Sequence record: PQ898399.1
Length of the DNA: 64,000 bases
Reading direction: 5' to 3' (one strand)
Shown here: piece by piece, positions 1 through 64,000 of the stretch
Position numbering within the stretch: position 1 is the first letter of the stretch
How the letters are laid out: the number at the start of each line of letters is the position of its first letter
Translations under genes and position numbers: made by a program
The notes under the pieces: generated by a model
Database searches by the model: none
What the model saw: only the letters and a program-made list of their open reading frames with translations
Told to the model about the DNA's origin: nothing

Positions 1-13
1 TAAGTCTGATTCA

Positions 14-238
14 ATGGGTAATGAAATTGCTCCTGGCGATATTGTAGCTTTCGATAAAGGTGGAAAAACTGCCGGGTGTATGGTTGGTATCCTTTTAGGA
101 TGGACTGAGCAAGGTTACCGTGTAGCTGGTTTTCAGACTTCAACCAATTTTCCAGAACATCGCACTATTGAAGGTTCACTTCGTTCACCGCACCAAGTTT
201 TCTTGGTTAAATCGATGAACTCAACAGTTCTTAAATAA
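14..238 (+). CDS. hypothetical protein (frame open to window edge, possibly 5'-partial)
   Basis: ORF track; frame has no stop upstream of 14. Confidence 0.6.
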   Translation: MGNEIAPGDIVAFDKGGKTAGCMVGILLGWTEQGYRVAGFQTSTNFPEHRTIEGSLRSPHQVFLVKSMNSTVLK

Positions 239-243
239 ATTTC

Positions 244-331
244 GGGGAGTTAATTCCGTAGAGGTAGCGGTGCAGACTGTAAATCTGTTGTCATTGCGAC
301 TCGGGTGGTTCGACTCCATCACTCCCCACCA
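244..331 (+). tRNA. tRNA-Tyr(GTA)
   Basis: anticodon arm gcaga-CTGTAAA-tctgt, TTCGA loop, long variable arm, CCA end. Confidence 0.9.
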
Positions 332-337
332 AATTCA

Positions 338-413
338 GGGAATATAGCTCAGTTGGTAGAGCAAACGACCGATAATCGTTAGGTCACTGGTTCGAGTCCA
401 GTTATTCCCACCA
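338..413 (+). tRNA. tRNA-Ile(GAT)
   Basis: cloverleaf, aacga-CCGATAA-tcgtt, CCA. Confidence 0.93.
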
Positions 414-438
414 ATTTGCTTAAAGATATTTTTGATAT

Positions 439-446
439 TATAAATA
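439..446 (+). promoter_or_regulatory. T4-type late promoter (TATAAATA)
   Basis: exact gp55 consensus 5 nt upstream of tRNA-Lys. Confidence 0.55.
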
Positions 447-451
447 TCTAC

Positions 452-528
452 AGGACACTAGCTCAGCTGGTTAGAGCACCGGACTTTTAATCCGGGTGTC
501 GAAAGTTCGAATCTTTCGTGTCCTACCA
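452..528 (+). tRNA. tRNA-Lys(TTT)
   Basis: cloverleaf, ccgga-CTTTTAA-tccgg, CCA. Confidence 0.95.
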
Positions 529-529
529 A

Positions 530-604
530 TCTCCGTTCGTCTATCGGTTAGGACGCCGGCCTTTCACGTCGGAAAGAAGAGTTCAATTCTCTTACGGAGA
601 ACCA
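530..604 (+). tRNA. tRNA-Glu(TTC)
   Basis: cloverleaf, ccggc-CTTTCAC-gtcgg, CCA. Confidence 0.93.
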
Positions 605-609
605 AATTT

Positions 610-694
610 GGGTCGTTGGCTGAGAGGGTAAGCGGCGGACTGTTAATCCGTGTCAGAAATGACTAGGCAGGTTCGATACCTGCACGACCCGCCA
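610..694 (+). tRNA. tRNA-Asn(GTT) with long variable arm
   Basis: gcgga-CTGTTAA-tccgt; variable hairpin gtca-gaaa-tgac; CCA. Confidence 0.9.
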
Positions 695-697
695 AAT

Positions 698-935
698 ATA
701 GAAATCAGAAGACGTTCTGATAAGTCGTCGGCACTTTAATCCCTGTCTGTGAGTTCCCTCAACGATAACTACACAGTCCAAATTAAATACGGCGCCGAAA
801 GTTTACTTTCGGAGTATATTGATGAAGTTATTGCGTTAATGAAGATTATATCTGTGCACGGGTATATGAGAGCCAATAACGCCTATTCAGCTTTCCGGAA
901 GGCTTGAGGGTAATCCCATACTCACGAAAGTAAAT
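698..935 (+). ncRNA. structured non-coding block; 5' part resembles T4 stable RNA species II (rnaD)
   Basis: no ORF; hairpins tcagaa/ttctga, ccgaaagt/actttcgg, gttattg/caataac; AGAAA-hairpin-TAAGTCGTCGG...ACGGCGC matches my recollection of T4 species II. Confidence 0.5.
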
Positions 936-937
936 TT

Positions 938-1013
938 GGACCTATAGTTTCAGCGGTGAAAATACTCGCCTGTCACGCGAGAGTCACGGGTTCGAATCCC
1001 GTTAGGTCCGCCA
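938..1013 (+). tRNA. tRNA-Asp(GTC)
   Basis: cloverleaf, ctcgc-CTGTCAC-gcgag, CCA. Confidence 0.95.
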
Positions 1014-1025
1014 AATACGAGGCAG

Positions 1026-1160
1026 TTCTTGAAGATGAGTTTGAGTCCTATAAGATAATGCCGAGGACGAAGCTGTTTGTTCCCACGGGATAAGCTCTAT
1101 ATTCGGAAGATTATATCTTTAGCGTGTTCTACATCAAGCTACTTGTTAGTACTTCAAGAA
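1026..1160 (+). ncRNA. candidate structured ncRNA between tRNA-Asp and tRNA-fMet
   Basis: 9-bp closing stem ttcttgaag/cttcaagaa enclosing gtcct/aggac and agct/agct helices; non-coding. Confidence 0.55.
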
Positions 1161-1170
1161 TCCGGATAGA

Positions 1171-1247
1171 TGCGGGTTAACTTCAGTTGGTAGAATGACG
1201 GGTTCATATCCCGTTACGCGATGGTTCGAGTCCATCACCCGCCTCCA
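1171..1247 (+). tRNA. tRNA-fMet(CAT), initiator type
   Basis: unpaired 1:72 (T/C) and three G-C pairs closing anticodon stem (acGGG-TTCATAT-CCCgt). Confidence 0.85.
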
Positions 1248-1253
1248 AATAAT

Positions 1254-1329
1254 TGGGGTATAGCCAAGTTGGTAAGGCAGTAGATTTTGATTCTACGATT
1301 CCCTGGTTCGAGTCCAGGTACCCCAGCCA
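1254..1329 (+). tRNA. tRNA-Gln(TTG)
   Basis: cloverleaf, gtaga-TTTTGAT-tctac, CCA. Confidence 0.95.
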
Positions 1330-1333
1330 AATT

Positions 1334-1430
1334 AGAGTGTAACGGTAAGTCCATTTATCGGAAGTGCGAACCGCGCGATAGCTGCCAATGCATAAATGGT
1401 TACTCCGTACAAGACTGGGACTCTCACTCT
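1334..1430 (+). ncRNA. tRNA-like structured RNA, homologous to 58684-58780
   Basis: 76/97 ungapped identity to the copy in the N4-like segment; acceptor-like stem agagtg/cactct; 8-bp ccatttat/ataaatgg stem. Confidence 0.8.
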
Positions 1431-1446
1431 TCTTAAATAAGCTGTC

Positions 1447-1545
1447 ACATCAATATTTACTTGACGCGTCTACAAGGGTTGAACTGATCACTCTTCTCTC
1501 AATTTCGTGTGAAGGCATCATGATTGCTGGAGTGAATATTAATGT
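1447..1545 (+). ncRNA. candidate structured RNA closed by a 15-position stem abutting tRNA-His
   Basis: acatcaatatttact pairs with agtgaatattaatgt (14/15 incl. one G-T). Confidence 0.45.
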
Positions 1546-1619
1546 GGCCGTAGTTCAGTTGGTAGAACTCGAGATTGTGATTCTCGTAGCCATGGGTTCA
1601 ACTCCCATCGGTCACCCCA
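1544..1619 (+). tRNA. tRNA-His(GTG)
   Basis: cgaga-TTGTGAT-tctcg, C73 discriminator, CCA; T rather than G at -1. Confidence 0.93.
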
Positions 1620-1623
1620 ATTC

Positions 1624-1715
1624 GGAAGCGTGGTAGAGCGGCTTATTACACCGGTCTTGAAAACCGGAGGCCGTAGTGATACGGTCCGTGGGTTCGAATC
1701 CCACCGCTTCCTCCA
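1624..1715 (+). tRNA. tRNA-Ser(TGA)
   Basis: ccggt-CTTGAAA-accgg, long variable arm, CCA. Confidence 0.95.
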
Positions 1716-1719
1716 TTTT

Positions 1720-1793
1720 AGGTCTCTCGTATAGTGGTATTATCCTGAGCTCCAACCTCAGTGACGTGGGTTCGATTCCTACGGGGCCTGCCA
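1720..1793 (+). tRNA. tRNA-Trp(CCA)
   Basis: ctgag-CTCCAAC-ctcag, CCA. Confidence 0.92.
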
Positions 1794-1799
1794 AATTAT

Positions 1800-1939
1800 C
1801 GGTTCGAGGAATTGCCTAAGCCGTAAGCCGAGTAGCGTTTTTGACGGAACGTTCGGATATGGTAGAGGCATGGCCTTCATAAGATAAATTGTGACGTCAA
1901 TCGCAATTTAACCTGGTTCGAATCCAGGCGTTCCGTACA
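1800..1939 (+). ncRNA. rnaC: T4 stable RNA species I homologue
   Basis: GCCGTAAGCCGAGTAGCGTTTTTGACGGAACGTTCGGATATGG and 3' T-arm GGTTCGAATCC-AGGCGTTCCGTACA match the T4 species I sequence as I recall it. Confidence 0.8.
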
Positions 1940-1943
1940 AATT

Positions 1944-2018
1944 GCATCCATCGTATAGCGGCTATTATGACTGGCTTCCACCCAGTAGATGAGAGTTCGA
2001 TTCTCTCTGGATGCTCCA
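1944..2018 (+). tRNA. tRNA-Gly(TCC)
   Basis: actgg-CTTCCAC-ccagt, CCA. Confidence 0.95.
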
Positions 2019-2024
2019 AATAAA

Positions 2025-2101
2025 CTCCGTGTAGCTCAGTTTGGTAGAGCATCCGGTTTGGGACCGGAGGGTCCGAGGTTCAAATCCTCGCATGGAGACC
2101 A
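2025..2101 (+). tRNA. tRNA-Pro(TGG)
   Basis: tccgg-TTTGGGA-ccgga, CCA. Confidence 0.95.
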
Positions 2102-2102
2102 A

Positions 2103-2177
2103 GGGAAGTTAGCTGAGATGGATTAGCGCGTGCCTGAAGAGCATGAGAGGTTGGTTCGATTCCAACACTTCCCACCA
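2103..2177 (+). tRNA. tRNA-Phe(GAA)
   Basis: cgtgc-CTGAAGA-gcatg, CCA. Confidence 0.9.
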
Positions 2178-2183
2178 AACAAC

Positions 2184-2217
2184 GCCCCGAGCAGAGAAAT
2201 CTGTTCGGGGCTTTTTA
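2184..2217 (+). terminator. rho-independent terminator after first tRNA run
   Basis: gccccgagc...gttcggggc followed by ttttt. Confidence 0.75.
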
Positions 2218-2246
2218 GCATAAATAGAGTGTCAAAGGAGACTACT

Positions 2247-2804
2247 ATGAAACTGCTAAAATACTTAAGTTATATTGTTCTTGTACCACTTGATTGGATT
2301 ACTGGTGCGCTAGCTATTTTGCTTGCTCCATTTGTAGTTCCATTCTATAATGAAGTTAGTGGAAAACTTCCATACGGATTCAATTGGATGATGACATTTG
2401 ATAATCCAATTGACGGAGATGGTGGTCATATTAAGCGCTGGGAAAAGATTCGTAAAATTCCGGTCGTTGGAAAATATATGCAACGCGTTGCATGGTTATG
2501 GCGAAATAAAGCATATAACTTTGCTTATTATGTTCTTGGACGAGAAGCTACTTCAGAGTTTAAATGGAAGGGTAATCCTACTGTAGAATCTAATGGTAAA
2601 TCTAATGGTTGGCTGCTCATGTGGAATGAATCGGCTTGGGGTGTATTTGGATATCAGCCTTGGCTTAAAATTGGAAAAATTCAATTCTGCTTACGAGTTT
2701 ACTGCGGGTGGAAACTGAAATCTGAAGTTGATAAGCCTGAAAAGAATGACAGAGCAATGTTATCATTCCACATCAACCCGTTTAGATATTATGCTTTAAA
2801 ATAA
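2247..2804 (+). CDS. hypothetical membrane protein (185 aa)
   Basis: GGAG RBS before ATG 2247; N-terminal hydrophobic segment; the longer ORF start overlaps tRNA-Phe. Confidence 0.8.
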   Translation: MKLLKYLSYIVLVPLDWITGALAILLAPFVVPFYNEVSGKLPYGFNWMMTFDNPIDGDGGHIKRWEKIRKIPVVGKYMQRVAWLWRNKAYNFAYYVLGREATSEFKWKGNPTVESNGKSNGWLLMWNESAWGVFGYQPWLKIGKIQFCLRVYCGWKLKSEVDKPEKNDRAMLSFHINPFRYYALK

Positions 2805-2845
2805 TGATGTTATTATTACTACATCAAAACCACTAAGGAAAAAGA

Positions 2846-3070
2846 ATGAAACGTATCGTTGTTGAAGTTAACCAAATCGCTACATTTGCAATGACTGGCA
2901 AAATTGTTGACGTAGCTCGTGCTGTAGTGCGTTCAGATAAAATCGTTGGTTTGGTTGAAACTGTTGATGGTTTTGTTAAGCTGACTATCAAAACAAGTGA
3001 TGAAGCTCTGCCATTTACTGTTGTCATCAATAACGATTTTGATGAAGTAGCAGATTTCATGGTTGAATAA
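2846..3070 (+). CDS. hypothetical protein
   Basis: AAGGA RBS, ORF track. Confidence 0.75.
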   Translation: MKRIVVEVNQIATFAMTGKIVDVARAVVRSDKIVGLVETVDGFVKLTIKTSDEALPFTVVINNDFDEVADFMVE

Positions 3071-3097
3071 TACCCTCGGTCCTCTTAAGAGGACTTT

Positions 3098-3174
3098 GGC
3101 CCTATAGCTCAATTGGTTAGAGCACGCGACTCATAATCGCTAGGTTGCAGGTTCGAGTCCTGCTGGGGTCACCA
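3098..3174 (+). tRNA. tRNA-Ile2(CAT) (lysidine type; elongator Met not excluded)
   Basis: cgcga-CTCATAA-tcgct; body closely resembles E. coli ileX (GGCCCC..GCGACTCATAATCGCT..GGGGCCACCA). Confidence 0.8.
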
Positions 3175-3192
3175 AATTCTGAGGAAAATATT

Positions 3193-3567
3193 ATGATTTA
3201 TTATGGTTGCACTCACTCCATCTTCTTTTATGAAGATTTTGTTCGCGATATCATGCTTCATAGTGATTACGCGTTTACTCAAGATTCTAAGTCTGGCCAT
3301 TGGAAATTTCTGAAATATCGTTATTCCAAAGAAGGACTAAATACCCAATTCTTTGATGTTAAAGACTTACTTGATTATGTTTACAAAGATTTGATGAATT
3401 GTTTTCATCAATTTCCTCGTGAGCTGATGGGTCATTTAACTCCACTGCCTGAACTTGATTATTCTGACATTTCGCAATTCTCTCATAAAGATCCGTATTC
3501 TAAAGTAATTGCTAAATGGCGAATGATGATAGATTTATATAAGAAATCTCTTCCACCATTTAATTGA
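3193..3567 (+). CDS. hypothetical protein
   Basis: GAGGA RBS before ATG 3193. Confidence 0.75.
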   Translation: MIYYGCTHSIFFYEDFVRDIMLHSDYAFTQDSKSGHWKFLKYRYSKEGLNTQFFDVKDLLDYVYKDLMNCFHQFPRELMGHLTPLPELDYSDISQFSHKDPYSKVIAKWRMMIDLYKKSLPPFN

Positions 3568-3577
3568 AGGAAATATT

Positions 3578-4075
3578 ATGGAACTCCGCTTTGGTCAAAC
3601 TATCCCTAAAGGTTATGCAGTATCATGTGTATCATGGGAAAACGATGGCGATGATTATCAAGAGAATGTGATTTATGCTGTAAATGCTAGACACGTTTCA
3701 GGTTGGTGTGCAGTTGCTAAATGTTTTGCATCTGATAATTCAGACCCTAATGGAATGGGTAATGAAGATTATTCTGGTGATGCTTTCTTTGAATATTGTG
3801 TTGAAAATGAAGAAATCACTCCAGAGTTCTGTTCAGAAGTGCTTGGCTTTGTAATCCCAGAAGGTGATTATACTGAAGATGAATTCGATGCTCGTCTTGA
3901 AGATTTTTATCAAGTCCAGTATAAAGTGATGGATAAGATTCAAGAATTGATTGGAACTCCAGTTGGTTATGATATTGACTTCATGCGTGTAGCTGAAACA
4001 TTTAAGCTCTTCTACATCGAAGAAGATATCGTTATTCCTAAAGCTCCTGAAGCTATTACTGTGGTAAGTATCTGA
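3578..4075 (+). CDS. hypothetical acidic protein
   Basis: AAGGA RBS, ORF track. Confidence 0.8.
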   Translation: MELRFGQTIPKGYAVSCVSWENDGDDYQENVIYAVNARHVSGWCAVAKCFASDNSDPNGMGNEDYSGDAFFEYCVENEEITPEFCSEVLGFVIPEGDYTEDEFDARLEDFYQVQYKVMDKIQELIGTPVGYDIDFMRVAETFKLFYIEEDIVIPKAPEAITVVSI

Positions 4076-4296
4076 TGGAAAAGTTTGATTTTGTAATTCA
4101 AGATTTAGTAACTGGTGATTACTATTACTATTTTTCAGGAGACCCCGAGTTTGACGAAGGTTGGCGTTTAGGCAACTTATTCGAGGCTCTTGGTTTTGAA
4201 ACTGAAGATGACGCTTGGCGTTGTGGTGAAGTTGATGAATTAACTCAATTTACAATCAGAAAGAGAACTACTCACGTAATGTCGGAATCTATATGA
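4075..4296 (+). CDS. hypothetical protein
   Basis: translationally coupled ORF. Confidence 0.7.
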   Translation: MEKFDFVIQDLVTGDYYYYFSGDPEFDEGWRLGNLFEALGFETEDDAWRCGEVDELTQFTIRKRTTHVMSESI

Positions 4297-4523
4297 AGAA
4301 AATCTTAAAGAAAAGATACATTAGAAAGGTCGAACGGCTCCGTTCCTTTGCGCCTGGTTGGCCATTAGAGATTTTAATCGCTGACCGTCATCCAAGATAT
4401 AATGATGAATGGCGGCATCATAAGAAATGGGATTCATATTGCCGTACTAAAGCAGGTCGTTTAGATGGCTCGTATGAATATTATTTTGATAAGAAACCTT
4501 CTAGAATATCTCACGGTAATTAA
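4293..4523 (+). CDS. hypothetical basic protein
   Basis: ATGA-type overlap. Confidence 0.65.
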   Translation: MKKILKKRYIRKVERLRSFAPGWPLEILIADRHPRYNDEWRHHKKWDSYCRTKAGRLDGSYEYYFDKKPSRISHGN

Positions 4524-4973
4524 ATGGACATTGGCTCTGGAAGTTCATATCCTTCTTGTGCTTTAAGTAACTTTGCACCACATGCTTTCGTTTATGACGG
4601 TGTAGAATGTGCTTCAATGGAGGGATTTTTACAATCCCTCAAATTTTCTAACCCTGAAATGCAAGCTCATGTTTGCACATTGGTTGGAAAGGCAGCAAAG
4701 TTCAAAGGTAAGAAGAAGCGTTGGTGGCCTACTCAAACACTTTATTGGAAGGGTGTTCCTATTCATCGAGCATCTGAAGCATACCAGAATCTTTTAACTG
4801 GAGCTTATGACGCACTTGCTCAAAACACTGGATTCCAAAAAGCATTGATTGCTACTCGTAACGCAACATTAACCCACAGTATGGGCAAGAACAAAATCTC
4901 TGAAACAGTTTTGACTGAAAAGGAATTTTGTAATCAGCTCTATCGTTTACGCAAAATGCTTCAAGAGAAATAG
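4524..4973 (+). CDS. NADAR-family ADP-ribosylhydrolase (T4 gp30.3-like)
   Basis: PSCALSNFA..F..DG...MEGFLQSLK, TLYW.G, QN.GF..AL, L.HSM, T.LTE.EF motifs as in T4 gp30.3. Confidence 0.8.
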   Translation: MDIGSGSSYPSCALSNFAPHAFVYDGVECASMEGFLQSLKFSNPEMQAHVCTLVGKAAKFKGKKKRWWPTQTLYWKGVPIHRASEAYQNLLTGAYDALAQNTGFQKALIATRNATLTHSMGKNKISETVLTEKEFCNQLYRLRKMLQEK

Positions 4974-4976
4974 ATT

Positions 4977-5159
4977 ATGATTAATCTGTACCGACATCCT
5001 GATATGAATGTTAGTTATCTCGTTGATACTGAATCAAATCGAGTTCTTACATATTGGCATGATAGCTGCTTAAACACAACTCATCTTGACCCGATTGTAA
5101 GAAAGAATTTAATTCTTCTTGAGGAAGATACTCAAGTTGAACCTGCTCTTCATTTTTGA
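4977..5159 (+). CDS. hypothetical protein
   Basis: ORF track, operon context. Confidence 0.6.
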   Translation: MINLYRHPDMNVSYLVDTESNRVLTYWHDSCLNTTHLDPIVRKNLILLEEDTQVEPALHF

Positions 5160-5212
5160 TGAGTATTTCAAAATCAACTGGTTTACTCAAGTTGATATGT
5201 AATAAATAAAGT

Positions 5213-5340
5213 TGTTCAGTGCTGGAATTGGTAGACAAGGGGTCCAACACCTTTTGAGTTCGCATATTGAATCATATGCTGACGATGGTGGTAAAACGCC
5301 GCAAGAACATGCTTACAGGTTCGAGTCCTGTCTGAACACA
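5213..5340 (+). ncRNA. expanded tRNA-like RNA (~128 nt)
   Basis: acceptor tgttcag/ctgaaca, Leu-type D-arm ctggaattggtagac, T-arm acagg-TTCGAGT-cctgt, but non-canonical anticodon arm and large branched insert. Confidence 0.75.
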
Positions 5341-5342
5341 CT

Positions 5343-5420
5343 CGGGGTATAGCTCAGCTGGATAGAGCAGTGGACTTCTAATCCACAGGTCGACGGGTTC
5401 GAATCCCTCTACCTCGACCA
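5343..5420 (+). tRNA. tRNA-Arg(TCT)
   Basis: gtgga-CTTCTAA-tccac, CCA; one bulged C in T-stem. Confidence 0.9.
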
Positions 5421-5424
5421 ATTT

Positions 5425-5509
5425 GCTAGGGTTGCTGAGTGGCCAAAGGCAGCGGATTGCAAATCCGCCGGGTATCCCTTCGTGAGTTCGAATCTCACTC
5501 CTAGCTCCA
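5425..5509 (+). tRNA. tRNA-Cys(GCA) with enlarged variable arm
   Basis: gcgga-TTGCAAA-tccgc; variable ggg-tat-ccc; CCA. Confidence 0.9.
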
Positions 5510-5515
5510 AATTTC

Positions 5516-5600
5516 GCATCAATGGTGGAACTGGTATACACAGAAGACTTAAAATCTTCCGCCGAAAGGATTGAGGGTTCGAATCCCTCTTGATGCACCA
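5516..5600 (+). tRNA. tRNA-Leu(TAA)
   Basis: gaaga-CTTAAAA-tcttc, variable arm, CCA. Confidence 0.95.
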
Positions 5601-5601
5601 A

Positions 5602-5677
5602 GCCGGTTTAGCTCAGTTGGTAGAGCAGCTCATTTGTAATGAGAGGGTCAGCGGTTCGAATCCGTTAACCGGCACCA
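5602..5677 (+). tRNA. tRNA-Thr(TGT)
   Basis: ctca-TTTGTAA-tgag, CCA. Confidence 0.95.
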
Positions 5678-5692
5678 AATGAGGAAAACACA

Positions 5693-5893
5693 ATGCGTTT
5701 AGTTCAAGTGCGTTATAAAATCGCAGAATACATGGAAGACTGCGGAAGAATTAAAGAAGAACTGTTCACAGTAGATGCTGACTCTGATGGAGAAGCTGAA
5801 CAGAAAGTTTATGATTATTTCAATAATATCTCTGACCCATATGGAACGAGTTATTTTGTTTACGATTGCGATGCGGTTAAGCATCTAAGCTAA
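5693..5893 (+). CDS. hypothetical protein
   Basis: GAGGA RBS. Confidence 0.7.
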   Translation: MRLVQVRYKIAEYMEDCGRIKEELFTVDADSDGEAEQKVYDYFNNISDPYGTSYFVYDCDAVKHLS

Positions 5894-6127
5894 TACAGAG
5901 AGTTGCAGCTCTCGTATGAAGACGTCGTGTTAGAAGAGAAGGTTAGCCCTTGCCGCTTTGGTTCTGCGGAGCCACCGGTTGTTAATCACCTGCAAAGTGA
6001 CACCTCCACGACGCTATATTCCCAGGGGCGAGACTGATGCCTCCGAGTCGCTGGGAATGAACTTCTGCAGGCCATCTGCCAGTAGGTGGTGCTGTCGATT
6101 CTTACGCCCTGTCTTCGGACGGGGCGT
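5893..6127 (+). ncRNA. candidate GC-rich multi-hairpin ncRNA
   Basis: gagag/ctctc, cgtcgtg/cacgacg, attcccag/ctgggaat, acgccctgtc-TTCG-gacggggcgt helices. Confidence 0.55.
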
Positions 6128-6134
6128 TGTTGCA

Positions 6135-6142
6135 TATAAATA
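6135..6142 (+). promoter_or_regulatory. T4-type late promoter (TATAAATA)
   Basis: exact consensus 29 nt upstream of ATG 6171. Confidence 0.85.
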
Positions 6143-6170
6143 CAACAATAAACTAACACGGAACCCTATT

Positions 6171-6827
6171 ATGCTTAACTTTAAAGAATTTATTACAGAA
6201 TCTAGCTTCAACATGATTACCGAAGCTGGAGAACGCATGACTAAAATGAAGTGGCAGAGTGCTATGGATTTAGTTCCTCCTGGCGAACGTAACGACTTCA
6301 TGAAATTTGCTGCATCAGTCCAAAAACTTTATGGTATTGGAACTTCTAATCCACAAGATTATTACAAAGTACAAAATGCTTTTAAAACTCTGAGAGGCAT
6401 TAAATCTCCGGCAAAAGCACCAAAAGAACCTAAAGCTGCTACAGTGAAAGCTCCTGCTCCTAAAGCGGCACCAGCAGTTAAACCTGCAGCTCCAGTTCAG
6501 ACACCTAAAGCGACGCCGGCTCCTAAAGTTGATAAAGGCTTGTATGACTTTGACGTTAAGGGCATTGTAAACAAGTATGAAAAAATTCTTGTTCTTCTGA
6601 ATGAAATTGCTAAAGAAGGCTCAGTTCTTAAAACTCAATTTGCTAAAATTCGCAAAGGAAGGAATATCAGCAATATCGATACTCCTGAGTTGATGAACCT
6701 TTATACTTCGATAGAAACGGCAGCTTACACCGCATCTATTGCCAAAGATGTTCGAAATTACATGCGAACAGCTCAGACTGTTGTTGAAGACGCTAAAGTA
6801 CTCCGCAAGAAAGAAACAGGTAAGTAA
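6171..6827 (+). CDS. putative internal head protein (218 aa)
   Basis: late promoter; N-terminus MLNFKEFITE resembles T4 capsid-targeting/gp21 cleavage leader; Pro/Ala/Lys linker. Confidence 0.7.
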   Translation: MLNFKEFITESSFNMITEAGERMTKMKWQSAMDLVPPGERNDFMKFAASVQKLYGIGTSNPQDYYKVQNAFKTLRGIKSPAKAPKEPKAATVKAPAPKAAPAVKPAAPVQTPKATPAPKVDKGLYDFDVKGIVNKYEKILVLLNEIAKEGSVLKTQFAKIRKGRNISNIDTPELMNLYTSIETAAYTASIAKDVRNYMRTAQTVVEDAKVLRKKETGK

Positions 6828-6834
6828 TTTGTGC

Positions 6835-6870
6835 GCCCTGGGTATCTCTATGACACTCAGGGCATTTTTT
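6835..6870 (+). terminator. rho-independent terminator
   Basis: gccctgggt...actcagggc + atttttt. Confidence 0.75.
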
Positions 6871-6904
6871 GTATGTATAGCCAATGGTTTAATCATTCTC
6901 TTCT

Positions 6905-6936
6905 AGAAAGTTCCTCTCAGCCGTTCTAGTGAATCC
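6905..6936. repeat. 32-bp intergenic repeat, copy 1 (copy 2 at 30455-30486)
   Basis: agaaagttcctctca[g/a]ccgttct[a/g]gtgaatcc, 30/32 identical. Confidence 0.85.
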
Positions 6937-6967
6937 AAATCCATCTTTAAAAATTTTTTCACTTGCC

Positions 6968-6996
6968 GTTTACATTGGTTCTAGATGTGTTATTAT
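6968..6996 (+). promoter_or_regulatory. T4-type early promoter
   Basis: GTTTAC(-35), 17 nt, TATTAT(-10). Confidence 0.75.
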
Positions 6997-7028
6997 AGCT
7001 CCATCAAAAACAAACGGAGTAAAAGAAA

Positions 7029-7289
7029 ATGTTCAACATCATCACAGAAAAACTTGCTAAGAACGGTCATTCAGATTTAGCAAATTCTTTAAACGATATC
7101 AAAAGCATTAAGCAATTTGTATGGGACACTTATCGTTATGCTGCTTTAGGTAATGATGATGGTCGTTGGTTTACTATCGTGATTGCTCGCGATTCTCTTA
7201 ACACTTTCAACGTTCGCCCGGTAGCTTTGACCAAGACCTACCATAAAGACGACGAAGCAGCTGAAAAATATTTCAACAGAATGAAATAA
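7029..7289 (+). CDS. hypothetical early protein
   Basis: GGAG RBS, downstream of early promoter. Confidence 0.75.
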   Translation: MFNIITEKLAKNGHSDLANSLNDIKSIKQFVWDTYRYAALGNDDGRWFTIVIARDSLNTFNVRPVALTKTYHKDDEAAEKYFNRMK

Positions 7290-7293
7290 AATT

Positions 7294-7333
7294 GTTTACA
7301 ATGATGAGGTAGTATGATATTATTACCTCATCA
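7294..7333 (+). promoter_or_regulatory. early promoter with stem-loop
   Basis: GTTTAC then inverted repeat tgatgaggta/tacctcatca around the -10. Confidence 0.75.
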
Positions 7334-7358
7334 AAACAAAATTGAATCGGAGAATAAA

Positions 7359-7559
7359 ATGACAACTTTCAATACTTCTACAATCCATGAAATTACTAAC
7401 AATTTCGGTGAAGTTACTCATTATCGTGCAATCCTGAATACCGGTGACCATGAGTATCATGTGACTGACATTGTTGAAGCTAAAGATGTCAAAGACGTAA
7501 TTGAGTATTCTATTACTAACTGGCCTACTGCTAAGCTGGTAATCGGTCATCGTATGTGA
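7359..7559 (+). CDS. hypothetical early protein
   Basis: GGAG RBS before ATG 7359. Confidence 0.75.
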   Translation: MTTFNTSTIHEITNNFGEVTHYRAILNTGDHEYHVTDIVEAKDVKDVIEYSITNWPTAKLVIGHRM

Positions 7560-7570
7560 GGAACATAATT

Positions 7571-7807
7571 ATGCATTATCCTGATAAAGCAAGAGCTGCT
7601 GCCCAGACGTATTTTAGTTCGTTTTATCGTCTGTTTGGTAAAACTCCAAACTTCCCGTCAGGTGAAGAACGGCAAGCTGCTCTTGATACAATAACTCGTA
7701 TCATTGCAGATGGTATGCAAAAGTATGGCAATGACCCAGCAGTAATGCGCATCATTGATTGCGATGTGCTAGATAAAATGGAAGAACTCATCAATTCATA
7801 TGAGTAA
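7571..7807 (+). CDS. hypothetical protein
   Basis: GAGGA RBS before ATG 7571. Confidence 0.7.
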   Translation: MHYPDKARAAAQTYFSSFYRLFGKTPNFPSGEERQAALDTITRIIADGMQKYGNDPAVMRIIDCDVLDKMEELINSYE

Positions 7808-7861
7808 TGCTTTAAAAATTTGATTTAAAATAACTCTACTTTAAACTGAAAGGAAATAAAC

Positions 7862-8464
7862 ATGGCTATTCTGAAGAAAATTGTTGAATTCATCCGCATC
7901 AAACTGGGCACCTTCATGACCAAGAACACTTCGGTAGAAGACCAGATGACACATGCTGCTGAGCATATTATCTCTGAAGTTCATAAACTGAAAACTCGTC
8001 ATGTGACGGCAACACGTGAAATTAACGATAAACTTAAAGCTGCTGCAGAAAAAGATGCACAAGCTGAAAGTAAAGAAAAAGAAATTCGCCGAATTCTGGC
8101 TGAAAATCCTAACGCTGACGTACAGACCCATGCTAAACTTGGTCTTCTGTATCGTCGTACCGCAGAAGCTCTGCGTAACAAAGCAACTGAACTGACACAG
8201 ATGCTCACTGAAATTGAAAATACTGTTGTAGCTCTGGACGATCAGCGCGAAGACCTTAAAGTGAAACTCGAGTACATCCGTGAAACTCGTGCTGCTAACT
8301 CCATGGGTCTGGACAATGTAGCAGATATCATCGAATCTGCATCTCTGATGAAAGTTGATGTACAGACTACTCTGTCTCGTATTGATACCTTCAACACCAC
8401 TCCGGCTGGTATTGAAACCACCACCGCCGACCTCCAGGAATATCTGGAAAGTCTGAAAGGCTAA
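7862..8464 (+). CDS. e.6: T4 e.6-like coiled-coil protein
   Basis: LKKIVEFIR.KLG, HAKLGLLYRRTAE, KLEYIRETRAAN motifs. Confidence 0.85.
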   Translation: MAILKKIVEFIRIKLGTFMTKNTSVEDQMTHAAEHIISEVHKLKTRHVTATREINDKLKAAAEKDAQAESKEKEIRRILAENPNADVQTHAKLGLLYRRTAEALRNKATELTQMLTEIENTVVALDDQREDLKVKLEYIRETRAANSMGLDNVADIIESASLMKVDVQTTLSRIDTFNTTPAGIETTTADLQEYLESLKG

Positions 8465-8516
8465 GAAATACACCGGGGAGAAATCCCCGGTTTTCGGGAT
8501 AATAGAGGAGAAGATT

Positions 8517-9182
8517 ATGGCTTTTTATGATGATTTTAATGAACCTAAGAAAGAGTCTAAAGTTATCACAAAGGGTACTGGAAATAAGTTTGGGAAATAT
8601 GTTCGTAGCCAATTAGAATATTCTGGTATGCCAAAACGTTTAATCAATATCATTGAACCTTTGGCTCCGGCATACGATGATTGTTCTTTGCGTATGGACG
8701 ATCATCAGCTTAAAGAACGAAAAGTTCCAGGCCACGTTTACATCAACAGCTTGAAAGATGCTCGTCGTATGCTTTCTGCTTTAATTGCTGACGGATGCAG
8801 TATTGCTTATAAGGGTGCGCATTCATATCATTATTCATCAATTTCATTGAATAATTTGACTTCTGAAGTTCGAAAAGAAGGCGAAGGACACCGTTATTCA
8901 ATGGGTCATTGGTTCTGTGGAGCTATTGAAGTTCACTACAATACTCGTGGTGGAAAGTTTATTTTCTCATTTATTGCTGATAATAATCTTGAAGAAGCTC
9001 AATCATTCCGTGGCCCATCACGAGAATATCTTGTTAAGCATTTTTCAGCTGAAATGAATAATCTTGTAGAAAAACTCCAGGTTCCTGGAAGCCATATCGG
9101 AGCAGACGTTTCCGATTTCATTAACTACTGCCGTGGGCAGATTGCAAAGAGAACAAGAAATGAACAAAGTAATTCAGATTGA
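8517..9182 (+). CDS. hypothetical protein
   Basis: GAGGAG RBS, 221 aa. Confidence 0.8.
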   Translation: MAFYDDFNEPKKESKVITKGTGNKFGKYVRSQLEYSGMPKRLINIIEPLAPAYDDCSLRMDDHQLKERKVPGHVYINSLKDARRMLSALIADGCSIAYKGAHSYHYSSISLNNLTSEVRKEGEGHRYSMGHWFCGAIEVHYNTRGGKFIFSFIADNNLEEAQSFRGPSREYLVKHFSAEMNNLVEKLQVPGSHIGADVSDFINYCRGQIAKRTRNEQSNSD

Positions 9183-9444
9183 AATTCCTGAATATAACGA
9201 CCGTAAATCTGCTGCAGCAGCTATTGCAAAACTTCTGGAGCAGTCAGAAGAAATTGAACAAGCTGCTGAAGTTATCGCTGATGAACATTGTTTGACTTTT
9301 GATGTAGGTGATTATGGAAACGGCCGTACTTATTATCCAGTAGGCTATGACGCTCATTGGCTTGTAGGTCATCATGGTGTAGAAGTTGATGAAAATGAAA
9401 AACTTGTAGAAGGCGTTTGGCTTTCTTCCTCTGATATGTGCTAA
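9160..9444 (+). CDS. hypothetical protein with C-terminal WLSSSDMC
   Basis: ATG 9160, ORF track. Confidence 0.75.
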   Translation: MNKVIQIEIPEYNDRKSAAAAIAKLLEQSEEIEQAAEVIADEHCLTFDVGDYGNGRTYYPVGYDAHWLVGHHGVEVDENEKLVEGVWLSSSDMC

Positions 9445-9452
9445 GGTAAATT

Positions 9453-9686
9453 ATGACTAAAACTCGTGAAGAAAAACGTAAAGAAATCGAAGAAGTTGCA
9501 GTTGAAGTAGCTAAACTTCTTGGTAAACTTGAAACTATGGCGAATGAAGCTTCTTTTGGCATGGAAGTTTCTGGCGGATATCTGACCTTTAACGATTGGC
9601 AGTCTTCTGATTGCTATGGCGAAGGTAACTCTGAGACCTTTGGGGTTAACGAGGATGGCTCTGTGTGGTATACTAGCAGCTGTTAA
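9453..9686 (+). CDS. hypothetical protein with WQSSDC and C-terminal WYTSSC
   Basis: ORF track. Confidence 0.75.
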   Translation: MTKTREEKRKEIEEVAVEVAKLLGKLETMANEASFGMEVSGGYLTFNDWQSSDCYGEGNSETFGVNEDGSVWYTSSC

Positions 9687-10093
9687 TGGTAATATATGGG
9701 GAGACTGAAAAGTTTCCCCAGAATCACTGGAGGAACACTATGAAAGGCTTAAATCCTAATTACTGCTATATCATTGACCATTATTTTTACTATCCGAACA
9801 AATATGGAAGCCATGATAGTTGTTGTCTTTCTGCACTCATGAATGTTGTGATTTGTAACGGAAAACTTGATACCGGAATCAGAGAAGCTGCTGGCGACAT
9901 CATAATTCAACTCAGTGAAAGAGAACATCCATGGGATTCTCTTCCTGACCAAATCTTTGACTTGCTAGGTGGTTGGAATTGGAAAGAATGTTATCCAATT
10001 AAGACCCCAGAAGAACCTATTGAAAATTTCATAAGAATTTGTAGAAAGAACCAGAGAAAGAACCGTTTACAACAGAAGTCAAGTGTGTTATAG
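9686..10093 (+). CDS. hypothetical protein (start may be 9740)
   Basis: ORF track; GGAGG RBS precedes the internal ATG. Confidence 0.6.
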   Translation: MVIYGETEKFPQNHWRNTMKGLNPNYCYIIDHYFYYPNKYGSHDSCCLSALMNVVICNGKLDTGIREAAGDIIIQLSEREHPWDSLPDQIFDLLGGWNWKECYPIKTPEEPIENFIRICRKNQRKNRLQQKSSVL

Positions 10094-10122
10094 TAGTTCT
10101 ACAGTCTAAAGAGGAAAATATT

Positions 10123-11040
10123 ATGTTGCTGGTTATTGGTTCTCGAGCACTACATCACCATGGTCTCATTGATTATAGTGATGTTAAGAACTCTGATTGG
10201 GATTTCATTGCGTCTCCAGGCGAATGGCTTCATTTCAAAAACCGTATGAACGGCACAGAGGTTGAAGTTCAATCTCCTAATGTACAAGCTTTCAAATGCA
10301 TGCACAACGGTCGTGAGACTTATTTTGAAGCATACATTTTTGAATATAACGACGAGAGTTCATCTGAACTGCTTGCTCACTACGCAGTATTTAATGGATG
10401 CTATGATGCGCTTTCACAGATGTATTGGGCAACTCCTGAGATGTGCTTAGCAATTAAGTTGTCTCATCGATTCAAGAAGAACACTCGTTTCTTCCAAAAG
10501 ACTATGCATCATATTCGTTTCTTGCGTAATAAAGGAATTGTTTTAGACAGTAAACTGAAAAAGATTTCTGAACTGCGCCAGAAAGAAACGTTAGCATATT
10601 CTCATCCTAATCTGGATGTAGATAAAGATTCTTTCTTTAAAGACGATTTTTATATCTACGACCACGATTCAATTCACGAAGCGGTGGCCTTAGCTGGTCG
10701 TCCTGCTTATACTTTCTACATGAAAGATGGCTCTGAAGTGATGACTTCAAAAGAGAAGTTCGATTCTCTTCCTGAAGAACTCAAGCTTGCAGGTGTATAT
10801 GAAGAAACTTGTGTACTTGCTTTAGAACGTCATCAAATTCCAAATAATTTCAACCCGGACCCTACTGGTTCATTTATGTACGCTTTGGAAAAAGTTTGTA
10901 CTAGCATTACATCTGGATGGTTCCGTGAATATGCATGGGAAAACTACCATAAGATAGTTGCAATGCATAAGAAACTTGGAAAGACAGATTATGTCAAACG
11001 CTTTAAACAAAACTTTGATATGATTCGTCCGTTCAAATGA
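10123..11040 (+). CDS. putative Pol-beta-fold nucleotidyltransferase-like protein
   Basis: N-terminal hIGSRAL...SDWDFI (GS...DxD) signature; early promoter GTTTAC at ~10064. Confidence 0.55.
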   Translation: MLLVIGSRALHHHGLIDYSDVKNSDWDFIASPGEWLHFKNRMNGTEVEVQSPNVQAFKCMHNGRETYFEAYIFEYNDESSSELLAHYAVFNGCYDALSQMYWATPEMCLAIKLSHRFKKNTRFFQKTMHHIRFLRNKGIVLDSKLKKISELRQKETLAYSHPNLDVDKDSFFKDDFYIYDHDSIHEAVALAGRPAYTFYMKDGSEVMTSKEKFDSLPEELKLAGVYEETCVLALERHQIPNNFNPDPTGSFMYALEKVCTSITSGWFREYAWENYHKIVAMHKKLGKTDYVKRFKQNFDMIRPFK

Positions 11041-11041
11041 T

Positions 11042-11059
11042 AAAGGGCCTTCGGGCCCT
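11042..11059 (+). terminator. cUUCGg hairpin
   Basis: agggcc-TTCG-ggccct. Confidence 0.65.
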
Positions 11060-11073
11060 ATGAGGAAAATAAA

Positions 11074-11448
11074 ATGAATTCAAATGAACTTAAAGCTAAA
11101 ATTGCTAAAATAGATTCTTTCTCAACCAAAACCAGATATATTCTCACTAAAAATGAAAAGCTCTGCTGGGTTGTAGGATTGTCAATATACGCAATTATTT
11201 TGTTTTTGGGCTGGTCTGATATCACAAATCTTCCAAAAGAAGAAAGAGCTGACTCTGCCGGAGCAATGGCTGCGTTCACATGCTTTGGTTGGGGAATGTT
11301 TGCAATCATAGTTATGCTGATTGGCGAATTTGTTAATTTTATTGCTCAAAATTTAATTTGCATGCGAAGAAATAGAATAGTGTCAAAGCTTGGTAAAGCT
11401 GAACGGTTTGAAAGCTTTATTGACGATTGCCGTAGAGCGAGGAAATGA
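11074..11448 (+). CDS. membrane protein, T4 e.2/e.3/e.4-like family
   Basis: 2 hydrophobic helices; C-terminal ESFIDDCR. Confidence 0.75.
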   Translation: MNSNELKAKIAKIDSFSTKTRYILTKNEKLCWVVGLSIYAIILFLGWSDITNLPKEERADSAGAMAAFTCFGWGMFAIIVMLIGEFVNFIAQNLICMRRNRIVSKLGKAERFESFIDDCRRARK

Positions 11449-11804
11449 TCATGGGATATCAACCAAGAAGTGAATTAAGAGAATTTGAATATAAAGTAGA
11501 CTTTTGGCACATGATGGTAATTTTAGCTTTTAGTTCAGTAATAGTGCTTATAATTTTTATTCCAGCTTTGATACTAAATGATGGAGTTTATGCTCCAATT
11601 TGGGTTGTAACATCAATGCTTATTTCTATTCCAGTTTTAATTTGGTCACATGGAAAATCTAACGACATCGCAATTTGGTGGGTGATGCGACCAGAAAATA
11701 AACGTTTAGCTGAACAGAATGCTAAAGTTCTTCGTAATAGAATAATTCGAGAATCAGAAGAATTCATTACGGAATGCCGAGGTAAAAATGAAATACAATC
11801 CTAA
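11445..11804 (+). CDS. membrane protein, same family
   Basis: 2 hydrophobic helices; EEFITECR. Confidence 0.75.
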   Translation: MIMGYQPRSELREFEYKVDFWHMMVILAFSSVIVLIIFIPALILNDGVYAPIWVVTSMLISIPVLIWSHGKSNDIAIWWVMRPENKRLAEQNAKVLRNRIIRESEEFITECRGKNEIQS

Positions 11805-12126
11805 AATGAATATCAGACATTTTGAACGAGAAATTGAAGATAGATTCAAGTCGAAATACGAAGACGACGTTTGTTGGGCAATTATTATACTTACTGTCTT
11901 CATATCAAATTTCGTAGTTTGGTGGTTCAATGGATTTGTAGCTGAAATGATTATCTCTGTACCACTAAGCGCATTATGTTCACTATTCGTTGTCATTGTT
12001 GTTGCTTCTTTTATTAAGTGGTGTTATTGTAAAATTCATGTTAAATTGTTTACTAAAGCCAAAGCTGCTTATGATAACAAACAAAATTTAGAGAATTTTA
12101 TTTCAGAATGCAGGACTAAACGATGA
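11788..12126 (+). CDS. membrane protein, same family
   Basis: 2 hydrophobic helices; ENFISECR. Confidence 0.75.
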   Translation: MKYNPKMNIRHFEREIEDRFKSKYEDDVCWAIIILTVFISNFVVWWFNGFVAEMIISVPLSALCSLFVVIVVASFIKWCYCKIHVKLFTKAKAAYDNKQNLENFISECRTKR

Positions 12127-12485
12127 TTAAAACATTATTTCGCGGATTTCAAGACGCTGGTTCATATGATAATTTCGGATGGGCCGCTTGTACAATAATT
12201 ATTTGCTTTATGTTCACAATGCTTTATGGATTTGGAACATATTGGGGATTGTACTTCTTTAGTCCTTTGTATGGTGAACAATTGCTTTTCGTCGGTTGGA
12301 TGTCTGGCATTTTAACTCCATTCTACTGGATTGGAAAGTGGTTATTTTATCTTGGGCAGGTTCAACGTGGAACTTTTGACCAAAAACGAGAATGGAAACT
12401 TTTTAAACGGAAATCTAAGCCTAAAGAAATTCCACCAGGTGAAGATGCTTTAAATTTCATTCAAGGTATTAGAGGTGAACGATGA
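12123..12485 (+). CDS. membrane protein, divergent family member
   Basis: 2 hydrophobic helices; LNFIQGIR. Confidence 0.7.
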   Translation: MIKTLFRGFQDAGSYDNFGWAACTIIICFMFTMLYGFGTYWGLYFFSPLYGEQLLFVGWMSGILTPFYWIGKWLFYLGQVQRGTFDQKREWKLFKRKSKPKEIPPGEDALNFIQGIRGER

Positions 12486-12793
12486 GTTGTCCAGCTACAA
12501 TTTTTACTTCGCTTAATGGCGAAATCAATGGTTCAGTCCATCACAATTGGGGATGGATTCCTCCATCCGATTATGAAGTTGCGGTTAAAGTTTTACGTAT
12601 CGTTGAAAATGTTCCAGGAGAAATGCGCAACGGCCAGTTAGCCGCTAAATGGGATAAGCTTTACATTCCACCGTTTGGTAATATGCTAAAAGAAAAGTAC
12701 TGGGATATGTACGATACACTGAAGAACATTCACTATGGTCTGATGGACCGTAAAGATTTTAAACTGTCTGACTTCTTAGAGGAAAAGGTATGA
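12482..12793 (+). CDS. hypothetical protein
   Basis: coupled ORF. Confidence 0.7.
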   Translation: MSCPATIFTSLNGEINGSVHHNWGWIPPSDYEVAVKVLRIVENVPGEMRNGQLAAKWDKLYIPPFGNMLKEKYWDMYDTLKNIHYGLMDRKDFKLSDFLEEKV

Positions 12794-13020
12794 GTATTGC
12801 AGTATTTGTAAAATCTGAATCAGCTGATTCTTACTTGTACTCTTTCAATGATAATGAGTCAGTTGATGATATTCGTAATCGTTTGTCAACGGACCTGGAA
12901 ATGTTCACTCCAATTAGTGATTGGATGGTAGAAGGTTCATTTGACTGCGATGAAGATATGATTGAAGAAGTTGAGTCAATCATGCAAAGACTTCGTGAAA
13001 TTAGTTGGGGTGAAATTTGA
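12790..13020 (+). CDS. hypothetical acidic protein
   Basis: coupled ORF. Confidence 0.7.
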   Translation: MSIAVFVKSESADSYLYSFNDNESVDDIRNRLSTDLEMFTPISDWMVEGSFDCDEDMIEEVESIMQRLREISWGEI

Positions 13021-13496
13021 GTAAGAAAATTAAAGAAGTCTCTGCTGGCATTCTGTTCTTTACAAAAGACAAAGAACTGTTCATGGGTCGAGTAACTAAT
13101 TCCGGACTAGGCGGTGGACCATCTCGTTGGGATATTCCAAAGGGTCATATTGAACCTGGTGAATCTCCCCTCGAAGCTGCTGTTCGCGAGTGTCGAGAAG
13201 AAAGTGGATTCGTCGATTATAATCCAGGACATCTAGTGGACCTAGGCCGCCATGATTATGCTAGCAATAAAGATATACATATCTTTGAATATCCGTTCCC
13301 AGTGGAACACTCTCAATTCAGAGATTGTATTTGCACGGCATATCATACAGATGAAGACGGAAATGAATTCCCGGAGATTGATGCTTTTGCTTTGATTCAT
13401 CCACGCATGTGGAATGTAGTAATGGGTCCAAGTCTTTTCTCAGTTATGCAGAAACTTTATCCAAAGGTCATTCAAGACGCTCTTTGGGAATGCTAA
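13017..13496 (+). CDS. nudE: Nudix hydrolase (T4 e.1)
   Basis: WDIPKG..E.GESPLEAAVRECREESG Nudix box; synteny with e. Confidence 0.92.
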   Translation: MSKKIKEVSAGILFFTKDKELFMGRVTNSGLGGGPSRWDIPKGHIEPGESPLEAAVRECREESGFVDYNPGHLVDLGRHDYASNKDIHIFEYPFPVEHSQFRDCICTAYHTDEDGNEFPEIDAFALIHPRMWNVVMGPSLFSVMQKLYPKVIQDALWEC

Positions 13497-13503
13497 ATAA
13501 ATA

Positions 13504-13523
13504 CTCCTATCAACTGATAGGAG
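13504..13523 (+). promoter_or_regulatory. RBS-sequestering hairpin upstream of lysozyme gene
   Basis: ctcctatc-aact-gataggag covers the GGAGG RBS, as known for T4 gene e. Confidence 0.75.
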
Positions 13524-13529
13524 GTCCTC

Positions 13530-14024
13530 ATGGACATTTTTGGCATGCTTCGTATCGATGAAGGATACGATTCTAAAATCTATAAAGATACCGAAGGTTT
13601 TTGGACAATCGGTATTGGTCACCTTTTAACACGTGACCCTTCTCTTGATGTTGCTAAACGAGAACTTGATAAGCTTGTGGGGCGTCCATGTAATGGTCAA
13701 ATCACAAAAGCTGAAGCAGAAGCTATTTTTGCGAAAGACGTCGATAAAGCAACTCGAGGGATTCTCGGAAATGCTGTATTAAAACCAGTATATGATGTAC
13801 TTGATGGAGTTCGTCGTGCTGCACTTATTAATATGGTGTTTCAGATGGGCGTAACAGGTGTAGCTGGTTTCCCAGCATCAATGCGTCTGCTTAAATCAAA
13901 ACAGTGGGAAGCAGCTGCAAAAGAGCTTGCTAATTCCAAGTGGTATCGTCAGACACCAAATCGTGCTAAACGAGTAATTGAAACATTCCGAGTTGGAACA
14001 TGGAAAGCATATGAAAACCTATAA
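13530..14024 (+). CDS. e: T4-type lysozyme (endolysin)
   Basis: [24 protein letters not shown]; 164 aa; [10 protein letters not shown]. Confidence 0.98.
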
Positions 14025-14307
14025 TGAATTTTTAAATGAAGCAGCTGAACAAAAGCGAGTTCCAGGTGGTTATATCTGGATTGAAGAAATTAAGCCTGGC
14101 GAAGATATGGGAACTTACAAAGTGACCATTGACGACCCTAAAGGAAAAGGTCGAATTACTTTGAAAGATAACATTGCTGGTTATAAGGCTGCTCGAACAG
14201 TCGCGACCGGTCACATGCGCAAAATTATGGTTGATAACCCTTCCAATAAATTTGCAGCTAAAGTGTTCCGTCGTATTGGTAATAAGCTTCACGACCCGTT
14301 TAGTTAA
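14011..14307 (+). CDS. internal head protein
   Basis: [10 protein letters not shown] capsid-targeting leader; position of T4 ipII/ipIII. Confidence 0.8.
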
Positions 14308-14365
14308 CAGTTTACATCTTAAAGATTTTGTGATATGATGTCCTCCTAAACCAATGGAGGACACT

Positions 14366-14779
14366 ATGACTCGCATTAATCTTACACTCGTTTCTGAACT
14401 AGCCGACCAGCATCTCATTGCTGAATACCGCGAGCTTCCACGAGTTTTTGGAGCTGTTCGTAAGCATGTTGCTAATGGTAAAAAGGTCTGGCAGTTTAAG
14501 ATTTCTGAACACTTTATTCTTGGTTCAGGCCATGTAACGTTCTTTTATAACAAACTTGAATTTCTTCGTAAGCGACAAGAAGCTATCATTGCTGAATGTT
14601 TGAAACGAGGTTTCAATATAAAAGACACAACAGTTGATATTAGTGACATTCCGCCCGAGTGGTGCAATGACTATATTCCAACTGACCGTGCTATTCGTTT
14701 GTCTCAAGAACGTTTAAACGAGAAAATTGCTCAACGCCCTGAGTGGTACAAGCATTATGGAGTAGCTATCTACTCTTAA
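14366..14779 (+). CDS. denV: endonuclease V (pyrimidine-dimer glycosylase)
   Basis: [41 protein letters not shown]. Confidence 0.97.
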
Positions 14780-14790
14780 AAAGCCAACCT

Positions 14791-14892
14791 GGACCTCTCC
14801 TCATGAACGTCGTGTCCTCTGAGTGAAGTAGCTTCTGGTACCTGTGAAAAGGTCGAGCCCAAGTGCGGTAAAGCCAGTTACAATCAGGGTCC
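14791..14892 (+). ncRNA. candidate structured intergenic RNA between denV and vs.8
   Basis: closing ggacct/gggtcc, inner ctca/tgag, ctgg/ccag, acct-gtgaaa-aggt. Confidence 0.45.
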
Positions 14893-14956
14893 TAGCAATC
14901 CCGCTAGCTGATGGAAATTCTTGAGCCATGGAAGGCCCTCACTAACGGTAAACAAA

Positions 14957-15511
14957 ATGAAAATAAAATCTCTATTTGCCCCATATCTATCCCTGATGCA
15001 CGCATTCAAAATCCGTGCTGATGATTGTATAGAAATCCTCAAAGAAAGTCATTACACTCCTATAGATATTCTACGCGAATATGCTACGCTAAAAATCGAT
15101 GGCGGACGTCAATCAGGCAAGACTAAAGCTGTTGCTGAATTTGCAGCAGATTGGTTACATGATGGCGGAACTGTCTGGATTATTAGCACCCATCAACGAA
15201 ATTCAGAAGAAACCGCAAAACGAATAAGAGCTTGTTATGAGAAAGAACTCATTCATCAAGCAAATCCAGAAGAAGCCAAACGCATGATTATCATGGACAC
15301 TGTGCGAAGTTTTCTGAGCGATGGTGGTTCAAAAGCTCGCGGTCGAAAGCTTAACAGAATCTTGTATATTATAGAAGAACCAATGAAACTCCCTGAAATG
15401 GAAAAGTTCTATGAAGCCCATTTCAAAGGTCCGTTTTATGCATGTGTTCATCAATCACACGTTACTGGTGAAGAGATGATTCCATTATTCTTTGTGATAG
15501 GAATGCAATGA
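14957..15511 (+). CDS. T4 vs.8-like P-loop protein
   Basis: PYLSLM.AF, DGGRQSGKT, FFVIGMQ; synteny. Confidence 0.75.
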   Translation: MKIKSLFAPYLSLMHAFKIRADDCIEILKESHYTPIDILREYATLKIDGGRQSGKTKAVAEFAADWLHDGGTVWIISTHQRNSEETAKRIRACYEKELIHQANPEEAKRMIIMDTVRSFLSDGGSKARGRKLNRILYIIEEPMKLPEMEKFYEAHFKGPFYACVHQSHVTGEEMIPLFFVIGMQ

Positions 15512-15927
15512 TGAAAGAAAATTTTAATAAGGGCCTTTTGGCCCTTGATATGACCATTGGTGAATATATTCGCTTTTTGCGTTCTACTGGAAAATGCAAT
15601 GTAGAGTCTTTGATTAATATTCTACATATCAAGTTTTCAGATGGCGCAGTTCTTGAGCCAAAGCTGTATCGATTTTTAGATGGGCCTTTTAAAGGCTCGT
15701 TGTTCATCTGCACTTCGCCAGATGTGGGTCTGATGAATGAGCATCCATGGTTTGAAGTAGAGTTTATCTCTGGCCCATGCAAAGGCATTAAAACTTCAAG
15801 CTTAATTACTTACGACCGCAAGGTCATTTCTTTGGAGCCAACATGGCGCAAATTATTATCGACATCCCCGACCACCTGGTTGAATCTTTCTGCGGCTGGT
15901 TTTCAAACCAAGGCGAACAGGATTTAA
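15508..15927 (+). CDS. T4 vs.7-like protein
   Basis: GPFKG..., EFISGP.KG motifs; synteny. Confidence 0.65.
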   Translation: MMKENFNKGLLALDMTIGEYIRFLRSTGKCNVESLINILHIKFSDGAVLEPKLYRFLDGPFKGSLFICTSPDVGLMNEHPWFEVEFISGPCKGIKTSSLITYDRKVISLEPTWRKLLSTSPTTWLNLSAAGFQTKANRI

Positions 15928-16079
15928 TGGAAGCGCATGCTAACGGTGTGTGGAATGAAGAAACCAAACAGTGGGAAGACGCTAAAACTGGTCTTACTGT
16001 AAGTGGCTATGGAATTAATGAACCAATCAAAATTCGTGAGTATGATAAAGAGACTGACGAAGAAATTCAATACCCATAA
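15843..16079 (+). CDS. hypothetical protein
   Basis: GGAG RBS; overlaps previous ORF. Confidence 0.65.
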   Translation: MAQIIIDIPDHLVESFCGWFSNQGEQDLMEAHANGVWNEETKQWEDAKTGLTVSGYGINEPIKIREYDKETDEEIQYP

Positions 16080-16088
16080 GGAACTACT

Positions 16089-16451
16089 ATGAACGCATAT
16101 CAAATTTTGAACGGCACTCATAAAGGCACAATTTATCTTGAAGATGGTGATAAAGCCCGTGTGATTGTATCTAAAACTTTGCCAGAAGATTCTATAGTTG
16201 ATGTAGAAACTTTCTTTGGTTTTGAATCTCGTGAAATTGGAATTGAAACCAAGCCTACAGTTAAAGTTGAAGGCGGACAGCATTTGAACGTGAACGTGCT
16301 GTCTAAAGAAACTTTAGAAGATGCAGTTCAACATCCAGAAAAATATCCTCAGTTGACTATTCGTGTTTCTGGCTATGCCGTTCGTTTTAATGCTCTAACT
16401 CCAGAGCAACAGCGCGACGTTATTTCACGTACTTTCACTAAGGAAATGTAA
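16089..16451 (+). CDS. vs.6: autonomous glycyl radical cofactor (GrcA-like)
   Basis: [37 protein letters not shown]. Confidence 0.95.
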
Positions 16452-16732
16452 TGTCAATTGAAGATATCAAAGGTTACAAGCCGCACACTGATGACAAAAT
16501 TGGTAAAGTGAATGCTATCAAAGATGCTGAATTACGTCTTGGCTTGATTTTCAAAGCCTTAGAAGAAGAGCATGTCAAAGTTTACATGGACTTGGATGTT
16601 GACACTATAAGCGACGAAGAATTCGATCTAGCTCATTCTAGAATCACTCAGATTCGTAATGCAATTGATCGTTTGAAAGAAGCTTCTATGTGGGCATGCC
16701 GTTCAGTATTTCAGCCAGAAGAAAAGTATTAA
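16451..16732 (+). CDS. vs.4: Vs.4/Acb2-family cyclic-oligonucleotide sponge (anti-CBASS)
   Basis: EDIKGYKPHT..KIGKVNAIKDAE...LKEASMWACRSVFQPEEKY nearly as in T4 Vs.4. Confidence 0.9.
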   Translation: MSIEDIKGYKPHTDDKIGKVNAIKDAELRLGLIFKALEEEHVKVYMDLDVDTISDEEFDLAHSRITQIRNAIDRLKEASMWACRSVFQPEEKY

Positions 16733-16962
16733 TGTCTATCCGCAACAAAGTCTCCGAATCTTTCTCTGAAGCTATCAATGCTATGGAAGAAAAGATGGAG
16801 CAGCTTGTGGATGAGTCTATGGGTCTTCATGACCCTAAGACTTCTGATGCTTTCAATGCTGTTCAGGACAAAATCTCAAAGCTCCGTCAACGCATCGCGG
16901 ACACCAAGAAGCTGCGTAGCAATATTCTGCTTCAAGTGTTCTACGATGACCATAACTACTGA
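16732..16962 (+). CDS. hypothetical coiled-coil protein
   Basis: TAATG overlap. Confidence 0.65.
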   Translation: MSIRNKVSESFSEAINAMEEKMEQLVDESMGLHDPKTSDAFNAVQDKISKLRQRIADTKKLRSNILLQVFYDDHNY

Positions 16963-17020
16963 CTATTTACTTTCTCCAAGGGCTATGATACTATAGCCCT
17001 ATCAACAAAGGAGATTGAAA

Positions 17021-17485
17021 ATGACAACTAACCCAGAAGTATTCATCCGCCGAAACAAGCTACGTCGTCGCTTTGAGACTGAATTCAAGAGTGTAAACGA
17101 TTCTATACGTAGTGCTTGCGCATCTGCTGGTATTCCAGCTTTCTTTATTAAATATTCTAATCACCTCCTGGACCGTGCTATCCAGAGAGAAATTGATGAA
17201 GAGTATGTGTTCGCTCTGTTCCACAAAGTACACAACCATGTAACAGAAATTCACGAGTTCTTAGAAATGCCGATGCTTCCAATTGACCCATCGGAAATTG
17301 ACCCAGAAGTAGAGTACAGACCTCAACGTCTGGAAATCACAGATGGTACTCTATGGCTTGGAATGACTGTCTCTCTACCAAACCCAGAACATCCGTTCCG
17401 CGGTCACTCCATGCAATGTCGCATGGCATTCGTAAATGATAAACGCTTGAAAGGTAAAATCAGCACAAAGATTATCAAGTTATAG
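17021..17485 (+). CDS. regB: site-specific RNA endonuclease RegB
   Basis: EVFIRRNKLRR.FE.EF, KYS.HLLDRAIQREID, RLEITDG.LWLG.TV. Confidence 0.95.
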   Translation: MTTNPEVFIRRNKLRRRFETEFKSVNDSIRSACASAGIPAFFIKYSNHLLDRAIQREIDEEYVFALFHKVHNHVTEIHEFLEMPMLPIDPSEIDPEVEYRPQRLEITDGTLWLGMTVSLPNPEHPFRGHSMQCRMAFVNDKRLKGKISTKIIKL

Positions 17486-17503
17486 CTTTAATTTGAGGTA
17501 AAC

Positions 17504-18052
17504 ATGAAAAAAGCTCTATGCGCGGCGTTACTCCTAGTTTCGTCTCTAGGATTCGCGTCCGAACACACCTTCAGTAATGTCCAACTCGACAATTTGCAAT
17601 ACGCATATTCGTTTGGTGAACAATTTCAGAAGAATGGGAAGTATAAAGACCATAGTAAGCGCTATGACAATGATGGACTTGGTTACATTATGGCTGCACT
17701 AGTCTGGCAGGAAAGTTCTGCAGGCTTACGTACAACTGGTAAACATGGGCATCAAGCTTACGGGATATTTCAAAATTATCTTCCTACACTTAGGGAAAGA
17801 GTTAAACAAGCCGGATGGTCAATGACAGACGCTGAAATCATCCGCATGGCAAAGAGCCGGAAGCACTCCGCCGCTTGGGCGTATATTGAGTTAAGTTATT
17901 GGTTGGACCGTCATAACGGTGATATGAGAAAAGCCATAGCATCATACAACGCAGGAAACAAGTGGAAAGCCGGCAACAAGTACGCCTCTGAAGTATTAGC
18001 AAAGGCGAATTACTTGAAATCTCGTAAAATACTTCATTATACGGTGGAATAA
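17504..18052 (+). CDS. vs.1: lytic transglycosylase-like protein
   Basis: SEHTFSNVQLDN, WQESSAG, YIELSYWL, AIASYNAG. Confidence 0.9.
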   Translation: MKKALCAALLLVSSLGFASEHTFSNVQLDNLQYAYSFGEQFQKNGKYKDHSKRYDNDGLGYIMAALVWQESSAGLRTTGKHGHQAYGIFQNYLPTLRERVKQAGWSMTDAEIIRMAKSRKHSAAWAYIELSYWLDRHNGDMRKAIASYNAGNKWKAGNKYASEVLAKANYLKSRKILHYTVE

Positions 18053-18378
18053 TGAAAAAGTTGTTTGTACTTCTAATAGTTTTTGCTCTATCTGGGTGTA
18101 AAGTTGATTTTGCTACTGAACAAGATGATTCTTTAGTATTAGCAAAGCAATTCTGCACTAAGACTAATACAGAGTGTTTGAACATTTTGTCATTTGACTT
18201 TGACAAAACTTATGCTGAAGGACAAACTGATTCTGGTAGCCGCTTTAAATGGTCTACCTTGGTGGCTCGTAAGGCTAAAGACCTTGAGTCATTGTGTGAT
18301 AATGCACCTGATGTAAACGTATGCGAAGAATATCGTGATACGTTATTGAGGGTGTATATAGCGGGATTATCTAAGTGA
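18052..18378 (+). CDS. vs: valyl-tRNA synthetase modifier
   Basis: synteny, Cys pattern, Y.EG and C-terminal Y..GLS. Confidence 0.7.
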   Translation: MKKLFVLLIVFALSGCKVDFATEQDDSLVLAKQFCTKTNTECLNILSFDFDKTYAEGQTDSGSRFKWSTLVARKAKDLESLCDNAPDVNVCEEYRDTLLRVYIAGLSK

Positions 18379-18794
18379 AAATAGCAGCATTTCTGCTAGC
18401 TCTACCATTATCGGTAAATGCCTGGGAAAAACTCCCAGGCTATCCTGATAATATCTACGCTATTGATGGTAAGCTAGTTGAAACAACCGGTTCGTTTAAA
18501 AAGAATATTGAAGTTTCTTACTATCCTAAAAAGAAAGCTTTTGGTGTATCATTTTACAATTATTCTAACAAAGAAGACCAAGCTATTATTCCGGGTGGTT
18601 CAATTCATTTTCGAGGTTGCGGAGCCAAATCCTCCGGAATCATCAATGGAGTATCGATAGATTTTTCTGAAAGAGATTTGAAGTCTTTCAAAAAGTTAAC
18701 ATGTGGCGAAGAAATTTATGCGCGAGTTTACGATGAATTTGAAAACTACGCTACTTATCAATTTAAAAGCATACCTGAGTTGAGGAAAAGATGA
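18375..18794 (+). CDS. hypothetical protein with signal-peptide-like N-terminus
   Basis: ORF track. Confidence 0.7.
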   Translation: MKIAAFLLALPLSVNAWEKLPGYPDNIYAIDGKLVETTGSFKKNIEVSYYPKKKAFGVSFYNYSNKEDQAIIPGGSIHFRGCGAKSSGIINGVSIDFSERDLKSFKKLTCGEEIYARVYDEFENYATYQFKSIPELRKR

Positions 18795-19246
18795 TTGTAA
18801 ATTACATTAAAGGCGATATTGTTAAGCTATATTCTGAAGGCAAAGTTATTGCTCATGGTTGTAACTGTTTCCATACTATGGGTGCTGGCGTAGCAGGACA
18901 ACTTGCTTCAAAATTTCCTGTTATTTTGTCAACTGACAAAGCAGCTACAGATTATGCTGACCATAAAAAGCTTGGAACTTTTAGCTTAGCGTTAGCACTA
19001 AATGGTGGTGCTTGCTTTAATCTTTACACTCAGTATGAACCAGGTCCTAATCTTGATTATGGCGCATTAGTTAATGCTTTTCAGAAAATGGACAAATTCT
19101 TATCTGGTTCTTTGTTCAAAATGGATGTTTATATTCCTCGTATTGGTGCTGGAATCGCTGGAGGCGATTGGGAAAAAATTGAAGCACTAATTAATATGTT
19201 TACTCCAAATGTTGATATTATTGTAGTTGATTGGGACGGCGAATAA
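18791..19246 (+). CDS. tk.4: macrodomain protein (ADP-ribose processing)
   Basis: IKGDIV, IAHGCNCFHTMGAGVAGQL, PRIGAGIAGGDW. Confidence 0.92.
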   Translation: MIVNYIKGDIVKLYSEGKVIAHGCNCFHTMGAGVAGQLASKFPVILSTDKAATDYADHKKLGTFSLALALNGGACFNLYTQYEPGPNLDYGALVNAFQKMDKFLSGSLFKMDVYIPRIGAGIAGGDWEKIEALINMFTPNVDIIVVDWDGE

Positions 19247-19830
19247 TGGCTCAGCTTTATTTTAACTATGCTTCAATGAATGCTGGTAAATCAGCATCTC
19301 TGCTTACAGCAGCTCATAACTATAAAGAGCGTGGAATGGGAACACTCATTCTTAAGCCAGCTATTGACACGCGAGATTCAGCAAATGAAGTTGTATCTCG
19401 TGTTGGTCTACATGCTGAAGCAAATACCATCACTGAAGACATGGACATTCTTGAATTCTTCAAATGGGCGCAGACTCAAAAAGATATTCACTGCGTGTTT
19501 GTCGATGAAGCTCAGTTCTTGACTCAGTCTCACGTTCTTCAATTATGTCAGATTGTTGACCTCTATAACACTCCAGTGATGGCCTATGGACTTCGTACAG
19601 ATTTCCGTGGTAACCTATTTAAGGGCTCTGCCGCTCTTCTGGCGACTGCAGATAAACTCTGCGAACTGAAGGGTGTTTGCCATTGTGGTCGTAAAGCAAC
19701 AATGGTTGCTCGTGTTGACCAAGAAGGAAATGCTATCGTAGAAGGTGATATTATTGAATTAGGTGGTGAAGACAAATACGTCTCACTCTGTCGAAAACAT
19801 TGGTGTGAAATGACTGGTATTTATGAATAG
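19246..19830 (+). CDS. tk: thymidine kinase
   Basis: YASMNAGKS, VFVDEAQF, YGLRTDF, C.CGRKAT, YVSLCR.H. Confidence 0.97.
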   Translation: MAQLYFNYASMNAGKSASLLTAAHNYKERGMGTLILKPAIDTRDSANEVVSRVGLHAEANTITEDMDILEFFKWAQTQKDIHCVFVDEAQFLTQSHVLQLCQIVDLYNTPVMAYGLRTDFRGNLFKGSAALLATADKLCELKGVCHCGRKATMVARVDQEGNAIVEGDIIELGGEDKYVSLCRKHWCEMTGIYE

Positions 19831-19857
19831 TGTAAAAATCTTCGAGGCTACCTACTG

Positions 19858-19989
19858 ATGAAATTAGTCATCTGTTATCGCTGTCTTCATGTTTATGACC
19901 ATGATACCGCTCCTCGCACAAAGACAAAGCGTCTTCGCGTAAAAGAAGTTGAATGTCCAAAATGCAAATGCAAGGTAACATTAGGATGA
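19858..19989 (+). CDS. small zinc-ribbon protein (43 aa)
   Basis: my translation: CYRC...CPKC. Confidence 0.7.
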   Translation: MKLVICYRCLHVYDHDTAPRTKTKRLRVKEVECPKCKCKVTLG

Positions 19990-20152
19990 CTATTGATGTA
20001 TTATTTTGGTTATTCGCTTTTCCAGCTGCTGGGTTTATCATAGCAGCTTTACTTGGATTCTTAAAGATTTTAATTGAAGGTAAGGTATCACCATGAAATA
20101 TTTTAAAGCAGGATTTTACTACCATTGAGGTACTTTAACTCAAGAGGTAGAT

Positions 20153-20512
20153 ATGTCAAGAACTATTCGTCGTAAAGGTTTTAATAAGCGCACTTCAGCA
20201 CGTCGTTTCCAGCAATATAACAACGAATTTTACCATCTGTGCAAAGACACTTATCGTTGCATGATTATTCGTGGAGACACAACTGAAATCCGTCTGAAAA
20301 ACAATCAGGACTGGTTAGATGAAGTCGCTTCTGAAGTACATCGCGAAGCTTCTTACGTTGAAGAACGTTGGCATCGTTATGTGACATCCATCCCGCGCGT
20401 CATGCACAAGATGGAAATCAAACGCTCGTTGAGAAACGACACGGACTACAACTGGGACGAAAAGGCTGCTCGTAAGTATGAGAAAGGTCTTTGCTATTGG
20501 CTGTGGGACTAA
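20153..20512 (+). CDS. hypothetical basic protein
   Basis: GAGG RBS; MSRTIRRKG start. Confidence 0.8.
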   Translation: MSRTIRRKGFNKRTSARRFQQYNNEFYHLCKDTYRCMIIRGDTTEIRLKNNQDWLDEVASEVHREASYVEERWHRYVTSIPRVMHKMEIKRSLRNDTDYNWDEKAARKYEKGLCYWLWD

Positions 20513-20539
20513 AGTTAAATTGGGGAGCATGCTCCCCTT

Positions 20540-20547
20540 TATAAATA
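20540..20547 (+). promoter_or_regulatory. T4-type late promoter (TATAAATA)
   Basis: exact consensus upstream of rI.1. Confidence 0.85.
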
Positions 20548-20571
20548 CTATTACTAACTAATGAGGTATGT

Positions 20572-20784
20572 ATGAAGCATTTGAACGATAAGCAACTTCG
20601 TAATCTTGGTGTATCTCAACTGGAAGAAATTAAGTGCGAGATTGGCCACGCTATCTCAAGTCTAAACGAAGAGTTTCGCCAGCATGGTGCACGCCCAGAC
20701 TATTTGCGTAAACGCCAGCTGCAAAAATACCTCGATAAAGTTAAGGCTGTTCTTCAGCACAAACTTAATACAGGACAACGCTGA
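20572..20784 (+). CDS. rI.1: rI.1 protein
   Basis: QLRNL, EIGH.IS.L, VKAVLQHK.NTG. Confidence 0.85.
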   Translation: MKHLNDKQLRNLGVSQLEEIKCEIGHAISSLNEEFRQHGARPDYLRKRQLQKYLDKVKAVLQHKLNTGQR

Positions 20785-20791
20785 GGCTTTT

Positions 20792-21067
20792 ATGACTCTA
20801 CGCGCATTGGCTGCGATTTTATTTGCAGCCACTTTAATCTCGCCCGTATCGGCAGAAGAAGCAAACTTTGAACAATACGCTGATGGCGCTATGGTAGTAT
20901 ATAGCAAGTTCAAAGAACCTTCTAAAGAAGAATCTGAACGTTTCTTTTCTTTCATTAAGCAGAAATGGGCAGCTTCAAGTTGTACTACCCAGTGCACTGA
21001 AGAAGGAGTTCATGCTGGTAAGCAATATGTTTCTCTAACGAAGGTTAAACTTGAAAACGAAATTTGA
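20792..21067 (+). CDS. rI: antiholin (lysis inhibition regulator)
   Basis: signal-anchor N-terminus, two Cys, S.E.F.SF, VKLE; synteny. Confidence 0.85.
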   Translation: MTLRALAAILFAATLISPVSAEEANFEQYADGAMVVYSKFKEPSKEESERFFSFIKQKWAASSCTTQCTEEGVHAGKQYVSLTKVKLENEI

Positions 21068-21443
21068 AGATTTCATAACAACCGGAAAGAAACTTCCAGA
21101 GGATGAGTTCATTGGTCTTTTGATGGCTTCTGCATCATACTTCCACTCAGCTCATTTTGAAACTAAAAGCTATGCTCGTCACAAAGCATACAATTTCTTC
21201 TTTGATGCAATCCCTGAGTTAACCGACAAGTTCGGAGAGCAATGGCTTGGATGGTCCGGTAAAAAGTACACCCCATCTATACCATCGCAACAGGATTTGC
21301 CTACTGACACGATTGAGATGCTCGATAGCATCACAGCAAAAGCTGAAAGCATCTACGATAAGATGCCTGGAGCAATCAGAAACACAATTGACGAAATCAA
21401 TGGTATAGTGTTTCAAACCAAATACTTGCTGTCTTTGGAATAA
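21051..21443 (+). CDS. rI.-1: rI.-1 ferritin-like protein
   Basis: YFHSAHFETKSYARHKAY, DKFGEQ, KYLLSLE. Confidence 0.9.
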   Translation: MKTKFEDFITTGKKLPEDEFIGLLMASASYFHSAHFETKSYARHKAYNFFFDAIPELTDKFGEQWLGWSGKKYTPSIPSQQDLPTDTIEMLDSITAKAESIYDKMPGAIRNTIDEINGIVFQTKYLLSLE

Positions 21444-21549
21444 TTTGAGCCCTGACTTTTTGGTCAGGGCTTTTGTTGTTTTAAAGGAACCGTTTACATC
21501 CTCTTCAAAAGGTGATACTATGACCTTACACAAACAAGAGGAGAACATC

Positions 21550-22020
21550 ATGAATCGCATTACTAAATTATCTGATTTCATTCCAGGCCGCATCATGTAT
21601 CACGTGTACGGTGTATCTCGTACTGAAACTGAAGTATCTTTGAGTAATGTTGAGAAATACATCATTCTGAGTAAGCCATATCGTAGTCCAGCTTCAGATA
21701 TCTTGATGGTTGATATCATCTGTGAATACACTGACATCAACGGTGAATTGAAGCGGTCTTACCGCACTCAAATTTGCCCTGGTGATAACGCTGTATTTGA
21801 AAATGCTGAACGTAAGCCTCATAACTTGAACCGTCTGTTCGGTGATGTTGAATCTGCTTTGGAATTTATGGCTGAACTTAAAGCAGATAAATTCTCTTCT
21901 CCAGAAGACCAGGAATACGCTGACCATTGGACTCCAATCCGGGTTCTTGAAGAAAGAATGACTTGGGGCTGGGGTGATATCTATGATGATGGTGGTGAAT
22001 TTGATACGGCAGGTTGGTAA
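21550..22020 (+). CDS. hypothetical protein
   Basis: GAGGAG RBS before ATG 21550. Confidence 0.75.
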   Translation: MNRITKLSDFIPGRIMYHVYGVSRTETEVSLSNVEKYIILSKPYRSPASDILMVDIICEYTDINGELKRSYRTQICPGDNAVFENAERKPHNLNRLFGDVESALEFMAELKADKFSSPEDQEYADHWTPIRVLEERMTWGWGDIYDDGGEFDTAGW

Positions 22021-22126
22021 TGAGAACGGTATTTGTACTACTTTATCTGTTTGTTCAATACCACAATCCGTTGTTTACATACAACTTAGTTAATGGTATA
22101 ATGGACCTCGTTCAAAGGAGTTTGTA

Positions 22127-22396
22127 ATGGCAAGTGGATGGGGTCCAAGTGACGACGGATTTGCAGCTATTGAAGCTACAGTAAGTGATGGAATTGAATG
22201 GGCTCGTTTAGAGCTCATCAAATCTCAAAATCGTGAGAGTGAAAAATACTGTGAAGATTGTGACGGAGAAATTCCGGAAGCTAGACGCAAAGCTCAAAAA
22301 GGATGCACACGATGTGTAGCTTGCCAAAGCTCACATGACACTATCATTAAAGCGTCTTACAACAGACGCGGTTCAAAAGATTCGCAATTGAGGTGA
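22127..22396 (+). CDS. DksA/TraR C4 zinc-finger protein (YbiI-like)
   Basis: MASGW, CEDC..EIPEARR.A..GC.RCV.CQ, C-terminal YNRRGSKDSQLR as in E. coli YbiI. Confidence 0.9.
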   Translation: MASGWGPSDDGFAAIEATVSDGIEWARLELIKSQNRESEKYCEDCDGEIPEARRKAQKGCTRCVACQSSHDTIIKASYNRRGSKDSQLR

Positions 22397-22686
22397 TTAT
22401 GAAATATACATTTGAAAGCGGTTCAGTACATGGTCCTCTGGTTCTTGAAGTACGTGGAAACTTTTGCAAACTTGGTCATGAAGGTGATGAAGATTTGTTC
22501 AAAATCCATTTTCGTCTGGACAAAGCACATCTGATTGAATGTAATCAATGCCCTAATATTGATTACACTGATTATGGTGATGATTCATTTACTTTTGAAG
22601 CAAAAGATGGAAGCTATGGCTGTGTATCTTTTTGCAGTAAAGAGAATCTTGATAACTTCTTAAAAGCTATTCAGGAGATGCAATGA
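22393..22686 (+). CDS. hypothetical protein
   Basis: coupled ORF. Confidence 0.7.
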   Translation: MIMKYTFESGSVHGPLVLEVRGNFCKLGHEGDEDLFKIHFRLDKAHLIECNQCPNIDYTDYGDDSFTFEAKDGSYGCVSFCSKENLDNFLKAIQEMQ

Positions 22687-22889
22687 AAGACCCTTGGGGA
22701 TATGAACAATTTCATCTAGGAAGTTTAGACATTCGCACTAAAGAAGATGAAATTGTTTTGGAGCATGCTGTCCCTGAAGGAGCATGTTATGCCGGCTCTC
22801 CTCTTCATTTAAGTAAAGAAGAGGCTTTAAAGGTAGCGTTTTTCATTCTTAAACTTTATGCAGGAGAAGTCAATGAGCCTAAGTCTTGA
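22683..22889 (+). CDS. hypothetical protein
   Basis: coupled ORF. Confidence 0.7.
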   Translation: MKDPWGYEQFHLGSLDIRTKEDEIVLEHAVPEGACYAGSPLHLSKEEALKVAFFILKLYAGEVNEPKS

Positions 22890-23151
22890 GTTAAAAGATA
22901 TTATTGTTACTCGTCAATATGACGGAACATTTCAGTATGAAATTTGTACTCACGTAAGTGCTACGGGATTTTTGATGTACAATTTCTCTACTCAATACAA
23001 ACCGCATCTTGAGAGATTTTTGAAATATCATGAATCGCTTCCATATTCTTCTAGTATAGTAAGAGCTAATTCAGAAGAATATACAGAAACAATGCTCAAA
23101 ATTCAAGAGCAACTTAAAGAACGAGCTCGTAAGGAACAAGTAAATGACTAA
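22873..23151 (+). CDS. hypothetical protein
   Basis: GGAG RBS before ATG 22873. Confidence 0.65.
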   Translation: MSLSLELKDIIVTRQYDGTFQYEICTHVSATGFLMYNFSTQYKPHLERFLKYHESLPYSSSIVRANSEEYTETMLKIQEQLKERARKEQVND

Positions 23152-23389
23152 GTGCACTTTAGATTGGAACGTCCCAGGGTTAGATGCTACTATCAACTAT
23201 AAAGCTGAATCAGTTTATGGTGGTCATGCTGATATTAAAACAATGCTCTTCGTTAATGCCGATAAAGATATTCTTACAATTATTTCCCAAGGCGAAGAAG
23301 TTGAGCTTCTTAAAGAAGAAGCTGAGAAATTGCTTTCATGGTTGCAGGTTACAATACCTCATATGACCACTTCTAAAAACTTTAAATAA
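23144..23389 (+). CDS. hypothetical protein
   Basis: coupled ORF. Confidence 0.65.
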   Translation: MTKCTLDWNVPGLDATINYKAESVYGGHADIKTMLFVNADKDILTIISQGEEVELLKEEAEKLLSWLQVTIPHMTTSKNFK

Positions 23390-23410
23390 CTGAATTGAAA
23401 GGAAATTATA

Positions 23411-23863
23411 ATGCAAATCAATACTAACTCTTGGCACTACAAACTCGTTACTATGAATGGCGCTGAAAGCGCTCCACGTTCTCTGTGTCCATATTTTTGG
23501 AAAGGTGTATGGCACACATTCCTTCTGGCATTTGCTGTATTCGCTGTGTGCTTCGCTGGTTGGGGTTCTGGTGTTGATGTAGCTACATGGTTGTTTGCTA
23601 AGTGTGGCGTAGTTCTGTCTTCTGCTGCAGCAATTATTCCTGGACTGATTGTTGGTTGGCTTATTCTGGCCGCTATTTTTGGTACAATTTTCTGTATTGG
23701 TTACGGAATTTATCGAGTCGTTAAAAGACGAAAAGAAAAGAAAGAAGATAAAAAATGGGAAGCTATCAGAAATGGTACTTACGTTGAACCACAACCTAAT
23801 ATCATTATCGCTTTCATTAAAGCTCGCAAAGAGAAGTTCTGCCCAACTTTGGAATTTAAATAA
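23411..23863 (+). CDS. hypothetical membrane protein
   Basis: hydrophobic helices, AAGGA RBS. Confidence 0.8.
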   Translation: MQINTNSWHYKLVTMNGAESAPRSLCPYFWKGVWHTFLLAFAVFAVCFAGWGSGVDVATWLFAKCGVVLSSAAAIIPGLIVGWLILAAIFGTIFCIGYGIYRVVKRRKEKKEDKKWEAIRNGTYVEPQPNIIIAFIKARKEKFCPTLEFK

Positions 23864-24084
23864 TGCTTAAACAAGACCAGAACTATATTATCAACGGTGA
23901 ATCTGCTAAATTTAATGCAACTGTGGACAAAGGCTTTACTGGCCTGCGTCCAGTAGCCGAATTTATTTTTGCTGACGGACGCAAAATTACAGTAGTTCAT
24001 GACAAACTCAGCGGAAGTTCTACATCTTCCGAAATGATGGACCGTTCAGTTGCATATCGTAATGGCTCATGGCGCTTCTTATAG
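23863..24084 (+). CDS. hypothetical protein
   Basis: TAATG overlap. Confidence 0.7.
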   Translation: MLKQDQNYIINGESAKFNATVDKGFTGLRPVAEFIFADGRKITVVHDKLSGSSTSSEMMDRSVAYRNGSWRFL

Positions 24085-24093
24085 GAAAATATC

Positions 24094-24648
24094 ATGTTTA
24101 TTCGTCAAGTGAAAGCTAAAGGCATTGTAAAGAAAGAACTTGAAGTTGGACGCTCAATTACTGTTCAATCCGGAACAACAGAATTTGATGGTGAAATTGA
24201 TTTTATTAGCCGTTGCCAAGGAGCAACTCATATTTTCCTTAAAATCAATAAAAATCAACGAGCTGTTTTAAAAGTATATTCAACTCGTGTAATGATTGAA
24301 CTCTTCATTTATGATGAAGATAAAATTACATCATACGGCGTTACTAATGTGTATGTAACTTCAATTCGTAATAAGTACCTGGTTGATTTCACTAATTTCA
24401 GACCAAAAGACGGCCGATATACAGAAACATATGAAGCGGAAGCTTCTGGTTTTAAAAATATTCCGGTAGTTGTTGGTGATGTCTTCCAAAAGGGTTCTAA
24501 AGAATTCACTGTAATTGCTATCACTAAAAATGGTGGTACAATGTTCCTCGAATCCGAAAGCGGCGACGGTCTGCCAGTTAATCTGAATGACACTTCATTG
24601 ATTGCGGCTTTCGGTGGTCAATTCACATGGGGTCAACCGACTAAATGA
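24094..24648 (+). CDS. hypothetical protein
   Basis: AGGA RBS. Confidence 0.75.
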   Translation: MFIRQVKAKGIVKKELEVGRSITVQSGTTEFDGEIDFISRCQGATHIFLKINKNQRAVLKVYSTRVMIELFIYDEDKITSYGVTNVYVTSIRNKYLVDFTNFRPKDGRYTETYEAEASGFKNIPVVVGDVFQKGSKEFTVIAITKNGGTMFLESESGDGLPVNLNDTSLIAAFGGQFTWGQPTK

Positions 24649-25070
24649 TTGAAATAGAAGTTGTAACTACTAAGAAAAAACTTAGTATGTCATTGCTAAA
24701 ACAAATGCCAATGGCTTCTATTTCCGGAATAAAATTTGCTATGATGGACCCTTCTCAAAGGGTCCTTGGATATGTTAATGCTTTTAAGTGGAATAAGATT
24801 AACATTCAAGTGGCAATCATTAATACCGGAAGTGATTGGGCATTAGTTCCACTATATGAAACTGTGTTAAAAGAGCATGTTCAGCGGGAACAACACCCAG
24901 ATGGCCAAGAATATCATACGCATGAAGTGAAATACTATTATTCTTACCAGAAAGTTGGAAATATTAATAGAACTTCAAAGAAAAGCGAAGATAAAGAACA
25001 CGTTGAACAATGTGTTAAAATTACCAATGAGCTAGTAAAATTTGCCAAAGGACAACACATTTATCTATGA
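24645..25070 (+). CDS. hypothetical protein
   Basis: coupled ORF. Confidence 0.75.
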   Translation: MIEIEVVTTKKKLSMSLLKQMPMASISGIKFAMMDPSQRVLGYVNAFKWNKINIQVAIINTGSDWALVPLYETVLKEHVQREQHPDGQEYHTHEVKYYYSYQKVGNINRTSKKSEDKEHVEQCVKITNELVKFAKGQHIYL

Positions 25071-26077
25071 AAACAGTTATGAAAGGCTACTTCGGTAGCC
25101 ATCTTTACGGTACGTCAACACCAGAAAGTGACACGGACTTCAAAGAAATCTTCGTTCCACACCCAAAAGATATTCTTATGGGTCGTGCAATGAACCATAC
25201 TAATATGAATACTAACAACACTTCAACAAAGAATTCTCACGATGACGTTGACCATGAACTCTATTCTCTCAAGTATTGGTTGGAACTCGCTCAGTCAGGA
25301 GAAACTGTTGCTCTTGATATGCTTCATACTCCTGCTAATCTGATTGTTAAATCTGACCTGCCTGATGTCTGGAAATTTATCCAAGATAACCGCTGGCGTT
25401 TCTACACCACTGATATGAAAGCTTATCTTGGTTATGTGCGTAAGCAAGCGGCTAAGTATGGCGTCAAAGGTTCTCGTTTAGCTGAACTTCGTAAAGTGCT
25501 TGAGGTGTTAGAGCCTTATCCAGAATGGAAATATGAAGATCGTCCAAAGGATAAAGCTCACAATGTTCGTTGGAAAGTTGCTGATATTGCTCATCTGCTT
25601 CCGATTTCAGAGTTTCTTGAATGGACTGATTTCGTTGACCACAAATCTGGTGTGCAGAAGTTCTACAACGTGCTTGGCCGTAAGTTCCAGACAACAATCA
25701 CTGTTGCCGAAATGAAATACAGTCTCACTAAACTGTGGAACGAATATGGCGAACGTGCTCGCAAAGCAGAAGCTAATGAAGGCGTAGATTGGAAAGCTCT
25801 GTCTCATGCTCTTCGTGGTGGCCTTCAACTGCAGGAAATCTACACAACTGGTGATTTGGTTTATCCGCTTAAAGATGCTGAGTTCATCAAGAAAGTTAAA
25901 GCCGGTACTATTCCATTCAAAGAAGTTCAAGAATGGTTAGAAAACTGCGTAGATGAAGTTGAACGTCAAAGCATCATCGCTTCTAAAAACGGCATGCCTG
26001 ATAAAGTTGACATGACGTTCTGGGACAAGTTCTTGGAAGAAGTTTATCTGGCTAACCACAACTCTTACTACAGGTGA
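25067..26077 (+). CDS. nrdC.11: NrdC.11 nucleotidyltransferase-like protein
   Basis: MKTVMKGYFGSHLYGTSTPESDTDFKEIFVP; 336 aa. Confidence 0.92.
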   Translation: MKTVMKGYFGSHLYGTSTPESDTDFKEIFVPHPKDILMGRAMNHTNMNTNNTSTKNSHDDVDHELYSLKYWLELAQSGETVALDMLHTPANLIVKSDLPDVWKFIQDNRWRFYTTDMKAYLGYVRKQAAKYGVKGSRLAELRKVLEVLEPYPEWKYEDRPKDKAHNVRWKVADIAHLLPISEFLEWTDFVDHKSGVQKFYNVLGRKFQTTITVAEMKYSLTKLWNEYGERARKAEANEGVDWKALSHALRGGLQLQEIYTTGDLVYPLKDAEFIKKVKAGTIPFKEVQEWLENCVDEVERQSIIASKNGMPDKVDMTFWDKFLEEVYLANHNSYYR

Positions 26078-26334
26078 TTATGGTTACTTTACTTTTGGCT
26101 CAACTATGGTGGATTATGCCTGTCTTTATTGCATTGGTTTATCTAGCCGTCGGGTGGCTCATCACAAACGCTCTCGTTAAACGAGGGTACATAGAGACAC
26201 CTTTTAATTACTTGTTTAGTATTATATTATGGCTGCCTGTCGGTGTCATACAAGTCATCTGGCGTATCTTAAGTTGGTTGTTAATGCAACCAAAGCTGTT
26301 TGCTGAACGTCAGCTAGAAAAACACTCAAAATAA
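26074..26334 (+). CDS. hypothetical membrane protein
   Basis: hydrophobic. Confidence 0.7.
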   Translation: MIMVTLLLAQLWWIMPVFIALVYLAVGWLITNALVKRGYIETPFNYLFSIILWLPVGVIQVIWRILSWLLMQPKLFAERQLEKHSK

Positions 26335-26352
26335 CCTCCTTCGGGAGGTTTT
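26333..26352 (+). terminator. cUUCGg terminator
   Basis: aacctcc-TTCG-ggaggtt + T run. Confidence 0.85.
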
Positions 26353-26380
26353 GTTGTTTTTAAAGAAAGTTTTCAAAAGT

Positions 26381-26416
26381 GTTTACAAGTGCTATAGCAT
26401 ATGGTATTATAGCACT
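26381..26416 (+). promoter_or_regulatory. early promoter with stem-loop
   Basis: GTTTAC; agtgctata/tatagcact inverted repeat. Confidence 0.75.
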
Positions 26417-26438
26417 ATCAAAACCAAAGGAGAACAAA

Positions 26439-26657
26439 ATGAAAACTTTACAAATCGTAGTAAACAACGTTGCAAAAGCCGAAGAAGTAGCTCGTCAATA
26501 CAATGTTAAATTTGAAGCTTTGATGGTCGGGGAAGTTTTTTCTAAATTAGCAAACATCTCTGGTACTACTGACGAACTGATTGACTTCGTTGATGAGTTC
26601 TTCTTGGACTCTAAAGTTCGTCCTTACTACATCAACGAAATTTTAGAATTAGTTTAA
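26439..26657 (+). CDS. hypothetical early protein
   Basis: AAGGAG RBS before ATG 26439. Confidence 0.75.
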   Translation: MKTLQIVVNNVAKAEEVARQYNVKFEALMVGEVFSKLANISGTTDELIDFVDEFFLDSKVRPYYINEILELV

Positions 26658-26664
26658 AAATATT

Positions 26665-26706
26665 GTTTACAATGGTATGAGATGATGATACTATTACCTC
26701 ATACCA
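26665..26706 (+). promoter_or_regulatory. early promoter with stem-loop
   Basis: GTTTAC; tggtatgag/ctcatacca inverted repeat. Confidence 0.75.
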
Positions 26707-26731
26707 AACAAATAGAAACTCGGAGAACAAA

Positions 26732-27709
26732 ATGAAAACCATCACTATCGCTAAAGGTACTAACTTCGGTAAAGAAATCTCTGGTACCTTCGAACTTCTG
26801 GGCGAGTGGTTCCCAAAAGATTTATCAGAATCTGACGCTGCTCAGGGTGATGGTAAAGTATTCGTAAACATCGATGGTAAGAAACGCGGAGTATGGGTTT
26901 TCCACGGTGATTACAAAATTGAAGGTCAAGAAGCTAAAGAAGTTCTGACCGAATCTGTTGAAGAAATGAAAGCACGTATCGCTAAACGCTTCAACGTTAT
27001 GGGGTTAATGACTGCTGGTCTGGTTAACGGGAACATTCGTTCACTGATTATCTCAGGCGCTGCTGGTATCGGTAAGACTTTCTCCTTGGACAAAGCATTA
27101 ACTAAAGCAGATGCTCGCGGTGATATTGAATACAAAATGGTTAACGGTAAGATTTCTGGTATCGGTCTTTACTGCCGTCTTTGGGAATCTCGCCATTCAA
27201 ATTCTGTTCTGCTTATTGATGATGTGGACGTATTTTCTGATATGGACATTCTGAACCTTCTGAAAGCTGCTCTTGATTCTGGTGAAAAACGTAAAGTTTG
27301 CTGGTCAACTGCTTCTGCTTTCCTGGAAGAAAAAGATATTCCAAACGAATTTGAATTTGAAGGTACTATCGTATTCATCACTAACGTTGATATTGACAAA
27401 GAATTAGAACGTGGTAGCAAATTAGCTCCGCATCTTTCTGCTTTGGTATCTCGTTCTGTTTATCTGGACCTCGGTGTTCACACAAATGAAGAAATCATGT
27501 CTCGTGTTGAAGATGTTATTATGACAACCGACATGTTGCAGAACCGCGGATTAAAGCACTACCAAGTACTTGACGTTCTGGCATTTATGCAAAACAACGT
27601 TAATCGTCTTCGTAATGTATCTCTCCGCACAGCTCTTTACCTGGCAGATTTCGTCGCTACTGACGAGAAAAACTGGACTGAAATTGCTGAAGTAACTATG
27701 CTGAAATAA
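26732..27709 (+). CDS. nrdC.10: NrdC.10 AAA-type ATPase
   Basis: SLIISGAAGIGKT Walker A, LLIDDVD Walker B; T4 nrdC.10-like throughout. Confidence 0.92.
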   Translation: MKTITIAKGTNFGKEISGTFELLGEWFPKDLSESDAAQGDGKVFVNIDGKKRGVWVFHGDYKIEGQEAKEVLTESVEEMKARIAKRFNVMGLMTAGLVNGNIRSLIISGAAGIGKTFSLDKALTKADARGDIEYKMVNGKISGIGLYCRLWESRHSNSVLLIDDVDVFSDMDILNLLKAALDSGEKRKVCWSTASAFLEEKDIPNEFEFEGTIVFITNVDIDKELERGSKLAPHLSALVSRSVYLDLGVHTNEEIMSRVEDVIMTTDMLQNRGLKHYQVLDVLAFMQNNVNRLRNVSLRTALYLADFVATDEKNWTEIAEVTMLK

Positions 27710-27747
27710 TCAACCACGGGGCGAAAGCCCCAACTGAGGAAAATATT

Positions 27748-27894
27748 ATGGCTTCTTTAATTTCCAATGATGTAAAGCGAATTTTATTTAAAAGCGGAAT
27801 GTATATTGTTGATGTTCCTAAAGGAAATACTTCTTCTTGGACTATTTCAAACTGGATTAATTATATCGACGAAAATGGAGAATGGGTACAATGA
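27748..27894 (+). CDS. small hypothetical protein (48 aa)
   Basis: GAGGA RBS; my translation. Confidence 0.65.
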   Translation: MASLISNDVKRILFKSGMYIVDVPKGNTSSWTISNWINYIDENGEWVQ

Positions 27895-28232
27895 AAGTAA
27901 TCAGTGTAAAAGAATCAGACGTCTATGTCGCCAGAGTTTCACCAGACGACCGCCGCTCAGAAGTTTATGGTTACTATGACTCTTATTTTAAAGCTGAAGA
28001 GAGTGTCGCTGGTAAATCCTGGTATGGTTCAAACGGTACAGTTGACCGGCATCCTGTCAAAGCTTTGACACTTACCTTTGAAGACGGAAGCAAACTTTCT
28101 TTCTTAAAGAAAGATGGTTTTGAAATTCGCACTGAAACAGAAGCAGAACGAGTTGCTCGTTTAGAAAAAGTAAAACAATATGCTTTATCTAAATTGAACC
28201 CTGAAGAAAAACGTGCATTAGGCTTAATCTGA
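27891..28232 (+). CDS. hypothetical protein
   Basis: ATGA overlap. Confidence 0.75.
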   Translation: MKVISVKESDVYVARVSPDDRRSEVYGYYDSYFKAEESVAGKSWYGSNGTVDRHPVKALTLTFEDGSKLSFLKKDGFEIRTETEAERVARLEKVKQYALSKLNPEEKRALGLI

Positions 28233-28242
28233 GGAAATTATA

Positions 28243-28746
28243 ATGAGTAAATTAATCACTTATGAAATTAAATTTAAGCGTTTTGTCAACGGTATTTGGG
28301 ACGAAAAGTTCCGTGTAGCAACTGTAAAAGCCGAGAATCAATATCAAGCTGTATGGCATCTTGGCACTTATAACGATGACCAGAACATTGAAGATGTTAT
28401 TGTTATGGTTCAATCAAAAGACGGAAATCCAACTTATTTCGAAGAAGGTTGGACTTATGAAACTCTATCTGGTGATAAAGTCTTGATGACAAAATTCAAA
28501 GACCTTGGCCCAGACCGTCGCACTGGTTATGAAACTATTATGGACGAAAATGGTTGTCATCGTTATACTCGTCGTGACCAAGGACGTTGCACAGCTTCAG
28601 AAAATTGTAACCCTAAAAATATTCAGCTCGGTGTTTTCTGGATGCGTATGGATATTGATGACCCATATGATTTTGTTATGGAACGCAAATATTCTGATAA
28701 TGGGAAGGGCGTTAAAAGTAAAGAACGAGTTGAGGTGAAACTGTGA
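28243..28746 (+). CDS. hypothetical protein
   Basis: GAGGA RBS. Confidence 0.75.
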   Translation: MSKLITYEIKFKRFVNGIWDEKFRVATVKAENQYQAVWHLGTYNDDQNIEDVIVMVQSKDGNPTYFEEGWTYETLSGDKVLMTKFKDLGPDRRTGYETIMDENGCHRYTRRDQGRCTASENCNPKNIQLGVFWMRMDIDDPYDFVMERKYSDNGKGVKSKERVEVKL

Positions 28747-29210
28747 GCATTCAAAAAGTAAAAGACTGGGTTGCACAAACTTCTGTTTACCCTCCGGCGC
28801 ATATTTACCAAGGAATGGTTCAAGGTAAACAAGAGAAGCTCGCTATTAAACTTTGTGAAGAGTTATATAGGTTTAATCATGGTAACCAGCCAAATGTCTT
28901 AGGTGAACTTAGAGCATCCTGGCGAGAACTCGAAGTTACAATGAAAATGGCCGAAAGTGATTCAGAAAATATCTTTGTTCTAGATTCTTATTGGGCTAAG
29001 GTAATTGGCGAGTTCTTGTACTGGGCCAAAGAAGCTGTCCGTAAAATGGATGAAGTTTATAAAGGACATCAAGCAGTAAATGCTTATTATGGTCTATGGA
29101 AACTTAAAGCAAAAGAAATCAATTCAGCAATGTATGATACAGTAACTCCTCAATTGTGGATTAAATGCATTGAAGTGTATGACGAAATGGTGAAAACTCA
29201 TGACAAGTGA
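28743..29210 (+). CDS. hypothetical protein
   Basis: coupled ORF. Confidence 0.7.
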   Translation: MSIQKVKDWVAQTSVYPPAHIYQGMVQGKQEKLAIKLCEELYRFNHGNQPNVLGELRASWRELEVTMKMAESDSENIFVLDSYWAKVIGEFLYWAKEAVRKMDEVYKGHQAVNAYYGLWKLKAKEINSAMYDTVTPQLWIKCIEVYDEMVKTHDK

Positions 29211-29382
29211 ACAACTCAAAGAGTTCATCAAAACCTATTTAAAAGAGAATGCGCAATTTGATGTCTATGCTCCATCTTACAAAGACTCAACTATGCGCGT
29301 AACGTTAACATTAGAAGGTGAAGAAATAGCCACGGCAGCGGTGTGGGCTTCTGATATTCCTAAGGATTCAAGCCCATGGTAA
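29200..29382 (+). CDS. hypothetical protein
   Basis: coupled ORF. Confidence 0.65.
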   Translation: MTSEQLKEFIKTYLKENAQFDVYAPSYKDSTMRVTLTLEGEEIATAAVWASDIPKDSSPW

Positions 29383-29591
29383 TTCCAGTTCTTATTGCTT
29401 TAGCAATAGTGGTTTATTTACTAGGTGGAGTTGCCTTTCTTAAAACTTTCGCTTGGTGTCTTGGAATGCCGGCATCAAGCTGTCGCACTACTAAACAAAA
29501 AGTGGTTAAATACTTGGCAGAATGGTCTATGATTTTATTCTATCCGTTCTGGATTATTTTCATGGTTGGTGTTTTAATTGTAGGTAAATAA
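29376..29591 (+). CDS. hypothetical membrane protein
   Basis: two hydrophobic segments. Confidence 0.7.
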   Translation: MVIPVLIALAIVVYLLGGVAFLKTFAWCLGMPASSCRTTKQKVVKYLAEWSMILFYPFWIIFMVGVLIVGK

Positions 29592-30026
29592 ATGGGCTAC
29601 GGATTAGATGAACTAAACGATTGGTATGATGATTATGAAGACGAAGACTATGAAAATGAAGAATATGGTCACGAGCCTCGGCCCATCAACTTGCATGGTG
29701 ACCGAATTGAAGTCCTCAGACTTCTCAACAGTAGTCAAAGGACTAGCACAACTCGAGAAAGAAAGCTTAAAGAAGTCAAAGAGCGTAGTAGTCAAAGTCC
29801 TCAAAAGAAGACCACAACAACCCGGTATGATATCATGGAACCCATCTACCGAAATAATGCATTAATGAAAGTTGGCACAACATTAGTATGTCCAAGTTGT
29901 GGTGAGCCATTTAAGAAGAAATCATACCAGCAAAAGTTTTGTCGCACTAATGGAAATAAGTGCAAGGACTATTTCTGGAATTGTCATCCAGACCGAATAG
30001 GTCGAACAGAGGAGTGGAAGCGATGA
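29592..30026 (+). CDS. hypothetical protein, acidic N-terminus and C-terminal Cys cluster
   Basis: CPSC...KFC....KC. Confidence 0.7.
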   Translation: MGYGLDELNDWYDDYEDEDYENEEYGHEPRPINLHGDRIEVLRLLNSSQRTSTTRERKLKEVKERSSQSPQKKTTTTRYDIMEPIYRNNALMKVGTTLVCPSCGEPFKKKSYQQKFCRTNGNKCKDYFWNCHPDRIGRTEEWKR

Positions 30027-30391
30027 GTTTGAAATCTACAGCTTTGGAAATGCTTCGAAAGAACAATAGAGAAGCAAAATTAGACTTTTATAATCGTATG
30101 ACTGATTCTATAGTAGAATATAAAAATGCTATTGATGAAGCGTCAGACTATTGGATTCGTAATGCAACAGCTTGTGATGACACTCCTGATAACAACACGG
30201 GAAAGCGTTTGTACCATAAGAAACGTTGTAAAGCTCTAATTGCTATGGACCGTGAGCAACTGCAAGCTGCGCATTTATTTGAGATGGAAAAAATTATCAA
30301 TGAGACTCTTTATAACAATCAAATGCAAACAGCTGTTATAGAAAAGTCTGTGTGGTTCTCTGGCGACCCTAATACTCCAGCTTATCACTAA
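30023..30391 (+). CDS. hypothetical protein
   Basis: GAGGAG RBS before ATG 30023. Confidence 0.7.
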   Translation: MSLKSTALEMLRKNNREAKLDFYNRMTDSIVEYKNAIDEASDYWIRNATACDDTPDNNTGKRLYHKKRCKALIAMDREQLQAAHLFEMEKIINETLYNNQMQTAVIEKSVWFSGDPNTPAYH

Positions 30392-30454
30392 AGTTCGCCC
30401 CGGCTTCGCTGGGGCATTTTTGTATCCTCGTAATATGATTTATCATCCTTCCTA

Positions 30455-30486
30455 AGAAAGTTCCTCTCAACCGTTCTGGTGAATCC
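30455..30486. repeat. 32-bp intergenic repeat, copy 2 (copy 1 at 6905-6936)
   Basis: 30/32 identical; between terminator (~30395-30421) and early promoter GTTTAC at 30497. Confidence 0.85.
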
Positions 30487-30556
30487 GCATTCAACCGTTT
30501 ACAACACTAAAAAGTTAGTATATGATAATCTCGTAATCAACCAACGGAGAAACAAA

Positions 30557-31330
30557 ATGCTAACTGAAATCATCGACTCAATCTTAGATGAAAATCGTAA
30601 AGCACATGCAGCACGCCGAGCGAAAGTTGAAGAACGCGCTTTGGAATTGAATGCTGGATGGGCGAAGACCCGCTACGGTCGTGAAGGATTTGATAAGGTG
30701 GTTGCTCCAACCTGGGGAATTGATGATCGTCCACATGCTCCGTTCGATGGTTATCTCTGGGAAAATGAACTTGGCGAAGTGGAAGCATATCACGCTGGTA
30801 GTTATCTTCCATACGTTACGGAACTTGATTACTTTGACAAACCAGAGTACACAAGAGACCATGGATGGTGGAAACTTCGTTTAACTGCAGCAATGTATGT
30901 TGAACTTAAGCTTTACGGTTGCCCTATCGAGGTCCGTGAGCCTTATAAACGCTGGGAACTTGAAGATTTCACCACTGTTATGATGGTTGAAGTCAGAGCT
31001 CATAAGAATGTTCTTATGGCTATTCAAGAAGCTTCTAAGAAATTCTTTGATGAACTGTATGAATCATTCAAAAAGAATAAAGGTGAAGCACCCACTGGTA
31101 AGCAAACAGTGAAAGGTAAAGTCGTTTCAGTTAAGTGCTGGGAAGACTATTATGGAATGCAAGTCAAAATGACTGTCCGTCTTGAAAACGGTGCTACTGT
31201 TTATGGCTCATTACCAAAAGCAGTTCCGATGGATTATCGTGGAATTATTGAATTCTCTGCAACTTTTGAACACGCTAAAGATGACAACACTCATTCGTTC
31301 TTTAAGCGTCCAACAAAAGTAAAAATTTAA
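30557..31330 (+). CDS. hypothetical protein, possible C-terminal OB-fold
   Basis: GGAG RBS before ATG 30557; VKGKVVSVK...KMTVRLENG. Confidence 0.8.
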   Translation: MLTEIIDSILDENRKAHAARRAKVEERALELNAGWAKTRYGREGFDKVVAPTWGIDDRPHAPFDGYLWENELGEVEAYHAGSYLPYVTELDYFDKPEYTRDHGWWKLRLTAAMYVELKLYGCPIEVREPYKRWELEDFTTVMMVEVRAHKNVLMAIQEASKKFFDELYESFKKNKGEAPTGKQTVKGKVVSVKCWEDYYGMQVKMTVRLENGATVYGSLPKAVPMDYRGIIEFSATFEHAKDDNTHSFFKRPTKVKI

Positions 31331-31332
31331 AA

Positions 31333-31372
31333 TGCTTTCTGAATCCGTGATGTATAATGGTTTCACGGATTC
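31333..31372 (+). promoter_or_regulatory. T4-type middle promoter (MotA box) with stem-loop
   Basis: TGCTTT...TATAAT; gaatccgtga/tcacggattc inverted repeat. Confidence 0.75.
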
Positions 31373-31408
31373 TCAATCAAATTTACGCCTGACAATGAAG
31401 GAATAGAA

Positions 31409-32407
31409 ATGAATTTAGTAAATGTATTTACCAACAACAATTTCAATACTTACATCAAAGAACTTATTGCTAATGCTGAAACGTCTTTCAACTTCGTTCC
31501 AGGTGAAGGATTACGAGCTGACCGAATTGAAAAGCTTGGATGTATTCGTCAGTGGATTTCAACCATTTTAAACACTGAATTTAGTAAAATGGGAATTAAT
31601 GCTCGCATCAACGCTACGCGAATAGCTACTGGAGATGCTAACAAACCTGACGCCTGGATTGATGTATTGCGCAGCAGTGGAATTATCCGCCGTGTTAAAG
31701 CAAATAACTGTCTTCGTCATTACTTGACCAAAGCCGACGATGAATTTAATGACGGTTGGATTGAAATGTATTACAATGTTGCTGGTGATAGAACTCATGC
31801 GTATAGTAAAGGCGGTATTAAGTTCGCTATTAATCGGTTCTCTAACGATGTTTCTCGTATCCTTCGTTTGGGTGCAGCTTTTCTGAGCGAAAACGATAAA
31901 GCAAAAATTAAATTCCATCTTTCGATGGATAAATCATTTTTACCAGCAATTTCATTCACTGAAGATGAAGTAAGCAAAGATACAATGGTTATTACCATTC
32001 GTAATGGGTATCGTGACAATGGCGATATGCAGCGTATTTCTAAACAGATTATTGCAGCTCTGTCAAGAATGAAAGTTGTTCGTCATAGTAATATGATTAT
32101 TGAAACTTCATCACAGCATCGAATTGCGGTAACTTTTAATACGCCTAAAACTGACAATACTGTAGTGGAAACATCCATGACACCAATGAAAGAACATAAC
32201 ACCATTGAAACTCCTGTTGATATCAATAAAGCAATTCAAGCAAAAATCAACGAGCTTGAAGAAGAGTTCAATGAACTTGAAATGAAAAAGCGTAATCTTA
32301 ATGATGAAGTTTCACGAATTAGTTCTCGTACTATTCAATTGAAACGTCAAATGGAAACTCTGAAGATTTCGTTAGGAGTTATCTCTGAACCTAAGGCTGG
32401 TGTATGA
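31409..32407 (+). CDS. hypothetical protein with C-terminal coiled coil (nrdC.x region)
   Basis: 332 aa ORF, AAGGA RBS. Confidence 0.8.
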   Translation: MNLVNVFTNNNFNTYIKELIANAETSFNFVPGEGLRADRIEKLGCIRQWISTILNTEFSKMGINARINATRIATGDANKPDAWIDVLRSSGIIRRVKANNCLRHYLTKADDEFNDGWIEMYYNVAGDRTHAYSKGGIKFAINRFSNDVSRILRLGAAFLSENDKAKIKFHLSMDKSFLPAISFTEDEVSKDTMVITIRNGYRDNGDMQRISKQIIAALSRMKVVRHSNMIIETSSQHRIAVTFNTPKTDNTVVETSMTPMKEHNTIETPVDINKAIQAKINELEEEFNELEMKKRNLNDEVSRISSRTIQLKRQMETLKISLGVISEPKAGV

Positions 32408-32661
32408 AAAAGCAATTAGCAGAAGATGTTGACTTAAGTCAAGAAATTTTAGATGACCCTGAAGGAATGGAGCGGCTTCTGGCCGCTACTCGCTGGGAAG
32501 CGATGATGGAAATGGTTGAACGTCGTGAAGCAGCAGCTAAACAAGTTACGCCTTGTCCAAAATGTGATAGTATTCAAGTACAATTAGTTAACTGGCAAAC
32601 TCCTCAACTTCAGATGAAATGCCGAATCTGTTTCCATAAATTTGTGAAGGAATTAAAATGA
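32404..32661 (+). CDS. zinc-ribbon protein
   Basis: CPKC...CRIC. Confidence 0.8.
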   Translation: MKKQLAEDVDLSQEILDDPEGMERLLAATRWEAMMEMVERREAAAKQVTPCPKCDSIQVQLVNWQTPQLQMKCRICFHKFVKELK

Positions 32662-33083
32662 CACCTCGTATGAAATTTCTTGTAGCAGCAATTTGCTTTT
32701 GGTGTTTCTCTATTTTCACTGATGTGCGTCCTGATTTTTCAAAGGAACAGCTCGTTAAAGCAGAATTAGTTCAACTTTATTCCGGAACTTCAACTGGAAA
32801 ATATTCTCATCTGGAATTCATTGCTGTTTATGAAGACCAAAATGGTCGAAGATTTGACAGAGAAATTTCACCTGCATTTTATAGCATGGCACAAGTTGGT
32901 TCAATGTACGATTTGGAAATACGACCTGAGTTAATCTATTCAGAGTATCGCCAAGGCTGGAATGCTGCGTGGTCATTTGGTTCAGCGTTTCTTTATATTA
33001 TCACTTATATACTTGCTTTATTCTTTTCTGTGATAGTATGTTTACCTAAATCGACTATTGATTGGATGAATTCAGATATTTAA
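32658..33083 (+). CDS. hypothetical membrane protein
   Basis: N- and C-terminal hydrophobic segments. Confidence 0.75.
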   Translation: MTPRMKFLVAAICFWCFSIFTDVRPDFSKEQLVKAELVQLYSGTSTGKYSHLEFIAVYEDQNGRRFDREISPAFYSMAQVGSMYDLEIRPELIYSEYRQGWNAAWSFGSAFLYIITYILALFFSVIVCLPKSTIDWMNSDI

Positions 33084-33095
33084 GAGGAAAATATT

Positions 33096-33611
33096 ATGTC
33101 ACTCATTGATTTAAAATTAGACACCAATACAATCCGTCAACTGTTCCCAGAAGGAACAGAAATTCGTGCTGCTTTACAGCAGTCCGTTATTCAGAACATC
33201 GTCAAAGAGATGGTGCTTAAAGACTCTGATAACAAAATTCGTAAAGCGGTTTCACAAGAAATTGATTTACTTGGTGCTCGTGTTCCTTCAGTAAAAGCTG
33301 CTGTTGAAACTGAACTCAAAACGTTCTTCACTAAGCGCGGTTGGAATAACTATGACTCAACGTTTGAGTTAGATACTGCAATGCGGAAAGAAGCTACTGA
33401 AGTTGCTCAGAATATTATTTAGAATAAAATTACTAAGTGTATTGAAGAAGCCGCTAAAAAATTAGAAAACCGCATTGAAGATACTCTTCGAATGACTGAA
33501 CATCGCTGGGAACAAATGATTGTTTCTCGTATCAATAATCACTTTGGTAATATGCTCGATAAAGCAATTGCTGAACGTATTGCTGCCGCTTTCCCTGAGG
33601 TGAAGAAATGA
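33096..33611 (+). pseudogene. hypothetical gene interrupted by in-frame TAG at 33420-33422
   Basis: frame stays open 62 more codons to TGA 33609-33611, which overlaps the next ATG (33608). Confidence 0.7.
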
Positions 33612-33943
33612 AAACTACCGGTGCACTTTGGAAAGAATTCTACAACGATGAAGCCTTCTGGGAAGGCTATTATCATGACGATACACTGATTCTGTTTGAT
33701 GGTGTAGAAGTTGAAGATTATGAAGACCCAGCTCCAGATGCAGTAGTTACAATTGAGTCTGGTTACGTCTATAAAAATGATGAAGACAGCTTTACAGCTC
33801 ATGACCTTCGTTTAGAAACTTTCTTTAAGCGTTGGAAAAAGAAGCAAACAACTCGCACTATTGTGGTCACAGTCAACAAAGACGATTTTGACGAAGTGTT
33901 AGAAGTCATCCGCAACATTCCTGGTGTTAAGGCGGTCAAATGA
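33608..33943 (+). CDS. hypothetical protein
   Basis: ATGA overlap. Confidence 0.75.
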   Translation: MKTTGALWKEFYNDEAFWEGYYHDDTLILFDGVEVEDYEDPAPDAVVTIESGYVYKNDEDSFTAHDLRLETFFKRWKKKQTTRTIVVTVNKDDFDEVLEVIRNIPGVKAVK

Positions 33944-34233
33944 ATCCATTTCAAAGTAGTGCTATTTCTGAAACTGAAGAGATGAAATCTCTGTTTAAAG
34001 AGCTTCGCGAAGTTGCCGGGCGTATTTGTCTTCAATACGCTGAAGAAAAAGGTGAAAATCTTAATATGGACCATGTCCATCGTTCTCTTCACGCTTCAAT
34101 TGATTTTGATGTTATAATGTTCAAAACATATGCATACCATCAATTGAATAGTCAGCCTAACACTTCTCTTCCAATGAGTGAAAAGATTGCTGTTGCAGCT
34201 CACGAGTCTTATAAGAGATTAAAAGAACTATGA
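33940..34233 (+). CDS. hypothetical protein
   Basis: coupled ORF. Confidence 0.7.
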   Translation: MNPFQSSAISETEEMKSLFKELREVAGRICLQYAEEKGENLNMDHVHRSLHASIDFDVIMFKTYAYHQLNSQPNTSLPMSEKIAVAAHESYKRLKEL

Positions 34234-34523
34234 GCCGTAAAGAATATATGATTGAGGCTGAAGACAGCCTCCTCCGAATGATGGTAGCTTATCATAAAGA
34301 CCATGGTAAAATGCCGGATTCTTATTCAGTTTTGAAGAGTGCTTTAACCCGTGCTCATTCATTTGCGTTTGGCTCAATTAACCGTGAAGTTGCAAAACGT
34401 CTTGGTGTTAAATGGGACCATCGCACGCAAAATCATCCCGACTACGATAAAGTAGTCTCATCAGTTATTGAGGACATCTCTAGTGACATTCAAGGTTTTC
34501 GGTTACGACAGCAAGCATTTTAA
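34230..34523 (+). CDS. nrdC.1-like protein
   Basis: RKEYM..AE, HGK.PD.YSVLKSALTR. Confidence 0.7.
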   Translation: MSRKEYMIEAEDSLLRMMVAYHKDHGKMPDSYSVLKSALTRAHSFAFGSINREVAKRLGVKWDHRTQNHPDYDKVVSSVIEDISSDIQGFRLRQQAF

Positions 34524-34764
34524 ATGTGTTCCATGCATTAACTCTAAGCGTCTGTTAGATGCTAAACGTAAAGATTACGAGTTCATCTCTGTGACTTCAG
34601 GTAATAATGAAGATGGTACACCAATCTTTAATGAAGAAGTTATCTCTGAGCTTCTGACGCGTCTGAATAGACCATCTCGTGTTGGTTTGACAATGCCCCA
34701 GATTTTTGATGAAAAAGGTTCGCCTATCGGTGGATTTACTGAATTGAAGGAATATTTGAAATGA
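34483..34764 (+). CDS. nrdC: glutaredoxin/thioredoxin
   Basis: FKV.GYDS..KCVPC, GLTMPQIF, IGGF..L.EY; GTG start after GAGGA. Confidence 0.93.
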   Translation: MTFKVFGYDSKHFKCVPCINSKRLLDAKRKDYEFISVTSGNNEDGTPIFNEEVISELLTRLNRPSRVGLTMPQIFDEKGSPIGGFTELKEYLK

Positions 34765-34934
34765 GTCTGAACTCTGTATTGATTGACCCAAAGACAGAAG
34801 AAGTAATTTGCTCTGCTGAGCTTGCTCGTCTTCGCGAATGCGAAGCTTTACTTTGGGAAGTCGAACGTTCTCTTCCAAGTGGTTTAGAATCTTGGGTTGA
34901 TGATGAAGTTCTTGAAACTTTACGAGGTGAATAA
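34761..34934 (+). CDS. hypothetical protein (57 aa)
   Basis: my translation; coupled on both sides. Confidence 0.7.
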   Translation: MSLNSVLIDPKTEEVICSAELARLRECEALLWEVERSLPSGLESWVDDEVLETLRGE

Positions 34935-35245
34935 TGATTTCTGAAATGAAAGAAAAAATTCTGAAAGAAATCATGGAAGACCATGATGGGCATTCAGAGT
35001 ATTACGACTTTGAAGACTCTGATTATCTTGAAGAAGTAGACCATGATGAATGGACTCAGAACCACAAGTATCAATATCGTCAAGTAGTTTACTACAGCAA
35101 GAAACATGACGTTCACGTCGCTGTAAATGAAACTCGTTCTGGTTCGTATCATACTGATTGGTACTATATGGAGCCTGATGTCTCGTTAGTTGAGAAACGC
35201 GAGCGTAAAGTAACTAAGACTATCACAGAATGGGTTACGCTCTAA
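34934..35245 (+). CDS. 49.2: gp49.2-like protein
   Basis: KH.VHVAVNE.RSGSYH.DWYY. Confidence 0.85.
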   Translation: MISEMKEKILKEIMEDHDGHSEYYDFEDSDYLEEVDHDEWTQNHKYQYRQVVYYSKKHDVHVAVNETRSGSYHTDWYYMEPDVSLVEKRERKVTKTITEWVTL

Positions 35246-35376
35246 AACCTTGGTACGCGGCTCGATGGGAAACTCTCGAGCCAGAGGAAGAAGAACGCTT
35301 TCCTGAAGATGATTATAATGAACCTACCAACAATGAATTAATCGATATGGAGTTTGGATATGAGTTTCCTGAATAA
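35230..35376 (+). CDS. 49.1: gp49.1-like protein
   Basis: YALKPWYAARWETLEPE...NELIDME. Confidence 0.8.
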   Translation: MGYALKPWYAARWETLEPEEEERFPEDDYNEPTNNELIDMEFGYEFPE

Positions 35377-35818
35377 AGTTTTTCGTGTTATTGAAGAAGA
35401 TGAAGAGCTGCTTTCTCAATTCCCTGAATTTGTAAAGGGTGCAGAATTTAAAGTTCTGAGCATCAGTAAAGTAGGCGAATCAACTGGCATGACTTCTGTT
35501 CAATTTAAGAATGGACCTTATGTTCATGTTAAAACTGCTACTCATCCAGAAATTAGTGGTCAAGATTCATGGTTCTGGTGCTTCTACTCTGATGAAATTG
35601 ATCATTTAGAAGAACTTGAAGAACTTTCTTCTGACCAATACGGCTCTTCTGAAGATATCCCTCGTAACCTTTTTAACGGAAAAGATATCACTGCGCAGCT
35701 CTATAAAATGGCTGGTCAAGAAAATTGTGATTCCGAAGAATACGATTTGATGCAAGCTGCTGCAGATTATATTCGTTGGCTTGAAGCTCAACTTGAATTT
35801 AACTCCAGGAAGTTCTAA
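35360..35818 (+). CDS. pin: inhibitor of host Lon protease
   Basis: K.A.QEN.D...LMQAAA.YI.WLE.Q; synteny. Confidence 0.85.
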   Translation: MSFLNKVFRVIEEDEELLSQFPEFVKGAEFKVLSISKVGESTGMTSVQFKNGPYVHVKTATHPEISGQDSWFWCFYSDEIDHLEELEELSSDQYGSSEDIPRNLFNGKDITAQLYKMAGQENCDSEEYDLMQAAADYIRWLEAQLEFNSRKF

Positions 35819-35820
35819 AC

Positions 35821-35828
35821 TATAAATA
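35821..35828 (+). promoter_or_regulatory. T4-type late promoter of gene 49
   Basis: TATAAATA. Confidence 0.85.
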
Positions 35829-35852
35829 GTTCATCTAATATTGAGGTGAACT

Positions 35853-36326
35853 ATGTTATTGACCAGCAAACTCTACAAAGAAGAAAAACAAAGACTATTT
35901 GATGCACAGCATGGTATCTGTCCTATTTGTAAACGTGAATTAGACAGCGATGTTCAAAGTAACCACCTTGACCACGACCATGAATTGAACGGACCAAAAG
36001 CCGGTAAAGTTCGTGGTTTACTGTGTAATTTGTGTAACGCAGCAGAAGGTCAAATGAAGCATAAGTTCAACCGCTCTGGTTTGAAAGGTCGTGAAGTCGA
36101 CTACCTCGAGTGGCTTGAGAGTTTGCTGACCTATCTGAAGAATGACTATACTAAAAACAACATTCATCCTAATTTCATTGGCGATAAGTCAAAAGAATTC
36201 AGTCGACTTGGTAAACCCGAGATGATAGCTGAAATGAATGCTTACGGGTTTACCTATTCTGAAGATGATTCCAAACCAAAGCTTGTTGCTTCATTCAAAA
36301 AGCAACTTCGTAAGAGTTTAAAATGA
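35853..36326 (+). CDS. 49: recombination endonuclease VII
   Basis: CPIC, HLDHDHELNGPKAGKVRGLLCNLCN; 157 aa. Confidence 0.97.
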   Translation: MLLTSKLYKEEKQRLFDAQHGICPICKRELDSDVQSNHLDHDHELNGPKAGKVRGLLCNLCNAAEGQMKHKFNRSGLKGREVDYLEWLESLLTYLKNDYTKNNIHPNFIGDKSKEFSRLGKPEMIAEMNAYGFTYSEDDSKPKLVASFKKQLRKSLK

Positions 36327-38152
36327 CAATTGAATCAGAAATCCAGGGTTTAATCAACCGCACCAACAAAGACTTACTAAACGAGAATGCTAATAAAGAT
36401 TCTCGTGTTTTTCCAACTCAACGAGACCTGATGGCAGGAATTGTTTCAAAACACATTGCTCGTCAGGTTATCTCTCCTACTGTTCTAAATGCTCATGATA
36501 AAGGTCTTATTCATTTTCATGACTTAGACTATTCTCCAGCTCTTCCATTCACTAACTGTTGCTTAGTCGATTTGAAGGGTATGCTCAGCAATGGATTTAA
36601 ACTTGGTAATGCTCAAATTGAGACTCCAAAGTCAATTGGTGTAGCAACTGCTATTATGGCTCAAATCACTGCTCAAGTAGCTTCACATCAATATGGTGGA
36701 ACGACATTTGCTAATGTTGATGTTGTACTTGCTCCTTTTGTAGAGAAGACTTTCTTTAAGCATTTACACGATGCAGAAAGATACGGCATTGAGCATGTCA
36801 ATGACTATGTATACGCGATTGAGAAAACAGAAAAAGACGTATACGACGCATTCCAAGCTTATGAATATGAAGTCAATACTCTGTTCAGTTCAAATGGACA
36901 AACTCCGTTCGTGACAATTACCTTTGGTACTGGTACAAGCGATTATGAACGAATGATTCAAAAAGCTATTCTCAAAAATAGAATCAAAGGTCTTGGACGA
37001 GACGGAATCACTCCGATTTTTCCTAAGCTCGTTATGTTTGTTGAAGAAGGAATTAACCTTCATCCTACTGATGTGAACTATGACATCAAACAACTTGCAT
37101 TGGAATGTGCAAGTAAGCGAATGTATCCTGACATCATTAGTTCAAAGAATAACCGTCTAATCACTGGCTCTTCTGTTCCAGTTTCTCCAATGGGATGTCG
37201 CTCATTCCTGGGCGTATGGAAGAACAAAGACGGCGAAGAAATTCTCGATGGTCGTAATAATCTTGGTGTAGTGACAATTAACCTACCACGAGTAGCACTC
37301 GATTGTATGGTTGATGGCCGTCCAGACTTGACCAAGTTCTTCCACATTCTTGATGACCGTTTGAAGATTTGTAAAGAAGCTCTTTTAGCTCGTATTGAAT
37401 CACTTCGCGGTGTAACAGCTTCTGTAGCTCCTATTCTTTATCAAGAAGGTGCTTTTGGTGTTCGTCTTAAGCCAAACGATGAGATTCTCGACATCTTTAG
37501 AAATGGTCGTTCTTCAATTTCGTTAGGGTACATCGGAATCCATGAAGTTCAAACTCTATTGGGTGCTGATATCGGTAAGCTTCTTCTGAAATGCCTGAAT
37601 GATTATCTTGCTGAATGGACTAAAGAGACTGGCTTTGCTTTTAGTCTTTATTCAACTCCAGCAGAGAATTTGTGCTATCGCTTCTGTAAGATTGATGCTG
37701 AAGTCCATGGTGATATCAAAGGCGTCACCGATAAAGGGTGGTACACTAACAGCTTCCATGTTTCAGTAGAAGAAAAGATTTCTCCATTTGGTAAAATTGA
37801 CCGTGAAGCTATTTTCCACTTCATCGCTAAGGGTGGTCATATCAGTTATGTAGAACTTCCTGATATGAAGAACAACCTTAAAGGTCTTGAAGCAGTGTGG
37901 GATTATGCTGTTGAGCATCTTGATTACTTCGGTGTAAACATGCCAGTTGATAAGTGCTTTACATGCGGTTCAACTCATGAAATGACTCCAACGGAAGATG
38001 GATTTGTCTGTCATGAATGTGGTGAATCAGACCCTAAAAAGATGAACACAATCCGACGTACTTGCGGATATCTTGGCAATCCGTCTGAACGTGGATTTAA
38101 TCTTGGTAAAAACAAAGAAATAATGCATAGGACAAAGCACTGTGAAGTATGA
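36323..38152 (+). CDS. nrdD: anaerobic ribonucleoside-triphosphate reductase
   Basis: NANKDSRVFPTQRDL, TNCC, MGCRSFL, RRTCGYLG; no intron. Confidence 0.98.
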   Translation: MTIESEIQGLINRTNKDLLNENANKDSRVFPTQRDLMAGIVSKHIARQVISPTVLNAHDKGLIHFHDLDYSPALPFTNCCLVDLKGMLSNGFKLGNAQIETPKSIGVATAIMAQITAQVASHQYGGTTFANVDVVLAPFVEKTFFKHLHDAERYGIEHVNDYVYAIEKTEKDVYDAFQAYEYEVNTLFSSNGQTPFVTITFGTGTSDYERMIQKAILKNRIKGLGRDGITPIFPKLVMFVEEGINLHPTDVNYDIKQLALECASKRMYPDIISSKNNRLITGSSVPVSPMGCRSFLGVWKNKDGEEILDGRNNLGVVTINLPRVALDCMVDGRPDLTKFFHILDDRLKICKEALLARIESLRGVTASVAPILYQEGAFGVRLKPNDEILDIFRNGRSSISLGYIGIHEVQTLLGADIGKLLLKCLNDYLAEWTKETGFAFSLYSTPAENLCYRFCKIDAEVHGDIKGVTDKGWYTNSFHVSVEEKISPFGKIDREAIFHFIAKGGHISYVELPDMKNNLKGLEAVWDYAVEHLDYFGVNMPVDKCFTCGSTHEMTPTEDGFVCHECGESDPKKMNTIRRTCGYLGNPSERGFNLGKNKEIMHRTKHCEV

Positions 38153-38627
38153 CAGAATCTATCCTTGTGATTTTGTGAATGGCCCTGGTTGCAGGGTCGT
38201 TCTTTTTGTCACCGGGTGTTTGCATAAATGCGAAGGATGTTACAATAAGTCTACATGGAATCCACGCAATGGAACAGAGTTCACCGGTGAAACGATTGGT
38301 GAAATCAGAGAGCTTCTTGAGCCTGATTACATTCAAGGAATCACTATTACTGGTGGAGACCCTCTTTATCCAGACAATAGAGAAACTATAGAAGCACTGC
38401 TTAAGTGCTTACATACTAGTCACCCTCATAAAGATGTTTGGATGTGGACGGGCTACAAGTTCGAAGATATCAAGGACTTGGAACTGCTAAATTATGTTGA
38501 TGTTATTATCGATGGTAAATATGAACAGTCTCTACCAACTAAAAAGCTTTGGAGAGGCAGTGACAATCAAAGGCTGTGGATTAACAGCGGAACTTGGAAT
38601 GAGGAACATAATGAACATCCTGAATAA
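38142..38627 (+). CDS. nrdG: anaerobic RNR activase (radical SAM)
   Basis: NGPG.RVVLFVTGC.H.C.GCYN. Confidence 0.97.
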   Translation: MKYDRIYPCDFVNGPGCRVVLFVTGCLHKCEGCYNKSTWNPRNGTEFTGETIGEIRELLEPDYIQGITITGGDPLYPDNRETIEALLKCLHTSHPHKDVWMWTGYKFEDIKDLELLNYVDVIIDGKYEQSLPTKKLWRGSDNQRLWINSGTWNEEHNEHPE

Positions 38628-38726
38628 ACTCGCACTAAACGCAAACTTCATCATTCAAAGCTGGGGCGAAGAATTCCCTGCTCTGTACGTTTTCGCTGGT
38701 ATCGTAACTTTCTCCTAAGGAAAAAC

Positions 38727-39002
38727 ATGAAATACATCAAATCTTTCTTCAACGGGACTCGTACTGCTTTATCTAAGCTTCTGGCTTATCTTGTTATTGC
38801 TTACGGAATTATTGTTGCTGTACCTGCACTTTTGGTATTCGGACTGGCAGTGATTATCGCTCCTAAGACCGATGATAAACCTAAACTTTCTCCCGAAGAA
38901 GTTACTGCTCGTATTCGTCGAATGACTGATGCGCTTAAGGATATTGGTTTAGATGATAAGCTTGAGGTTACAGTCAATGGAAAACTCACAACTAAGAGCT
39001 AA
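38727..39002 (+). CDS. hypothetical membrane protein
   Basis: hydrophobic helix, AAGGA RBS. Confidence 0.75.
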   Translation: MKYIKSFFNGTRTALSKLLAYLVIAYGIIVAVPALLVFGLAVIIAPKTDDKPKLSPEEVTARIRRMTDALKDIGLDDKLEVTVNGKLTTKS

Positions 39003-39291
39003 AATTTATGGAATTCCGGAAGACGTCTATCGCTGCGCTGGTTGCGCAGCAGTCAAAGAAATTTTTGACGAATTCAAAATTCCGTATGAGTTCATCGACG
39101 TTATCTACATGGCCGGTGACGTCCAATACAACTACAAAGCGATTGAAGAAGCCGCTAAAGCCTCAGGAGTTTTCCCAAGCAAGCGAGTCAATTACCCGGT
39201 CGTCATCCTCGGTGGTGTATATTACCCAAATCTAAGAACAATAAAAGAGAGACTTGGTGAACTAGGTTACGACCTCGATTCGCTGGATTAA
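38977..39291 (+). CDS. nrdH: glutaredoxin
   Basis: YGIPE...RCAGC, YPV, LGYD. Confidence 0.88.
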   Translation: MENSQLRAKIYGIPEDVYRCAGCAAVKEIFDEFKIPYEFIDVIYMAGDVQYNYKAIEEAAKASGVFPSKRVNYPVVILGGVYYPNLRTIKERLGELGYDLDSLD

Positions 39292-39436
39292 CTCTAAGAC
39301 ACTTTCTTTTGAAGTCCATATAAACATATGGCTCACATCTTCGGGGACCCTGGTGGTCCCCATTTTTATTTCTATGACCGTTTACATCTGTTGCAGAAGG
39401 TGTTACTATACTCTTACATCAACCAAGGAGAGTAAC

Positions 39437-39703
39437 ATGATTTTACTGAAAAAGAAAGTTTCTGTTGAACTGGAAGTTCTGGTACGTTCTGAATCCCGTG
39501 ACCAAGAACGCATGAATATTGAAATCAACAATGTTGAAATCATCTTCCGCGGACGTTCTTGTATGACAGAAGTTGCAATCAGCACTGCGCGCCATCGCCC
39601 AAGTTCAATCACTAATGCTATCTACGCTTTGATTTCAGACATCAACAAAGAAGAAGCATCTGAACTGACTCGTGCTATCTACGAGCATATTAAAAACTGC
39701 TAA
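39437..39703 (+). CDS. hypothetical protein (55.x region)
   Basis: AAGGAG RBS; early promoter GTTTAC at ~39380. Confidence 0.75.
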   Translation: MILLKKKVSVELEVLVRSESRDQERMNIEINNVEIIFRGRSCMTEVAISTARHRPSSITNAIYALISDINKEEASELTRAIYEHIKNC

Positions 39704-39768
39704 TTTTGCTATAAGGGATTCAAAATAGAATCTCTTATGTCAAACTTAGTTAAAATGAGGAAATCAAT

Positions 39769-40107
39769 ATGTCACAGGCTATCAAAAACGTACTGAACGC
39801 TTTCGTATTCCCGAAGGTAGAAGCAATGAAAGTTGATGGTGAGTTCAAAGACGTTATCGTGACTCCTAAGTTGCTGGATAAGTGGGAAGTTGAGTTGCAT
39901 GGTACGATGAAAGAGAACGACCAGAAAATTGGTAAAGCTCGTATCCGTGAACTGGTCGTTGCTTACATTCTGTCCGAATTTAGCCTTGATGCTTTCGGTA
40001 TTCCAACTACCAAGCGCAAAGAAATCTCTGACAGCACTATCCGTAAGATGAAGAATCAGCGCAAGAAAGGCTTCGTCGACCTCAAAATTGTTAAGGCCGC
40101 CAAATGA
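39769..40107 (+). CDS. 55.2: gp55.2, host topoisomerase I inhibitor homologue
   Basis: IVTP.LLDKWE.ELH.TMK.NDQKIG, YILSEF, RKMKNQRKK. Confidence 0.88.
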   Translation: MSQAIKNVLNAFVFPKVEAMKVDGEFKDVIVTPKLLDKWEVELHGTMKENDQKIGKARIRELVVAYILSEFSLDAFGIPTTKRKEISDSTIRKMKNQRKKGFVDLKIVKAAK

Positions 40108-40367
40108 ATGAAGGTATAAGTGTTATCATATTGATATCTCATAAAATAGACGTTTGGCATTCTAAGCTGCATGCTCGATTCGTCTTTGGAACCAATTGGG
40201 AAGATATCAATAATGCTGTTGACTATATCAAAGCATGTGAAATGATAAACAAAGATTTCCGTGTCAGATATTTCCCAGTTGAACACAAAAGTTGGGATTA
40301 TCCTTTTTACTATATGTGGGAAGAAGGAATGACAGAGGAAGAACTGAAGGAGTACCTCGATGAATAA
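40104..40367 (+). CDS. hypothetical protein
   Basis: coupled ORF. Confidence 0.65.
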   Translation: MNEGISVIILISHKIDVWHSKLHARFVFGTNWEDINNAVDYIKACEMINKDFRVRYFPVEHKSWDYPFYYMWEEGMTEEELKEYLDE

Positions 40368-40587
40368 AATTGAAAGTGATTTACAGTTAGCCGGATTTCA
40401 AACAAAGCGCACTGAAGACGGCCGCTTAATGATTGAAGGTACTTCAAAGAACGATGTTGATTTCGTTATTGAAGAAGATTTTGATGCCTGGTGGGTTTAC
40501 GAATACACTGGGAAAGATTATCACTCAGTAGATGCATTCGGAAGTATGGATGAAGCTATTGAATGCGCCAAGGAGCTTATTCTATGA
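40360..40587 (+). CDS. hypothetical protein
   Basis: GGAG RBS. Confidence 0.75.
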   Translation: MNKIESDLQLAGFQTKRTEDGRLMIEGTSKNDVDFVIEEDFDAWWVYEYTGKDYHSVDAFGSMDEAIECAKELIL

Positions 40588-40835
40588 AATACAATCAATT
40601 CACTATCACCGTATTGAATTATGGCGATTGGGTTATTCGTCGTGATGGTACCGTTTATTTCTCTGATGAAGAGACTGGTGCTTACTGGGAATCTGATATT
40701 GCTATTTTCCGCGATTACACTCCAGATATTCTTTATCGCGAATTCTGTGAAGAAACTTGCGAAGACCTTGAACCTATGCACTACAATACGTTTAAGACTT
40801 TAATCGAAGATACTTTTAAGGTATTTGAATTATGA
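40584..40835 (+). CDS. hypothetical protein
   Basis: AGGAG RBS before ATG 40584. Confidence 0.7.
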   Translation: MKYNQFTITVLNYGDWVIRRDGTVYFSDEETGAYWESDIAIFRDYTPDILYREFCEETCEDLEPMHYNTFKTLIEDTFKVFEL

Positions 40836-41128
40836 GCCGAATTACTTTAGATAATATTGAAATCGCCTCATTCCGTGTTACTGGGCTGGGTGAATTTTTC
40901 GTTGATAAGTGGATGGGAATTACATTCTCAGACTCAAATGAACCCGGTCCTAGTCTTGAATATGTCTGGCGAGGCCATGTATCTAAGCTGAATGAAAATG
41001 GCTACATCGAATTATGGAAATCATGGCTCAGATTCTGTAATGAAAATGCTTTTGAGCCTGAACTCGATTTTGTTACTTTCCGCAAACTCATGATTAAGTG
41101 CTTTTCGCTTTACGAACTCCTTAAATAG
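40832..41128 (+). CDS. hypothetical protein, apparent paralogue of preceding ORF
   Basis: both have W....dG.v/i.FSD and C-terminal FC.E....L....F..L....F. Confidence 0.7.
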   Translation: MSRITLDNIEIASFRVTGLGEFFVDKWMGITFSDSNEPGPSLEYVWRGHVSKLNENGYIELWKSWLRFCNENAFEPELDFVTFRKLMIKCFSLYELLK

Positions 41129-41194
41129 ATGCTTAAAATACTCTTCCTCCAAACGTGTTATAATATTCTTATTAAATGAAGCGGAAGAGGTAAT

Positions 41195-41728
41195 ATGGCT
41201 AACTATGTAAATAATAAGGAGTTGCTGAAAGCCATCACTGAGTGGAAACAGCAATGCCGCGAAGCTGGTAAACCCGTTCGTCAGAATGATACTATCGGCA
41301 GAGCAATTATGTTGATATCTGAGGGTCTGAGTAAGCGTTTTAACTTTTCGGGATACACCCGCTCTTGGAAAGATGAAATGATTTCAGACGGTGTAGAAGC
41401 TTCTATCAAAGGTCTACACAACTTCGATGAAACAAAGTACGACAACCCGCATGCGTATATAACCCGTGCTTGCTTTAACGCATTCGTCCAACGTATCAAG
41501 AAAGAACGTAAGGAAGTTGCCAAAAAGTACAGCTATTTTGTCCACAACGTCTATGACGCTCGTGACGATGATATGGTTGCGTTGGTAGATGAAACTTTTA
41601 TTCAAGACATCTACGATAAAATGACGCATTACGAAACCTCCACCTACAAACAGCCAGGGTCTGACAAAAAGAGCGATGTTGTAGATGAAGGTCCGAACTT
41701 GGATTTTTTATATGAGGCTGACGATTAA
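41195..41728 (+). CDS. 55: late sigma factor
   Basis: [47 protein letters not shown]. Confidence 0.97.
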
Positions 41729-41939
41729 CCTCGCAGGTTTCCTGGAAGAAGTGCCCGATTATGATGCTATCCCTTATTTGCTTAAAATGTATATGAGGGA
41801 GGTATTGGATTTGGACATTCACATCGACCCCAAGAACCCACATGACGCTGAATTCACTTCTGATAATGCTGAGATAACTCACAGTTATAATCTAGGAGAA
41901 AATGATTTTAGCATAACAATTGATTACAAAAGTAAGTAG
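41712..41939 (+). CDS. a-gt.5: a-gt.5-like protein
   Basis: [21 protein letters not shown]. Confidence 0.8.
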
Positions 41940-41944
41940 GTCAA

Positions 41945-42271
41945 ATGAACGAACGTAATATTGACAGCGTAGAACAAATCGACGATAACGAAGAAGAACG
42001 TATTAAACGTTTGATTGAAGAAGAAAGCCAGAGACGTGCAAATGCTATGGCGACTAAAATCTTCAAAAAGAATCGTCGTGAAATTAAGCGACTGAATGAC
42101 CACGCAGCTGGCGCAGTCCTCGAAAATAATTTCGAAGCATATAAGTACGCTCTCTGTAAACTGCGTGACATTTACAAACAACCCTATAATGACGAAATCA
42201 TCCGTGTTAACTGGCAGACTACACGCCAACAAGTATGGGAAATCATCAATGCTGGTACAAAAACCATTTAA
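41945..42271 (+). CDS. a-gt.4: a-gt.4-like protein
   Basis: KKN.REI.RL, NNFEAYKYA..KLR.IYKQPY. Confidence 0.8.
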   Translation: MNERNIDSVEQIDDNEEERIKRLIEEESQRRANAMATKIFKKNRREIKRLNDHAAGAVLENNFEAYKYALCKLRDIYKQPYNDEIIRVNWQTTRQQVWEIINAGTKTI

Positions 42272-42446
42272 GCGTTTAAAAGTTAATGCAGGTTTTACTC
42301 TGTCAGTTTCCAATGGAGTCATGGCAGTAAAACTATCCGAAACTCATTATCGTGTTCTTGGAAGCACAGGCCCGGCAGTAAAAGCTTCTCCTAAAGAAGT
42401 TGTGTGGGTTGATACTCTCCAAGTTAAACCATGGTGGAAACTTTAA
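42249..42446 (+). CDS. a-gt.3: a-gt.3-like protein
   Basis: FKRLKVNAGFTLSV..GVMAVK.SET.YRVLGS. Confidence 0.8.
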   Translation: MLVQKPFKRLKVNAGFTLSVSNGVMAVKLSETHYRVLGSTGPAVKASPKEVVWVDTLQVKPWWKL

Positions 42447-42694
42447 TGTTGCCTCGCAGCATGCCTCAAGATTGGCCTTCTGGCGATTATATGTGCACAT
42501 GCAGAGATTGCGGTATCACTTATATCGGTCCAAAGCGTTCTATATTTTGTAATATCTGCAATTCATCTGAAAAGCCAGAATCAAAAATTGATTATGAAGC
42601 TATTCGTAATTCAAAAACGGAAATGTTGAAAAAGTTCAACGAAGCCAAGAAATTGGCCGAGGAATTGGGTTATGTTCTCGTTAAGAAAATTTGA
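42446..42694 (+). CDS. a-gt.2-like protein with N-terminal Cys cluster
   Basis: C.CRDC...CNIC; AEELGYVLVKK. Confidence 0.65.
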   Translation: MLPRSMPQDWPSGDYMCTCRDCGITYIGPKRSIFCNICNSSEKPESKIDYEAIRNSKTEMLKKFNEAKKLAEELGYVLVKKI

Positions 42695-42739
42695 TGAAGA
42701 AGATTTCGATTTCTTTGACGAATTTGACGGATTTTAATT

Positions 42740-42759
42740 AAGGGCCTTCGGGCCCTTTT
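42740..42759 (+). terminator. cUUCGg terminator
   Basis: aagggcc-TTCG-ggccctttt. Confidence 0.85.
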
Positions 42760-42760
42760 C

Positions 42761-42785
42761 TGCTTTCTGGTGTATAGAATATAAT
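42761..42785 (+). promoter_or_regulatory. T4-type middle promoter upstream of gene 47
   Basis: TGCTTT, 13 nt, TATAAT. Confidence 0.8.
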
Positions 42786-42899
42786 CTCTTTGAGGTGAAA
42801 TATGAAAATTAACTGGATTCAAATATCAGGTAAAAGAGAACATACATCTGCGATTAAAATAAAACTTCCACATCGCCGTCTTAAATTGAGGAAAAAGAA

Positions 42900-43922
42900 A
42901 TGAAAATTCTTCACACAGGTGACTGGCATCTGGGCGTAAAGGGTGATGACCCTTGGCTTCAAGAAATTCAACGTGATGGTATTCGTCAAAAAATTGAGTA
43001 CTCGAAGAAGCATGGAATTACCGTGTGGATTCAGTATGGAGATATTTTTGACGTACGTAAAGCTATTACTCACAAGACGATGGAATTCGCTCGTGAAATA
43101 GTTGATATGCTAGCAGAAGCTGGGATTACGATGCATACAATCATCGGAAACCACGATATGCATTATAAGAATAAAATTCATCCTAACGCTATCACAGAAG
43201 TATTGGGCAAACACGACCACATCAAAATTTATGATGTGCCTACTACTGTTGATTTTGATGGATGCTTAATAGACCTAATTCCATGGCTTTGTGACGAAAA
43301 CGTAGCTTCTATTATGAAGCATGTTAAAGAATCATCTGCAGAGTATTGTATTGGGCACTGGGAGCTTAATGGCTTCTATTACTACAAAGGTTTAAAATCT
43401 CATGGTCTCGAGCCAGATTTCCTTAAGTCATATAAGCAAGTGTGGTCAGGGCATTTCCATACTATATCCTCTGCTGCCAATGTTAAGTATATCGGCACTC
43501 CCTGGACCCTTACAGCAGGTGACGAGAACGACCCTCGCGGATTCTGGATTTTCGATACCGCAACGGAAAGTATGGATTTTGTGCCAAACGAAACCACTTG
43601 GCATGTAAGACTTCAATATCCATTCACAGGTAAGATTGATTACAACGACTACAAAAATCTTTCAGTCCGAGTAATTGTCACTGATGTTGATAAAGACATC
43701 ACGAAGTTTGAAACTGAACTCGAAAAAGTAGTTCACGAGCTTCGTATGGTTTCTAAAATTGACAACTCAGTTGAATCTGATGACGAAGAAGATATCGAAG
43801 TTAAAAGCTTATTAGATTTGATGTCAGAATATATTGATGCATTGGAAGACTTATCTCCAACTGATAATGCTGCATTGAAAAAATTTGCACAAGCTCTTTA
43901 TGTTGAGGCTCAGAATCAATGA
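42900..43922 (+). CDS. 47: recombination nuclease subunit (Mre11-like)
   Basis: GDWHLG, GD.FD, IGNHD, GHWE, SGHFH. Confidence 0.98.
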   Translation: MKILHTGDWHLGVKGDDPWLQEIQRDGIRQKIEYSKKHGITVWIQYGDIFDVRKAITHKTMEFAREIVDMLAEAGITMHTIIGNHDMHYKNKIHPNAITEVLGKHDHIKIYDVPTTVDFDGCLIDLIPWLCDENVASIMKHVKESSAEYCIGHWELNGFYYYKGLKSHGLEPDFLKSYKQVWSGHFHTISSAANVKYIGTPWTLTAGDENDPRGFWIFDTATESMDFVPNETTWHVRLQYPFTGKIDYNDYKNLSVRVIVTDVDKDITKFETELEKVVHELRMVSKIDNSVESDDEEDIEVKSLLDLMSEYIDALEDLSPTDNAALKKFAQALYVEAQNQ

Positions 43923-45607
43923 AGATTTTCAAATTGAACCGAGTCAAGTATCAAAATATTATGTCAGTGGGCGGACAGCCCATTGATATTCAACTTGATA
44001 AGGTTCACAAAACATTAATCACTGGTAAGAATGGTGCCGGTAAAAGTACAATGCTTGAAGCGATTACGTTCGCATTGTTTGGTAAGCCATTCCGTGATTT
44101 CAAGAAAGGCCAATTAATTAATTCCACCAATAAGAAAGGATTGCTCTGCGAATTGTGGATGGAATATGACGGTCATTCGTATTACATCAAACGTGGACAG
44201 AAACCAAATGTCTTTGAAATTGAACGCGACGGTGCTAAACTTGATGAAGCAGCTTCAGTTAAAGACTTCCAAAGTTATTTCGAAGAACTCATTGGAATGT
44301 CATACACGAGTTTCAAGCAGGTCGTGGTACTCGGAACAGCAGGCTACACTCCGTTTATGGGTCTTAGTACACCCGCTCGGAGAAAGTTAGTAGAAGACTT
44401 GCTTGAAGTTTCAATCATTGCTGAAATGGATAAACTGAATAAGTCTTTGGTTCGAGAACTGAATTCTCAAGTTCAAGTTCTTGATGCAAAGAAAGACGGA
44501 ATTCAGCAACAAATCAAAATCTATGAAGAAAACATAGAGAAGCAAAAGAAACTTTCTGGTGAAAACGTTGCTCGTTGGCAGAGCATGTACGAAGAGTCTA
44601 TGGCTGATGCTCGTAACATTCGTTCAACTATCGACGAGCTGAACAAGAACTTGGCTAACATCGTAATTGGCGAAGAAGATGATGTGTCTGAAGGAATTCA
44701 GAAAACTCAGATGGCTGGGATGACTATTCTGAACCGCATCGAGTCATACACAAAAGTTCTGTCGTTGTATGATAAAGGCGGTCATTGCCCAACATGTTTG
44801 CAGGATTTGCACTCCAGTGACACTCTAATCGGCCAGATTAACTCGAAAGTTGATGAATGTAATATCAAACATGCTGAGTTAAAAACGCATCTAGAGAATC
44901 TTCAAGCATCCCAGATGGAATACGAAGCGGTCAAACGTCGAGTAAGAGACATCAGAGGCCAGGTAGCAGCCAAAACTGAAGAGTTGAAAGCAGCTGTTGA
45001 GCGTATTCGTAAGATTAAAGCAGCTATTGACAAAGCAGCTGAAGAGTTCATTGATTATTCAGATGAAATCAAAACGCTTAATGAAGAATTGAATAAAATA
45101 GTTGATACCAAATCTAACTCAGTCATGGAAAAATATCTTCGCGGTATTCTTACTGAGATGTTCAAGGATTCTGGTATTAAAGGCTTAATAATTAAGAAGT
45201 ACATTCCGTTGTTCAATAAGCAAATTAATTCTTATTTGAAAGTAATGGATGCTGATTATGTCTTTACTTTGAACGAAGAGTTCAATGAAACTATTAAATC
45301 TCGCGGTCGCGAAGAATTTAGTTACAACTCTTTTAGTCAGGGTGAAAAGGCACGTATTGATATTGCGCTGTTATTCACTTGGCGTGATATAGCTGAATTA
45401 GTATCTGGTGTTAAGATTAACTGTTTGTTCTTAGACGAAGTATTCGATTCTGCTACGGACGTTGACGGTGTAAAATCTATCACACAAATACTCAACAAGA
45501 TGCAAGATTCAAATATCTTCATCATCAGCCATCGTGACCATGACCCTCAAGCATACGGTCAACATCTTCAAATGAAGAAAGTTGGTCGCTTTACGGTACT
45601 GGAATGA
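43919..45607 (+). CDS. 46: recombination ATPase subunit (Rad50-like)
   Basis: GKNGAGKST, CPTC hook, FSQGEKARI, FLDEVFD. Confidence 0.98.
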   Translation: MKIFKLNRVKYQNIMSVGGQPIDIQLDKVHKTLITGKNGAGKSTMLEAITFALFGKPFRDFKKGQLINSTNKKGLLCELWMEYDGHSYYIKRGQKPNVFEIERDGAKLDEAASVKDFQSYFEELIGMSYTSFKQVVVLGTAGYTPFMGLSTPARRKLVEDLLEVSIIAEMDKLNKSLVRELNSQVQVLDAKKDGIQQQIKIYEENIEKQKKLSGENVARWQSMYEESMADARNIRSTIDELNKNLANIVIGEEDDVSEGIQKTQMAGMTILNRIESYTKVLSLYDKGGHCPTCLQDLHSSDTLIGQINSKVDECNIKHAELKTHLENLQASQMEYEAVKRRVRDIRGQVAAKTEELKAAVERIRKIKAAIDKAAEEFIDYSDEIKTLNEELNKIVDTKSNSVMEKYLRGILTEMFKDSGIKGLIIKKYIPLFNKQINSYLKVMDADYVFTLNEEFNETIKSRGREEFSYNSFSQGEKARIDIALLFTWRDIAELVSGVKINCLFLDEVFDSATDVDGVKSITQILNKMQDSNIFIISHRDHDPQAYGQHLQMKKVGRFTVLE

Positions 45608-45795
45608 AACAATACGCAACCGGGAACGAGTTACTAACGTTCCCTGAACTTAAAAGATATGTTCTCACTAATAATTTTTCCGGTGAAGAGCATGTCGTTA
45701 CCGAACAGCATTTAAAAGATGCTTTCGGTAAACAGTATGATAAAATATCTTCCAACAGGCATCCTGCTTGGACAGTTTCTGAATTTTTTGAATGA
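45604..45795 (+). CDS. 45.2: gp45.2
   Basis: synteny; ISSNRHPAW. Confidence 0.8.
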   Translation: MKQYATGNELLTFPELKRYVLTNNFSGEEHVVTEQHLKDAFGKQYDKISSNRHPAWTVSEFFE

Positions 45796-45804
45796 GAAAA
45801 TAAT

Positions 45805-46230
45805 ATGCTGAATATCGTTACTGATGTTAAAGAAATCCAACCTAAAAACGTACGTACTGACTCCAATCCTAACAATCAGAATAAAATCCGTCGAGCATGG
45901 GTTCTGATGCTGCCTGAAGAAATTAAAGAAGCTATTAAACGCAAACTGCCAGATTCTGAAGTTCGTTTCGCTTATTACTCTTCTATTGATAATTCAATCT
46001 CCGAAAAGTGGATTGAATTAATGCGTAAGCATTATGACCGTTCAATTAAAGCTGGCGCTAAAGTTATTCTTGATAACGTCGGTGGTGAACGCCTGGAAGA
46101 CGAATTCTGTACTAACGCTGACGAGCAACTGTTGGTAGCTGCTGAAATCGTTGCTCAAGAAGTTTATGATAGCTTCGCTCCATTTGTTGTAAAATCTGAA
46201 TCATCTGAAACTGAAATTGAATTGAACTAA
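45805..46230 (+). CDS. rpbA: RNA polymerase binding protein
   Basis: EIQPKNVRTDSNPNNQNKIRRAWVL. Confidence 0.92.
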   Translation: MLNIVTDVKEIQPKNVRTDSNPNNQNKIRRAWVLMLPEEIKEAIKRKLPDSEVRFAYYSSIDNSISEKWIELMRKHYDRSIKAGAKVILDNVGGERLEDEFCTNADEQLLVAAEIVAQEVYDSFAPFVVKSESSETEIELN

Positions 46231-46238
46231 GGAAAAAC

Positions 46239-46925
46239 ATGAAACTGTCTAAAGAAACTCTGAATATTCTGAAAAACTTCTCTACCATCAACTCTGGCAT
46301 TATGCTGAAACCTGGTAAGTTCATCATGACTCGTGCAGTTAATGGTACAACTTACGCTGAAGCAACTATCGCTGACGAAATTGATTTTGAAGTTGCGATT
46401 TATGAACTGAACGGCTTCCTTGGTATTCTGTCTCTGGTTAATGAAGATGCAGAAATTTCTCTGGCTGATGATGGCAACATCAAAATTGCTGATGCTCGTT
46501 CAACAATTTTCTGGCCGGCAGCTGACCCAAGCACTATCGTATTCCCAAGCAAACCAATTCCATTCCCGGTTGCTTCTGTTATCGTTGACTTCAAATCTGA
46601 AGACCTGCAGCAACTGATGCGAGTATCTCGCGGCCTTCAGATTGACACAATCACCATCACTAATAAAGACGGTAAGATTGTTCTGAATGGTTTCAATAAG
46701 GTAGAAGATTCTGCACTTGTTCGTACCAAATATTCTCTGACTCTCGGTGATTATGATGGCACGAATAACTTCAACTTCGTTATCAACATGGGTAACATGA
46801 AGATGCAGCCTGCCGATTATAAACTGCTGCTTTGGGCACAGGGTAAGAAAACTGCTGCTAAGTTCGAAGGTGAACATGCAAGTTATGTAGTAGCAATGGA
46901 AGCAGATAGTACTCACGATTTCTAA
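46239..46925 (+). CDS. 45: sliding clamp
   Basis: MKLSK.TLNILKNF.TINSGIML; 228 aa. Confidence 0.98.
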   Translation: MKLSKETLNILKNFSTINSGIMLKPGKFIMTRAVNGTTYAEATIADEIDFEVAIYELNGFLGILSLVNEDAEISLADDGNIKIADARSTIFWPAADPSTIVFPSKPIPFPVASVIVDFKSEDLQQLMRVSRGLQIDTITITNKDGKIVLNGFNKVEDSALVRTKYSLTLGDYDGTNNFNFVINMGNMKMQPADYKLLLWAQGKKTAAKFEGEHASYVVAMEADSTHDF

Positions 46926-46932
46926 TTGTGAT

Positions 46933-46952
46933 AGGATGGTCTTCGGACCATC
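46933..46952 (+). terminator. cUUCGg hairpin between 45 and 44
   Basis: ggatggtc-TTCG-gaccatcc. Confidence 0.7.
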
Positions 46953-46984
46953 CACTGATTTGATTAATTCAATATGAGGAAATT

Positions 46985-47944
46985 ATGTTAAGCATTAACG
47001 AAAAAGAACACATCTTCGAACAGAAATATCGTCCACAATCAATTTCGGAATGTATTCTTCCGGAATTTGACCGCCAAGTATTCGATGCTATCATCAAGAA
47101 AGGCACCATCCCTCATATGATTCTGGTATCTGCGTCTCCAGGTACAGGCAAAACTACTTTAGCAAAAGCACTTTGTAACGACGTCGGTGTTGAAATGATG
47201 TTCGTTAATGGTTCAGATTGTAAGATTGATTTTGTACGTGGACCACTGACAAACTTTGCAACTGCTGCCTCATTATCTGGTAAGCAGAAAGTTATTGTGA
47301 TTGACGAATTTGACCGTTCAGGTCTTGCTGAATCTCAGCGTCACTTACGTTCTTTCATGGAAGCTTACTCAAGCAACTGCACAATCATCATCACTGCTAA
47401 CAACATCGACGGTATCATTGAACCACTTCAATCTCGTTGCCGTGTTATCAAATTCGGTCAAGCGACTGATGATGATAAACGCAACATGATGAAAGAGATG
47501 ATTCGTCGTTGTGTAGAAATCTGCAAAAATGAAAATATCAAGGTTGAAGACCTTAAAGTCATCGCGGCATTGGTTAACAAGAACTTCCCAGATTTTCGTA
47601 AGACGATTGGTGATTTGGACCATTATTCTTCCAAAGGCGTTATTGACTCTGGAATTTTGGATTTAGTGACGAAAACTTCTGGTGATATCAGTGATGTTAT
47701 TGATGCACTGAAATCAAAAGATGTTAAACAACTTCGTGCACTAGCTCCTAAGTACGCGACTAATTATTCTTGGTTTATCGAGAAACTTGCTAACGAGCTT
47801 TACACGAAAGTTGATAAAGCAAGTATCATCAGGATGTATGAGATTGTCGGTGAGAACAATCAATATCATGGTGTAGCAGCTTCGACAGAACTGCACATAA
47901 CTTATATGTTCATGCAACTTGTTGTAGAGATGCAATTCAAATGA
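46985..47944 (+). CDS. 44: clamp loader large subunit
   Basis: [27 protein letters not shown]; 319 aa. Confidence 0.98.
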
Positions 47945-48413
47945 GTTTATTCGAAGATGACGTTCAGCTGAACGAACACCAGATTGCTTGGTATAGTAAA
48001 GATGAGGCAGAGATTAAACGTCTCTCTGATACTTTCAAAGAAACAGCAGAAAATGAATTCTTCGCAATAATCGGTGCAATTAACGAGAAGAAAGATATCT
48101 CAATCGGAACTCGTGATTATTCGAAATTCATGGTAGAAAATGCTCTATCTCAATTTCCAGAATGTATGCCATCAGTTTATGTGATGAACTTAGTTGGTTC
48201 TGGCTTGTCAGATGAAGCTCACTTCAATTATCTGAAAGCGGCTGTTCCTCGTGGACGCCGTTTTGGTAAGTGGGCTAAGTTAAACGAGAGCGCCCAGGAG
48301 ACACTCATTCTGAAAGTATTGATGAATCATTATACAATCAATATCAATGACGCTGAGCGTTATAGAGTGACTCTAGCCAACAAAAATAAACTGTCTGAGA
48401 CATTAAAACGTCT
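47941..48413 (+). CDS. 62: clamp loader small subunit, truncated by assembly gap
   Basis: MSLFEDD..LNEHQ.AW, ENALSQ.PEC, AVPRG.R.GKWAK. Confidence 0.93.
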
Positions 48414-48513
48414 NNNNNNNNNNNNNNNNNNNNNNNNNNNNNNNNNNNNNNNNNNNNNNNNNNNNNNNNNNNNNNNNNNNNNNNNNNNNNNNNNNNNNNN
48501 NNNNNNNNNNNNN
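48414..48513. other. 100-N scaffold gap joining two different phage genomes
   Basis: exactly 100 N; genes on both sides are truncated; strand and gene family change. Confidence 0.97.
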
Positions 48514-50626
48514 GTGATGCACCACCAGTCCACCAGGACAACACCACAGCAATGACCACCACTACAGCTTTAAAAATACCAGTTTGATACCATTTGGTTT
48601 TAACTGTGTACTCAGTACCAATGAGGATGTGGGTAGCCCGCGCAAACAATGTTTCTCGGTCGTGAGCAGAGAACATTTTACGGAAAGCATAATCCAGAGG
48701 AACCATCAGGTTCTCGTTATCGCCACCTTTGCTAATGTTCTTACCACCTACCTTGAAACGTCCATTGAGGTTGTAAGCACGAACTTCCTCATACTGAGTT
48801 GGTGAACTCTGGATACGATAAAAATGGTAGCTAACATCCTGGTTTACATAGGTAGTGCTGGTAGATCCGTCACTATTAGTTACAGTAGTTCCTATCTTCC
48901 GTTGCCCTGTGCCACGACCTGATGCAGTAAAACCGACCGGGCCAATAACACCAGTGATCTTGCGATAACCGATAGCATCCAGTGAGTTACCGATCTCAGT
49001 AGCTACGTCTGTTGTAGTCATCGTACAGCCCTGGTGTGCAGCCCATGTAGTGTACTCATCTGCTGGCTGTGAAGGGGCAAATACAATAGGGTTACGCATA
49101 CCGTAAAGGATGCGGAAATACTGGAAGAGGTATTCCTGTTCCAGGGTATTAGTCGTGTTAGCAGGTACACACTGTACCATCAGTACAGAACGGATCTTGC
49201 TGAGGGAACTCAAGCTGTTGTAGATCTGATCTGTAATTTCAAGCCAGGGTAAATCAAGTTTATTGCCCAGCTTAATGGAATCTTTATAAGGCTTCTTACC
49301 TACAAAGTTACCCTTGTCCAGACGGTCACCATTAAGACGGAAATACATCCGTGGATAACCTTTACCGAAATCAGCTACCGGGGTACTGGTAATCCCATCC
49401 AGTGATGGATAAGAACCGGAGCCATACTGGTAGGTGAAGTAGTTAATAGCTACCCCACCACTGGAAGTAGGGTAAGTAAAGCAGACTTGGAAATAGTCTT
49501 CATCACTACCTACCGATTCACCAGAAGGATCCAATGGTGCGTTAGGGTCAATGTTACCCATGTCGTCATCATCCAGCACAGTCTCAGTATCTACATTCTG
49601 ATCAGGGATAAAGTCATACTGACCAAAGCCCATCTGGATTCTGGCAATAATATCTACGACTACCCGACGTGTAGTAATAACCCGACTGACGGTTGTAGTC
49701 ACTTCAGTAATGACACCAGTAGTGGGATCTGTAGTAGACGTAGTAGTTGGTGGATCGCTTTCGTTAGTCGTACTGCTATCAGTTTGCGTATCTGTCTGGC
49801 TGATGATCCCAGTTGTAGGTGGAGTCTGTCCATTCCAGTCAGTTGTATTACTGGTTTGGTCAGAGGAACTCGTAGTAGTTTCTTCATCATAACCACCAGA
49901 GCCATTAGGCGTCTTAACCGTAGTGTCTACCTTAGTGGTGGTCACTGTGGTAATACGCTTTACACCGAGGAAACGAGTAGCGTACTGAAGATCCACATAG
50001 TTGGAATCAGTAGTGCTTGTGCCATCCAAAGTATCAGCACGGGAATAGTTAGCACTCCGGGTAGGCGTAGCCCCACCTGTAGGTGGATAACCCCAGTGTT
50101 GTAATACATAGGGATCGGCATCAAGCACTGTCTTGGTAGTGAGCATATTCCTGGCATCATGCAGGTAAGCATCTGCACCCAATGAAGCTCTTAAACCAGT
50201 GAGTTTATTGTCAGTGGCTGTATATCCATAATTGGAAATGAGCAGTTGCCACATGGCATGACGCAGGTTGATTGGCCCGAACTTGCTGTATACGTATGAC
50301 AGGTCATTACGCCCGGTAAGCGAAACCAGAACATCATTGAAGGAACCAGAGTCTGTGAAGTCAGTCTGGGCTACCACAGTGGATTTACCCACACCGTAGT
50401 AATACTTATCTGGTTTCGATGCCCAGCGGTAAGCTGCATTCCACTTAACAGCGTTACTCTTCCAGCCATACTGGATCATGAGGTCAGCCAGTGGGGTAGT
50501 GTTCTCTTCGTCAAGGACGTAAGTAGTAATAGCCTGTCCAATTACGTCTGGCAGATATTCATCTTCTATAAGACGTGAATACGAGAAGTCTCGGTACGTC
50601 TTCTTCTTGCTGCCAAATAAACCCAT
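48514..50626 (-). CDS. N4 gp53-like virion structural protein, 3'-truncated
   Basis: MGLFGSKKKTY start; Thr-rich region; N4 synteny. Confidence 0.8.
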
Positions 50627-50640
50627 AGGATTCTCCAAAT

Positions 50641-50663
50641 AAAAAGGGAGCCGAAGCTCCCTT
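50641..50663 (-). terminator. rho-independent terminator
   Basis: aaaagggagc-cgaa-gctcccttt. Confidence 0.75.
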
Positions 50664-50680
50664 TATGATACTCAACTTTC

Positions 50681-51478
50681 TTAGGTCGGGGTAACGTTAA
50701 CGTTAATCCCTGCCAGCAATTTCTGCATGGTCTTACCGAGAGTGGCATCATCCAGCAAGTTAGTGCTGTTGGCCTGAGTATCTTCATCAGTCTGACGACG
50801 AACGTTCCAGGTGTTAGCGATAATCTGAGCCGCCTGCTGTTCAGCATTACGGTCATAACCATCAGCCTGTTTGTTCATCAGTGCAATCTGAGTACCGATA
50901 ACAGAACCAGAAGCAGCAATACCGGCCTGAGTCTGTGCTTTCTCAGTAATAGTACGCTGTTGGTAGTACGCAGTCTGGGCTTCGGCTTGCTTAAGCTGTT
51001 CAGCCATGAGTTCAAGCTGTTTAAGCTGAACCTGGATTTGAGCATCTTTAAGCTCCAGATCCTTCTCTGCCAGTTCAATATTCTTATCGGCAAGCTCAGT
51101 CTGCTTGATGATAAGGTTTGTCTGTGCAGTGATCTGTGCCATCTCCAGAGGGATCTTTTGCATCTCTGCCCGGATCTGTTCTTCCTGAGCCTGAACCAGA
51201 GATGCCTGACCTTCAAGGAGTTTAAGCTCTAAGCCCTGCTTCTGTTTAGCAAGCAGGAACTCAATAGCAGCTTGTAGCGTAGCCTGGAAAGCACCCAGAT
51301 AGACAGTAGCATACTCCGGCCCACGGATACGTTCTTTCTCGAACTGGTCACCCAAATGCACACGCATGGTTTCCAGCATTTTGTCCAGAACGCCCGTACC
51401 TACTAATTTCGTTTCCGTCAGATCAGTAACATCTAACGGAGTAGTTGAAACCATCGGTGGAATAATAATCTCTGCCAT
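50681..51478 (-). CDS. N4 gp54-like structural protein
   Basis: LTE..L.G.GV.D.ML, F...RI.G.EYA.VYL, coiled coil; synteny. Confidence 0.8.
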   Translation of the reverse strand: MAEIIIPPMVSTTPLDVTDLTETKLVGTGVLDKMLETMRVHLGDQFEKERIRGPEYATVYLGAFQATLQAAIEFLLAKQKQGLELKLLEGQASLVQAQEEQIRAEMQKIPLEMAQITAQTNLIIKQTELADKNIELAEKDLELKDAQIQVQLKQLELMAEQLKQAEAQTAYYQQRTITEKAQTQAGIAASGSVIGTQIALMNKQADGYDRNAEQQAAQIIANTWNVRRQTDEDTQANSTNLLDDATLGKTMQKLLAGINVNVTPT

Positions 51479-51489
51479 CTGGGTTTACC

Positions 51490-52050
51490 TTATGCGTTGT
51501 CGTCGGTAGCTCGACGTGCCAACTGCTGTGCTGCCAGCGCCTTCAGTTCTTCTTCAGTCAATGGAGGCAGAACTTCGATGGTATACGCAGCAATTGACTT
51601 GGATTCACGGATTGGAATGCCATGTTTACCTTTCTTGGTGGTGAACACCTGTACGCGTTTTTCACGCAGAGCGTTAACCATAATCTGTGGTAAGTGCCAC
51701 GGTTCATCCAGGTTATACGGGATGTACTTACGGTAAGTACCGACGAAGGAGTTACCTACCGTCATATACTCACCAGGCCATTCTTTCTTAGCCGGGTCGT
51801 TACAGTGGATGCGAACACGCACCAGTTTTGATGCTTCGGCTTTCTTACGACTACGACGAGCAGCTTCGTCTTCATCGGCAGCCGGACGGACTGTGCCTGT
51901 GGACTGGTTTGCCAGCGTATTGTTTACACGCTCACGCAGGGTGTCTACAGAGATAGAAGGGTGGTATTTGATCCCCAGAATATCAGCACGAGCTTTCAGG
52001 GATTCCAGTTCATCTACTTGTGGCAGGTCATCATTATCGACTTGTGACAT
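51490..52050 (-). CDS. N4 gp55-like protein
   Basis: LKARAD.LGI.YHP.I, LVRVRI.C.DP.KKEW.GE. Confidence 0.8.
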   Translation of the reverse strand: MSQVDNDDLPQVDELESLKARADILGIKYHPSISVDTLRERVNNTLANQSTGTVRPAADEDEAARRSRKKAEASKLVRVRIHCNDPAKKEWPGEYMTVGNSFVGTYRKYIPYNLDEPWHLPQIMVNALREKRVQVFTTKKGKHGIPIRESKSIAAYTIEVLPPLTEEELKALAAQQLARRATDDNA

Positions 52051-52077
52051 AAAGAAAAATCCTCATTGGTTTAAATA

Positions 52078-52103
52078 AAAAAGCCGGGGAATTATCCCCG
52101 GCC
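52078..52103 (-). terminator. terminator after major capsid gene
   Basis: aaaaagccgggga-attat-ccccggc. Confidence 0.75.
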
Positions 52104-52137
52104 TTAGCTTAGCTCACTTTAATAACTGAAGCCAGAA

Positions 52138-53310
52138 TTACATCTTAGCCGCAGTCATAACCAGAGCGATACGTTCTGGACGCAGAGCCATGAAGCCGTA
52201 GAACCAGCGAATGGAGATGAAGCCAGTTTCGCCGTATGGATCCAGACGGTCAAGGTTCTCACCAGGACGTTTGTGGTTGATTTCGAACTTAACGGTATTA
52301 CCCGAAGTCTGGAAGGTGATGGTCGCAAAGGACTCGTCACCAACTACCAGCATTGGGAATACGTCGTAGTTCGTACCGTTGTTGTAGTACACGGCATCGT
52401 CGCCAGAAGCCAGCGTAGCACCTGCACCTTCCCACTTGAACATGTTCGGGTTAACGATGATACGGAACTGGTCAATCTGACCGACTTCACCAGCAGCCAG
52501 GGTAGTACCCGCAGCATAGTGCTCAGCAGAGATGAACGCAGCGTTGTCGTGCATATCTTTCATTGCACGCAGCGTAGGGATCAGCTCAGAGCCGATGTAC
52601 ATATAGCGAGCAGCCGGAACAACACGGGTATCGATGTTACGAGTACCGTTCAGGATAGTCGTGTGTTTCGGAGTACGGTTGTTGTCCAGGTCAATGGACA
52701 GGCGCATCAGGTCACCATAGGTAACCACATCGCCCTGGCCGATTTCGCCACGGGAGGTTGCATCGCCAGCGTAACGGATTGTACCTGCGTTGTTAATCAG
52801 GTCGATCTGAAGGGCGTCTTCAGTGATCTGGTTAGCAGCAGTCAGCAGTTCGCGGTTGATGTGTTGCAGCAGATCCGCGTCAGAATCGAAGTTCAGAGAA
52901 TCTTTGGTGTATTCAGTGAAGAAACCAAACTTCTCGAAAGTACCTTCGAGTTCCAGACGAGTAACGCCGACACGGTTAACACGACCGCCGTTCTCACCCA
53001 GTACAGGCAGTTTACCCGGCACAGAGCCGATATCTTTGCTGGAACCATACAGGTTACCATTGGAGATCTTCGCACCAGTTGCGTCGATACCCTGGTCGTT
53101 GACGTTACGGTCATCCAGGATCGGCATGTAGTGGAAGCGTTTAATGGTTTTACCATAGTTCGCTGGGATGGCTGTTGCAGTAGCCAACTGGGTGAAGAAC
53201 TGCTCTTTACGCAGTTCGGTCAGAGCCTGGCGCTGGTAATACGCAGTAACAATCTGCGGGCCAATGCTGGACTCTTTCCCATTAATGGGATCTTTATATT
53301 GCATAACCAT
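52138..53310 (-). CDS. major capsid protein (N4 gp56-like)
   Basis: YGKTIKR.HY.P.LDDRN.NDQGIDA.GA.I.NGNLYGSSKDIG, ENGGRVNRVG, DPYGE.GF.SI. Confidence 0.95.
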   Translation of the reverse strand: MVMQYKDPINGKESSIGPQIVTAYYQRQALTELRKEQFFTQLATATAIPANYGKTIKRFHYMPILDDRNVNDQGIDATGAKISNGNLYGSSKDIGSVPGKLPVLGENGGRVNRVGVTRLELEGTFEKFGFFTEYTKDSLNFDSDADLLQHINRELLTAANQITEDALQIDLINNAGTIRYAGDATSRGEIGQGDVVTYGDLMRLSIDLDNNRTPKHTTILNGTRNIDTRVVPAARYMYIGSELIPTLRAMKDMHDNAAFISAEHYAAGTTLAAGEVGQIDQFRIIVNPNMFKWEGAGATLASGDDAVYYNNGTNYDVFPMLVVGDESFATITFQTSGNTVKFEINHKRPGENLDRLDPYGETGFISIRWFYGFMALRPERIALVMTAAKM

Positions 53311-53324
53311 AAATAGTCAGCCTC

Positions 53325-54503
53325 TTACCGGAATTGAGTTGGGTCAATCTTAGCAAACTCTTCGTCAGAAAGGGAAAATAAGTTTTCACCTTTAATAGCT
53401 GGTTTGCTTTGGACGGTTTGTTTTGGTGCTGCCGCAGCTTTCTTAGCGTTCACCGTTTCTTTCTTCGGTGCAGCTTTAGCTGGTGGCACTACTACATCTT
53501 TGGCAGGGGCTGGTTGTACGCCCGGAACTTTAAGTAAGCCCTGAGCTTGCAACTGCTGTTCTACTGCCGCGTGAGCTTGCAAAGAGTTCATGCCAACCAG
53601 TTGGCCTAATACCTTCTGACGCTGAACTTCATTTGCAATGAGGTCAAAATTGCCCGAAGACTTTTGAGCATCCAGTACACGGAGTAGCCCAGGGTTGTTG
53701 GCAATAAAGTCCTGGCTTGCTGCGTCCCATGCAGAAGTAACATGAGTCAGCACTTCTTTGAAACCAGGGTTGTTCTGTAATTCTTGAACTGTGTCAGCAA
53801 GTTCAATCTGGCTTTCTGGCGGAGCCTGGTGTTGAGACTGGTAGCCTGCACCTTGCTCGACGTCGAAGTCCATAAGGTCGATACCGCTGTCCTGAACCAG
53901 CTTAGCGATAGCCTTCGGATCTTTTTTATGCAGGTCGATTAAGAAACCGAGTTCCTGCTCGTTCAGAAGGTTTTCGTTTTCCAGCATCTTCATAATGCGA
54001 CGGGTGGGCTTCAGAGCAGCCATCTTTTCATGGTAGTTCGCACCCATCTGCATAAGCTTGATCACTTCTTCAGGTGACTGAACAGTGATATCACGCCCAT
54101 TGGCTTTGAAGGGTTTACCAACGATGGACTCATAAAACGCTTTGTGATCCGGTACATTCTGAGATTCAGGATCAGTCTTCGCTTTAGAGGTTTCTTTGGC
54201 AGGGGCTTTATCCTTCGCCTTACCTTCTTCGCTCTGCTGTGCAGGCTCATTGGTAGGCTCAGGGTTCTCAGGATCTACTTCAGGTTCTTCTTCCTGTTCT
54301 GGATCCGTTTCAACTACTTCTTCTTCCGGCTCCACTTCAGTGGTTGGCTGGTTTTCAGTAGTCTGTTCCGGTTGTCCATCTTCAGGGTTTTCTGAACCTT
54401 GATTCAGATACTGAGAGATATCTAACCGGCTTAATTCATCTTCAGACATGTTCAGAACATCTGGAACATTCTGTTGATCTAGTTGCTCGGTATTAGCACT
54501 CAT
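53325..54503 (-). CDS. N4 gp57-like protein (probable scaffold)
   Basis: acidic low-complexity N-terminus, FKANG, LMQMGANY..KM; upstream of capsid. Confidence 0.85.
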   Translation of the reverse strand: MSANTEQLDQQNVPDVLNMSEDELSRLDISQYLNQGSENPEDGQPEQTTENQPTTEVEPEEEVVETDPEQEEEPEVDPENPEPTNEPAQQSEEGKAKDKAPAKETSKAKTDPESQNVPDHKAFYESIVGKPFKANGRDITVQSPEEVIKLMQMGANYHEKMAALKPTRRIMKMLENENLLNEQELGFLIDLHKKDPKAIAKLVQDSGIDLMDFDVEQGAGYQSQHQAPPESQIELADTVQELQNNPGFKEVLTHVTSAWDAASQDFIANNPGLLRVLDAQKSSGNFDLIANEVQRQKVLGQLVGMNSLQAHAAVEQQLQAQGLLKVPGVQPAPAKDVVVPPAKAAPKKETVNAKKAAAAPKQTVQSKPAIKGENLFSLSDEEFAKIDPTQFR

Positions 54504-54505
54504 GC

Positions 54506-54826
54506 TTATTCCTCATTACGCGATTGATATAGTGTTTCGCCATTTTCAGCGATTGCCTTATCTGCAATTTCAGCATCCTCAAGAACGCTGTCGAGATAGG
54601 CTTTGAACTGAGCTACGGCGTCTATCTTGCGTGACGTTGCATCGTCAGCTTCTGTAGAGTTGGCACGGTCATAAACCAGGTTAAGCGCGTGTTCTCTGAG
54701 GAAGCCAGAGAGAATAACGTTCTTGAAATCTGAACTGTTCAGTAAGCGTTTTAACGCTTTGCCCCGTTCAGATATCTTCTTGTCTCGCTCTATTAACGAT
54801 TCAAGTTCGTCTTCAAAGTTAGCCAT
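54506..54826 (-). CDS. N4 gp58-like protein
   Basis: RLLNS.DFK.VI..G; synteny between portal and gp57. Confidence 0.75.
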   Translation of the reverse strand: MANFEDELESLIERDKKISERGKALKRLLNSSDFKNVILSGFLREHALNLVYDRANSTEADDATSRKIDAVAQFKAYLDSVLEDAEIADKAIAENGETLYQSRNEE

Positions 54827-54900
54827 ACGTACCTCAGATATAAAATAGGCAGGTGGACAATAACGCAAACTGTCTCACCTGCCTAATATTTTTAAACAAA

Positions 54901-57135
54901 TTACTGGTTATTGCCAGCGTTGTTTCGTTGTGCTCTTAACTGATTACGCAAATCCAGGCTGGATTTAGCATGTTGCTGTAACAGGTTCAGGTTATGAGCT
55001 AGGCTCATCTTCTCCTGTTCACCCTGCTGATTCATAGCAACTAAAGCTAATTGGTCATCACCTTTCTGCTTAGCCAGTTCCAGTTGTTGCTGGTGTTTAA
55101 CCCCATTCTGCGTTTGCAGGAAGTCGAGGTTATTCTTATCAGCAGTAGACTGAATCTGTGCGGCACGAGCCTGTTCAACACCAACTTTAGTAGCATTGAG
55201 ATCGCCTTTAGTACCAGCTTCACCAGCTTGAGACAGCGTAAGCTGAATCTGTGCCTGGAGCAGTTGGATCTGGAGCATCTGCATTTGCTGCTGCATTGGA
55301 TCAGGTTGAGGCTGGAAGTCCATAATCTGCTTACGCAGGTCAGGCATCTTACGCAGACGTGCAATCTCACCCAGGATGAGTTGCTTAAACCCAAAGTCGA
55401 TATCGCCCATAGTTTGAAGCATAAATGCCAGGTCTTGTGCCTGTTGCTCATCTGCCTCAGCAGTGGAGATAGTTACCTTGAGGTCAAACTCACCTTTCAG
55501 ATCGTCACGACGTACCGGTACAAACTGGTCTTCGGTAACACGTACAACTTCTTCTTCGTCAAGCCAGACAGCATTCATGGCAATGACTTTACGAGCTACC
55601 TTAACCAAACCAGTAGATAAACGACGCAGAATACCCATCTCACGCTTCGAGGCTGCATCCAATGCACCACGTACAGCAGTAGCTGTGTCACCCAGGGATG
55701 AGCCATCAATACCAGTGGTAGCAAAAGCTTTCACCCCGGTAAGTGATTCAGCATCCGAGTTCATCATGGCTACCATGAACTGAGCAGAGCTTGGGATCTC
55801 AGGGAAGGTGTGCGTATAGATACCCGCCTGTGGGTTCATGCCTGGGTTGTACTCATAGTCTTCACCCTGCTGGAACTTTTTCTTGTTCGCAGCATCCAGC
55901 ATGTTCTTAGCGAACGCTGTCTGGGAGTTAGCAGACTTACCGAGCAGGTCAATCATCCCACGGGTAACCGCACCGACAATATCCTGGTTATCTTTCAGAA
56001 GTTCAGCATCTGGTTCGCCGTATACGGATTTACGTACTGGCAGGTATTGAACCAGAACAAACGGGAGTTCACGATCCGGGAATGGGTTCTCTTCCATTCG
56101 GATACAAACATCCCCTACCCAGGTTGCTACGATTGGAGTAAGAGTACCACTACCATCAATATCCCAATATCCCCAATACTCGTAAGCAACAATTCTTTTG
56201 CGTGATTCACCCGCTGGTTGAAAGTCCGGGGCAGTGTTGGGCTGAAAGTCTGGTGCTGATAAAGGCGATTGATTAGAGACATTGATTTTCTCCAGGTTTT
56301 TGTAGCGACCTTCTGCTTTGAGTTCAGCGAGTGAAGTCTCGAAGCTGTAAATAATAAAATTAGCTTTATTCAGGTCGCCGTTACATGACGGATCGATATA
56401 CAGGTTAGCCAGACGGCACACTTCAATAGTCGGCTGGTTTTTAACAACCTTAACCTGCTCTACCATTTCAACGCCTGTTACTACAAAACGGATCGGCTGT
56501 TGAGTTTGCTTAAATTGATTATAACCATCCTGCAACTCCTGTGGATAATTTAGGAGTTGTACCGGATCGGTCTGCTCAATCTGAGCCATCTGCTGATAAA
56601 TCTGTACGACGCTATAGTCATAGACATAGCTGTAGACAGGCTGAGGCACAGTCTCAATGACTTCCTCATAATCCCAACCAGTACGAAGAACAACCGTACC
56701 ATCATCGACTGCTGCACGAACGTACTCATCGATTAAGGCCACACGGTCAATCTTGTTAGTGAATTGCATATTCAGAATGAGTTCATTCTGCATTGCACCC
56801 TTCTTATCTTCCCAGGTTACCGGGGTAACTTTGAATAGATCCGGGGTAGATAAGAATGGTTCAGACAGGGCAGAGTAACGCCACTCAGCCTGTTTACGGA
56901 CGAGTTTAGGCTGAACCTTTGATTGGCCTTTTTGTGCCTTTGGTGCTGCTTTGCCAGTACCGTTCTTGTAGTCAGCCCATTCAGTAACTTTCGTCATCTG
57001 TGTATCATGGGAAGACTTACAACTGTCCAGGTCTTGTTTAAGCAAAGCTAAACGTGGTTCCTGAACCCAGTCGGTAAGACGTGGCACCTCGACCCCCGGC
57101 AACATTTGAACATCATCTGGGGCAGAATTGTCCAT
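54901..57135 (-). CDS. portal protein (N4 gp59-like)
   Basis: LTDW..EP, VQPKL.RKQAEWRYSALSEPFL, ATAVRGALDAASKRE.GILRRL. Confidence 0.95.
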   Translation of the reverse strand: MDNSAPDDVQMLPGVEVPRLTDWVQEPRLALLKQDLDSCKSSHDTQMTKVTEWADYKNGTGKAAPKAQKGQSKVQPKLVRKQAEWRYSALSEPFLSTPDLFKVTPVTWEDKKGAMQNELILNMQFTNKIDRVALIDEYVRAAVDDGTVVLRTGWDYEEVIETVPQPVYSYVYDYSVVQIYQQMAQIEQTDPVQLLNYPQELQDGYNQFKQTQQPIRFVVTGVEMVEQVKVVKNQPTIEVCRLANLYIDPSCNGDLNKANFIIYSFETSLAELKAEGRYKNLEKINVSNQSPLSAPDFQPNTAPDFQPAGESRKRIVAYEYWGYWDIDGSGTLTPIVATWVGDVCIRMEENPFPDRELPFVLVQYLPVRKSVYGEPDAELLKDNQDIVGAVTRGMIDLLGKSANSQTAFAKNMLDAANKKKFQQGEDYEYNPGMNPQAGIYTHTFPEIPSSAQFMVAMMNSDAESLTGVKAFATTGIDGSSLGDTATAVRGALDAASKREMGILRRLSTGLVKVARKVIAMNAVWLDEEEVVRVTEDQFVPVRRDDLKGEFDLKVTISTAEADEQQAQDLAFMLQTMGDIDFGFKQLILGEIARLRKMPDLRKQIMDFQPQPDPMQQQMQMLQIQLLQAQIQLTLSQAGEAGTKGDLNATKVGVEQARAAQIQSTADKNNLDFLQTQNGVKHQQQLELAKQKGDDQLALVAMNQQGEQEKMSLAHNLNLLQQHAKSSLDLRNQLRAQRNNAGNNQ

Positions 57136-57205
57136 CGTGTCCTCTACTTATGGTGAAAATAACTTCACCCATTATTGTCAAATAAACCAGAAAGGAAACC
57201 TTTCA

Positions 57206-57745
57206 ATGCAAACTACCTTTGAAAAAGTTGCTGCACTCAATCTCGCTTTCGGAAATGAAAAGGGCGACTTAGCTAATCCTAACGTAAAAGCTATCAGAAA
57301 GCAGGCTATGCTCTGCCTTGAAGAAGCTGTAGAGATGGTTGAAGCTGCATTTCCTGGGCGTAAAATTACGATTCAGATTGATGATAAGCACTTGGTAGAT
57401 GGTATTGATACCGTTGCTATCATGGATGCTCAAGGTGATCTCACTACCGTTAATGACGGTGTAGCTCATATCTCAGGCTTCGATGGTAATGAAGTGTATC
57501 AGTTAGTGCATGACTCCAACATGTCTAAGTTCATCTCCAGTGAAGAAGATAAAATTAAAGCACTGGCTTATTACTATGAACTGGGCTTCCAGCCAGACGA
57601 CCTGTATCTGCACGGTAGCTACCCTACCATGTGCATTAAAGTTCGCCGGGATATCCGTCTGAACGGTAAGTTCTACCCGGAAGGAAAGTTCTTGAAAAAC
57701 ATGGTCACTTTTAAAGAACCAGATTTTTCTAATCTTTTACCGTAA
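57206..57745 (+). CDS. MazG-like all-alpha NTP pyrophosphohydrolase
   Basis: EE..E.VEA...D..GDL..V; V..SNMSK; GK.LK. Confidence 0.75.
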   Translation: MQTTFEKVAALNLAFGNEKGDLANPNVKAIRKQAMLCLEEAVEMVEAAFPGRKITIQIDDKHLVDGIDTVAIMDAQGDLTTVNDGVAHISGFDGNEVYQLVHDSNMSKFISSEEDKIKALAYYYELGFQPDDLYLHGSYPTMCIKVRRDIRLNGKFYPEGKFLKNMVTFKEPDFSNLLP

Positions 57746-58083
57746 AGCGGTTGCATGTCCGTAAGGTGTAAGGTATTAATTATTACAGCTACTGACATGG
57801 CGACCTTACAGGAGGTGATCTCATCTCCGAACCCAGCTACGGTTACTGGGAAAGCTCCCCTTCGGGGGAGCACCTTTTATAAACCTGAATACATTGAAAC
57901 CAGTGTATTGATGCTTATAGCGGGTGCTGCGTGCTTAGCGATAAGACTGCCATTTTCCATTTTGGAACGAGATACGTACAACCAGGGCAGTGACCCTGAA
58001 CTGCATGAAGGCTTAAAAACTGGAGTGCTCTGGAACCAGAACCAGATTACCGAACTCGGAGTTGCCCCCTGCTTTATGGGGGC

Positions 58084-58189
58084 TTATTAATTAGGACACT
58101 CAGCATTGAACAGGCTCATACCCTAATCTCAGTGTGTAGAAACAACCTCGGCAAAGGTTGCCCCAACTACAGAGTGTCTTAATTAATAA
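58084..58189 (+). ncRNA. candidate three-way-junction RNA directly upstream of tRNA-Asn
   Basis: 18-bp closing stem (17 WC + 1 G-T); inner gcattga/tcagtgt and caacct/aggttg helices. Confidence 0.55.
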
Positions 58190-58264
58190 GATGGGATAGC
58201 TAAACGGTGAAGCGGTAGACTGTTAATCTATGATAGCTGGGTTCGAGTCCCAGTCCCATCGCCA
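58190..58264 (+). tRNA. tRNA-Asn(GTT)
   Basis: gtaga-CTGTTAA-tctat, CCA. Confidence 0.93.
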
Positions 58265-58269
58265 AATTT

Positions 58270-58344
58270 GGTACTATAGTTCATCGGTTAGAATACTCCC
58301 CTGTCACGGGAGCGAGCCGGGTTCGATTCCCGGTAGTACCGCCA
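58270..58344 (+). tRNA. tRNA-Asp(GTC)
   Basis: ctccc-CTGTCAC-gggag, CCA. Confidence 0.95.
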
Positions 58345-58349
58345 AATAT

Positions 58350-58431
58350 GTGAGTGTGGCTGAACGGTTGAAAGCGGCAGACTGTAAATCTGTTATCCCA
58401 CATGGTGGTTCGAATCCATCCACTCACACCA
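58350..58431 (+). tRNA. tRNA-Tyr(GTA)
   Basis: gcaga-CTGTAAA-tctgt, CCA; variable region unpaired. Confidence 0.9.
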
Positions 58432-58437
58432 AACATT

Positions 58438-58514
58438 GCCGAGTACCCCGTAAGAAGGGATGTTCTTCCTGAGAAGGATTGCTACATAAGGTTCATAGCC
58501 TTTATTCGGCTCCA
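58438..58514 (+). ncRNA. degenerate tRNA-like RNA (77 nt)
   Basis: 7-bp acceptor gccgagt/attcggc + T + CCA; aagg-TTCATAG-cctt T-arm; weak anticodon stem around CTGAGAA. Confidence 0.6.
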
Positions 58515-58521
58515 ATTTTAT

Positions 58522-58597
58522 TGGGGTATAGCCAAGTGGTTACGGCACCGGTCTTTGATATCGGCATTCTCTGGTTCGAATCCAGATACCCCATCCA
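58522..58597 (+). tRNA. tRNA-Gln(TTG)
   Basis: ccggt-CTTTGAT-atcgg, CCA. Confidence 0.93.
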
Positions 58598-58600
58598 AAT

Positions 58601-58678
58601 TACCCGGTAGGCTTAATGGTTAAGACGCCCCCAGAACTTAAGACTGGGATACAGGTTCGAATCCTGTCCGGGTAACCA
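58601..58678 (+). tRNA. atypical tRNA, 9-nt anticodon loop (TAA or TTA reading)
   Basis: tacccgg/ccgggta acceptor, perfect T-arm, cccag-AACTTAAGA-ctggg, 2-nt variable region. Confidence 0.7.
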
Positions 58679-58680
58679 AT

Positions 58681-58786
58681 TTCAGAGTGTAACGGTAAAT
58701 CCAACGGTCGGATGTGCGAATCGCGCGATAGCTGCCAATGTACTTGAGGTAAACCCGTACAAGGTTAGGATCCTCACTCTGAACCA
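58681..58786 (+). ncRNA. tRNA-like structured RNA with CCA end, homologous to 1334-1430
   Basis: tcagagtg/cactctga + ACCA; agg-TTAGGAT-cct T-like arm; 76/97 identity to T4-side copy. Confidence 0.82.
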
Positions 58787-58812
58787 ACTCCCTTCAAACC
58801 AGAGTAACAATC

Positions 58813-59058
58813 ATGTTCCCCGATCCTATTGATGAATTCCTTGATGCCGTGGATACGGTAGACCTCTGTATTGCTATGGCAAAAAAGTATAACGAACCCG
58901 TTGACGATAAGCTCAGATGTTGTAGTCTGCTTATAGCAAAACGAATTCATACCCCTCAGATACGTGACATGTTTATCAACCTCGGTTACGAGAAGATACC
59001 AGCCGTATTCTGGGCGATGATGAAAAATCAGTTAGAAGTTATCAAAGCTGGTTTATAA
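58813..59058 (+). CDS. hypothetical protein
   Basis: ORF track. Confidence 0.6.
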   Translation: MFPDPIDEFLDAVDTVDLCIAMAKKYNEPVDDKLRCCSLLIAKRIHTPQIRDMFINLGYEKIPAVFWAMMKNQLEVIKAGL

Positions 59059-59244
59059 GTTCCCGTCGTTACGCCGCCGTGCGTTATGGTTGGAAACACC
59101 CGACAAGGTGCATTAACCGCGAGGACTCATGAAGTACAACATTGCGGTATATAAATAGGTGAGTCTGCCTGAGTAAGGGATACGGAGCTATCAACTCCAG
59201 TCTGCAAAGTAATCTTGTGTATCCCGAACTGCAAAGCCTGGAAT

Positions 59245-59268
59245 AGCCCCACTTCGGTGGGGCTTTTT
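59245..59268 (+). terminator. cUUCGg terminator
   Basis: agccccac-TTCG-gtggggct + tttt. Confidence 0.85.
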
Positions 59269-59281
59269 CCATTAAGGAGCT

Positions 59282-59413
59282 ATGATGCCTTACGCATACG
59301 AAGTCACTGATCGCCGTGGTAAGAAATACCTGGTGTTCGCTAACTCTGTCGAACATGACAATGCAGTCTTGTTTGGCTATTCCCTCAAACCTCTTTATGA
59401 GAAACCAGAATGA
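59282..59413 (+). CDS. small hypothetical protein (43 aa)
   Basis: AAGGAG RBS; ATGA overlap with next gene. Confidence 0.7.
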   Translation: MMPYAYEVTDRRGKKYLVFANSVEHDNAVLFGYSLKPLYEKPE

Positions 59414-59778
59414 CAACTGTTACCAAAGAGTCCATTAAAGAAAAAATTAAATCGGTCTACTATCTCAATGCTGGCGCAGCACTGGCGATGATGGATAAGA
59501 TCGACGAAGCAGATAAAGCAAACCTCTCTCTGGTTACCATCTGCATCATCATCCTGGAAAACGGCTTCAAGGTTGAAGGCGTATCGGCCTGTGTTGACCC
59601 GGCTAATTACAACGAAGATATTGGCCGTGAATGCGCATATGAAAACGCATTCAATAAGATCTGGGAACTGGAAGGCTATATGCTGCGTCAGTCTCTGCAC
59701 GAAAAAGCCGAAAGCCAGGCAATGCTGGCATCGTTCGCTGAGAACAATAAGTGCGAAGGTGGTGGTTGTACCATCTAA
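59410..59778 (+). CDS. Phage gp49/gp66-family (PF13876-like) protein, candidate Acb4-type nucleotide sponge
   Basis: T.C...L.NGF.V.G.SAC..P.N....IG...A..NA..KIW.LEGY family motif. Confidence 0.7.
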   Translation: MTTVTKESIKEKIKSVYYLNAGAALAMMDKIDEADKANLSLVTICIIILENGFKVEGVSACVDPANYNEDIGRECAYENAFNKIWELEGYMLRQSLHEKAESQAMLASFAENNKCEGGGCTI

Positions 59779-59782
59779 AAAT

Positions 59783-59808
59783 TAAGCCCCTCAATGAGGG
59801 GCTTTTTT
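59783..59808. terminator. bidirectional terminator between converging genes
   Basis: aagcccctc-aat-gaggggctttttt. Confidence 0.8.
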
Positions 59809-59809
59809 A

Positions 59810-60712
59810 TTATACGAATCCTTTCTGTTGGAACTTACTTCCGTGGTTGCCAACTGGCTCTACCCCCGCACCCTGGTCTTGCAGTAACTGACAAGCTGAC
59901 AGGTATTTGGTGTAGTAGTTGTTCCCTTCATGGAACCCTTGCTGAACGCCCTGCATGTTAGGGTTGAACTTCCGGGATGCGATGTAGTACAGGATAGCCT
60001 GGAGATATTCCATAGGCACATCCAGGAAAATACGATCCGGGAAGTAAGTACCATCATCAGCAACTTTCTTCAGGCGTTTAGCAGTCGCACGATAAACAAT
60101 ACGTAGCGTCTGTGGTTCCAGATCATCAGGTACACGAATTGTATTGTAAGCCTGTAGCTGGATAACACGTCCGTTGCGTGGCACATCGTTAGGCGTACCG
60201 TATGGGTGACGACGAGTGACGATAGTACCCGGCTCATCCAACGTGTTCACATAACGCTTCTGTTTGCAGCATTCGCACATGTTATCAAACTGGTTTTGAC
60301 TGATGATCTTGTTGCCGCAGCCACAGGTACGCCCCACTGCGTGAGGCTCCCCTGTGTCTACGCCGATTGGCATTTCCCTGCCTGCACAGTCATAGATCTC
60401 ATAAATTTCCTGGAGATCATCTTCAAAGATATCCCCAGTAGAAGTGGTAAGGTAATTACCACCCTGGAGTTTACTTTGCTTATTGGCTACCGAGTTATCG
60501 ATAACATATACCGTCTGCCCTTTGCAGGTTCGGAGGAAGACCTCTTTACGTTTAATCCAGAAACGAGAAGAGATATCAGCCATTGCTGCATTAAGCAGGA
60601 CGATAATCTTGTTGACGGTGGCAATGGAAAACTCACCGTCTGCTGCCCAACCTGTCTGGGAGAATTCCCCGATCAGCAGGTTGTCGAGCACATCCTGTAA
60701 TCTGAGTTTCAT
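59810..60712 (-). CDS. N4 gp67-like virion protein
   Basis: GEFSQ, LN.A...I.SRF, YL.AILYY.ASR; adjacent to terminase. Confidence 0.8.
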   Translation of the reverse strand: MKLRLQDVLDNLLIGEFSQTGWAADGEFSIATVNKIIVLLNAAMADISSRFWIKRKEVFLRTCKGQTVYVIDNSVANKQSKLQGGNYLTTSTGDIFEDDLQEIYEIYDCAGREMPIGVDTGEPHAVGRTCGCGNKIISQNQFDNMCECCKQKRYVNTLDEPGTIVTRRHPYGTPNDVPRNGRVIQLQAYNTIRVPDDLEPQTLRIVYRATAKRLKKVADDGTYFPDRIFLDVPMEYLQAILYYIASRKFNPNMQGVQQGFHEGNNYYTKYLSACQLLQDQGAGVEPVGNHGSKFQQKGFV

Positions 60713-60718
60713 AGTACC

Positions 60719-62329
60719 TCACACGAGATAGGAGTTGAGGCCACTACCACCCCAACCATCGTCTTGTTGAATATCCCAAATATTACCACTATCGCTGTAA
60801 CTAAGGTTAGCTTCCTCTGAAGGTTTCCATGCCTTCATGTTGGCGAGCATAGACACAGTATCGATAGCGTCATCGTGTTTGGACTTGAAGCCAGCAAGAG
60901 ATGCTTTGGTCAGTTCGTCCATCATCTCAACCAACGGCACCGAGTGTTTCATTTCTTGAGGGAAGTACATCTTACCCGCCTTGAAGAAAGGAACCACTAC
61001 GTTGAAACGCTGCATCTTGTTGGTGTTCGGTCGGATCCCTGGCATGTCAGAGTTATCTTTGGAAGCCAGAGTGAAATAGTTATTACGTGTCATCATCTGT
61101 TCCTGAATCCACGGAATAAACCCGCCCTGCTGCCCGGTAACTTCAATACCTACTGACACTGGTTTGTACTTACTGTTAAGCATAAACAGATCGTCCAGGT
61201 TTTTACCCATGTCCTGTCGCTTACAAATACCGTCTACCCAGAACCAGTCACCGTTATTGTTATAAGCCCAGACCGAGATAAACGAGAAGTCGGCTGCTTG
61301 CTTATCGCTGGTGGCAAAGTCAGTGGTGATGTAGAAGTTGAACATGTGCTTGTTGTTAAGCACAAGCTCACGGCGATACCAGCGAATGTCACTGTCAGCG
61401 ATCAGACGGTCTTCATCGGACATAATTCGAAGCATAAGCTCCTGGTTAAATGTCGCAATCTTCCCGGCCTTCAGTGCTTTGTCATACTGGTTTTTAACGT
61501 ACTTATAATCGAATCGGTCAGGCCAGCTACCCTTAAAGTCTTTCTCGTCACAAGGGAAACGCTCGCATACCGGGTAGACGTTAACAGCCCATGCCCCGGA
61601 TTCTACCGCTTTGTATAGAGGATCCCCTGCGTTAAACGGCGTACCAGACCAAATCATCATGTTACGTTGAGGGTGGAGGGCATATTCAACCGCCTTATAC
61701 ACCGTATCCTCAATCGCACTGATAACGGTAGGGGAACGAGCATCCTCATCCGAAACCAGGTCATCGAGTACAGCAAGACGTGGACGTTTACCCATCTCTT
61801 TCGTACCACGCACCCCGGTCTTCGCACCGTAACCTTTAACGACGAATTTGTTACCCTCGACGTTCTGGAACTCCCAACGGATATCGGTGAACTTGGCTAC
61901 CGGAATATACTTACGCAGGAAGTCAGAGTTCTCGTAACGGAACTCTAAGTTCTTACGCATGTTCTTCACACCGTTATCCACGGAGTCCGATACATACAAG
62001 GCAAGCTCTACAGATCCGAAACCAGGAATCCCACCATAGGTTCCAATATACAGGAACAGGTATTCACCCAGTACCGTCGTTTTAGCAGCACCACGGTGCA
62101 CCATGTTTGCAATCCTGGTTTCCCCGGTACTTACCTGGTCGAGCATCTTGTAGTGCAGCACTGGGGTTTTGTTCTCTTCCCCCTGCCCGCCGTTTACCAT
62201 CTTGATAAACAGCACGAACTCTAACGCAAAGGGCGAAGGCACATAACCCGGATCGTCACTGTAGTCCACGTCAGACAGCCACGCGTCCACTGTCTTGGGG
62301 GTTATCACTTCTGCATTGGTGATATTCAT
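60719..62329 (-). CDS. terminase large subunit (N4 gp68-like)
   Basis: HRGAAKTT, GRGTKEMGKRP-type RP.LAVLDDL, WSGTPFN, TTDFATS, KHDD.IDT.SML. Confidence 0.96.
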   Translation of the reverse strand: MNITNAEVITPKTVDAWLSDVDYSDDPGYVPSPFALEFVLFIKMVNGGQGEENKTPVLHYKMLDQVSTGETRIANMVHRGAAKTTVLGEYLFLYIGTYGGIPGFGSVELALYVSDSVDNGVKNMRKNLEFRYENSDFLRKYIPVAKFTDIRWEFQNVEGNKFVVKGYGAKTGVRGTKEMGKRPRLAVLDDLVSDEDARSPTVISAIEDTVYKAVEYALHPQRNMMIWSGTPFNAGDPLYKAVESGAWAVNVYPVCERFPCDEKDFKGSWPDRFDYKYVKNQYDKALKAGKIATFNQELMLRIMSDEDRLIADSDIRWYRRELVLNNKHMFNFYITTDFATSDKQAADFSFISVWAYNNNGDWFWVDGICKRQDMGKNLDDLFMLNSKYKPVSVGIEVTGQQGGFIPWIQEQMMTRNNYFTLASKDNSDMPGIRPNTNKMQRFNVVVPFFKAGKMYFPQEMKHSVPLVEMMDELTKASLAGFKSKHDDAIDTVSMLANMKAWKPSEEANLSYSDSGNIWDIQQDDGWGGSGLNSYLV

Positions 62330-63006
62330 GCTTTCTCACCCTCAATAAGGCGTCCACCAGCGATCTGCCCGGCAGTCTGAGCACCAGAGCGGATAGTTTC
62401 CTGCTGTGCCTGTACCAGATTACCCACAGCCGCACGCAGAGCATCCAGCGTACCATCGTCCTTGTGGTTGATATCCAATTCAACCTTCTTGGTTTCTGGC
62501 GGCTTAAGGTGGCTCATCAGACTGTTGGCTGCATCACTGCGTACCTTCTCACTGGTAGCAGTCATCATAATCTCAGCCTGTGTCTGCACAGCCTTCCAGA
62601 AATAGTCACGCCCCAGGATATGAACAGGAATCATAGCCTGTTCCATAATCAAGCCTACCAGCTTGTTATTGTGGTAAGCGTGGACGTAACTGGAGATAGC
62701 CTTAGCAGTCGTACCCTTCTGCATGAAGTAGTTATAACGCTCAGGGAACGTCTTGATATACGCATCCTGGTTGTTCAGCCCCATCAGCTTATAGCTGACA
62801 TAGCGTACTGCATCCAGATAGCTTTCCAGCTTGTACTTACCCTCACGCATAACATGAGCATACGTCAGCAGGTTCTCACGATACTGCCCATAGAATGCAG
62901 GGTCACTGATTGCTTTGTTAATATTCTGAAGGACTGTATCTGTCACTGACTTACGTACAGTATCTGGCAGTGCAGCCCTTAACTCATCTATCGTTAACTT
63001 TGACAT
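62326..63006 (-). CDS. terminase small subunit (N4 gp69-like)
   Basis: LT.DEL..ALP, R.N.L.Y..V..EGKYK, SEKVRSDAANSL..HLKPPE. Confidence 0.88.
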   Translation of the reverse strand: MSKLTIDELRAALPDTVRKSVTDTVLQNINKAISDPAFYGQYRENLLTYAHVMREGKYKLESYLDAVRYVSYKLMGLNNQDAYIKTFPERYNYFMQKGTTAKAISSYVHAYHNNKLVGLIMEQAMIPVHILGRDYFWKAVQTQAEIMMTATSEKVRSDAANSLMSHLKPPETKKVELDINHKDDGTLDALRAAVGNLVQAQQETIRSGAQTAGQIAGGRLIEGEKA

Positions 63007-63094
63007 AAGGTATAGGCTCCCTATAGGTTTTAAGCCAGAGTGTAAGACAGTCAGAAAGGTTGGGCAATTTTTATAATTTTTATGAGGAAATTTT

Positions 63095-63379
63095 ATGTTA
63101 GTGGAAGTTATCTATAGTCCACGAAGAGGTTATGGTATACGGGCAAATGGTTTGTTTTATGACTTCCGACATAAACCTTGGCCTCGTGGAAAACGTACAC
63201 CAGAGAGTGACCAGACAGCTATACGCTGGTTCAGGAAAGAATTGTATAACCCTCGTCGTCGTTTACAGCATTATACGGGTAAACCTACCCCAATAGGTTC
63301 TGCTGTAGTGTACAGTCGTGAATCAACGTCTGATGAAAGAGAAGGTAATTGTAGACACCCGGAAAACCGAGTGAGTTAA
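63095..63379 (+). CDS. hypothetical protein
   Basis: GAGGA RBS. Confidence 0.6.
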   Translation: MLVEVIYSPRRGYGIRANGLFYDFRHKPWPRGKRTPESDQTAIRWFRKELYNPRRRLQHYTGKPTPIGSAVVYSRESTSDEREGNCRHPENRVS

Positions 63380-63429
63380 AACTTTTTCAACTTTTTATAA
63401 ATTTTTTAATTTAGGTATGAGGAAACTTT

Positions 63430-63642
63430 ATGTTAATCAGACCGCGTGTGAACACTATCGACATAGATGGCTTAGGGGATTTAGTTATCTCACGTAGCAA
63501 ATCACCATTCATTTTAGACTTAGGCCATGAAAGCGATGTTGAGGTTAAAGTAACTAACTTTAACTTTATCGCTATGTATCAGCGTACTCGTATCGGCAGG
63601 TTTATCTATGCGATGAAGTTCGTATGGAAACACTGTAAGTAG
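63430..63642 (+). CDS. hypothetical protein
   Basis: GAGGA RBS. Confidence 0.6.
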   Translation: MLIRPRVNTIDIDGLGDLVISRSKSPFILDLGHESDVEVKVTNFNFIAMYQRTRIGRFIYAMKFVWKHCK

Positions 63643-63675
63643 TTAACCTCCTGATTATTTTTATAGGTAAATTCT

Positions 63676-63864
63676 ATGTATCGGATGAGTAAGCGCAGTC
63701 TTGTTACCCGTATTGTATTGCTACCAGTTTATGTAGTGCTCTGGTTCTTAGGTGGTATAGCTTTAACCGCTTACTATCTCACAGAGAAGCTGTGGAACTT
63801 CCTGGATAAACTTATGGATAAGTTTGAAGCCTGGGTACATAAGATAGCACCACTCGGTAAGTAG
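63676..63864 (+). CDS. hypothetical membrane protein
   Basis: hydrophobic helix. Confidence 0.6.
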   Translation: MYRMSKRSLVTRIVLLPVYVVLWFLGGIALTAYYLTEKLWNFLDKLMDKFEAWVHKIAPLGK

Positions 63865-64000
63865 TTAGTCTGCTAATTATTTTTATGGAAAACTTTTTCA
63901 ATTTTTTGCTAGTTAGGTACGGTAGCACTACTTACTACTCTGGCTGTTAGAAATCTGGGACTCCCCCCGGTGTCATCGCCTGGAAAAAAGAATTCTTACT

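Follow-up and report, generated by a model that had tools for sequence, protein, structure and literature searches.

Small RNAs of the T4 species 1 and species 2 type have long been known in phage tRNA arrays, and the hairpin in the leader of the lambda N gene has been regarded as nothing more than an RNase III site. The two T4 species, RNAC and RNAD (encoded by rnaC and rnaD), are stable RNAs from the tRNA region whose roles are unexplained (PMC3014915, PMC9697503). The RNA element described here resembles them in being small, in lying within a tRNA array on the tRNA strand and in having tRNA-like spacers, and it shares with RNAC an acceptor-like closure combined with a large insert. It differs from both in having no sequence or model similarity to either; homology to rnaC or rnaD was rejected by alignment as well as with the covariance model R1 introduced below, and T4 itself does not carry the element. 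A further difference is that RNAC keeps a canonical T arm, because of which ARAGORN miscalls RNAC as a tRNA, whereas the element does not.

Comparable ends are also found in tmRNA, in the Y-RNA-like YrlA and in phage RNAs processed by RNase P, such as C4 of P1 and P7; in these RNAs the 5' and 3' ends pair into an acceptor-like helix that stacks on a hairpin and in some cases is followed by CCA. In contrast to these, the element has neither a tag ORF nor a Ro-binding stem, its adjoining hairpin has a stem of only 3 bp, and it finds no match in Rfam. Self-cleaving theta ribozymes are known next to phage tRNAs. In lambda, where pL is an immediate-early promoter, the known role of the N-leader hairpin is the cis control of N translation; RNase III reportedly processes this leader and thereby modulates N translation.

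The stretch analysed here, referred to as the window, comprises 64,000 nt (positions 124001–188000) of record PQ898399.1 (Enterobacter phage SonariX; 248,734 bp). Karamvirus-like matches end at position 48413 of the window (172,413 of the record), N4-like matches begin by about position 50393, and the GC content rises from 0.39 to 0.47 across approximately 48.4–50.4 kb; PQ898399.1 looks like a T4-like genome fused end to end with an N4-like one. Each of the two parts contains one copy of the element, here called copy A and copy B, with the following neighbours:

1254–1333, + strand: tRNA-Gln upstream of copy A (1254–1329, ending in CCA; ARAGORN and Rfam), then the spacer AATT
1334–1430, + strand: copy A, the whole RNA element, Karamvirus-type (covariance-model match 1328–1434, 113 bits; gap-free match to copy B)
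2184–2211, + strand: intrinsic-terminator-like hairpin closing the tRNA array of copy A
58522–58597, + strand: tRNA-Gln upstream of copy B (ARAGORN/Rfam runs)
58601–58675, + strand: tRNA-like gene upstream of copy B (Rfam tRNA model)
58684–58780, + strand: copy B, N4-like type (covariance-model match 58678–58784, 113 bits)
58784–58786, + strand: CCA of copy B, 3 nt past the 3' strand of its closing helix P1 and 1 nt past the 8-bp extended helix

The two copies align without gaps at 76 of 97 identical positions, a count made by hand in the original prediction and confirmed by our recount. Among all 97-nt diagonals between the two tRNA regions of the window, this one ranks first, followed by those of the tRNA-Gln (71) and tRNA-Asp (67) genes. 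The claim that the two phages share nothing else has to be withdrawn, since similar tRNA genes are common to both, and in each phage the element has a tRNA-Gln upstream of it. With up to three mismatches allowed, the window contains two occurrences of a 21-nt core pattern, compared with none in 100 shuffles. Both compensatory changes described earlier are present at their positions: pair 81:89 is A:T in copy A (1414:1422) and G:C in copy B (58764:58772), and pair 24:60 is likewise A:T in copy A (1357:1393) and G:C in copy B (58707:58743). The acceptor-like closure AGAGTG/CACTCT, abutting a small 3' hairpin, was also found in both copies (1334–1339/1425–1430 and 58684–58689/58775–58780). Cross-contamination during assembly had been named as a possible source of the similarity. 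Among the matches listed, however, six other Karamvirus isolates carry copy A with 99% or full identity, and copy B is identical in the separate N4-like isolate vB_Ecl_SABI; since each copy thus recurs independently in other isolates of the lineage it belongs to, an assembly artefact is ruled out for both.

The family to which both copies belong is well supported as a group of structured phage RNAs of approximately 97–115 nt that have previously not been described. Its common fold is a three-way junction at which the closing helix P1 meets a long arm and the hairpin P3, which has a 3-bp stem and a 7-nt loop; the long arm consists of P2, an internal loop and P2b, and is capped by a nearly invariant 33-nt core containing a small hairpin, P5. 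The elements of the fold in copy A, followed by their counterparts in copy B, are:

1334–1339, + strand: P1 5' strand, closing acceptor-like helix, pairing with 1425–1430 (7/7 pairs covary, 98% of cells paired)
1340–1345, + strand: P2 5' strand, with 1340 pairing with 1409, A1341 bulged and 1342–1345 pairing with 1405–1408 (4/4 pairs covary, 100% paired)
1351–1358, + strand: P2b 5' strand, pairing with 1392–1399 (a different complementary strand pair in each lineage)
1359–1391, + strand: nearly invariant apical core (mean pairwise identity 0.97 among six lytic lineages)
1364–1368 with 1372–1376, + strand: P5 hairpin inside the core (3' strand varies by lineage and stays complementary)
1392–1399, + strand: P2b 3' strand (evidence as for 1351–1358)
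1405–1409, + strand: P2 3' strand (P2 covariation plus the extra pair 13:105)
1410–1411, + strand: dinucleotide CA, the only part of the junction left unpaired (conserved to at least 97% among the distinct copies of alignment A5)
1412–1424, + strand: P3 hairpin, stem 1412–1414/1422–1424 and loop 1415–1421 (3/3 pairs covary, 91% paired)
1425–1430, + strand: P1 3' strand, followed by TCTT and no CCA (same P1 covariation)
58684–58689/58775–58780, + strand: P1 of copy B, 8 bp when extended with 58682–58683/58781–58782
58709–58741, + strand: core of copy B
58762–58774, + strand: P3 of copy B

The structure was initially derived from 21 lytic copies with RNAalifold and a structure assignment of our own; in these copies 88% of the cells are paired, as opposed to 31–50% with slid partners. 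The pair counts refer to 34 distinct copies from an alignment of 35. Overall, 88–89% of the cells are paired, compared with 28–58% when the partners are slid, and 22 of the 27 pairs change on both sides, with a covariation score reached by none of 500 shuffles, so that the covariation anticipated among homologues was indeed found. An extra P2 pair (columns 13:105 of A5) is Watson–Crick in 100% of cases with three pair types and brings P2 against P1, leaving only the CA of the junction unpaired. The P2b columns are only 66–69% paired because of register shifts and bulges. P1 measures 6–9 bp in the lytic copies (6 bp in copy A, 8 bp in copy B), and P3 abuts its 3' strand with zero spacer. Some pairs, for example in P1 of Certrevirus, are G-U pairs that fit only the + strand RNA, which assigns the element to that strand. 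Single-sequence folding of the lytic copies gives z-scores of −0.4 to −1.0, within the range of shuffles; the value of −4.3 for lambda is due to its long basal helix. Since single-sequence energies are unexceptional, thermodynamic stability was discarded as evidence and the structural case rests on covariation, by which the RNA fold is well supported as real. A candidate tertiary pair between the last base of the core and position 3 of the P3 loop, which appeared to covary in the 34 copies, was ruled out by additional Gelderlandvirus and lambdoid copies showing all four combinations, including C-A.

With regard to the tRNA class, ARAGORN and Rfam 15 detected no tRNA or other family at 1334–1430 or 58684–58780, even at E ≤ 10, and the same runs do call the tRNAs that flank both copies. 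The element obtained no cloverleaf score and not even a partial match to the Rfam tRNA model RF00005; known riboswitches, ribozymes, tmRNA, YrlA and C4 gave no match in this region of the window at E ≤ 10, and the copies from lambda, PS2 and the uncultured lineage L098 gave none against Rfam 15 at E ≤ 1. The novelty expected for the RNA thus stands, and the statement that a large conserved domain replaces the D and anticodon arms agrees with both the shared fold and the missing tRNA call. What the element does have in common with tRNA acceptor ends is a helix of paired 5' and 3' ends that directly abuts a hairpin, both of which covary. A canonical T arm, with a 5-bp stem and a 7-nt loop bearing the signature, is not present: the P3 stem has 3 bp, and its loop, 7 nt long in all lineages, has A at position 6 as the only invariant base. 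The T-like arm of the original prediction is therefore retained as a small hairpin and not as a canonical T arm; likewise, the predicted tRNA elbow and acceptor survives as an acceptor-like P1 abutting a hairpin, with the closer tRNA likeness lying in the core and not in P3. A CCA follows P1 at a distance of 0–4 nt in the N4-like (copy B, Klebsiella), Certrevirus, PS2, L159 and lambda/434 copies and is absent past the Ackermannviridae copies and, as had been noted, past copy A, where TCTT follows position 1430. Because P3 is two base pairs short of a T stem and CCA is absent from copy A and the Ackermannviridae copies, tRNA-like processing is uncertain.

The spacer of 4 nt in front of copy A corresponds to the tRNA–tRNA spacers of the same array, which measure 1–6 nt, and to the tRNA–RNAC spacer, and no promoter-like site was found on the + strand between positions 1 and 2246. 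Together with the shared strand and the strong terminator-like hairpin after the array, this speaks for co-transcription of copy A with the tRNAs. The same array contains, 370 nt downstream of copy A, an RNAC homologue (1799–1937) that is identical to T4 rnaC at 117 of 139 positions, and ARAGORN miscalls 1844–1938 within this region as a 95-nt tRNA-Met. A partial resemblance to T4 rnaD (34 of 46 aligned positions) was observed at about 700–745, after tRNA-Asn. In the N4-like part, the tRNA-like gene at 58601–58675, situated between tRNA-Gln and copy B, scores 33 bits with the Rfam tRNA model and is not called by ARAGORN; it has an irregular anticodon loop, and its 3' end, which adjoins the element, is kept in N4-like relatives.

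The core is far more conserved than the helices that carry it. Among the six lytic lineages, identity in the helix columns is 0.55, compared with 0.97 for the 33 core columns, which, together with the covarying helices, bears out the earlier proposal of an unannotated structured RNA under strong selection. Within the core, the invariant 5' strand of P5 faces four different complementary 3' strands, and P5 fits all core variants better than an alternative hairpin between CGG, the first three core bases, and the three bases after the P5 loop, which fails in the L098/L159 variant. Positions 1364–1387 have the length and the ends of the last 24 nt of a tRNA, beginning with a T-loop-like string and terminating in GCCA. 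In exact register with tRNA 3' ends, this segment reaches 17 of 24 identities at best and 12.5 of 24 on average; comparisons between tRNAs over 24 nt yield 14.9 ± 2.3, and among random 24-mers from the window a score of 17 of 24 is reached by only 0.05%. P5 would, however, pair part of the T-loop-like bases, which weakens the idea of a literal mimic of a tRNA end. A free T-loop in the core was given up owing to this conflict and is kept as a sequence likeness only, and we regard the resemblance of the core to a tRNA end as a likeness rather than a demonstrated mimic. No significant antisense pairing or mimicry was detected towards E. coli 16S, 23S and 5S rRNA (rrnH) and three tRNAs, with duplex energies and local alignments all within the shuffle range; a weak 5S rRNA likeness needs four gaps and was rejected. 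Searching E. coli genomes with blastn gave no match, a result that is uninformative for short pairings. A sigma-54-like promoter on the opposite strand was dismissed as well, because its spacing fits the main core variant and, judged by eye, not the three other variants.

A blastn search of 50,697 phage records recovered the element from approximately 125 GenBank phage records (124–128). The copies of Karamvirus and Gelderlandvirus match over the full length with 94–100% identity, those of N4-like Klebsiella and Enterobacter phages with about 80%, and those of Certrevirus and the unclassified Pectobacterium phage POP18 with 78–85%; the core of the Ackermannviridae copies is 97% identical, and Muldoonvirus PS2 carries a variant core. 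All copies found by blastn in lytic phages are on the tRNA strand and within the tRNA array, an arrangement seen in at least seven lytic or uncultured lineages, including the uncultured lineage L098/L109. In the uncultured lineage L159 the element is located in a leader region and is followed by ACCAATT. All identified hosts of the phages carrying it are Enterobacterales. Relaxed core patterns recovered dozens of prophage-sized IMG/VR contigs in which the element lies between a boxB-type hairpin and an ORF with lambda N-like first codons, and blastn identifies these prophage-type copies as lambda, 434 and their relatives. Of 5426 complete E. coli genomes, 529 carry the lambda-type copy, which is never annotated there. 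With at least eight phage lineages carrying the element, and lambda and 434 having it as the N-leader hairpin, the original description of an RNA shared by two phage families was too narrow.

The element is never annotated as such in these records and is either bare or overlaid by ORFs labelled 'hypothetical protein'. Such ORFs overlap it in S16, F1M1E, Tribble and several Klebsiella Ackermannviridae records, an example being gp75 of Salmonella phage S16 (L038, 2549–3130); their annotated start or the entire ORF may be over-called. Among the papers searched, none describes the RNA family. Cellular homologues were considered and rejected, since all ten bacterial genome matches to a strict core pattern were chance hits in GC-rich DNA with dissimilar flanks; in metagenomes, the same pattern gave six matches, three of them true phage copies and three due to chance. 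Beside the tRNA array of L109, a gene on the − strand (4482–5882) encodes a 466-aa DUF2828/DUF7788 'RNA-binding protein' (phrog_850) with homologues in 708 phage records from many hosts. This Ro-like protein was considered as a general partner of the RNA and discarded, as neither the window nor any other of the element loci examined contains it.

The relationship to the lambda leader was assessed with the covariance model R1, which was built from lytic copies alone, without lambda or 434 in the training set. R1 recovered 434-type leaders over their full length with E-values of about 1e-13 and lambda itself (J02459, 35387–35498) with 33.2 bits and an E-value of 1.6e-7 in a small database with filters off; by construction, E-values of R1 are rough. 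In the extracted loci, the match scored 59.6 bits in L041 and 33.2 bits in L075 (lambda), both over model positions 1–107. The copies of L098, L159 and PS2 were also recovered over their full length, and no match was obtained in the T4 tRNA region or in the leaders of Sf6 and HK633. A connection of the lambda-type copy with N4-like phages and PS2 was also made by blastn. In lambda (L075), the element occupies positions 263–374, between nutL (227–243) and the ATG of N at position 401, and the match covers the core, P2, P3 and the CA of the junction. Together, these comparisons give good support to the view that the element forms the apical part of the large nutL–N hairpin in lambda and 434. As in the lytic phages, it is on the transcript strand, and it comes early in the transcript. 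It differs from the window copies, which belong to tRNA arrays and do not stand between nutL and N, in its position within an mRNA leader; its basal helix has approximately 15–16 bp compared with 6–9 bp in the lytic copies, and the middle of its core is 1 nt shorter and of other sequence. A closing helix of about 15 bp suits RNase III. The N leaders of Sf6 and HK633 keep lambda's basal helix and carry an unrelated apical insert of approximately 190 nt, which shows that the apical domain is exchangeable and dispensable for N as such.

Based on these findings, we propose the following hypothetical scenario, to which we would give about an even chance: the element is a cargo RNA on a processing frame that is released by host enzymes and acts through its invariant core, in which (i) the element would be synthesised within a longer RNA, from which host enzymes would excise it as a separate molecule; (ii) in tRNA arrays, release would fall to the tRNA-maturation enzymes (RNase P, RNase E and 3' exonucleases, as for T4 RNAC), made possible by the minihelix of P1 and P3, the tRNA-like spacers and, in most lineages, a CCA downstream; (iii) in lambda and 434, the lengthened closing helix would hand the release to RNase III; (iv) P1 and P3 would serve as a frame for processing and stability, with the invariant core as the cargo; and (v) the core would act after release, most likely by binding a conserved host macromolecule of Enterobacterales. 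The exchangeable apical domain of N leaders supports such a modular arrangement, and the register-exact likeness to a tRNA 3' end would point to a factor that reads tRNA ends. We consider it unlikely, though worth stating, that the core is a displayed mimic of the tRNA 3' end, from the T-loop through NCCA, on an interchangeable frame, which at least eight lineages would release early to occupy a host enzyme or an immune sensor.

A purely cis-acting module that directs RNase III, RNase E or RNase P to cut adjoining RNAs apart, or tunes the downstream gene, and whose excised fragment is functionless, is a doubtful reading that nonetheless deserves weight. The lambda hairpin stands between nutL and the N start codon and has an established role in cis, the element directly precedes an ORF in N4-like phages and in L159, and it always lies inside longer transcription units. 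Such a module would, however, leave unexplained why 33 apical bases are nearly invariant while the helices drift; the Sf6-type leaders suggest that the basal helix alone serves the cis role whatever insert it bears, and in most tRNA arrays the next gene is merely another tRNA. A decaying tRNA relic, or a DNA-level homing-endonuclease or recombination site spread horizontally without RNA function, is contradicted by the G-U pairs that fit one strand alone and by the compensatory changes seen in four helices, which demand an RNA fold. Such an origin would fit the resemblance of the core to a tRNA 3' end and the homing endonucleases in these tRNA regions (segB in that of T4; HNH-type or endonuclease ORFs near L109 and L159), but 97% core identity across families is not expected of a relic, and we regard this reading as the least probable of all.

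As a possible function, the original prediction put forward an RNA that mimics tRNA and serves as a decoy or inhibitor of anti-phage tRNA nucleases or of defences that sense tRNA. Such a role would be in keeping with an acceptor-like P1 that abuts a hairpin, with CCA in most lineages, with a core resembling a tRNA 3' end, with the early expression expected from the immediate-early lambda pL promoter and with hosts that, where identified, are all Enterobacterales. We nevertheless judge it quite improbable, because PrrC, RloC and PARIS-type nucleases act on the anticodon arm, a part that the element lacks, and because the element does not match the Rfam tRNA model even in part. A ligand-binding riboswitch or a self-cleaving ribozyme appears very improbable: aptamers and ribozymes typically combine a compact junction with an invariant core, and theta ribozymes adjoin phage tRNAs, but no Rfam model matches at E ≤ 10 and the lambda N leader requires RNase III for its processing. 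The ligand-binding RNA suggested earlier also loses ground in that a conserved downstream expression platform, or a conserved downstream gene, is absent.

If the copies represent one conserved module, Rfam misses a common phage RNA family, present in approximately 125 lytic records and in about one-tenth of the complete genomes of E. coli, many of the ORFs called as 'hypothetical protein' across the element are wrong, and the function of the module is open to study in the best-understood phage, lambda. If the core were in addition a true mimic of the tRNA end, the lambda N-leader hairpin would be a cargo-delivery device and not only an RNase III switch, and RNAs of the T4 RNAC/RNAD type would share the same strategy. 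The alternative inserts of the Sf6 type suggest a general 'socket and cargo' arrangement of phage RNAs. The insert in Sf6 (AF547987.1; L174, approximately 246–446) and HK633 (L173) is strongly folded (z = −4.2) and has no Rfam match; it recurs with 99–100% identity in 19 lambdoid records, whereas lytic phages lack it. Within the window, further small RNAs may lie in the long inter-tRNA gaps at 786–937, 1014–1170 and 1431–1543. In Enterobacter phage F1M1E (L002, approximately 1404–1495) and in L003, the Certrevirus copies are immediately preceded by an unannotated stretch with a tRNA-like end, in which a T-arm-like string is followed by CCA, possibly a further tRNA-like RNA.

What the first reader, a model, noticed from the sequence alone, without database searches (positions are those of the whole stretch)
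5213..5340. Giant tRNA-like RNA (~128 nt) with a branched insert in place of a normal anticodon/variable region
Seen: intact 7-bp acceptor (tgttcag/ctgaaca), Leu-type D-arm (ctggaattggtagac) and perfect T-arm (acagg-TTCGAGT-cctgt). Between them lie a non-canonical hairpin aagg-GGTCCAACA-cctt and a three-way domain: gttc/gaac enclosing gcatat/atatgc and ggtg/cgcc hairpins. There is no encoded CCA and no valid 7-nt anticodon loop. It heads the second tRNA cluster. Inference: a second tRNA-scaffold RNA carrying a cargo domain, conceptually like T4 species I, or an intron-containing or decaying tRNA-Leu.
Basis: partly seen in the sequence, partly recalled or inferred. Interest (0 to 1): 0.7.

Follow-up and report, generated by a model that had tools for sequence, protein, structure and literature searches.

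The report
Long-armed tRNA-Leu mimic RNA in phage
This 127-base stretch is a conserved, structured phage RNA with the body of a leucine tRNA, but its anticodon arm is replaced by one long irregular helix, so it almost certainly cannot decode; its job is still unknown.

Summary
ARAGORN and Rfam both miss it.

It is not decaying and not intron-split. The same ~127-nt RNA sits in the stable-RNA clusters of Karam-, Jiaoda-, Marfa-, Kanagawa- and Winklervirus phages. Conservation starts and stops at the predicted RNA ends. Across 24 sequences, 24 of 31 base pairs show compensatory changes.

The covarying fold is one ~62-nt arm in place of the anticodon arm, with four helical segments and two purine-rich internal loops, followed by a short variable-arm hairpin.

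No anticodon loop is conserved, the discriminator base varies (C/A/U), and CCA is not encoded, although all four neighbouring tRNAs encode it.

The arm comes in two allelic forms that have been swapped between near-identical genomes.

My reading: a non-decoding tRNA mimic, matured like a tRNA, whose arm binds a partner (decoy or tether). The identity is well supported. The function is inferred.

It is unrelated in sequence to T4 species 1, whose orthologue lies at 1799-1937.

A sample of IMG/VR holds over 100 other "giant tRNA-Leu-like" phage RNAs with unrelated inserts.

The parts
5213..5219 (+). Acceptor stem, 5' strand (UGUUCAG)
   Evidence: Pairs 7 of 7 with 5332-5338. In the family, 6 of the 7 acceptor pairs show compensatory changes.
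5220..5238 (+). U8-G9 linker and Leu-type D arm. The D stem is reduced to U11-A25 and G12-C24, and the 10-25 pair is a C.A mismatch here. The D loop carries A14, A15 and G18G19.
   Evidence: The D-loop letters are invariant in 19 sequences. The 10-25 equivalent pair is G-C or A-U in 15 of 24 sequences and broken in 9, mostly type A.
5239..5243 (+). Pa, 5' strand (GGGGU). This is the base of the long arm, in the position of the anticodon stem.
   Evidence: Pairs with 5296-5300. The U-A pair is A-U in Jiaodavirus. 4 of 5 Pa pairs covary in the family.
5244..5247 (+). Internal loop 1, 5' side (CCAA)
   Evidence: Its last A is invariant across types A and B. It faces GUAAA at 5291-5295.
5248..5251 (+). 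Pb, 5' strand (CACC)
   Evidence: Pairs with GGUG at 5287-5290. Invariant in type A. All 4 pairs covary between types A and B.
5252..5257 (+). Internal loop 2, 5' side (UUUUGA): a bulge followed by GA. K-turn-like.
   Evidence: UUGA is invariant across types A and B. It faces GAU at 5284-5286, and tandem G.A/A.G pairs are possible. The motif assignment is my inference and was not tested.
5258..5267 (+). Pc (GUU), a C/U mismatch and Pd (GCAUAU), 5' strands
   Evidence: Pc U-A is C-G in Jiaodavirus. Pd A-U is G-C in VMC03 and, separately, in EnC07 and L194.
5268..5273 (+). Terminal loop of the long arm (UGAAUC)
   Evidence: The loop reads UGNAUC in type A. It is different in type B (UUGGUAC) and in Winklervirus, so the loop sequence is not what is conserved.
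5274..5283 (+). Pd and Pc, 3' strands (AUAUGC U GAC)
   Evidence: Partners of 5258-5267.
5284..5295 (+). Internal loop 2, 3' side (GAU); Pb 3' strand (GGUG); internal loop 1, 3' side (GUAAA)
   Evidence: The A of GAU and the G..AA of GUAAA are invariant across types.
5296..5300 (+). Pa, 3' strand (ACGCC)
5301..5314 (+). Short variable-arm hairpin (GCA-AGAACA-UGC) followed by UU
   Evidence: GCA/UGC here is GAC/GUC in Jiaodavirus, which I read directly as two compensatory swaps. The two-pair version covaries C-G to A-U in the family. The U before the T stem is invariant and can form a Levitt pair with A15.
5315..5331 (+). T arm (ACAGG UUCGAGU CCUGU)
   Evidence: 3 of the 5 stem pairs covary.
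5332..5339 (+). Acceptor stem, 3' strand (CUGAACA), and discriminator C
   Evidence: The discriminator is C here and A or U in relatives. It is followed by ACU and then tRNA-Arg at 5343. No CCA is encoded.
5190..5212 (+). AT-rich leader (GUAAUAAAUAAAGU) directly upstream: the probable promoter region of the cluster
   Evidence: Relatives have a MotA-box-like TGCTT(t/c)A and a TATAAT/TATAAA -10 element ending 5-6 nt before the RNA's first base (read by eye). The sigma-70 scan found nothing here in the window itself.

Best explanation
The element is a gene for a small stable non-coding RNA of about 127 nt.

It keeps the whole L-shaped core of a type-II (leucine-type) tRNA: the acceptor stem, the D loop with G18G19, the A15-U48 pair, the T arm and a short variable arm. 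Its anticodon arm has been replaced by a single arm of about 62 nt. That arm has four helical segments and two conserved purine-rich internal loops, one of which looks like a K-turn.

It is transcribed with the neighbouring tRNAs, from a promoter just upstream. It is probably cut out by the tRNA-maturation enzymes: RNase P at its own 5' end and at the 5' end of the next tRNA, followed by 3' trimming.

It does not decode. I think the tRNA core supplies processing, stability and tRNA-like recognition, while the long arm is the working part that binds a protein, host or phage. The RNA would then act as a decoy, competitive inhibitor or tether for something that normally handles tRNA.

Shown: the gene is real, conserved and folded as described, and it lacks a conserved anticodon loop.
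Inferred: how it is processed, that the arm binds a protein, and the decoy role.

The confidence given is for the whole statement. By part it is about 0.9 for a functional structured RNA, about 0.85 for non-decoding, about 0.7 for maturation by tRNA enzymes, and about 0.3 for the decoy or tether role.
For: Identity and structure:
- Homologues of the same length occupy the same cluster in five or more Tevenvirinae genera.
- Conservation stops at the RNA ends.
- Type B alone has 18 of 31 pairs with compensatory changes. The 24-sequence family alignment has 96.6% of cells paired, 24 of 31 pairs changed on both sides, and a covariation score of 0.63 against at most 0.17 when partners are slid.
- A model built without type A finds the window copy at 65.7 bits, above real tRNA-Leu genes.
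- One-base indels in AS6, VMC03 and L194 rule out a conserved reading frame.

Non-decoding:
- ARAGORN and Rfam find no tRNA.
- The only 7-nt loop is not conserved.
- ARAGORN's forced intron models give arbitrary anticodons.
- The discriminator varies C/A/U, and CCA is not encoded although all four neighbours encode it.

The arm as the functional module:
- The internal-loop letters UUGA, A, G..AA are invariant across two arm types that are otherwise about 50% identical.
- The arm types are alleles exchanged between genomes. VMC03 and SmallBear have 95% identical flanks but arms only 57% identical. The window and CW742 are 93% identical upstream but 48% in the arm.

Precedent: bacterial YrlA is a tRNA-like core joined to a long protein-binding helix (PMC4201824). 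Its anticodon-less tRNA-like domain has been proposed as a competitive inhibitor of an anticodon nuclease (PMC7790460).
Against: - There is no direct evidence of the mature RNA. The only public RNA-type runs were contig-level and uninformative about ends or abundance.
- No partner was identified. Neighbouring genes are of unknown function (a gp30.3-family protein and others) and do not change with the arm type.
- The K-turn assignment is imperfect. Most type A copies have an extra U or C on the non-bulged strand, and type B has U where G is expected.
- The terminal loop is not conserved, so the binding surface is undefined.
- The window copy has a weak D stem.
- A purely cis role in operon processing is not excluded.
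Confidence: 0.45

Rival explanations
1. It is a cis-acting processing or stability module. A tRNA-shaped leader at the head of the tRNA transcript would recruit RNase P, or shield the 5' end, so that the downstream tRNAs mature efficiently. The excised RNA itself would have no job.
For: It is the first gene after a promoter-like element in Karam-, Jiaoda-, Marfa- and Winklervirus. It lies only 4 nt from tRNA-Arg.
Against: In Kanagawavirus (ZX14, Kosakonia 305) it follows the rnaC orthologue and is followed by ORFs, not tRNAs. In Citrobacter phage Ursula it follows tRNA-Gln. A leader would not need a 62-nt arm with covarying helices and invariant internal-loop letters.
Confidence: 0.15
2. It is an aminoacylated, non-ribosomal leucine carrier or a sponge. 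Bacterial LeuRS ignores the anticodon. After CCA addition the RNA would be charged with leucine and would feed or block an aminoacyl-tRNA-using enzyme, or titrate LeuRS or EF-Tu.
For: The Leu-type core is fully kept: A14, A15-U48, G18G19 and a type-II D loop. Next after family members, the family model hits true tRNA-Leu genes. In the wider IMG/VR class, 62% have A73.
Against: In this family the discriminator is C, A or U, whereas A73 is, from my own knowledge of E. coli LeuRS, the main identity element. CCA is not encoded although every neighbour encodes it. The D stem is weakened in type A.
Confidence: 0.1
3. It is a Y-RNA-like tether: a circularly permuted analogue of YrlA, whose long arm binds a Ro/Rsr-type or other ring protein and whose tRNA-like end recruits a second factor.
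For: It has the same parts list as YrlA: a tRNA-like D/T/acceptor core plus a long helix with two internal loops (PMC4201824; Rfam consensus shown). The base of the arm reads GGCGAAC in Winklervirus, which fits the first six letters (GNCGAA) of the YrlA Rsr-site motif, and GGUCCAA here, which resembles the metazoan GGUCCGA.
Against: The Rfam YrlA score is 23.5 against a threshold of 69, and that match spans the junction with tRNA-Arg. The topology is permuted. The motif is short, not conserved across the family, and lies on the other strand and at the other end of the arm compared with YrlA. No TROVE-domain gene was seen among the neighbours or the ten of the window's eleven ORFs of 330 aa or more that were scanned. 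Whether the hosts have Rsr was not tested.
Confidence: 0.08
4. It is an intron-containing tRNA. The long arm would be removed and the halves joined, for example by phage RNA repair enzymes, to give a working tRNA.
For: The insert sits where the anticodon loop should be. T-even phages carry RNA ligases and a kinase-phosphatase (my own knowledge). Some unrelated IMG/VR members keep CUU...AAAA around the insert, together with A73 and CCA.
Against: In this family no pair of cut sites gives the same 7-nt loop or anticodon in types A and B and in Winklervirus. The insert is too small for a group I core and has no Rfam match. The discriminator varies and CCA is absent.
Confidence: 0.04
5. It is a decaying tRNA-Leu pseudogene that picked up an insertion.
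For: Annotation pipelines label relatives 'tRNA-OTHER, pseudogene'. The window copy has a mismatched D-stem pair and lacks CCA.
Against: The helices covary across genera, the invariant loop letters are kept, and the length is conserved at 123-129 nt. A drifting pseudogene would lose pairing.
Confidence: 0.03
6. It is a base-pairing antisense regulator presented on a tRNA frame, like the RNase P-processed C4 RNA of phages P1 and P7.
For: There are two arm alleles with differing loops. That is reminiscent of the specificity differences between the P1 and P7 C4 RNAs (my own knowledge).
Against: The conserved letters lie in internal loops, not in the terminal loop. The unpaired stretches are at most 6 nt. 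No target search was run.
Confidence: 0.06

Closest known systems
T4 species 1 RNA (rnaC) and species 2 RNA (rnaD)
   Same: They are small stable RNAs encoded inside the T-even tRNA cluster. They have a tRNA-like T arm and paired ends, are not tRNAs, and their function is still unknown (T4 record annotation; sequences).
   Different: There is no sequence homology. The rnaC orthologue of this phage is a separate gene at 1799-1937. The family model hits only tRNAs in the T4 region. rnaC has no Leu-type D arm, and its acceptor-like stem has two U.U mismatches (read).
YrlA bacterial Y RNA (Rfam RF02553)
   Same: It has a tRNA-like core with D and T arms and tertiary pairs, joined to a long irregular helix. 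It is non-decoding. In one species it is an RNase P and CCA-adding substrate (PMC4201824).
   Different: It is circularly permuted: YrlA's ends lie in the long helix and its acceptor stem is closed by a loop. The Rfam score here is far below threshold. No Ro/TROVE gene lies nearby.
tmRNA
   Same: A tRNA-like acceptor/T module with a large functional insert between the D region and the T arm, using a synthetase that ignores the anticodon.
   Different: This element has no G3.U70, no tag reading frame and no pseudoknots. ARAGORN's tmRNA search finds nothing. It has a full D arm and is a third of tmRNA's size.
Engineered 'tRNA scaffold' RNAs (recombinant RNA inserted in place of the anticodon arm)
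   Same: The design is identical: the cargo replaces the anticodon stem-loop, and the tRNA body gives processing and nuclease resistance (my own knowledge of the method).
   Different: This one is natural, conserved and built on a type-II Leu body.
Intron-containing tRNA-Leu(UAA) (group I)
   Same: An insert in the anticodon loop of a leucine tRNA.
   Different: The insert here is about 60 nt, has no catalytic core, no conserved exon junction and no anticodon.

Membership tests
Canonical decoding tRNA (Rfam RF00005; tRNA-Leu) | Acceptor stem, D arm and T arm with the conserved tertiary nucleotides | tested here: met
   Acceptor 7 of 7, G18G19, A14, A15 with U48, and a UUCGAGU T loop.
Canonical decoding tRNA (Rfam RF00005; tRNA-Leu) | A 5-bp anticodon stem with a conserved 7-nt loop and anticodon | tested here: not met
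   The candidate stem is 74% paired and does not covary. In its place is a 62-nt arm.
Canonical decoding tRNA (Rfam RF00005; tRNA-Leu) | Recognised by tRNA finders at their thresholds | tested here: not met
   ARAGORN gives no call. Rfam gives no hit even at E up to 10.
Canonical decoding tRNA (Rfam RF00005; tRNA-Leu) | A73 discriminator and a 3' CCA end | tested here: not met
   C73 here, and A or U in relatives. CCA is not encoded, unlike in the four neighbours. Post-transcriptional CCA addition is not testable here.
T4 species 1 RNA (rnaC) | Sequence homology to T4 rnaC | tested here: not met
   T4 rnaC matches window 1799-1937 at 79% over 139 nt and does not match the element.
T4 species 2 RNA (rnaD) | Sequence or structure homology to T4 rnaD | tested here: not met
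   No BLAST match of rnaD in the window. Model R1 does not hit rnaD in the T4 locus.
YrlA (RF02553) | Covariance-model score at or above 69 bits | tested here: not met
   23.5 bits, over the element's T arm plus the 5' half of tRNA-Arg.
YrlA (RF02553) | Encoded next to an rsr (TROVE) gene | tested here: not met
   The neighbours are a gp30.3-family protein and unknowns. None of the ten ORFs of 330 aa or more that were scanned, of eleven in the window, is a TROVE protein.
YrlA (RF02553) | GNCGAAN0-1G Rsr-site motif | tested here: inconclusive
   GGCGAAC in Winklervirus fits only the GNCGAA part; no G follows within one base. The window has GGUCCAAC and Jiaodavirus GACGGAC. The motif lies at the base of the arm on the strand after the D arm (motif from PMC4201824).
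Group I intron in tRNA | Catalytic core and a conserved exon junction that restores the anticodon loop | tested here: not met
   No Rfam intron hit. The insert is about 60 nt. No common spliced loop exists.
tmRNA | G3.U70, a tag reading frame and detection by ARAGORN | tested here: not met
   The 3-70 pair is U-A. ARAGORN reports no tmRNA.
Kink-turn motif | A Watson-Crick stem, a 3-nt bulge, then tandem sheared G.A and A.G pairs | tested here: inconclusive
   CACC/GGUG, then UUUU, then GA facing GA (5248-5257 and 5284-5290). The G, A and A letters are invariant. There is an extra U or C on the non-bulged strand in most type A copies, and a U for the second G in type B.

The most novel reading that the evidence does not exclude
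The element is one case of a widespread and, as far as my searches show, undescribed phage practice. The anticodon-independent tRNA-Leu body would be used as a natural 'tRNA scaffold' to express and stabilise diverse structured RNA modules.

Two capped pattern scans of IMG/VR, together with the loci already fetched, gave 109 unique sequences of 96-139 nt. Each has a complete Leu-type acceptor/D/T frame. Their inserts fall into 78 unrelated groups, and many stand alone, away from any tRNA gene. In this family the module has two alleles that are exchanged between near-identical genomes, as expected for a part engaged in a host-phage arms race, for example a decoy for a tRNA-targeting defence.
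Probability: 0.3. Interest if true: 0.85.

Novelty: new variant of a known kind. Interest (0 to 1): 0.68.

Why it matters
T-even phages have been known for fifty years to make small stable tRNA-like RNAs of unknown purpose. This element adds a third, structurally clearer family. It has a clean tRNA-Leu body, a defined long arm and two natural alleles.

That makes it an experimentally tractable system: arm swaps, pull-downs, and host panels with and without tRNA-targeting defences.

It also shows that routine annotation hides such genes. In public records relatives are unannotated, called hypothetical proteins, or mislabelled tRNA-Ser, tRNA-Thr or pseudogene.

If the broader class of tRNA-Leu-framed RNAs in metagenomic phages is confirmed, it would point to a general way in which phages package functional RNAs.

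Tried and rejected
- **ARAGORN with introns allowed** on 70 candidates gave arbitrary anticodons and intron positions, so it says nothing about splicing.
- **Hammerhead reading of CUGACGA...GAA.** The A6 position is G in Jiaodavirus and there is no GAAA, so I rejected it by eye.
Both are rejected by pair counts.
- **Rfam** on the element and on 15 IMG/VR loci found only the tRNA model, which matched some of the giant RNAs. No ribozyme, riboswitch or intron matched.
- **Conserved neighbour protein** across 60+ loci: none beyond lineage-specific genes.
- **Expression from public runs.** Only assembler contigs were available. Depth was about 2-3 fold higher over the RNA end of the locus in two small runs, which is not evidence.
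- **Literature.** Six full-text searches and three look-ups by paper found no description of this RNA. The T4 genome review was not held.
- **Anticodon-mimic tip.** UUGGUAC in type B resembles a tRNA-Thr loop, but this is not conserved in type A, Winklervirus or Ursula.
- **Model R1 on IMG/VR giant RNAs.** They score no higher than real tRNA-Leu genes, so they share the frame only.

Not attempted: a whole-genome search for genes whose alleles track the arm type, and a check for Rsr in the hosts.
Full report
**Where we are.** The first 48.4 kb of the window is a T4-like Enterobacter phage of the genus Karamvirus. It is 100% identical to vB_Ecl_id4496 and to the record SonariX, and 99% identical to PG7. 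The finding lies between a small ORF ending at 5159 and a run of four tRNA genes: Arg 5343, Cys 5425, Leu(UAA) 5516 and Thr 5602.

**The observation.**
UGUUCAG at 5213-5219 pairs perfectly with CUGAACA at 5332-5338.
- U8 and G9 follow, then a leucine-type D loop (AAUUGGUAGAC), and ACAGG-UUCGAGU-CCUGU forms a textbook T arm at 5315-5331.
- After the acceptor come C, then ACU, then tRNA-Arg. No CCA is encoded, whereas all four neighbouring tRNAs encode CCA.
- ARAGORN does not call the element. Rfam gives no tRNA hit even at E up to 10. Its only match there is a sub-threshold YrlA alignment (23.5 against 69 bits) that bridges the element's T arm and the 5' half of tRNA-Arg, so it is an artefact of two adjacent tRNA-like halves.
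- On its own, the minimum-energy fold is only modestly better than shuffles (z = -2.1). The case therefore rests on comparison with relatives.

**Relatives.**
- BLAST with the element alone finds 146 phage records. In Klebsiella phages of the genus Jiaodavirus the match is 80-85% identical and covers query positions 8-134, which is window 5212-5338. Conservation starts and stops at the predicted RNA ends, and the upstream ORF does not align. I call this form type A.
- At the same place, just upstream of tRNA-Arg, phages of Marfavirus and Winklervirus, one Karamvirus (CW742) and some JD18-like phages carry an RNA with the same outer frame and length (123-129 nt) but a different middle. In Kanagawavirus the same form lies instead after the rnaC orthologue and is followed by ORFs. 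I call this form type B.
- Citrobacter phage Ursula has a third middle.
- MAFFT aligns types A and B collinearly. Invariant letters are scattered through the middle as well as the frame.

**The fold.**
- RNAalifold on 12 type B sequences gives a cloverleaf whose anticodon stem (Pa) encloses a long irregular hairpin: Pb, an internal loop, and a distal helix. A short variable-arm hairpin follows. 18 of 31 pairs carry compensatory double changes, spread over every helix.
- The same architecture is predicted for 7 type A sequences.
- In window coordinates the arm is:
  - Pa: 5239-5243 with 5296-5300
  - Pb: 5248-5251 with 5287-5290
  - Pc: 5258-5260 with 5281-5283
  - Pd: 5262-5267 with 5274-5279
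  - terminal loop: 5268-5273
- On the type A alignment this fold is paired in 100% of cells, with U-A/A-U, U-A/C-G and A-U/G-C exchanges.
The gttc/gaac closing helix of the three-way junction is paired in 75% of cells and the aagg/cctt hairpin in 89%, and both break in Jiaodavirus.
- A third reading, a 5-bp stem with the 7-nt loop UCCAACA (nominal Leu anticodon CAA), holds only in Karamvirus copies. It is 74% paired overall and does not covary.
- A covariance model built from type B only finds all type A copies at 64-81 bits, the window copy at 65.7 bits (E 7e-14) and the Ursula form at 68.5 bits. The next hits are the phages' genuine tRNA-Leu genes at 35-48 bits. That ranking confirms both the family and its leucine-type ancestry.
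- On the resulting 24-sequence alignment, 96.6% of cells pair and 24 of 31 pairs show changes on both sides. The covariation score is 0.63, against 0.19 for shuffled partners and at most 0.17 for slid partners. This alignment was fitted to the model's structure, which favours it. The two independent RNAalifold runs and the slide controls argue that the signal is real.
- Further natural variants fit the fold. The A-U to G-C change in Pd occurs in VMC03, a Jiaodavirus, and in EnC07 and L194, which carry the Karamvirus-type arm.
- One-base deletions in AS6, VMC03 and L194 fall in loops or at helix ends. They would wreck any reading frame.

**Conserved unpaired letters.**
- Across two arm types that are otherwise about half identical, the invariant arm positions sit mainly in the two internal loops. 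These are the last A of CCAA and the G..AA of GUAAA in loop 1, and UUGA facing the A of GAU in loop 2.
- Loop 2 has the layout of a kink-turn: a Watson-Crick stem, a U-rich bulge, then GA opposite GA.
- Two departures from a canonical kink-turn remain. Most type A copies have an extra nucleotide on the non-bulged strand, and type B has U in place of the second G. I therefore treat the kink-turn as an inference only.
- The terminal loop differs between the types, so it is not the conserved site.

**What it is not.**
- It is not a homologue of T4 species 1. T4 rnaC matches window 1799-1937 at 79% over its whole 139 nt, which is where ARAGORN miscalls a tRNA-Met at 1844-1938. Neither rnaC nor rnaD is hit by the family model in the T4 tRNA region.
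- It is not tmRNA, not YrlA and not a hammerhead, because the required A is G in relatives.
- It is not an intron-bearing tRNA in any consistent sense. ARAGORN with introns allowed proposes different anticodons for different members. The letters flanking Pa differ between the types, so no common 7-nt loop can be rebuilt.
- It is not a decaying pseudogene, because drift would not preserve pairing by double changes.

**Context and expression signals.**
- In Jiaoda-, Winkler- and Marfavirus the RNA is preceded by a TGCTT(t/c)A box. About a dozen bases further on lies a TATAAT/TATAAA/TATACT element. This -10 element ends 5-6 nt before the RNA's first base in Jiaoda- and Winklervirus, and 16 nt before it in Marfavirus. 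By my knowledge of T4 this is the shape of a MotA-dependent middle promoter.
- In the window the corresponding stretch is AT-rich with a late-promoter-like AUAAAUA, but the sigma-70 scan finds nothing.
- In Kanagawavirus the RNA instead follows the rnaC orthologue by about 10 nt in ZX14 and about 60 nt in Kosakonia phage 305, and in Ursula it follows tRNA-Gln. It always travels with stable RNA genes but is not always first. This argues against a pure leader role.
- Public RNA-type runs that contain the locus are kept only as assembler contigs, and they show neither ends nor reliable depth.

**Two alleles.**
- VMC03 (type A) and SmallBear_ER8 (type B) are 95% identical over 560 nt on each side and 88-96% identical in the frame. 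The arm plus variable region is only 57% identical.
- The window (type A) and CW742 (type B) are 93% identical upstream and 48% in the arm.
- The arm type therefore does not follow phage phylogeny. It has been exchanged as a cassette, with breakpoints inside the conserved frame.
- The immediate neighbours do not change with it. Any partner must be encoded elsewhere or belong to the host.
- The neighbouring proteins are a gp30.3-family protein (PF08010) and PHROG families of unknown function.

**Mechanism.**
- What is shown is a conserved, folded, tRNA-Leu-derived RNA gene without a decoding loop.
[quoted passage not shown] I therefore infer maturation by the tRNA pathway: cleavage at 5212/5213, cleavage at 5342/5343 releasing a 4-nt trailer, then trimming. 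The varying discriminator and the missing CCA make regular leucylation unlikely here.
- The best-supported functional reading is a tRNA mimic whose long arm, with its invariant purine-rich loops, is a binding platform.
- The nearest natural parallel is YrlA, a tRNA-like core fused to a long protein-binding helix (PMC4201824). In architecture it is a circular permutation of this RNA. For YrlA it has been suggested that the anticodon-less tRNA-like domain competitively inhibits an anticodon nuclease (PMC7790460).
- A phage version of that idea is attractive given the allelic arm exchange, but it is untested.
- My probabilities:
  - about 0.9 that this is a functional structured RNA
  - about 0.85 that it does not decode
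  - about 0.7 that it is matured by tRNA enzymes
  - about 0.3 that it acts as a protein-binding decoy or tether

**A wider class.**
- I ran two capped IMG/VR scans for a Leu-type D loop followed 60-95 nt later by a Leu-type T loop. I then filtered for a 7-bp acceptor stem in register. Over all loci held, including those fetched earlier, this gave 109 unique sequences of 96-139 nt (median 124) after dropping tRNA-tRNA artefacts. I estimate the filter passes about 3% of random hits. About half of the loci passed.
- The inserts fall into 78 BLAST groups. 62% of the sequences have A73 and 13% encode CCA. Many lie in loci with no tRNA gene at all.
- Of the 88 outside this family, 35 have a stem at positions 27-31 closing around the insert plus a short variable region, as the element does.
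- They share only the frame with the present family, because model R1 scores them like ordinary tRNA-Leu genes.
- Rfam's tRNA model accepts several of them with a large insertion and names nothing else.
- One subgroup (L146, L157, L177, L180, L185, with L160 a looser variant) keeps A73. All but L160, and L180 which is cut off at the contig end, also encode CCA. It has a normal variable arm and a conserved CCAGUG...GGGGCAGCAC insert (GAGAGCAGCAC in L160). The insert is flanked by AUUAAAA in L146, L157, L177 and L180 and by CUU...AAAA in L160 and L185, which is the tRNA-Leu(UAA) anticodon context.
- No protein neighbour is shared across the class.
- I did not find this class described in the searchable literature. 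The search is limited to open-access text.

**Verdict.** This is a real and well-supported new family of tRNA-derived phage RNA. The function is open.

Noticed in passing
window 1799-1937 (+): Orthologue of T4 species 1 RNA (rnaC): 79% identical over all 139 nt. ARAGORN reports part of it as tRNA-Met(cat) at 1844-1938, which is probably a false call.
   Followed up: partly
window ~48414-48513: The window is a join of two phage genomes. Window 44000-48413 is identical to the Karamvirus vB_Ecl_id4496. Window 48514-54000 is identical to the 76-kb phage vB_Ecl_SABI, which has an SU10-type portal and capsid. The 248.7-kb record SonariX looks like a concatenation of the two. The tRNA cluster at 58190-58675 therefore belongs to the second phage.
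   Followed up: partly
L003:702-828 vs L136:600-727; window 5213-5339 vs L006:613-741: The long arm exists as two alleles (types A and B) that were swapped between otherwise 93-95% identical genomes, with breakpoints inside the conserved tRNA frame.
   Followed up: partly
IMG/VR loci L008-L222 (e.g. L112:3326-3449, L015:4432-4537, L109:1727-1857): More than 100 other phage 'giant tRNA-Leu-like' sequences of 96-139 nt. Each has a complete Leu-type frame. Their inserts fall into 78 unrelated groups, and many lie far from any tRNA gene. Rfam names nothing in them beyond tRNA.
   Followed up: partly
L146:1328-1459(-), L157:1815-1946, L160:14130-14259, L177:5936-6067(-), L180:3-134(-), L185:7383-7515: A subgroup of tRNA-Leu(UAA)-like genes with A73 and a normal variable arm; four of the six visibly encode CCA. 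They carry a ~46-50-nt insert at the anticodon loop with a conserved CCAGUG...GGGGCAGCAC motif (looser in L160). Two matches to the search pattern lie on some contigs (L146, L186); the second ones were not examined.
   Followed up: partly
window 244-328 and 58601-58675 (+): Rfam's tRNA model passes threshold here (39 and 33 bits), but ARAGORN calls nothing.
   Followed up: no
window 5894-6140 (+): A GC-rich ~250-nt intergenic stretch after the small ORF that follows the tRNA cluster. It ends in a strong GC hairpin (about 6103-6128) that looks like a terminator. Its fold z-score is -2.4 and it has no Rfam family. The listed TTG ORF from 5958 probably starts near 6172.
   Followed up: partly
window 25067-26077 (+): This ORF matches the RlaP family (PF10127), a Pol-beta-type nucleotidyltransferase associated with RNA repair systems. 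It may be relevant to tRNA-end metabolism in this phage.
   Followed up: no
L136:600-727, L137:602-733; Roth-series Klebsiella phage records: Public records annotate members of this RNA family inconsistently: as 'tRNA-OTHER pseudogene', tRNA-Ser, tRNA-Thr or a hypothetical protein, or not at all.
   Followed up: yes
L135:~440-585 and 595-723: In Kanagawavirus ZX14 the element follows the rnaC orthologue after a 10-nt spacer and is not followed by tRNAs. Its 3' end there cannot be made by RNase P cutting a downstream tRNA.
   Followed up: no
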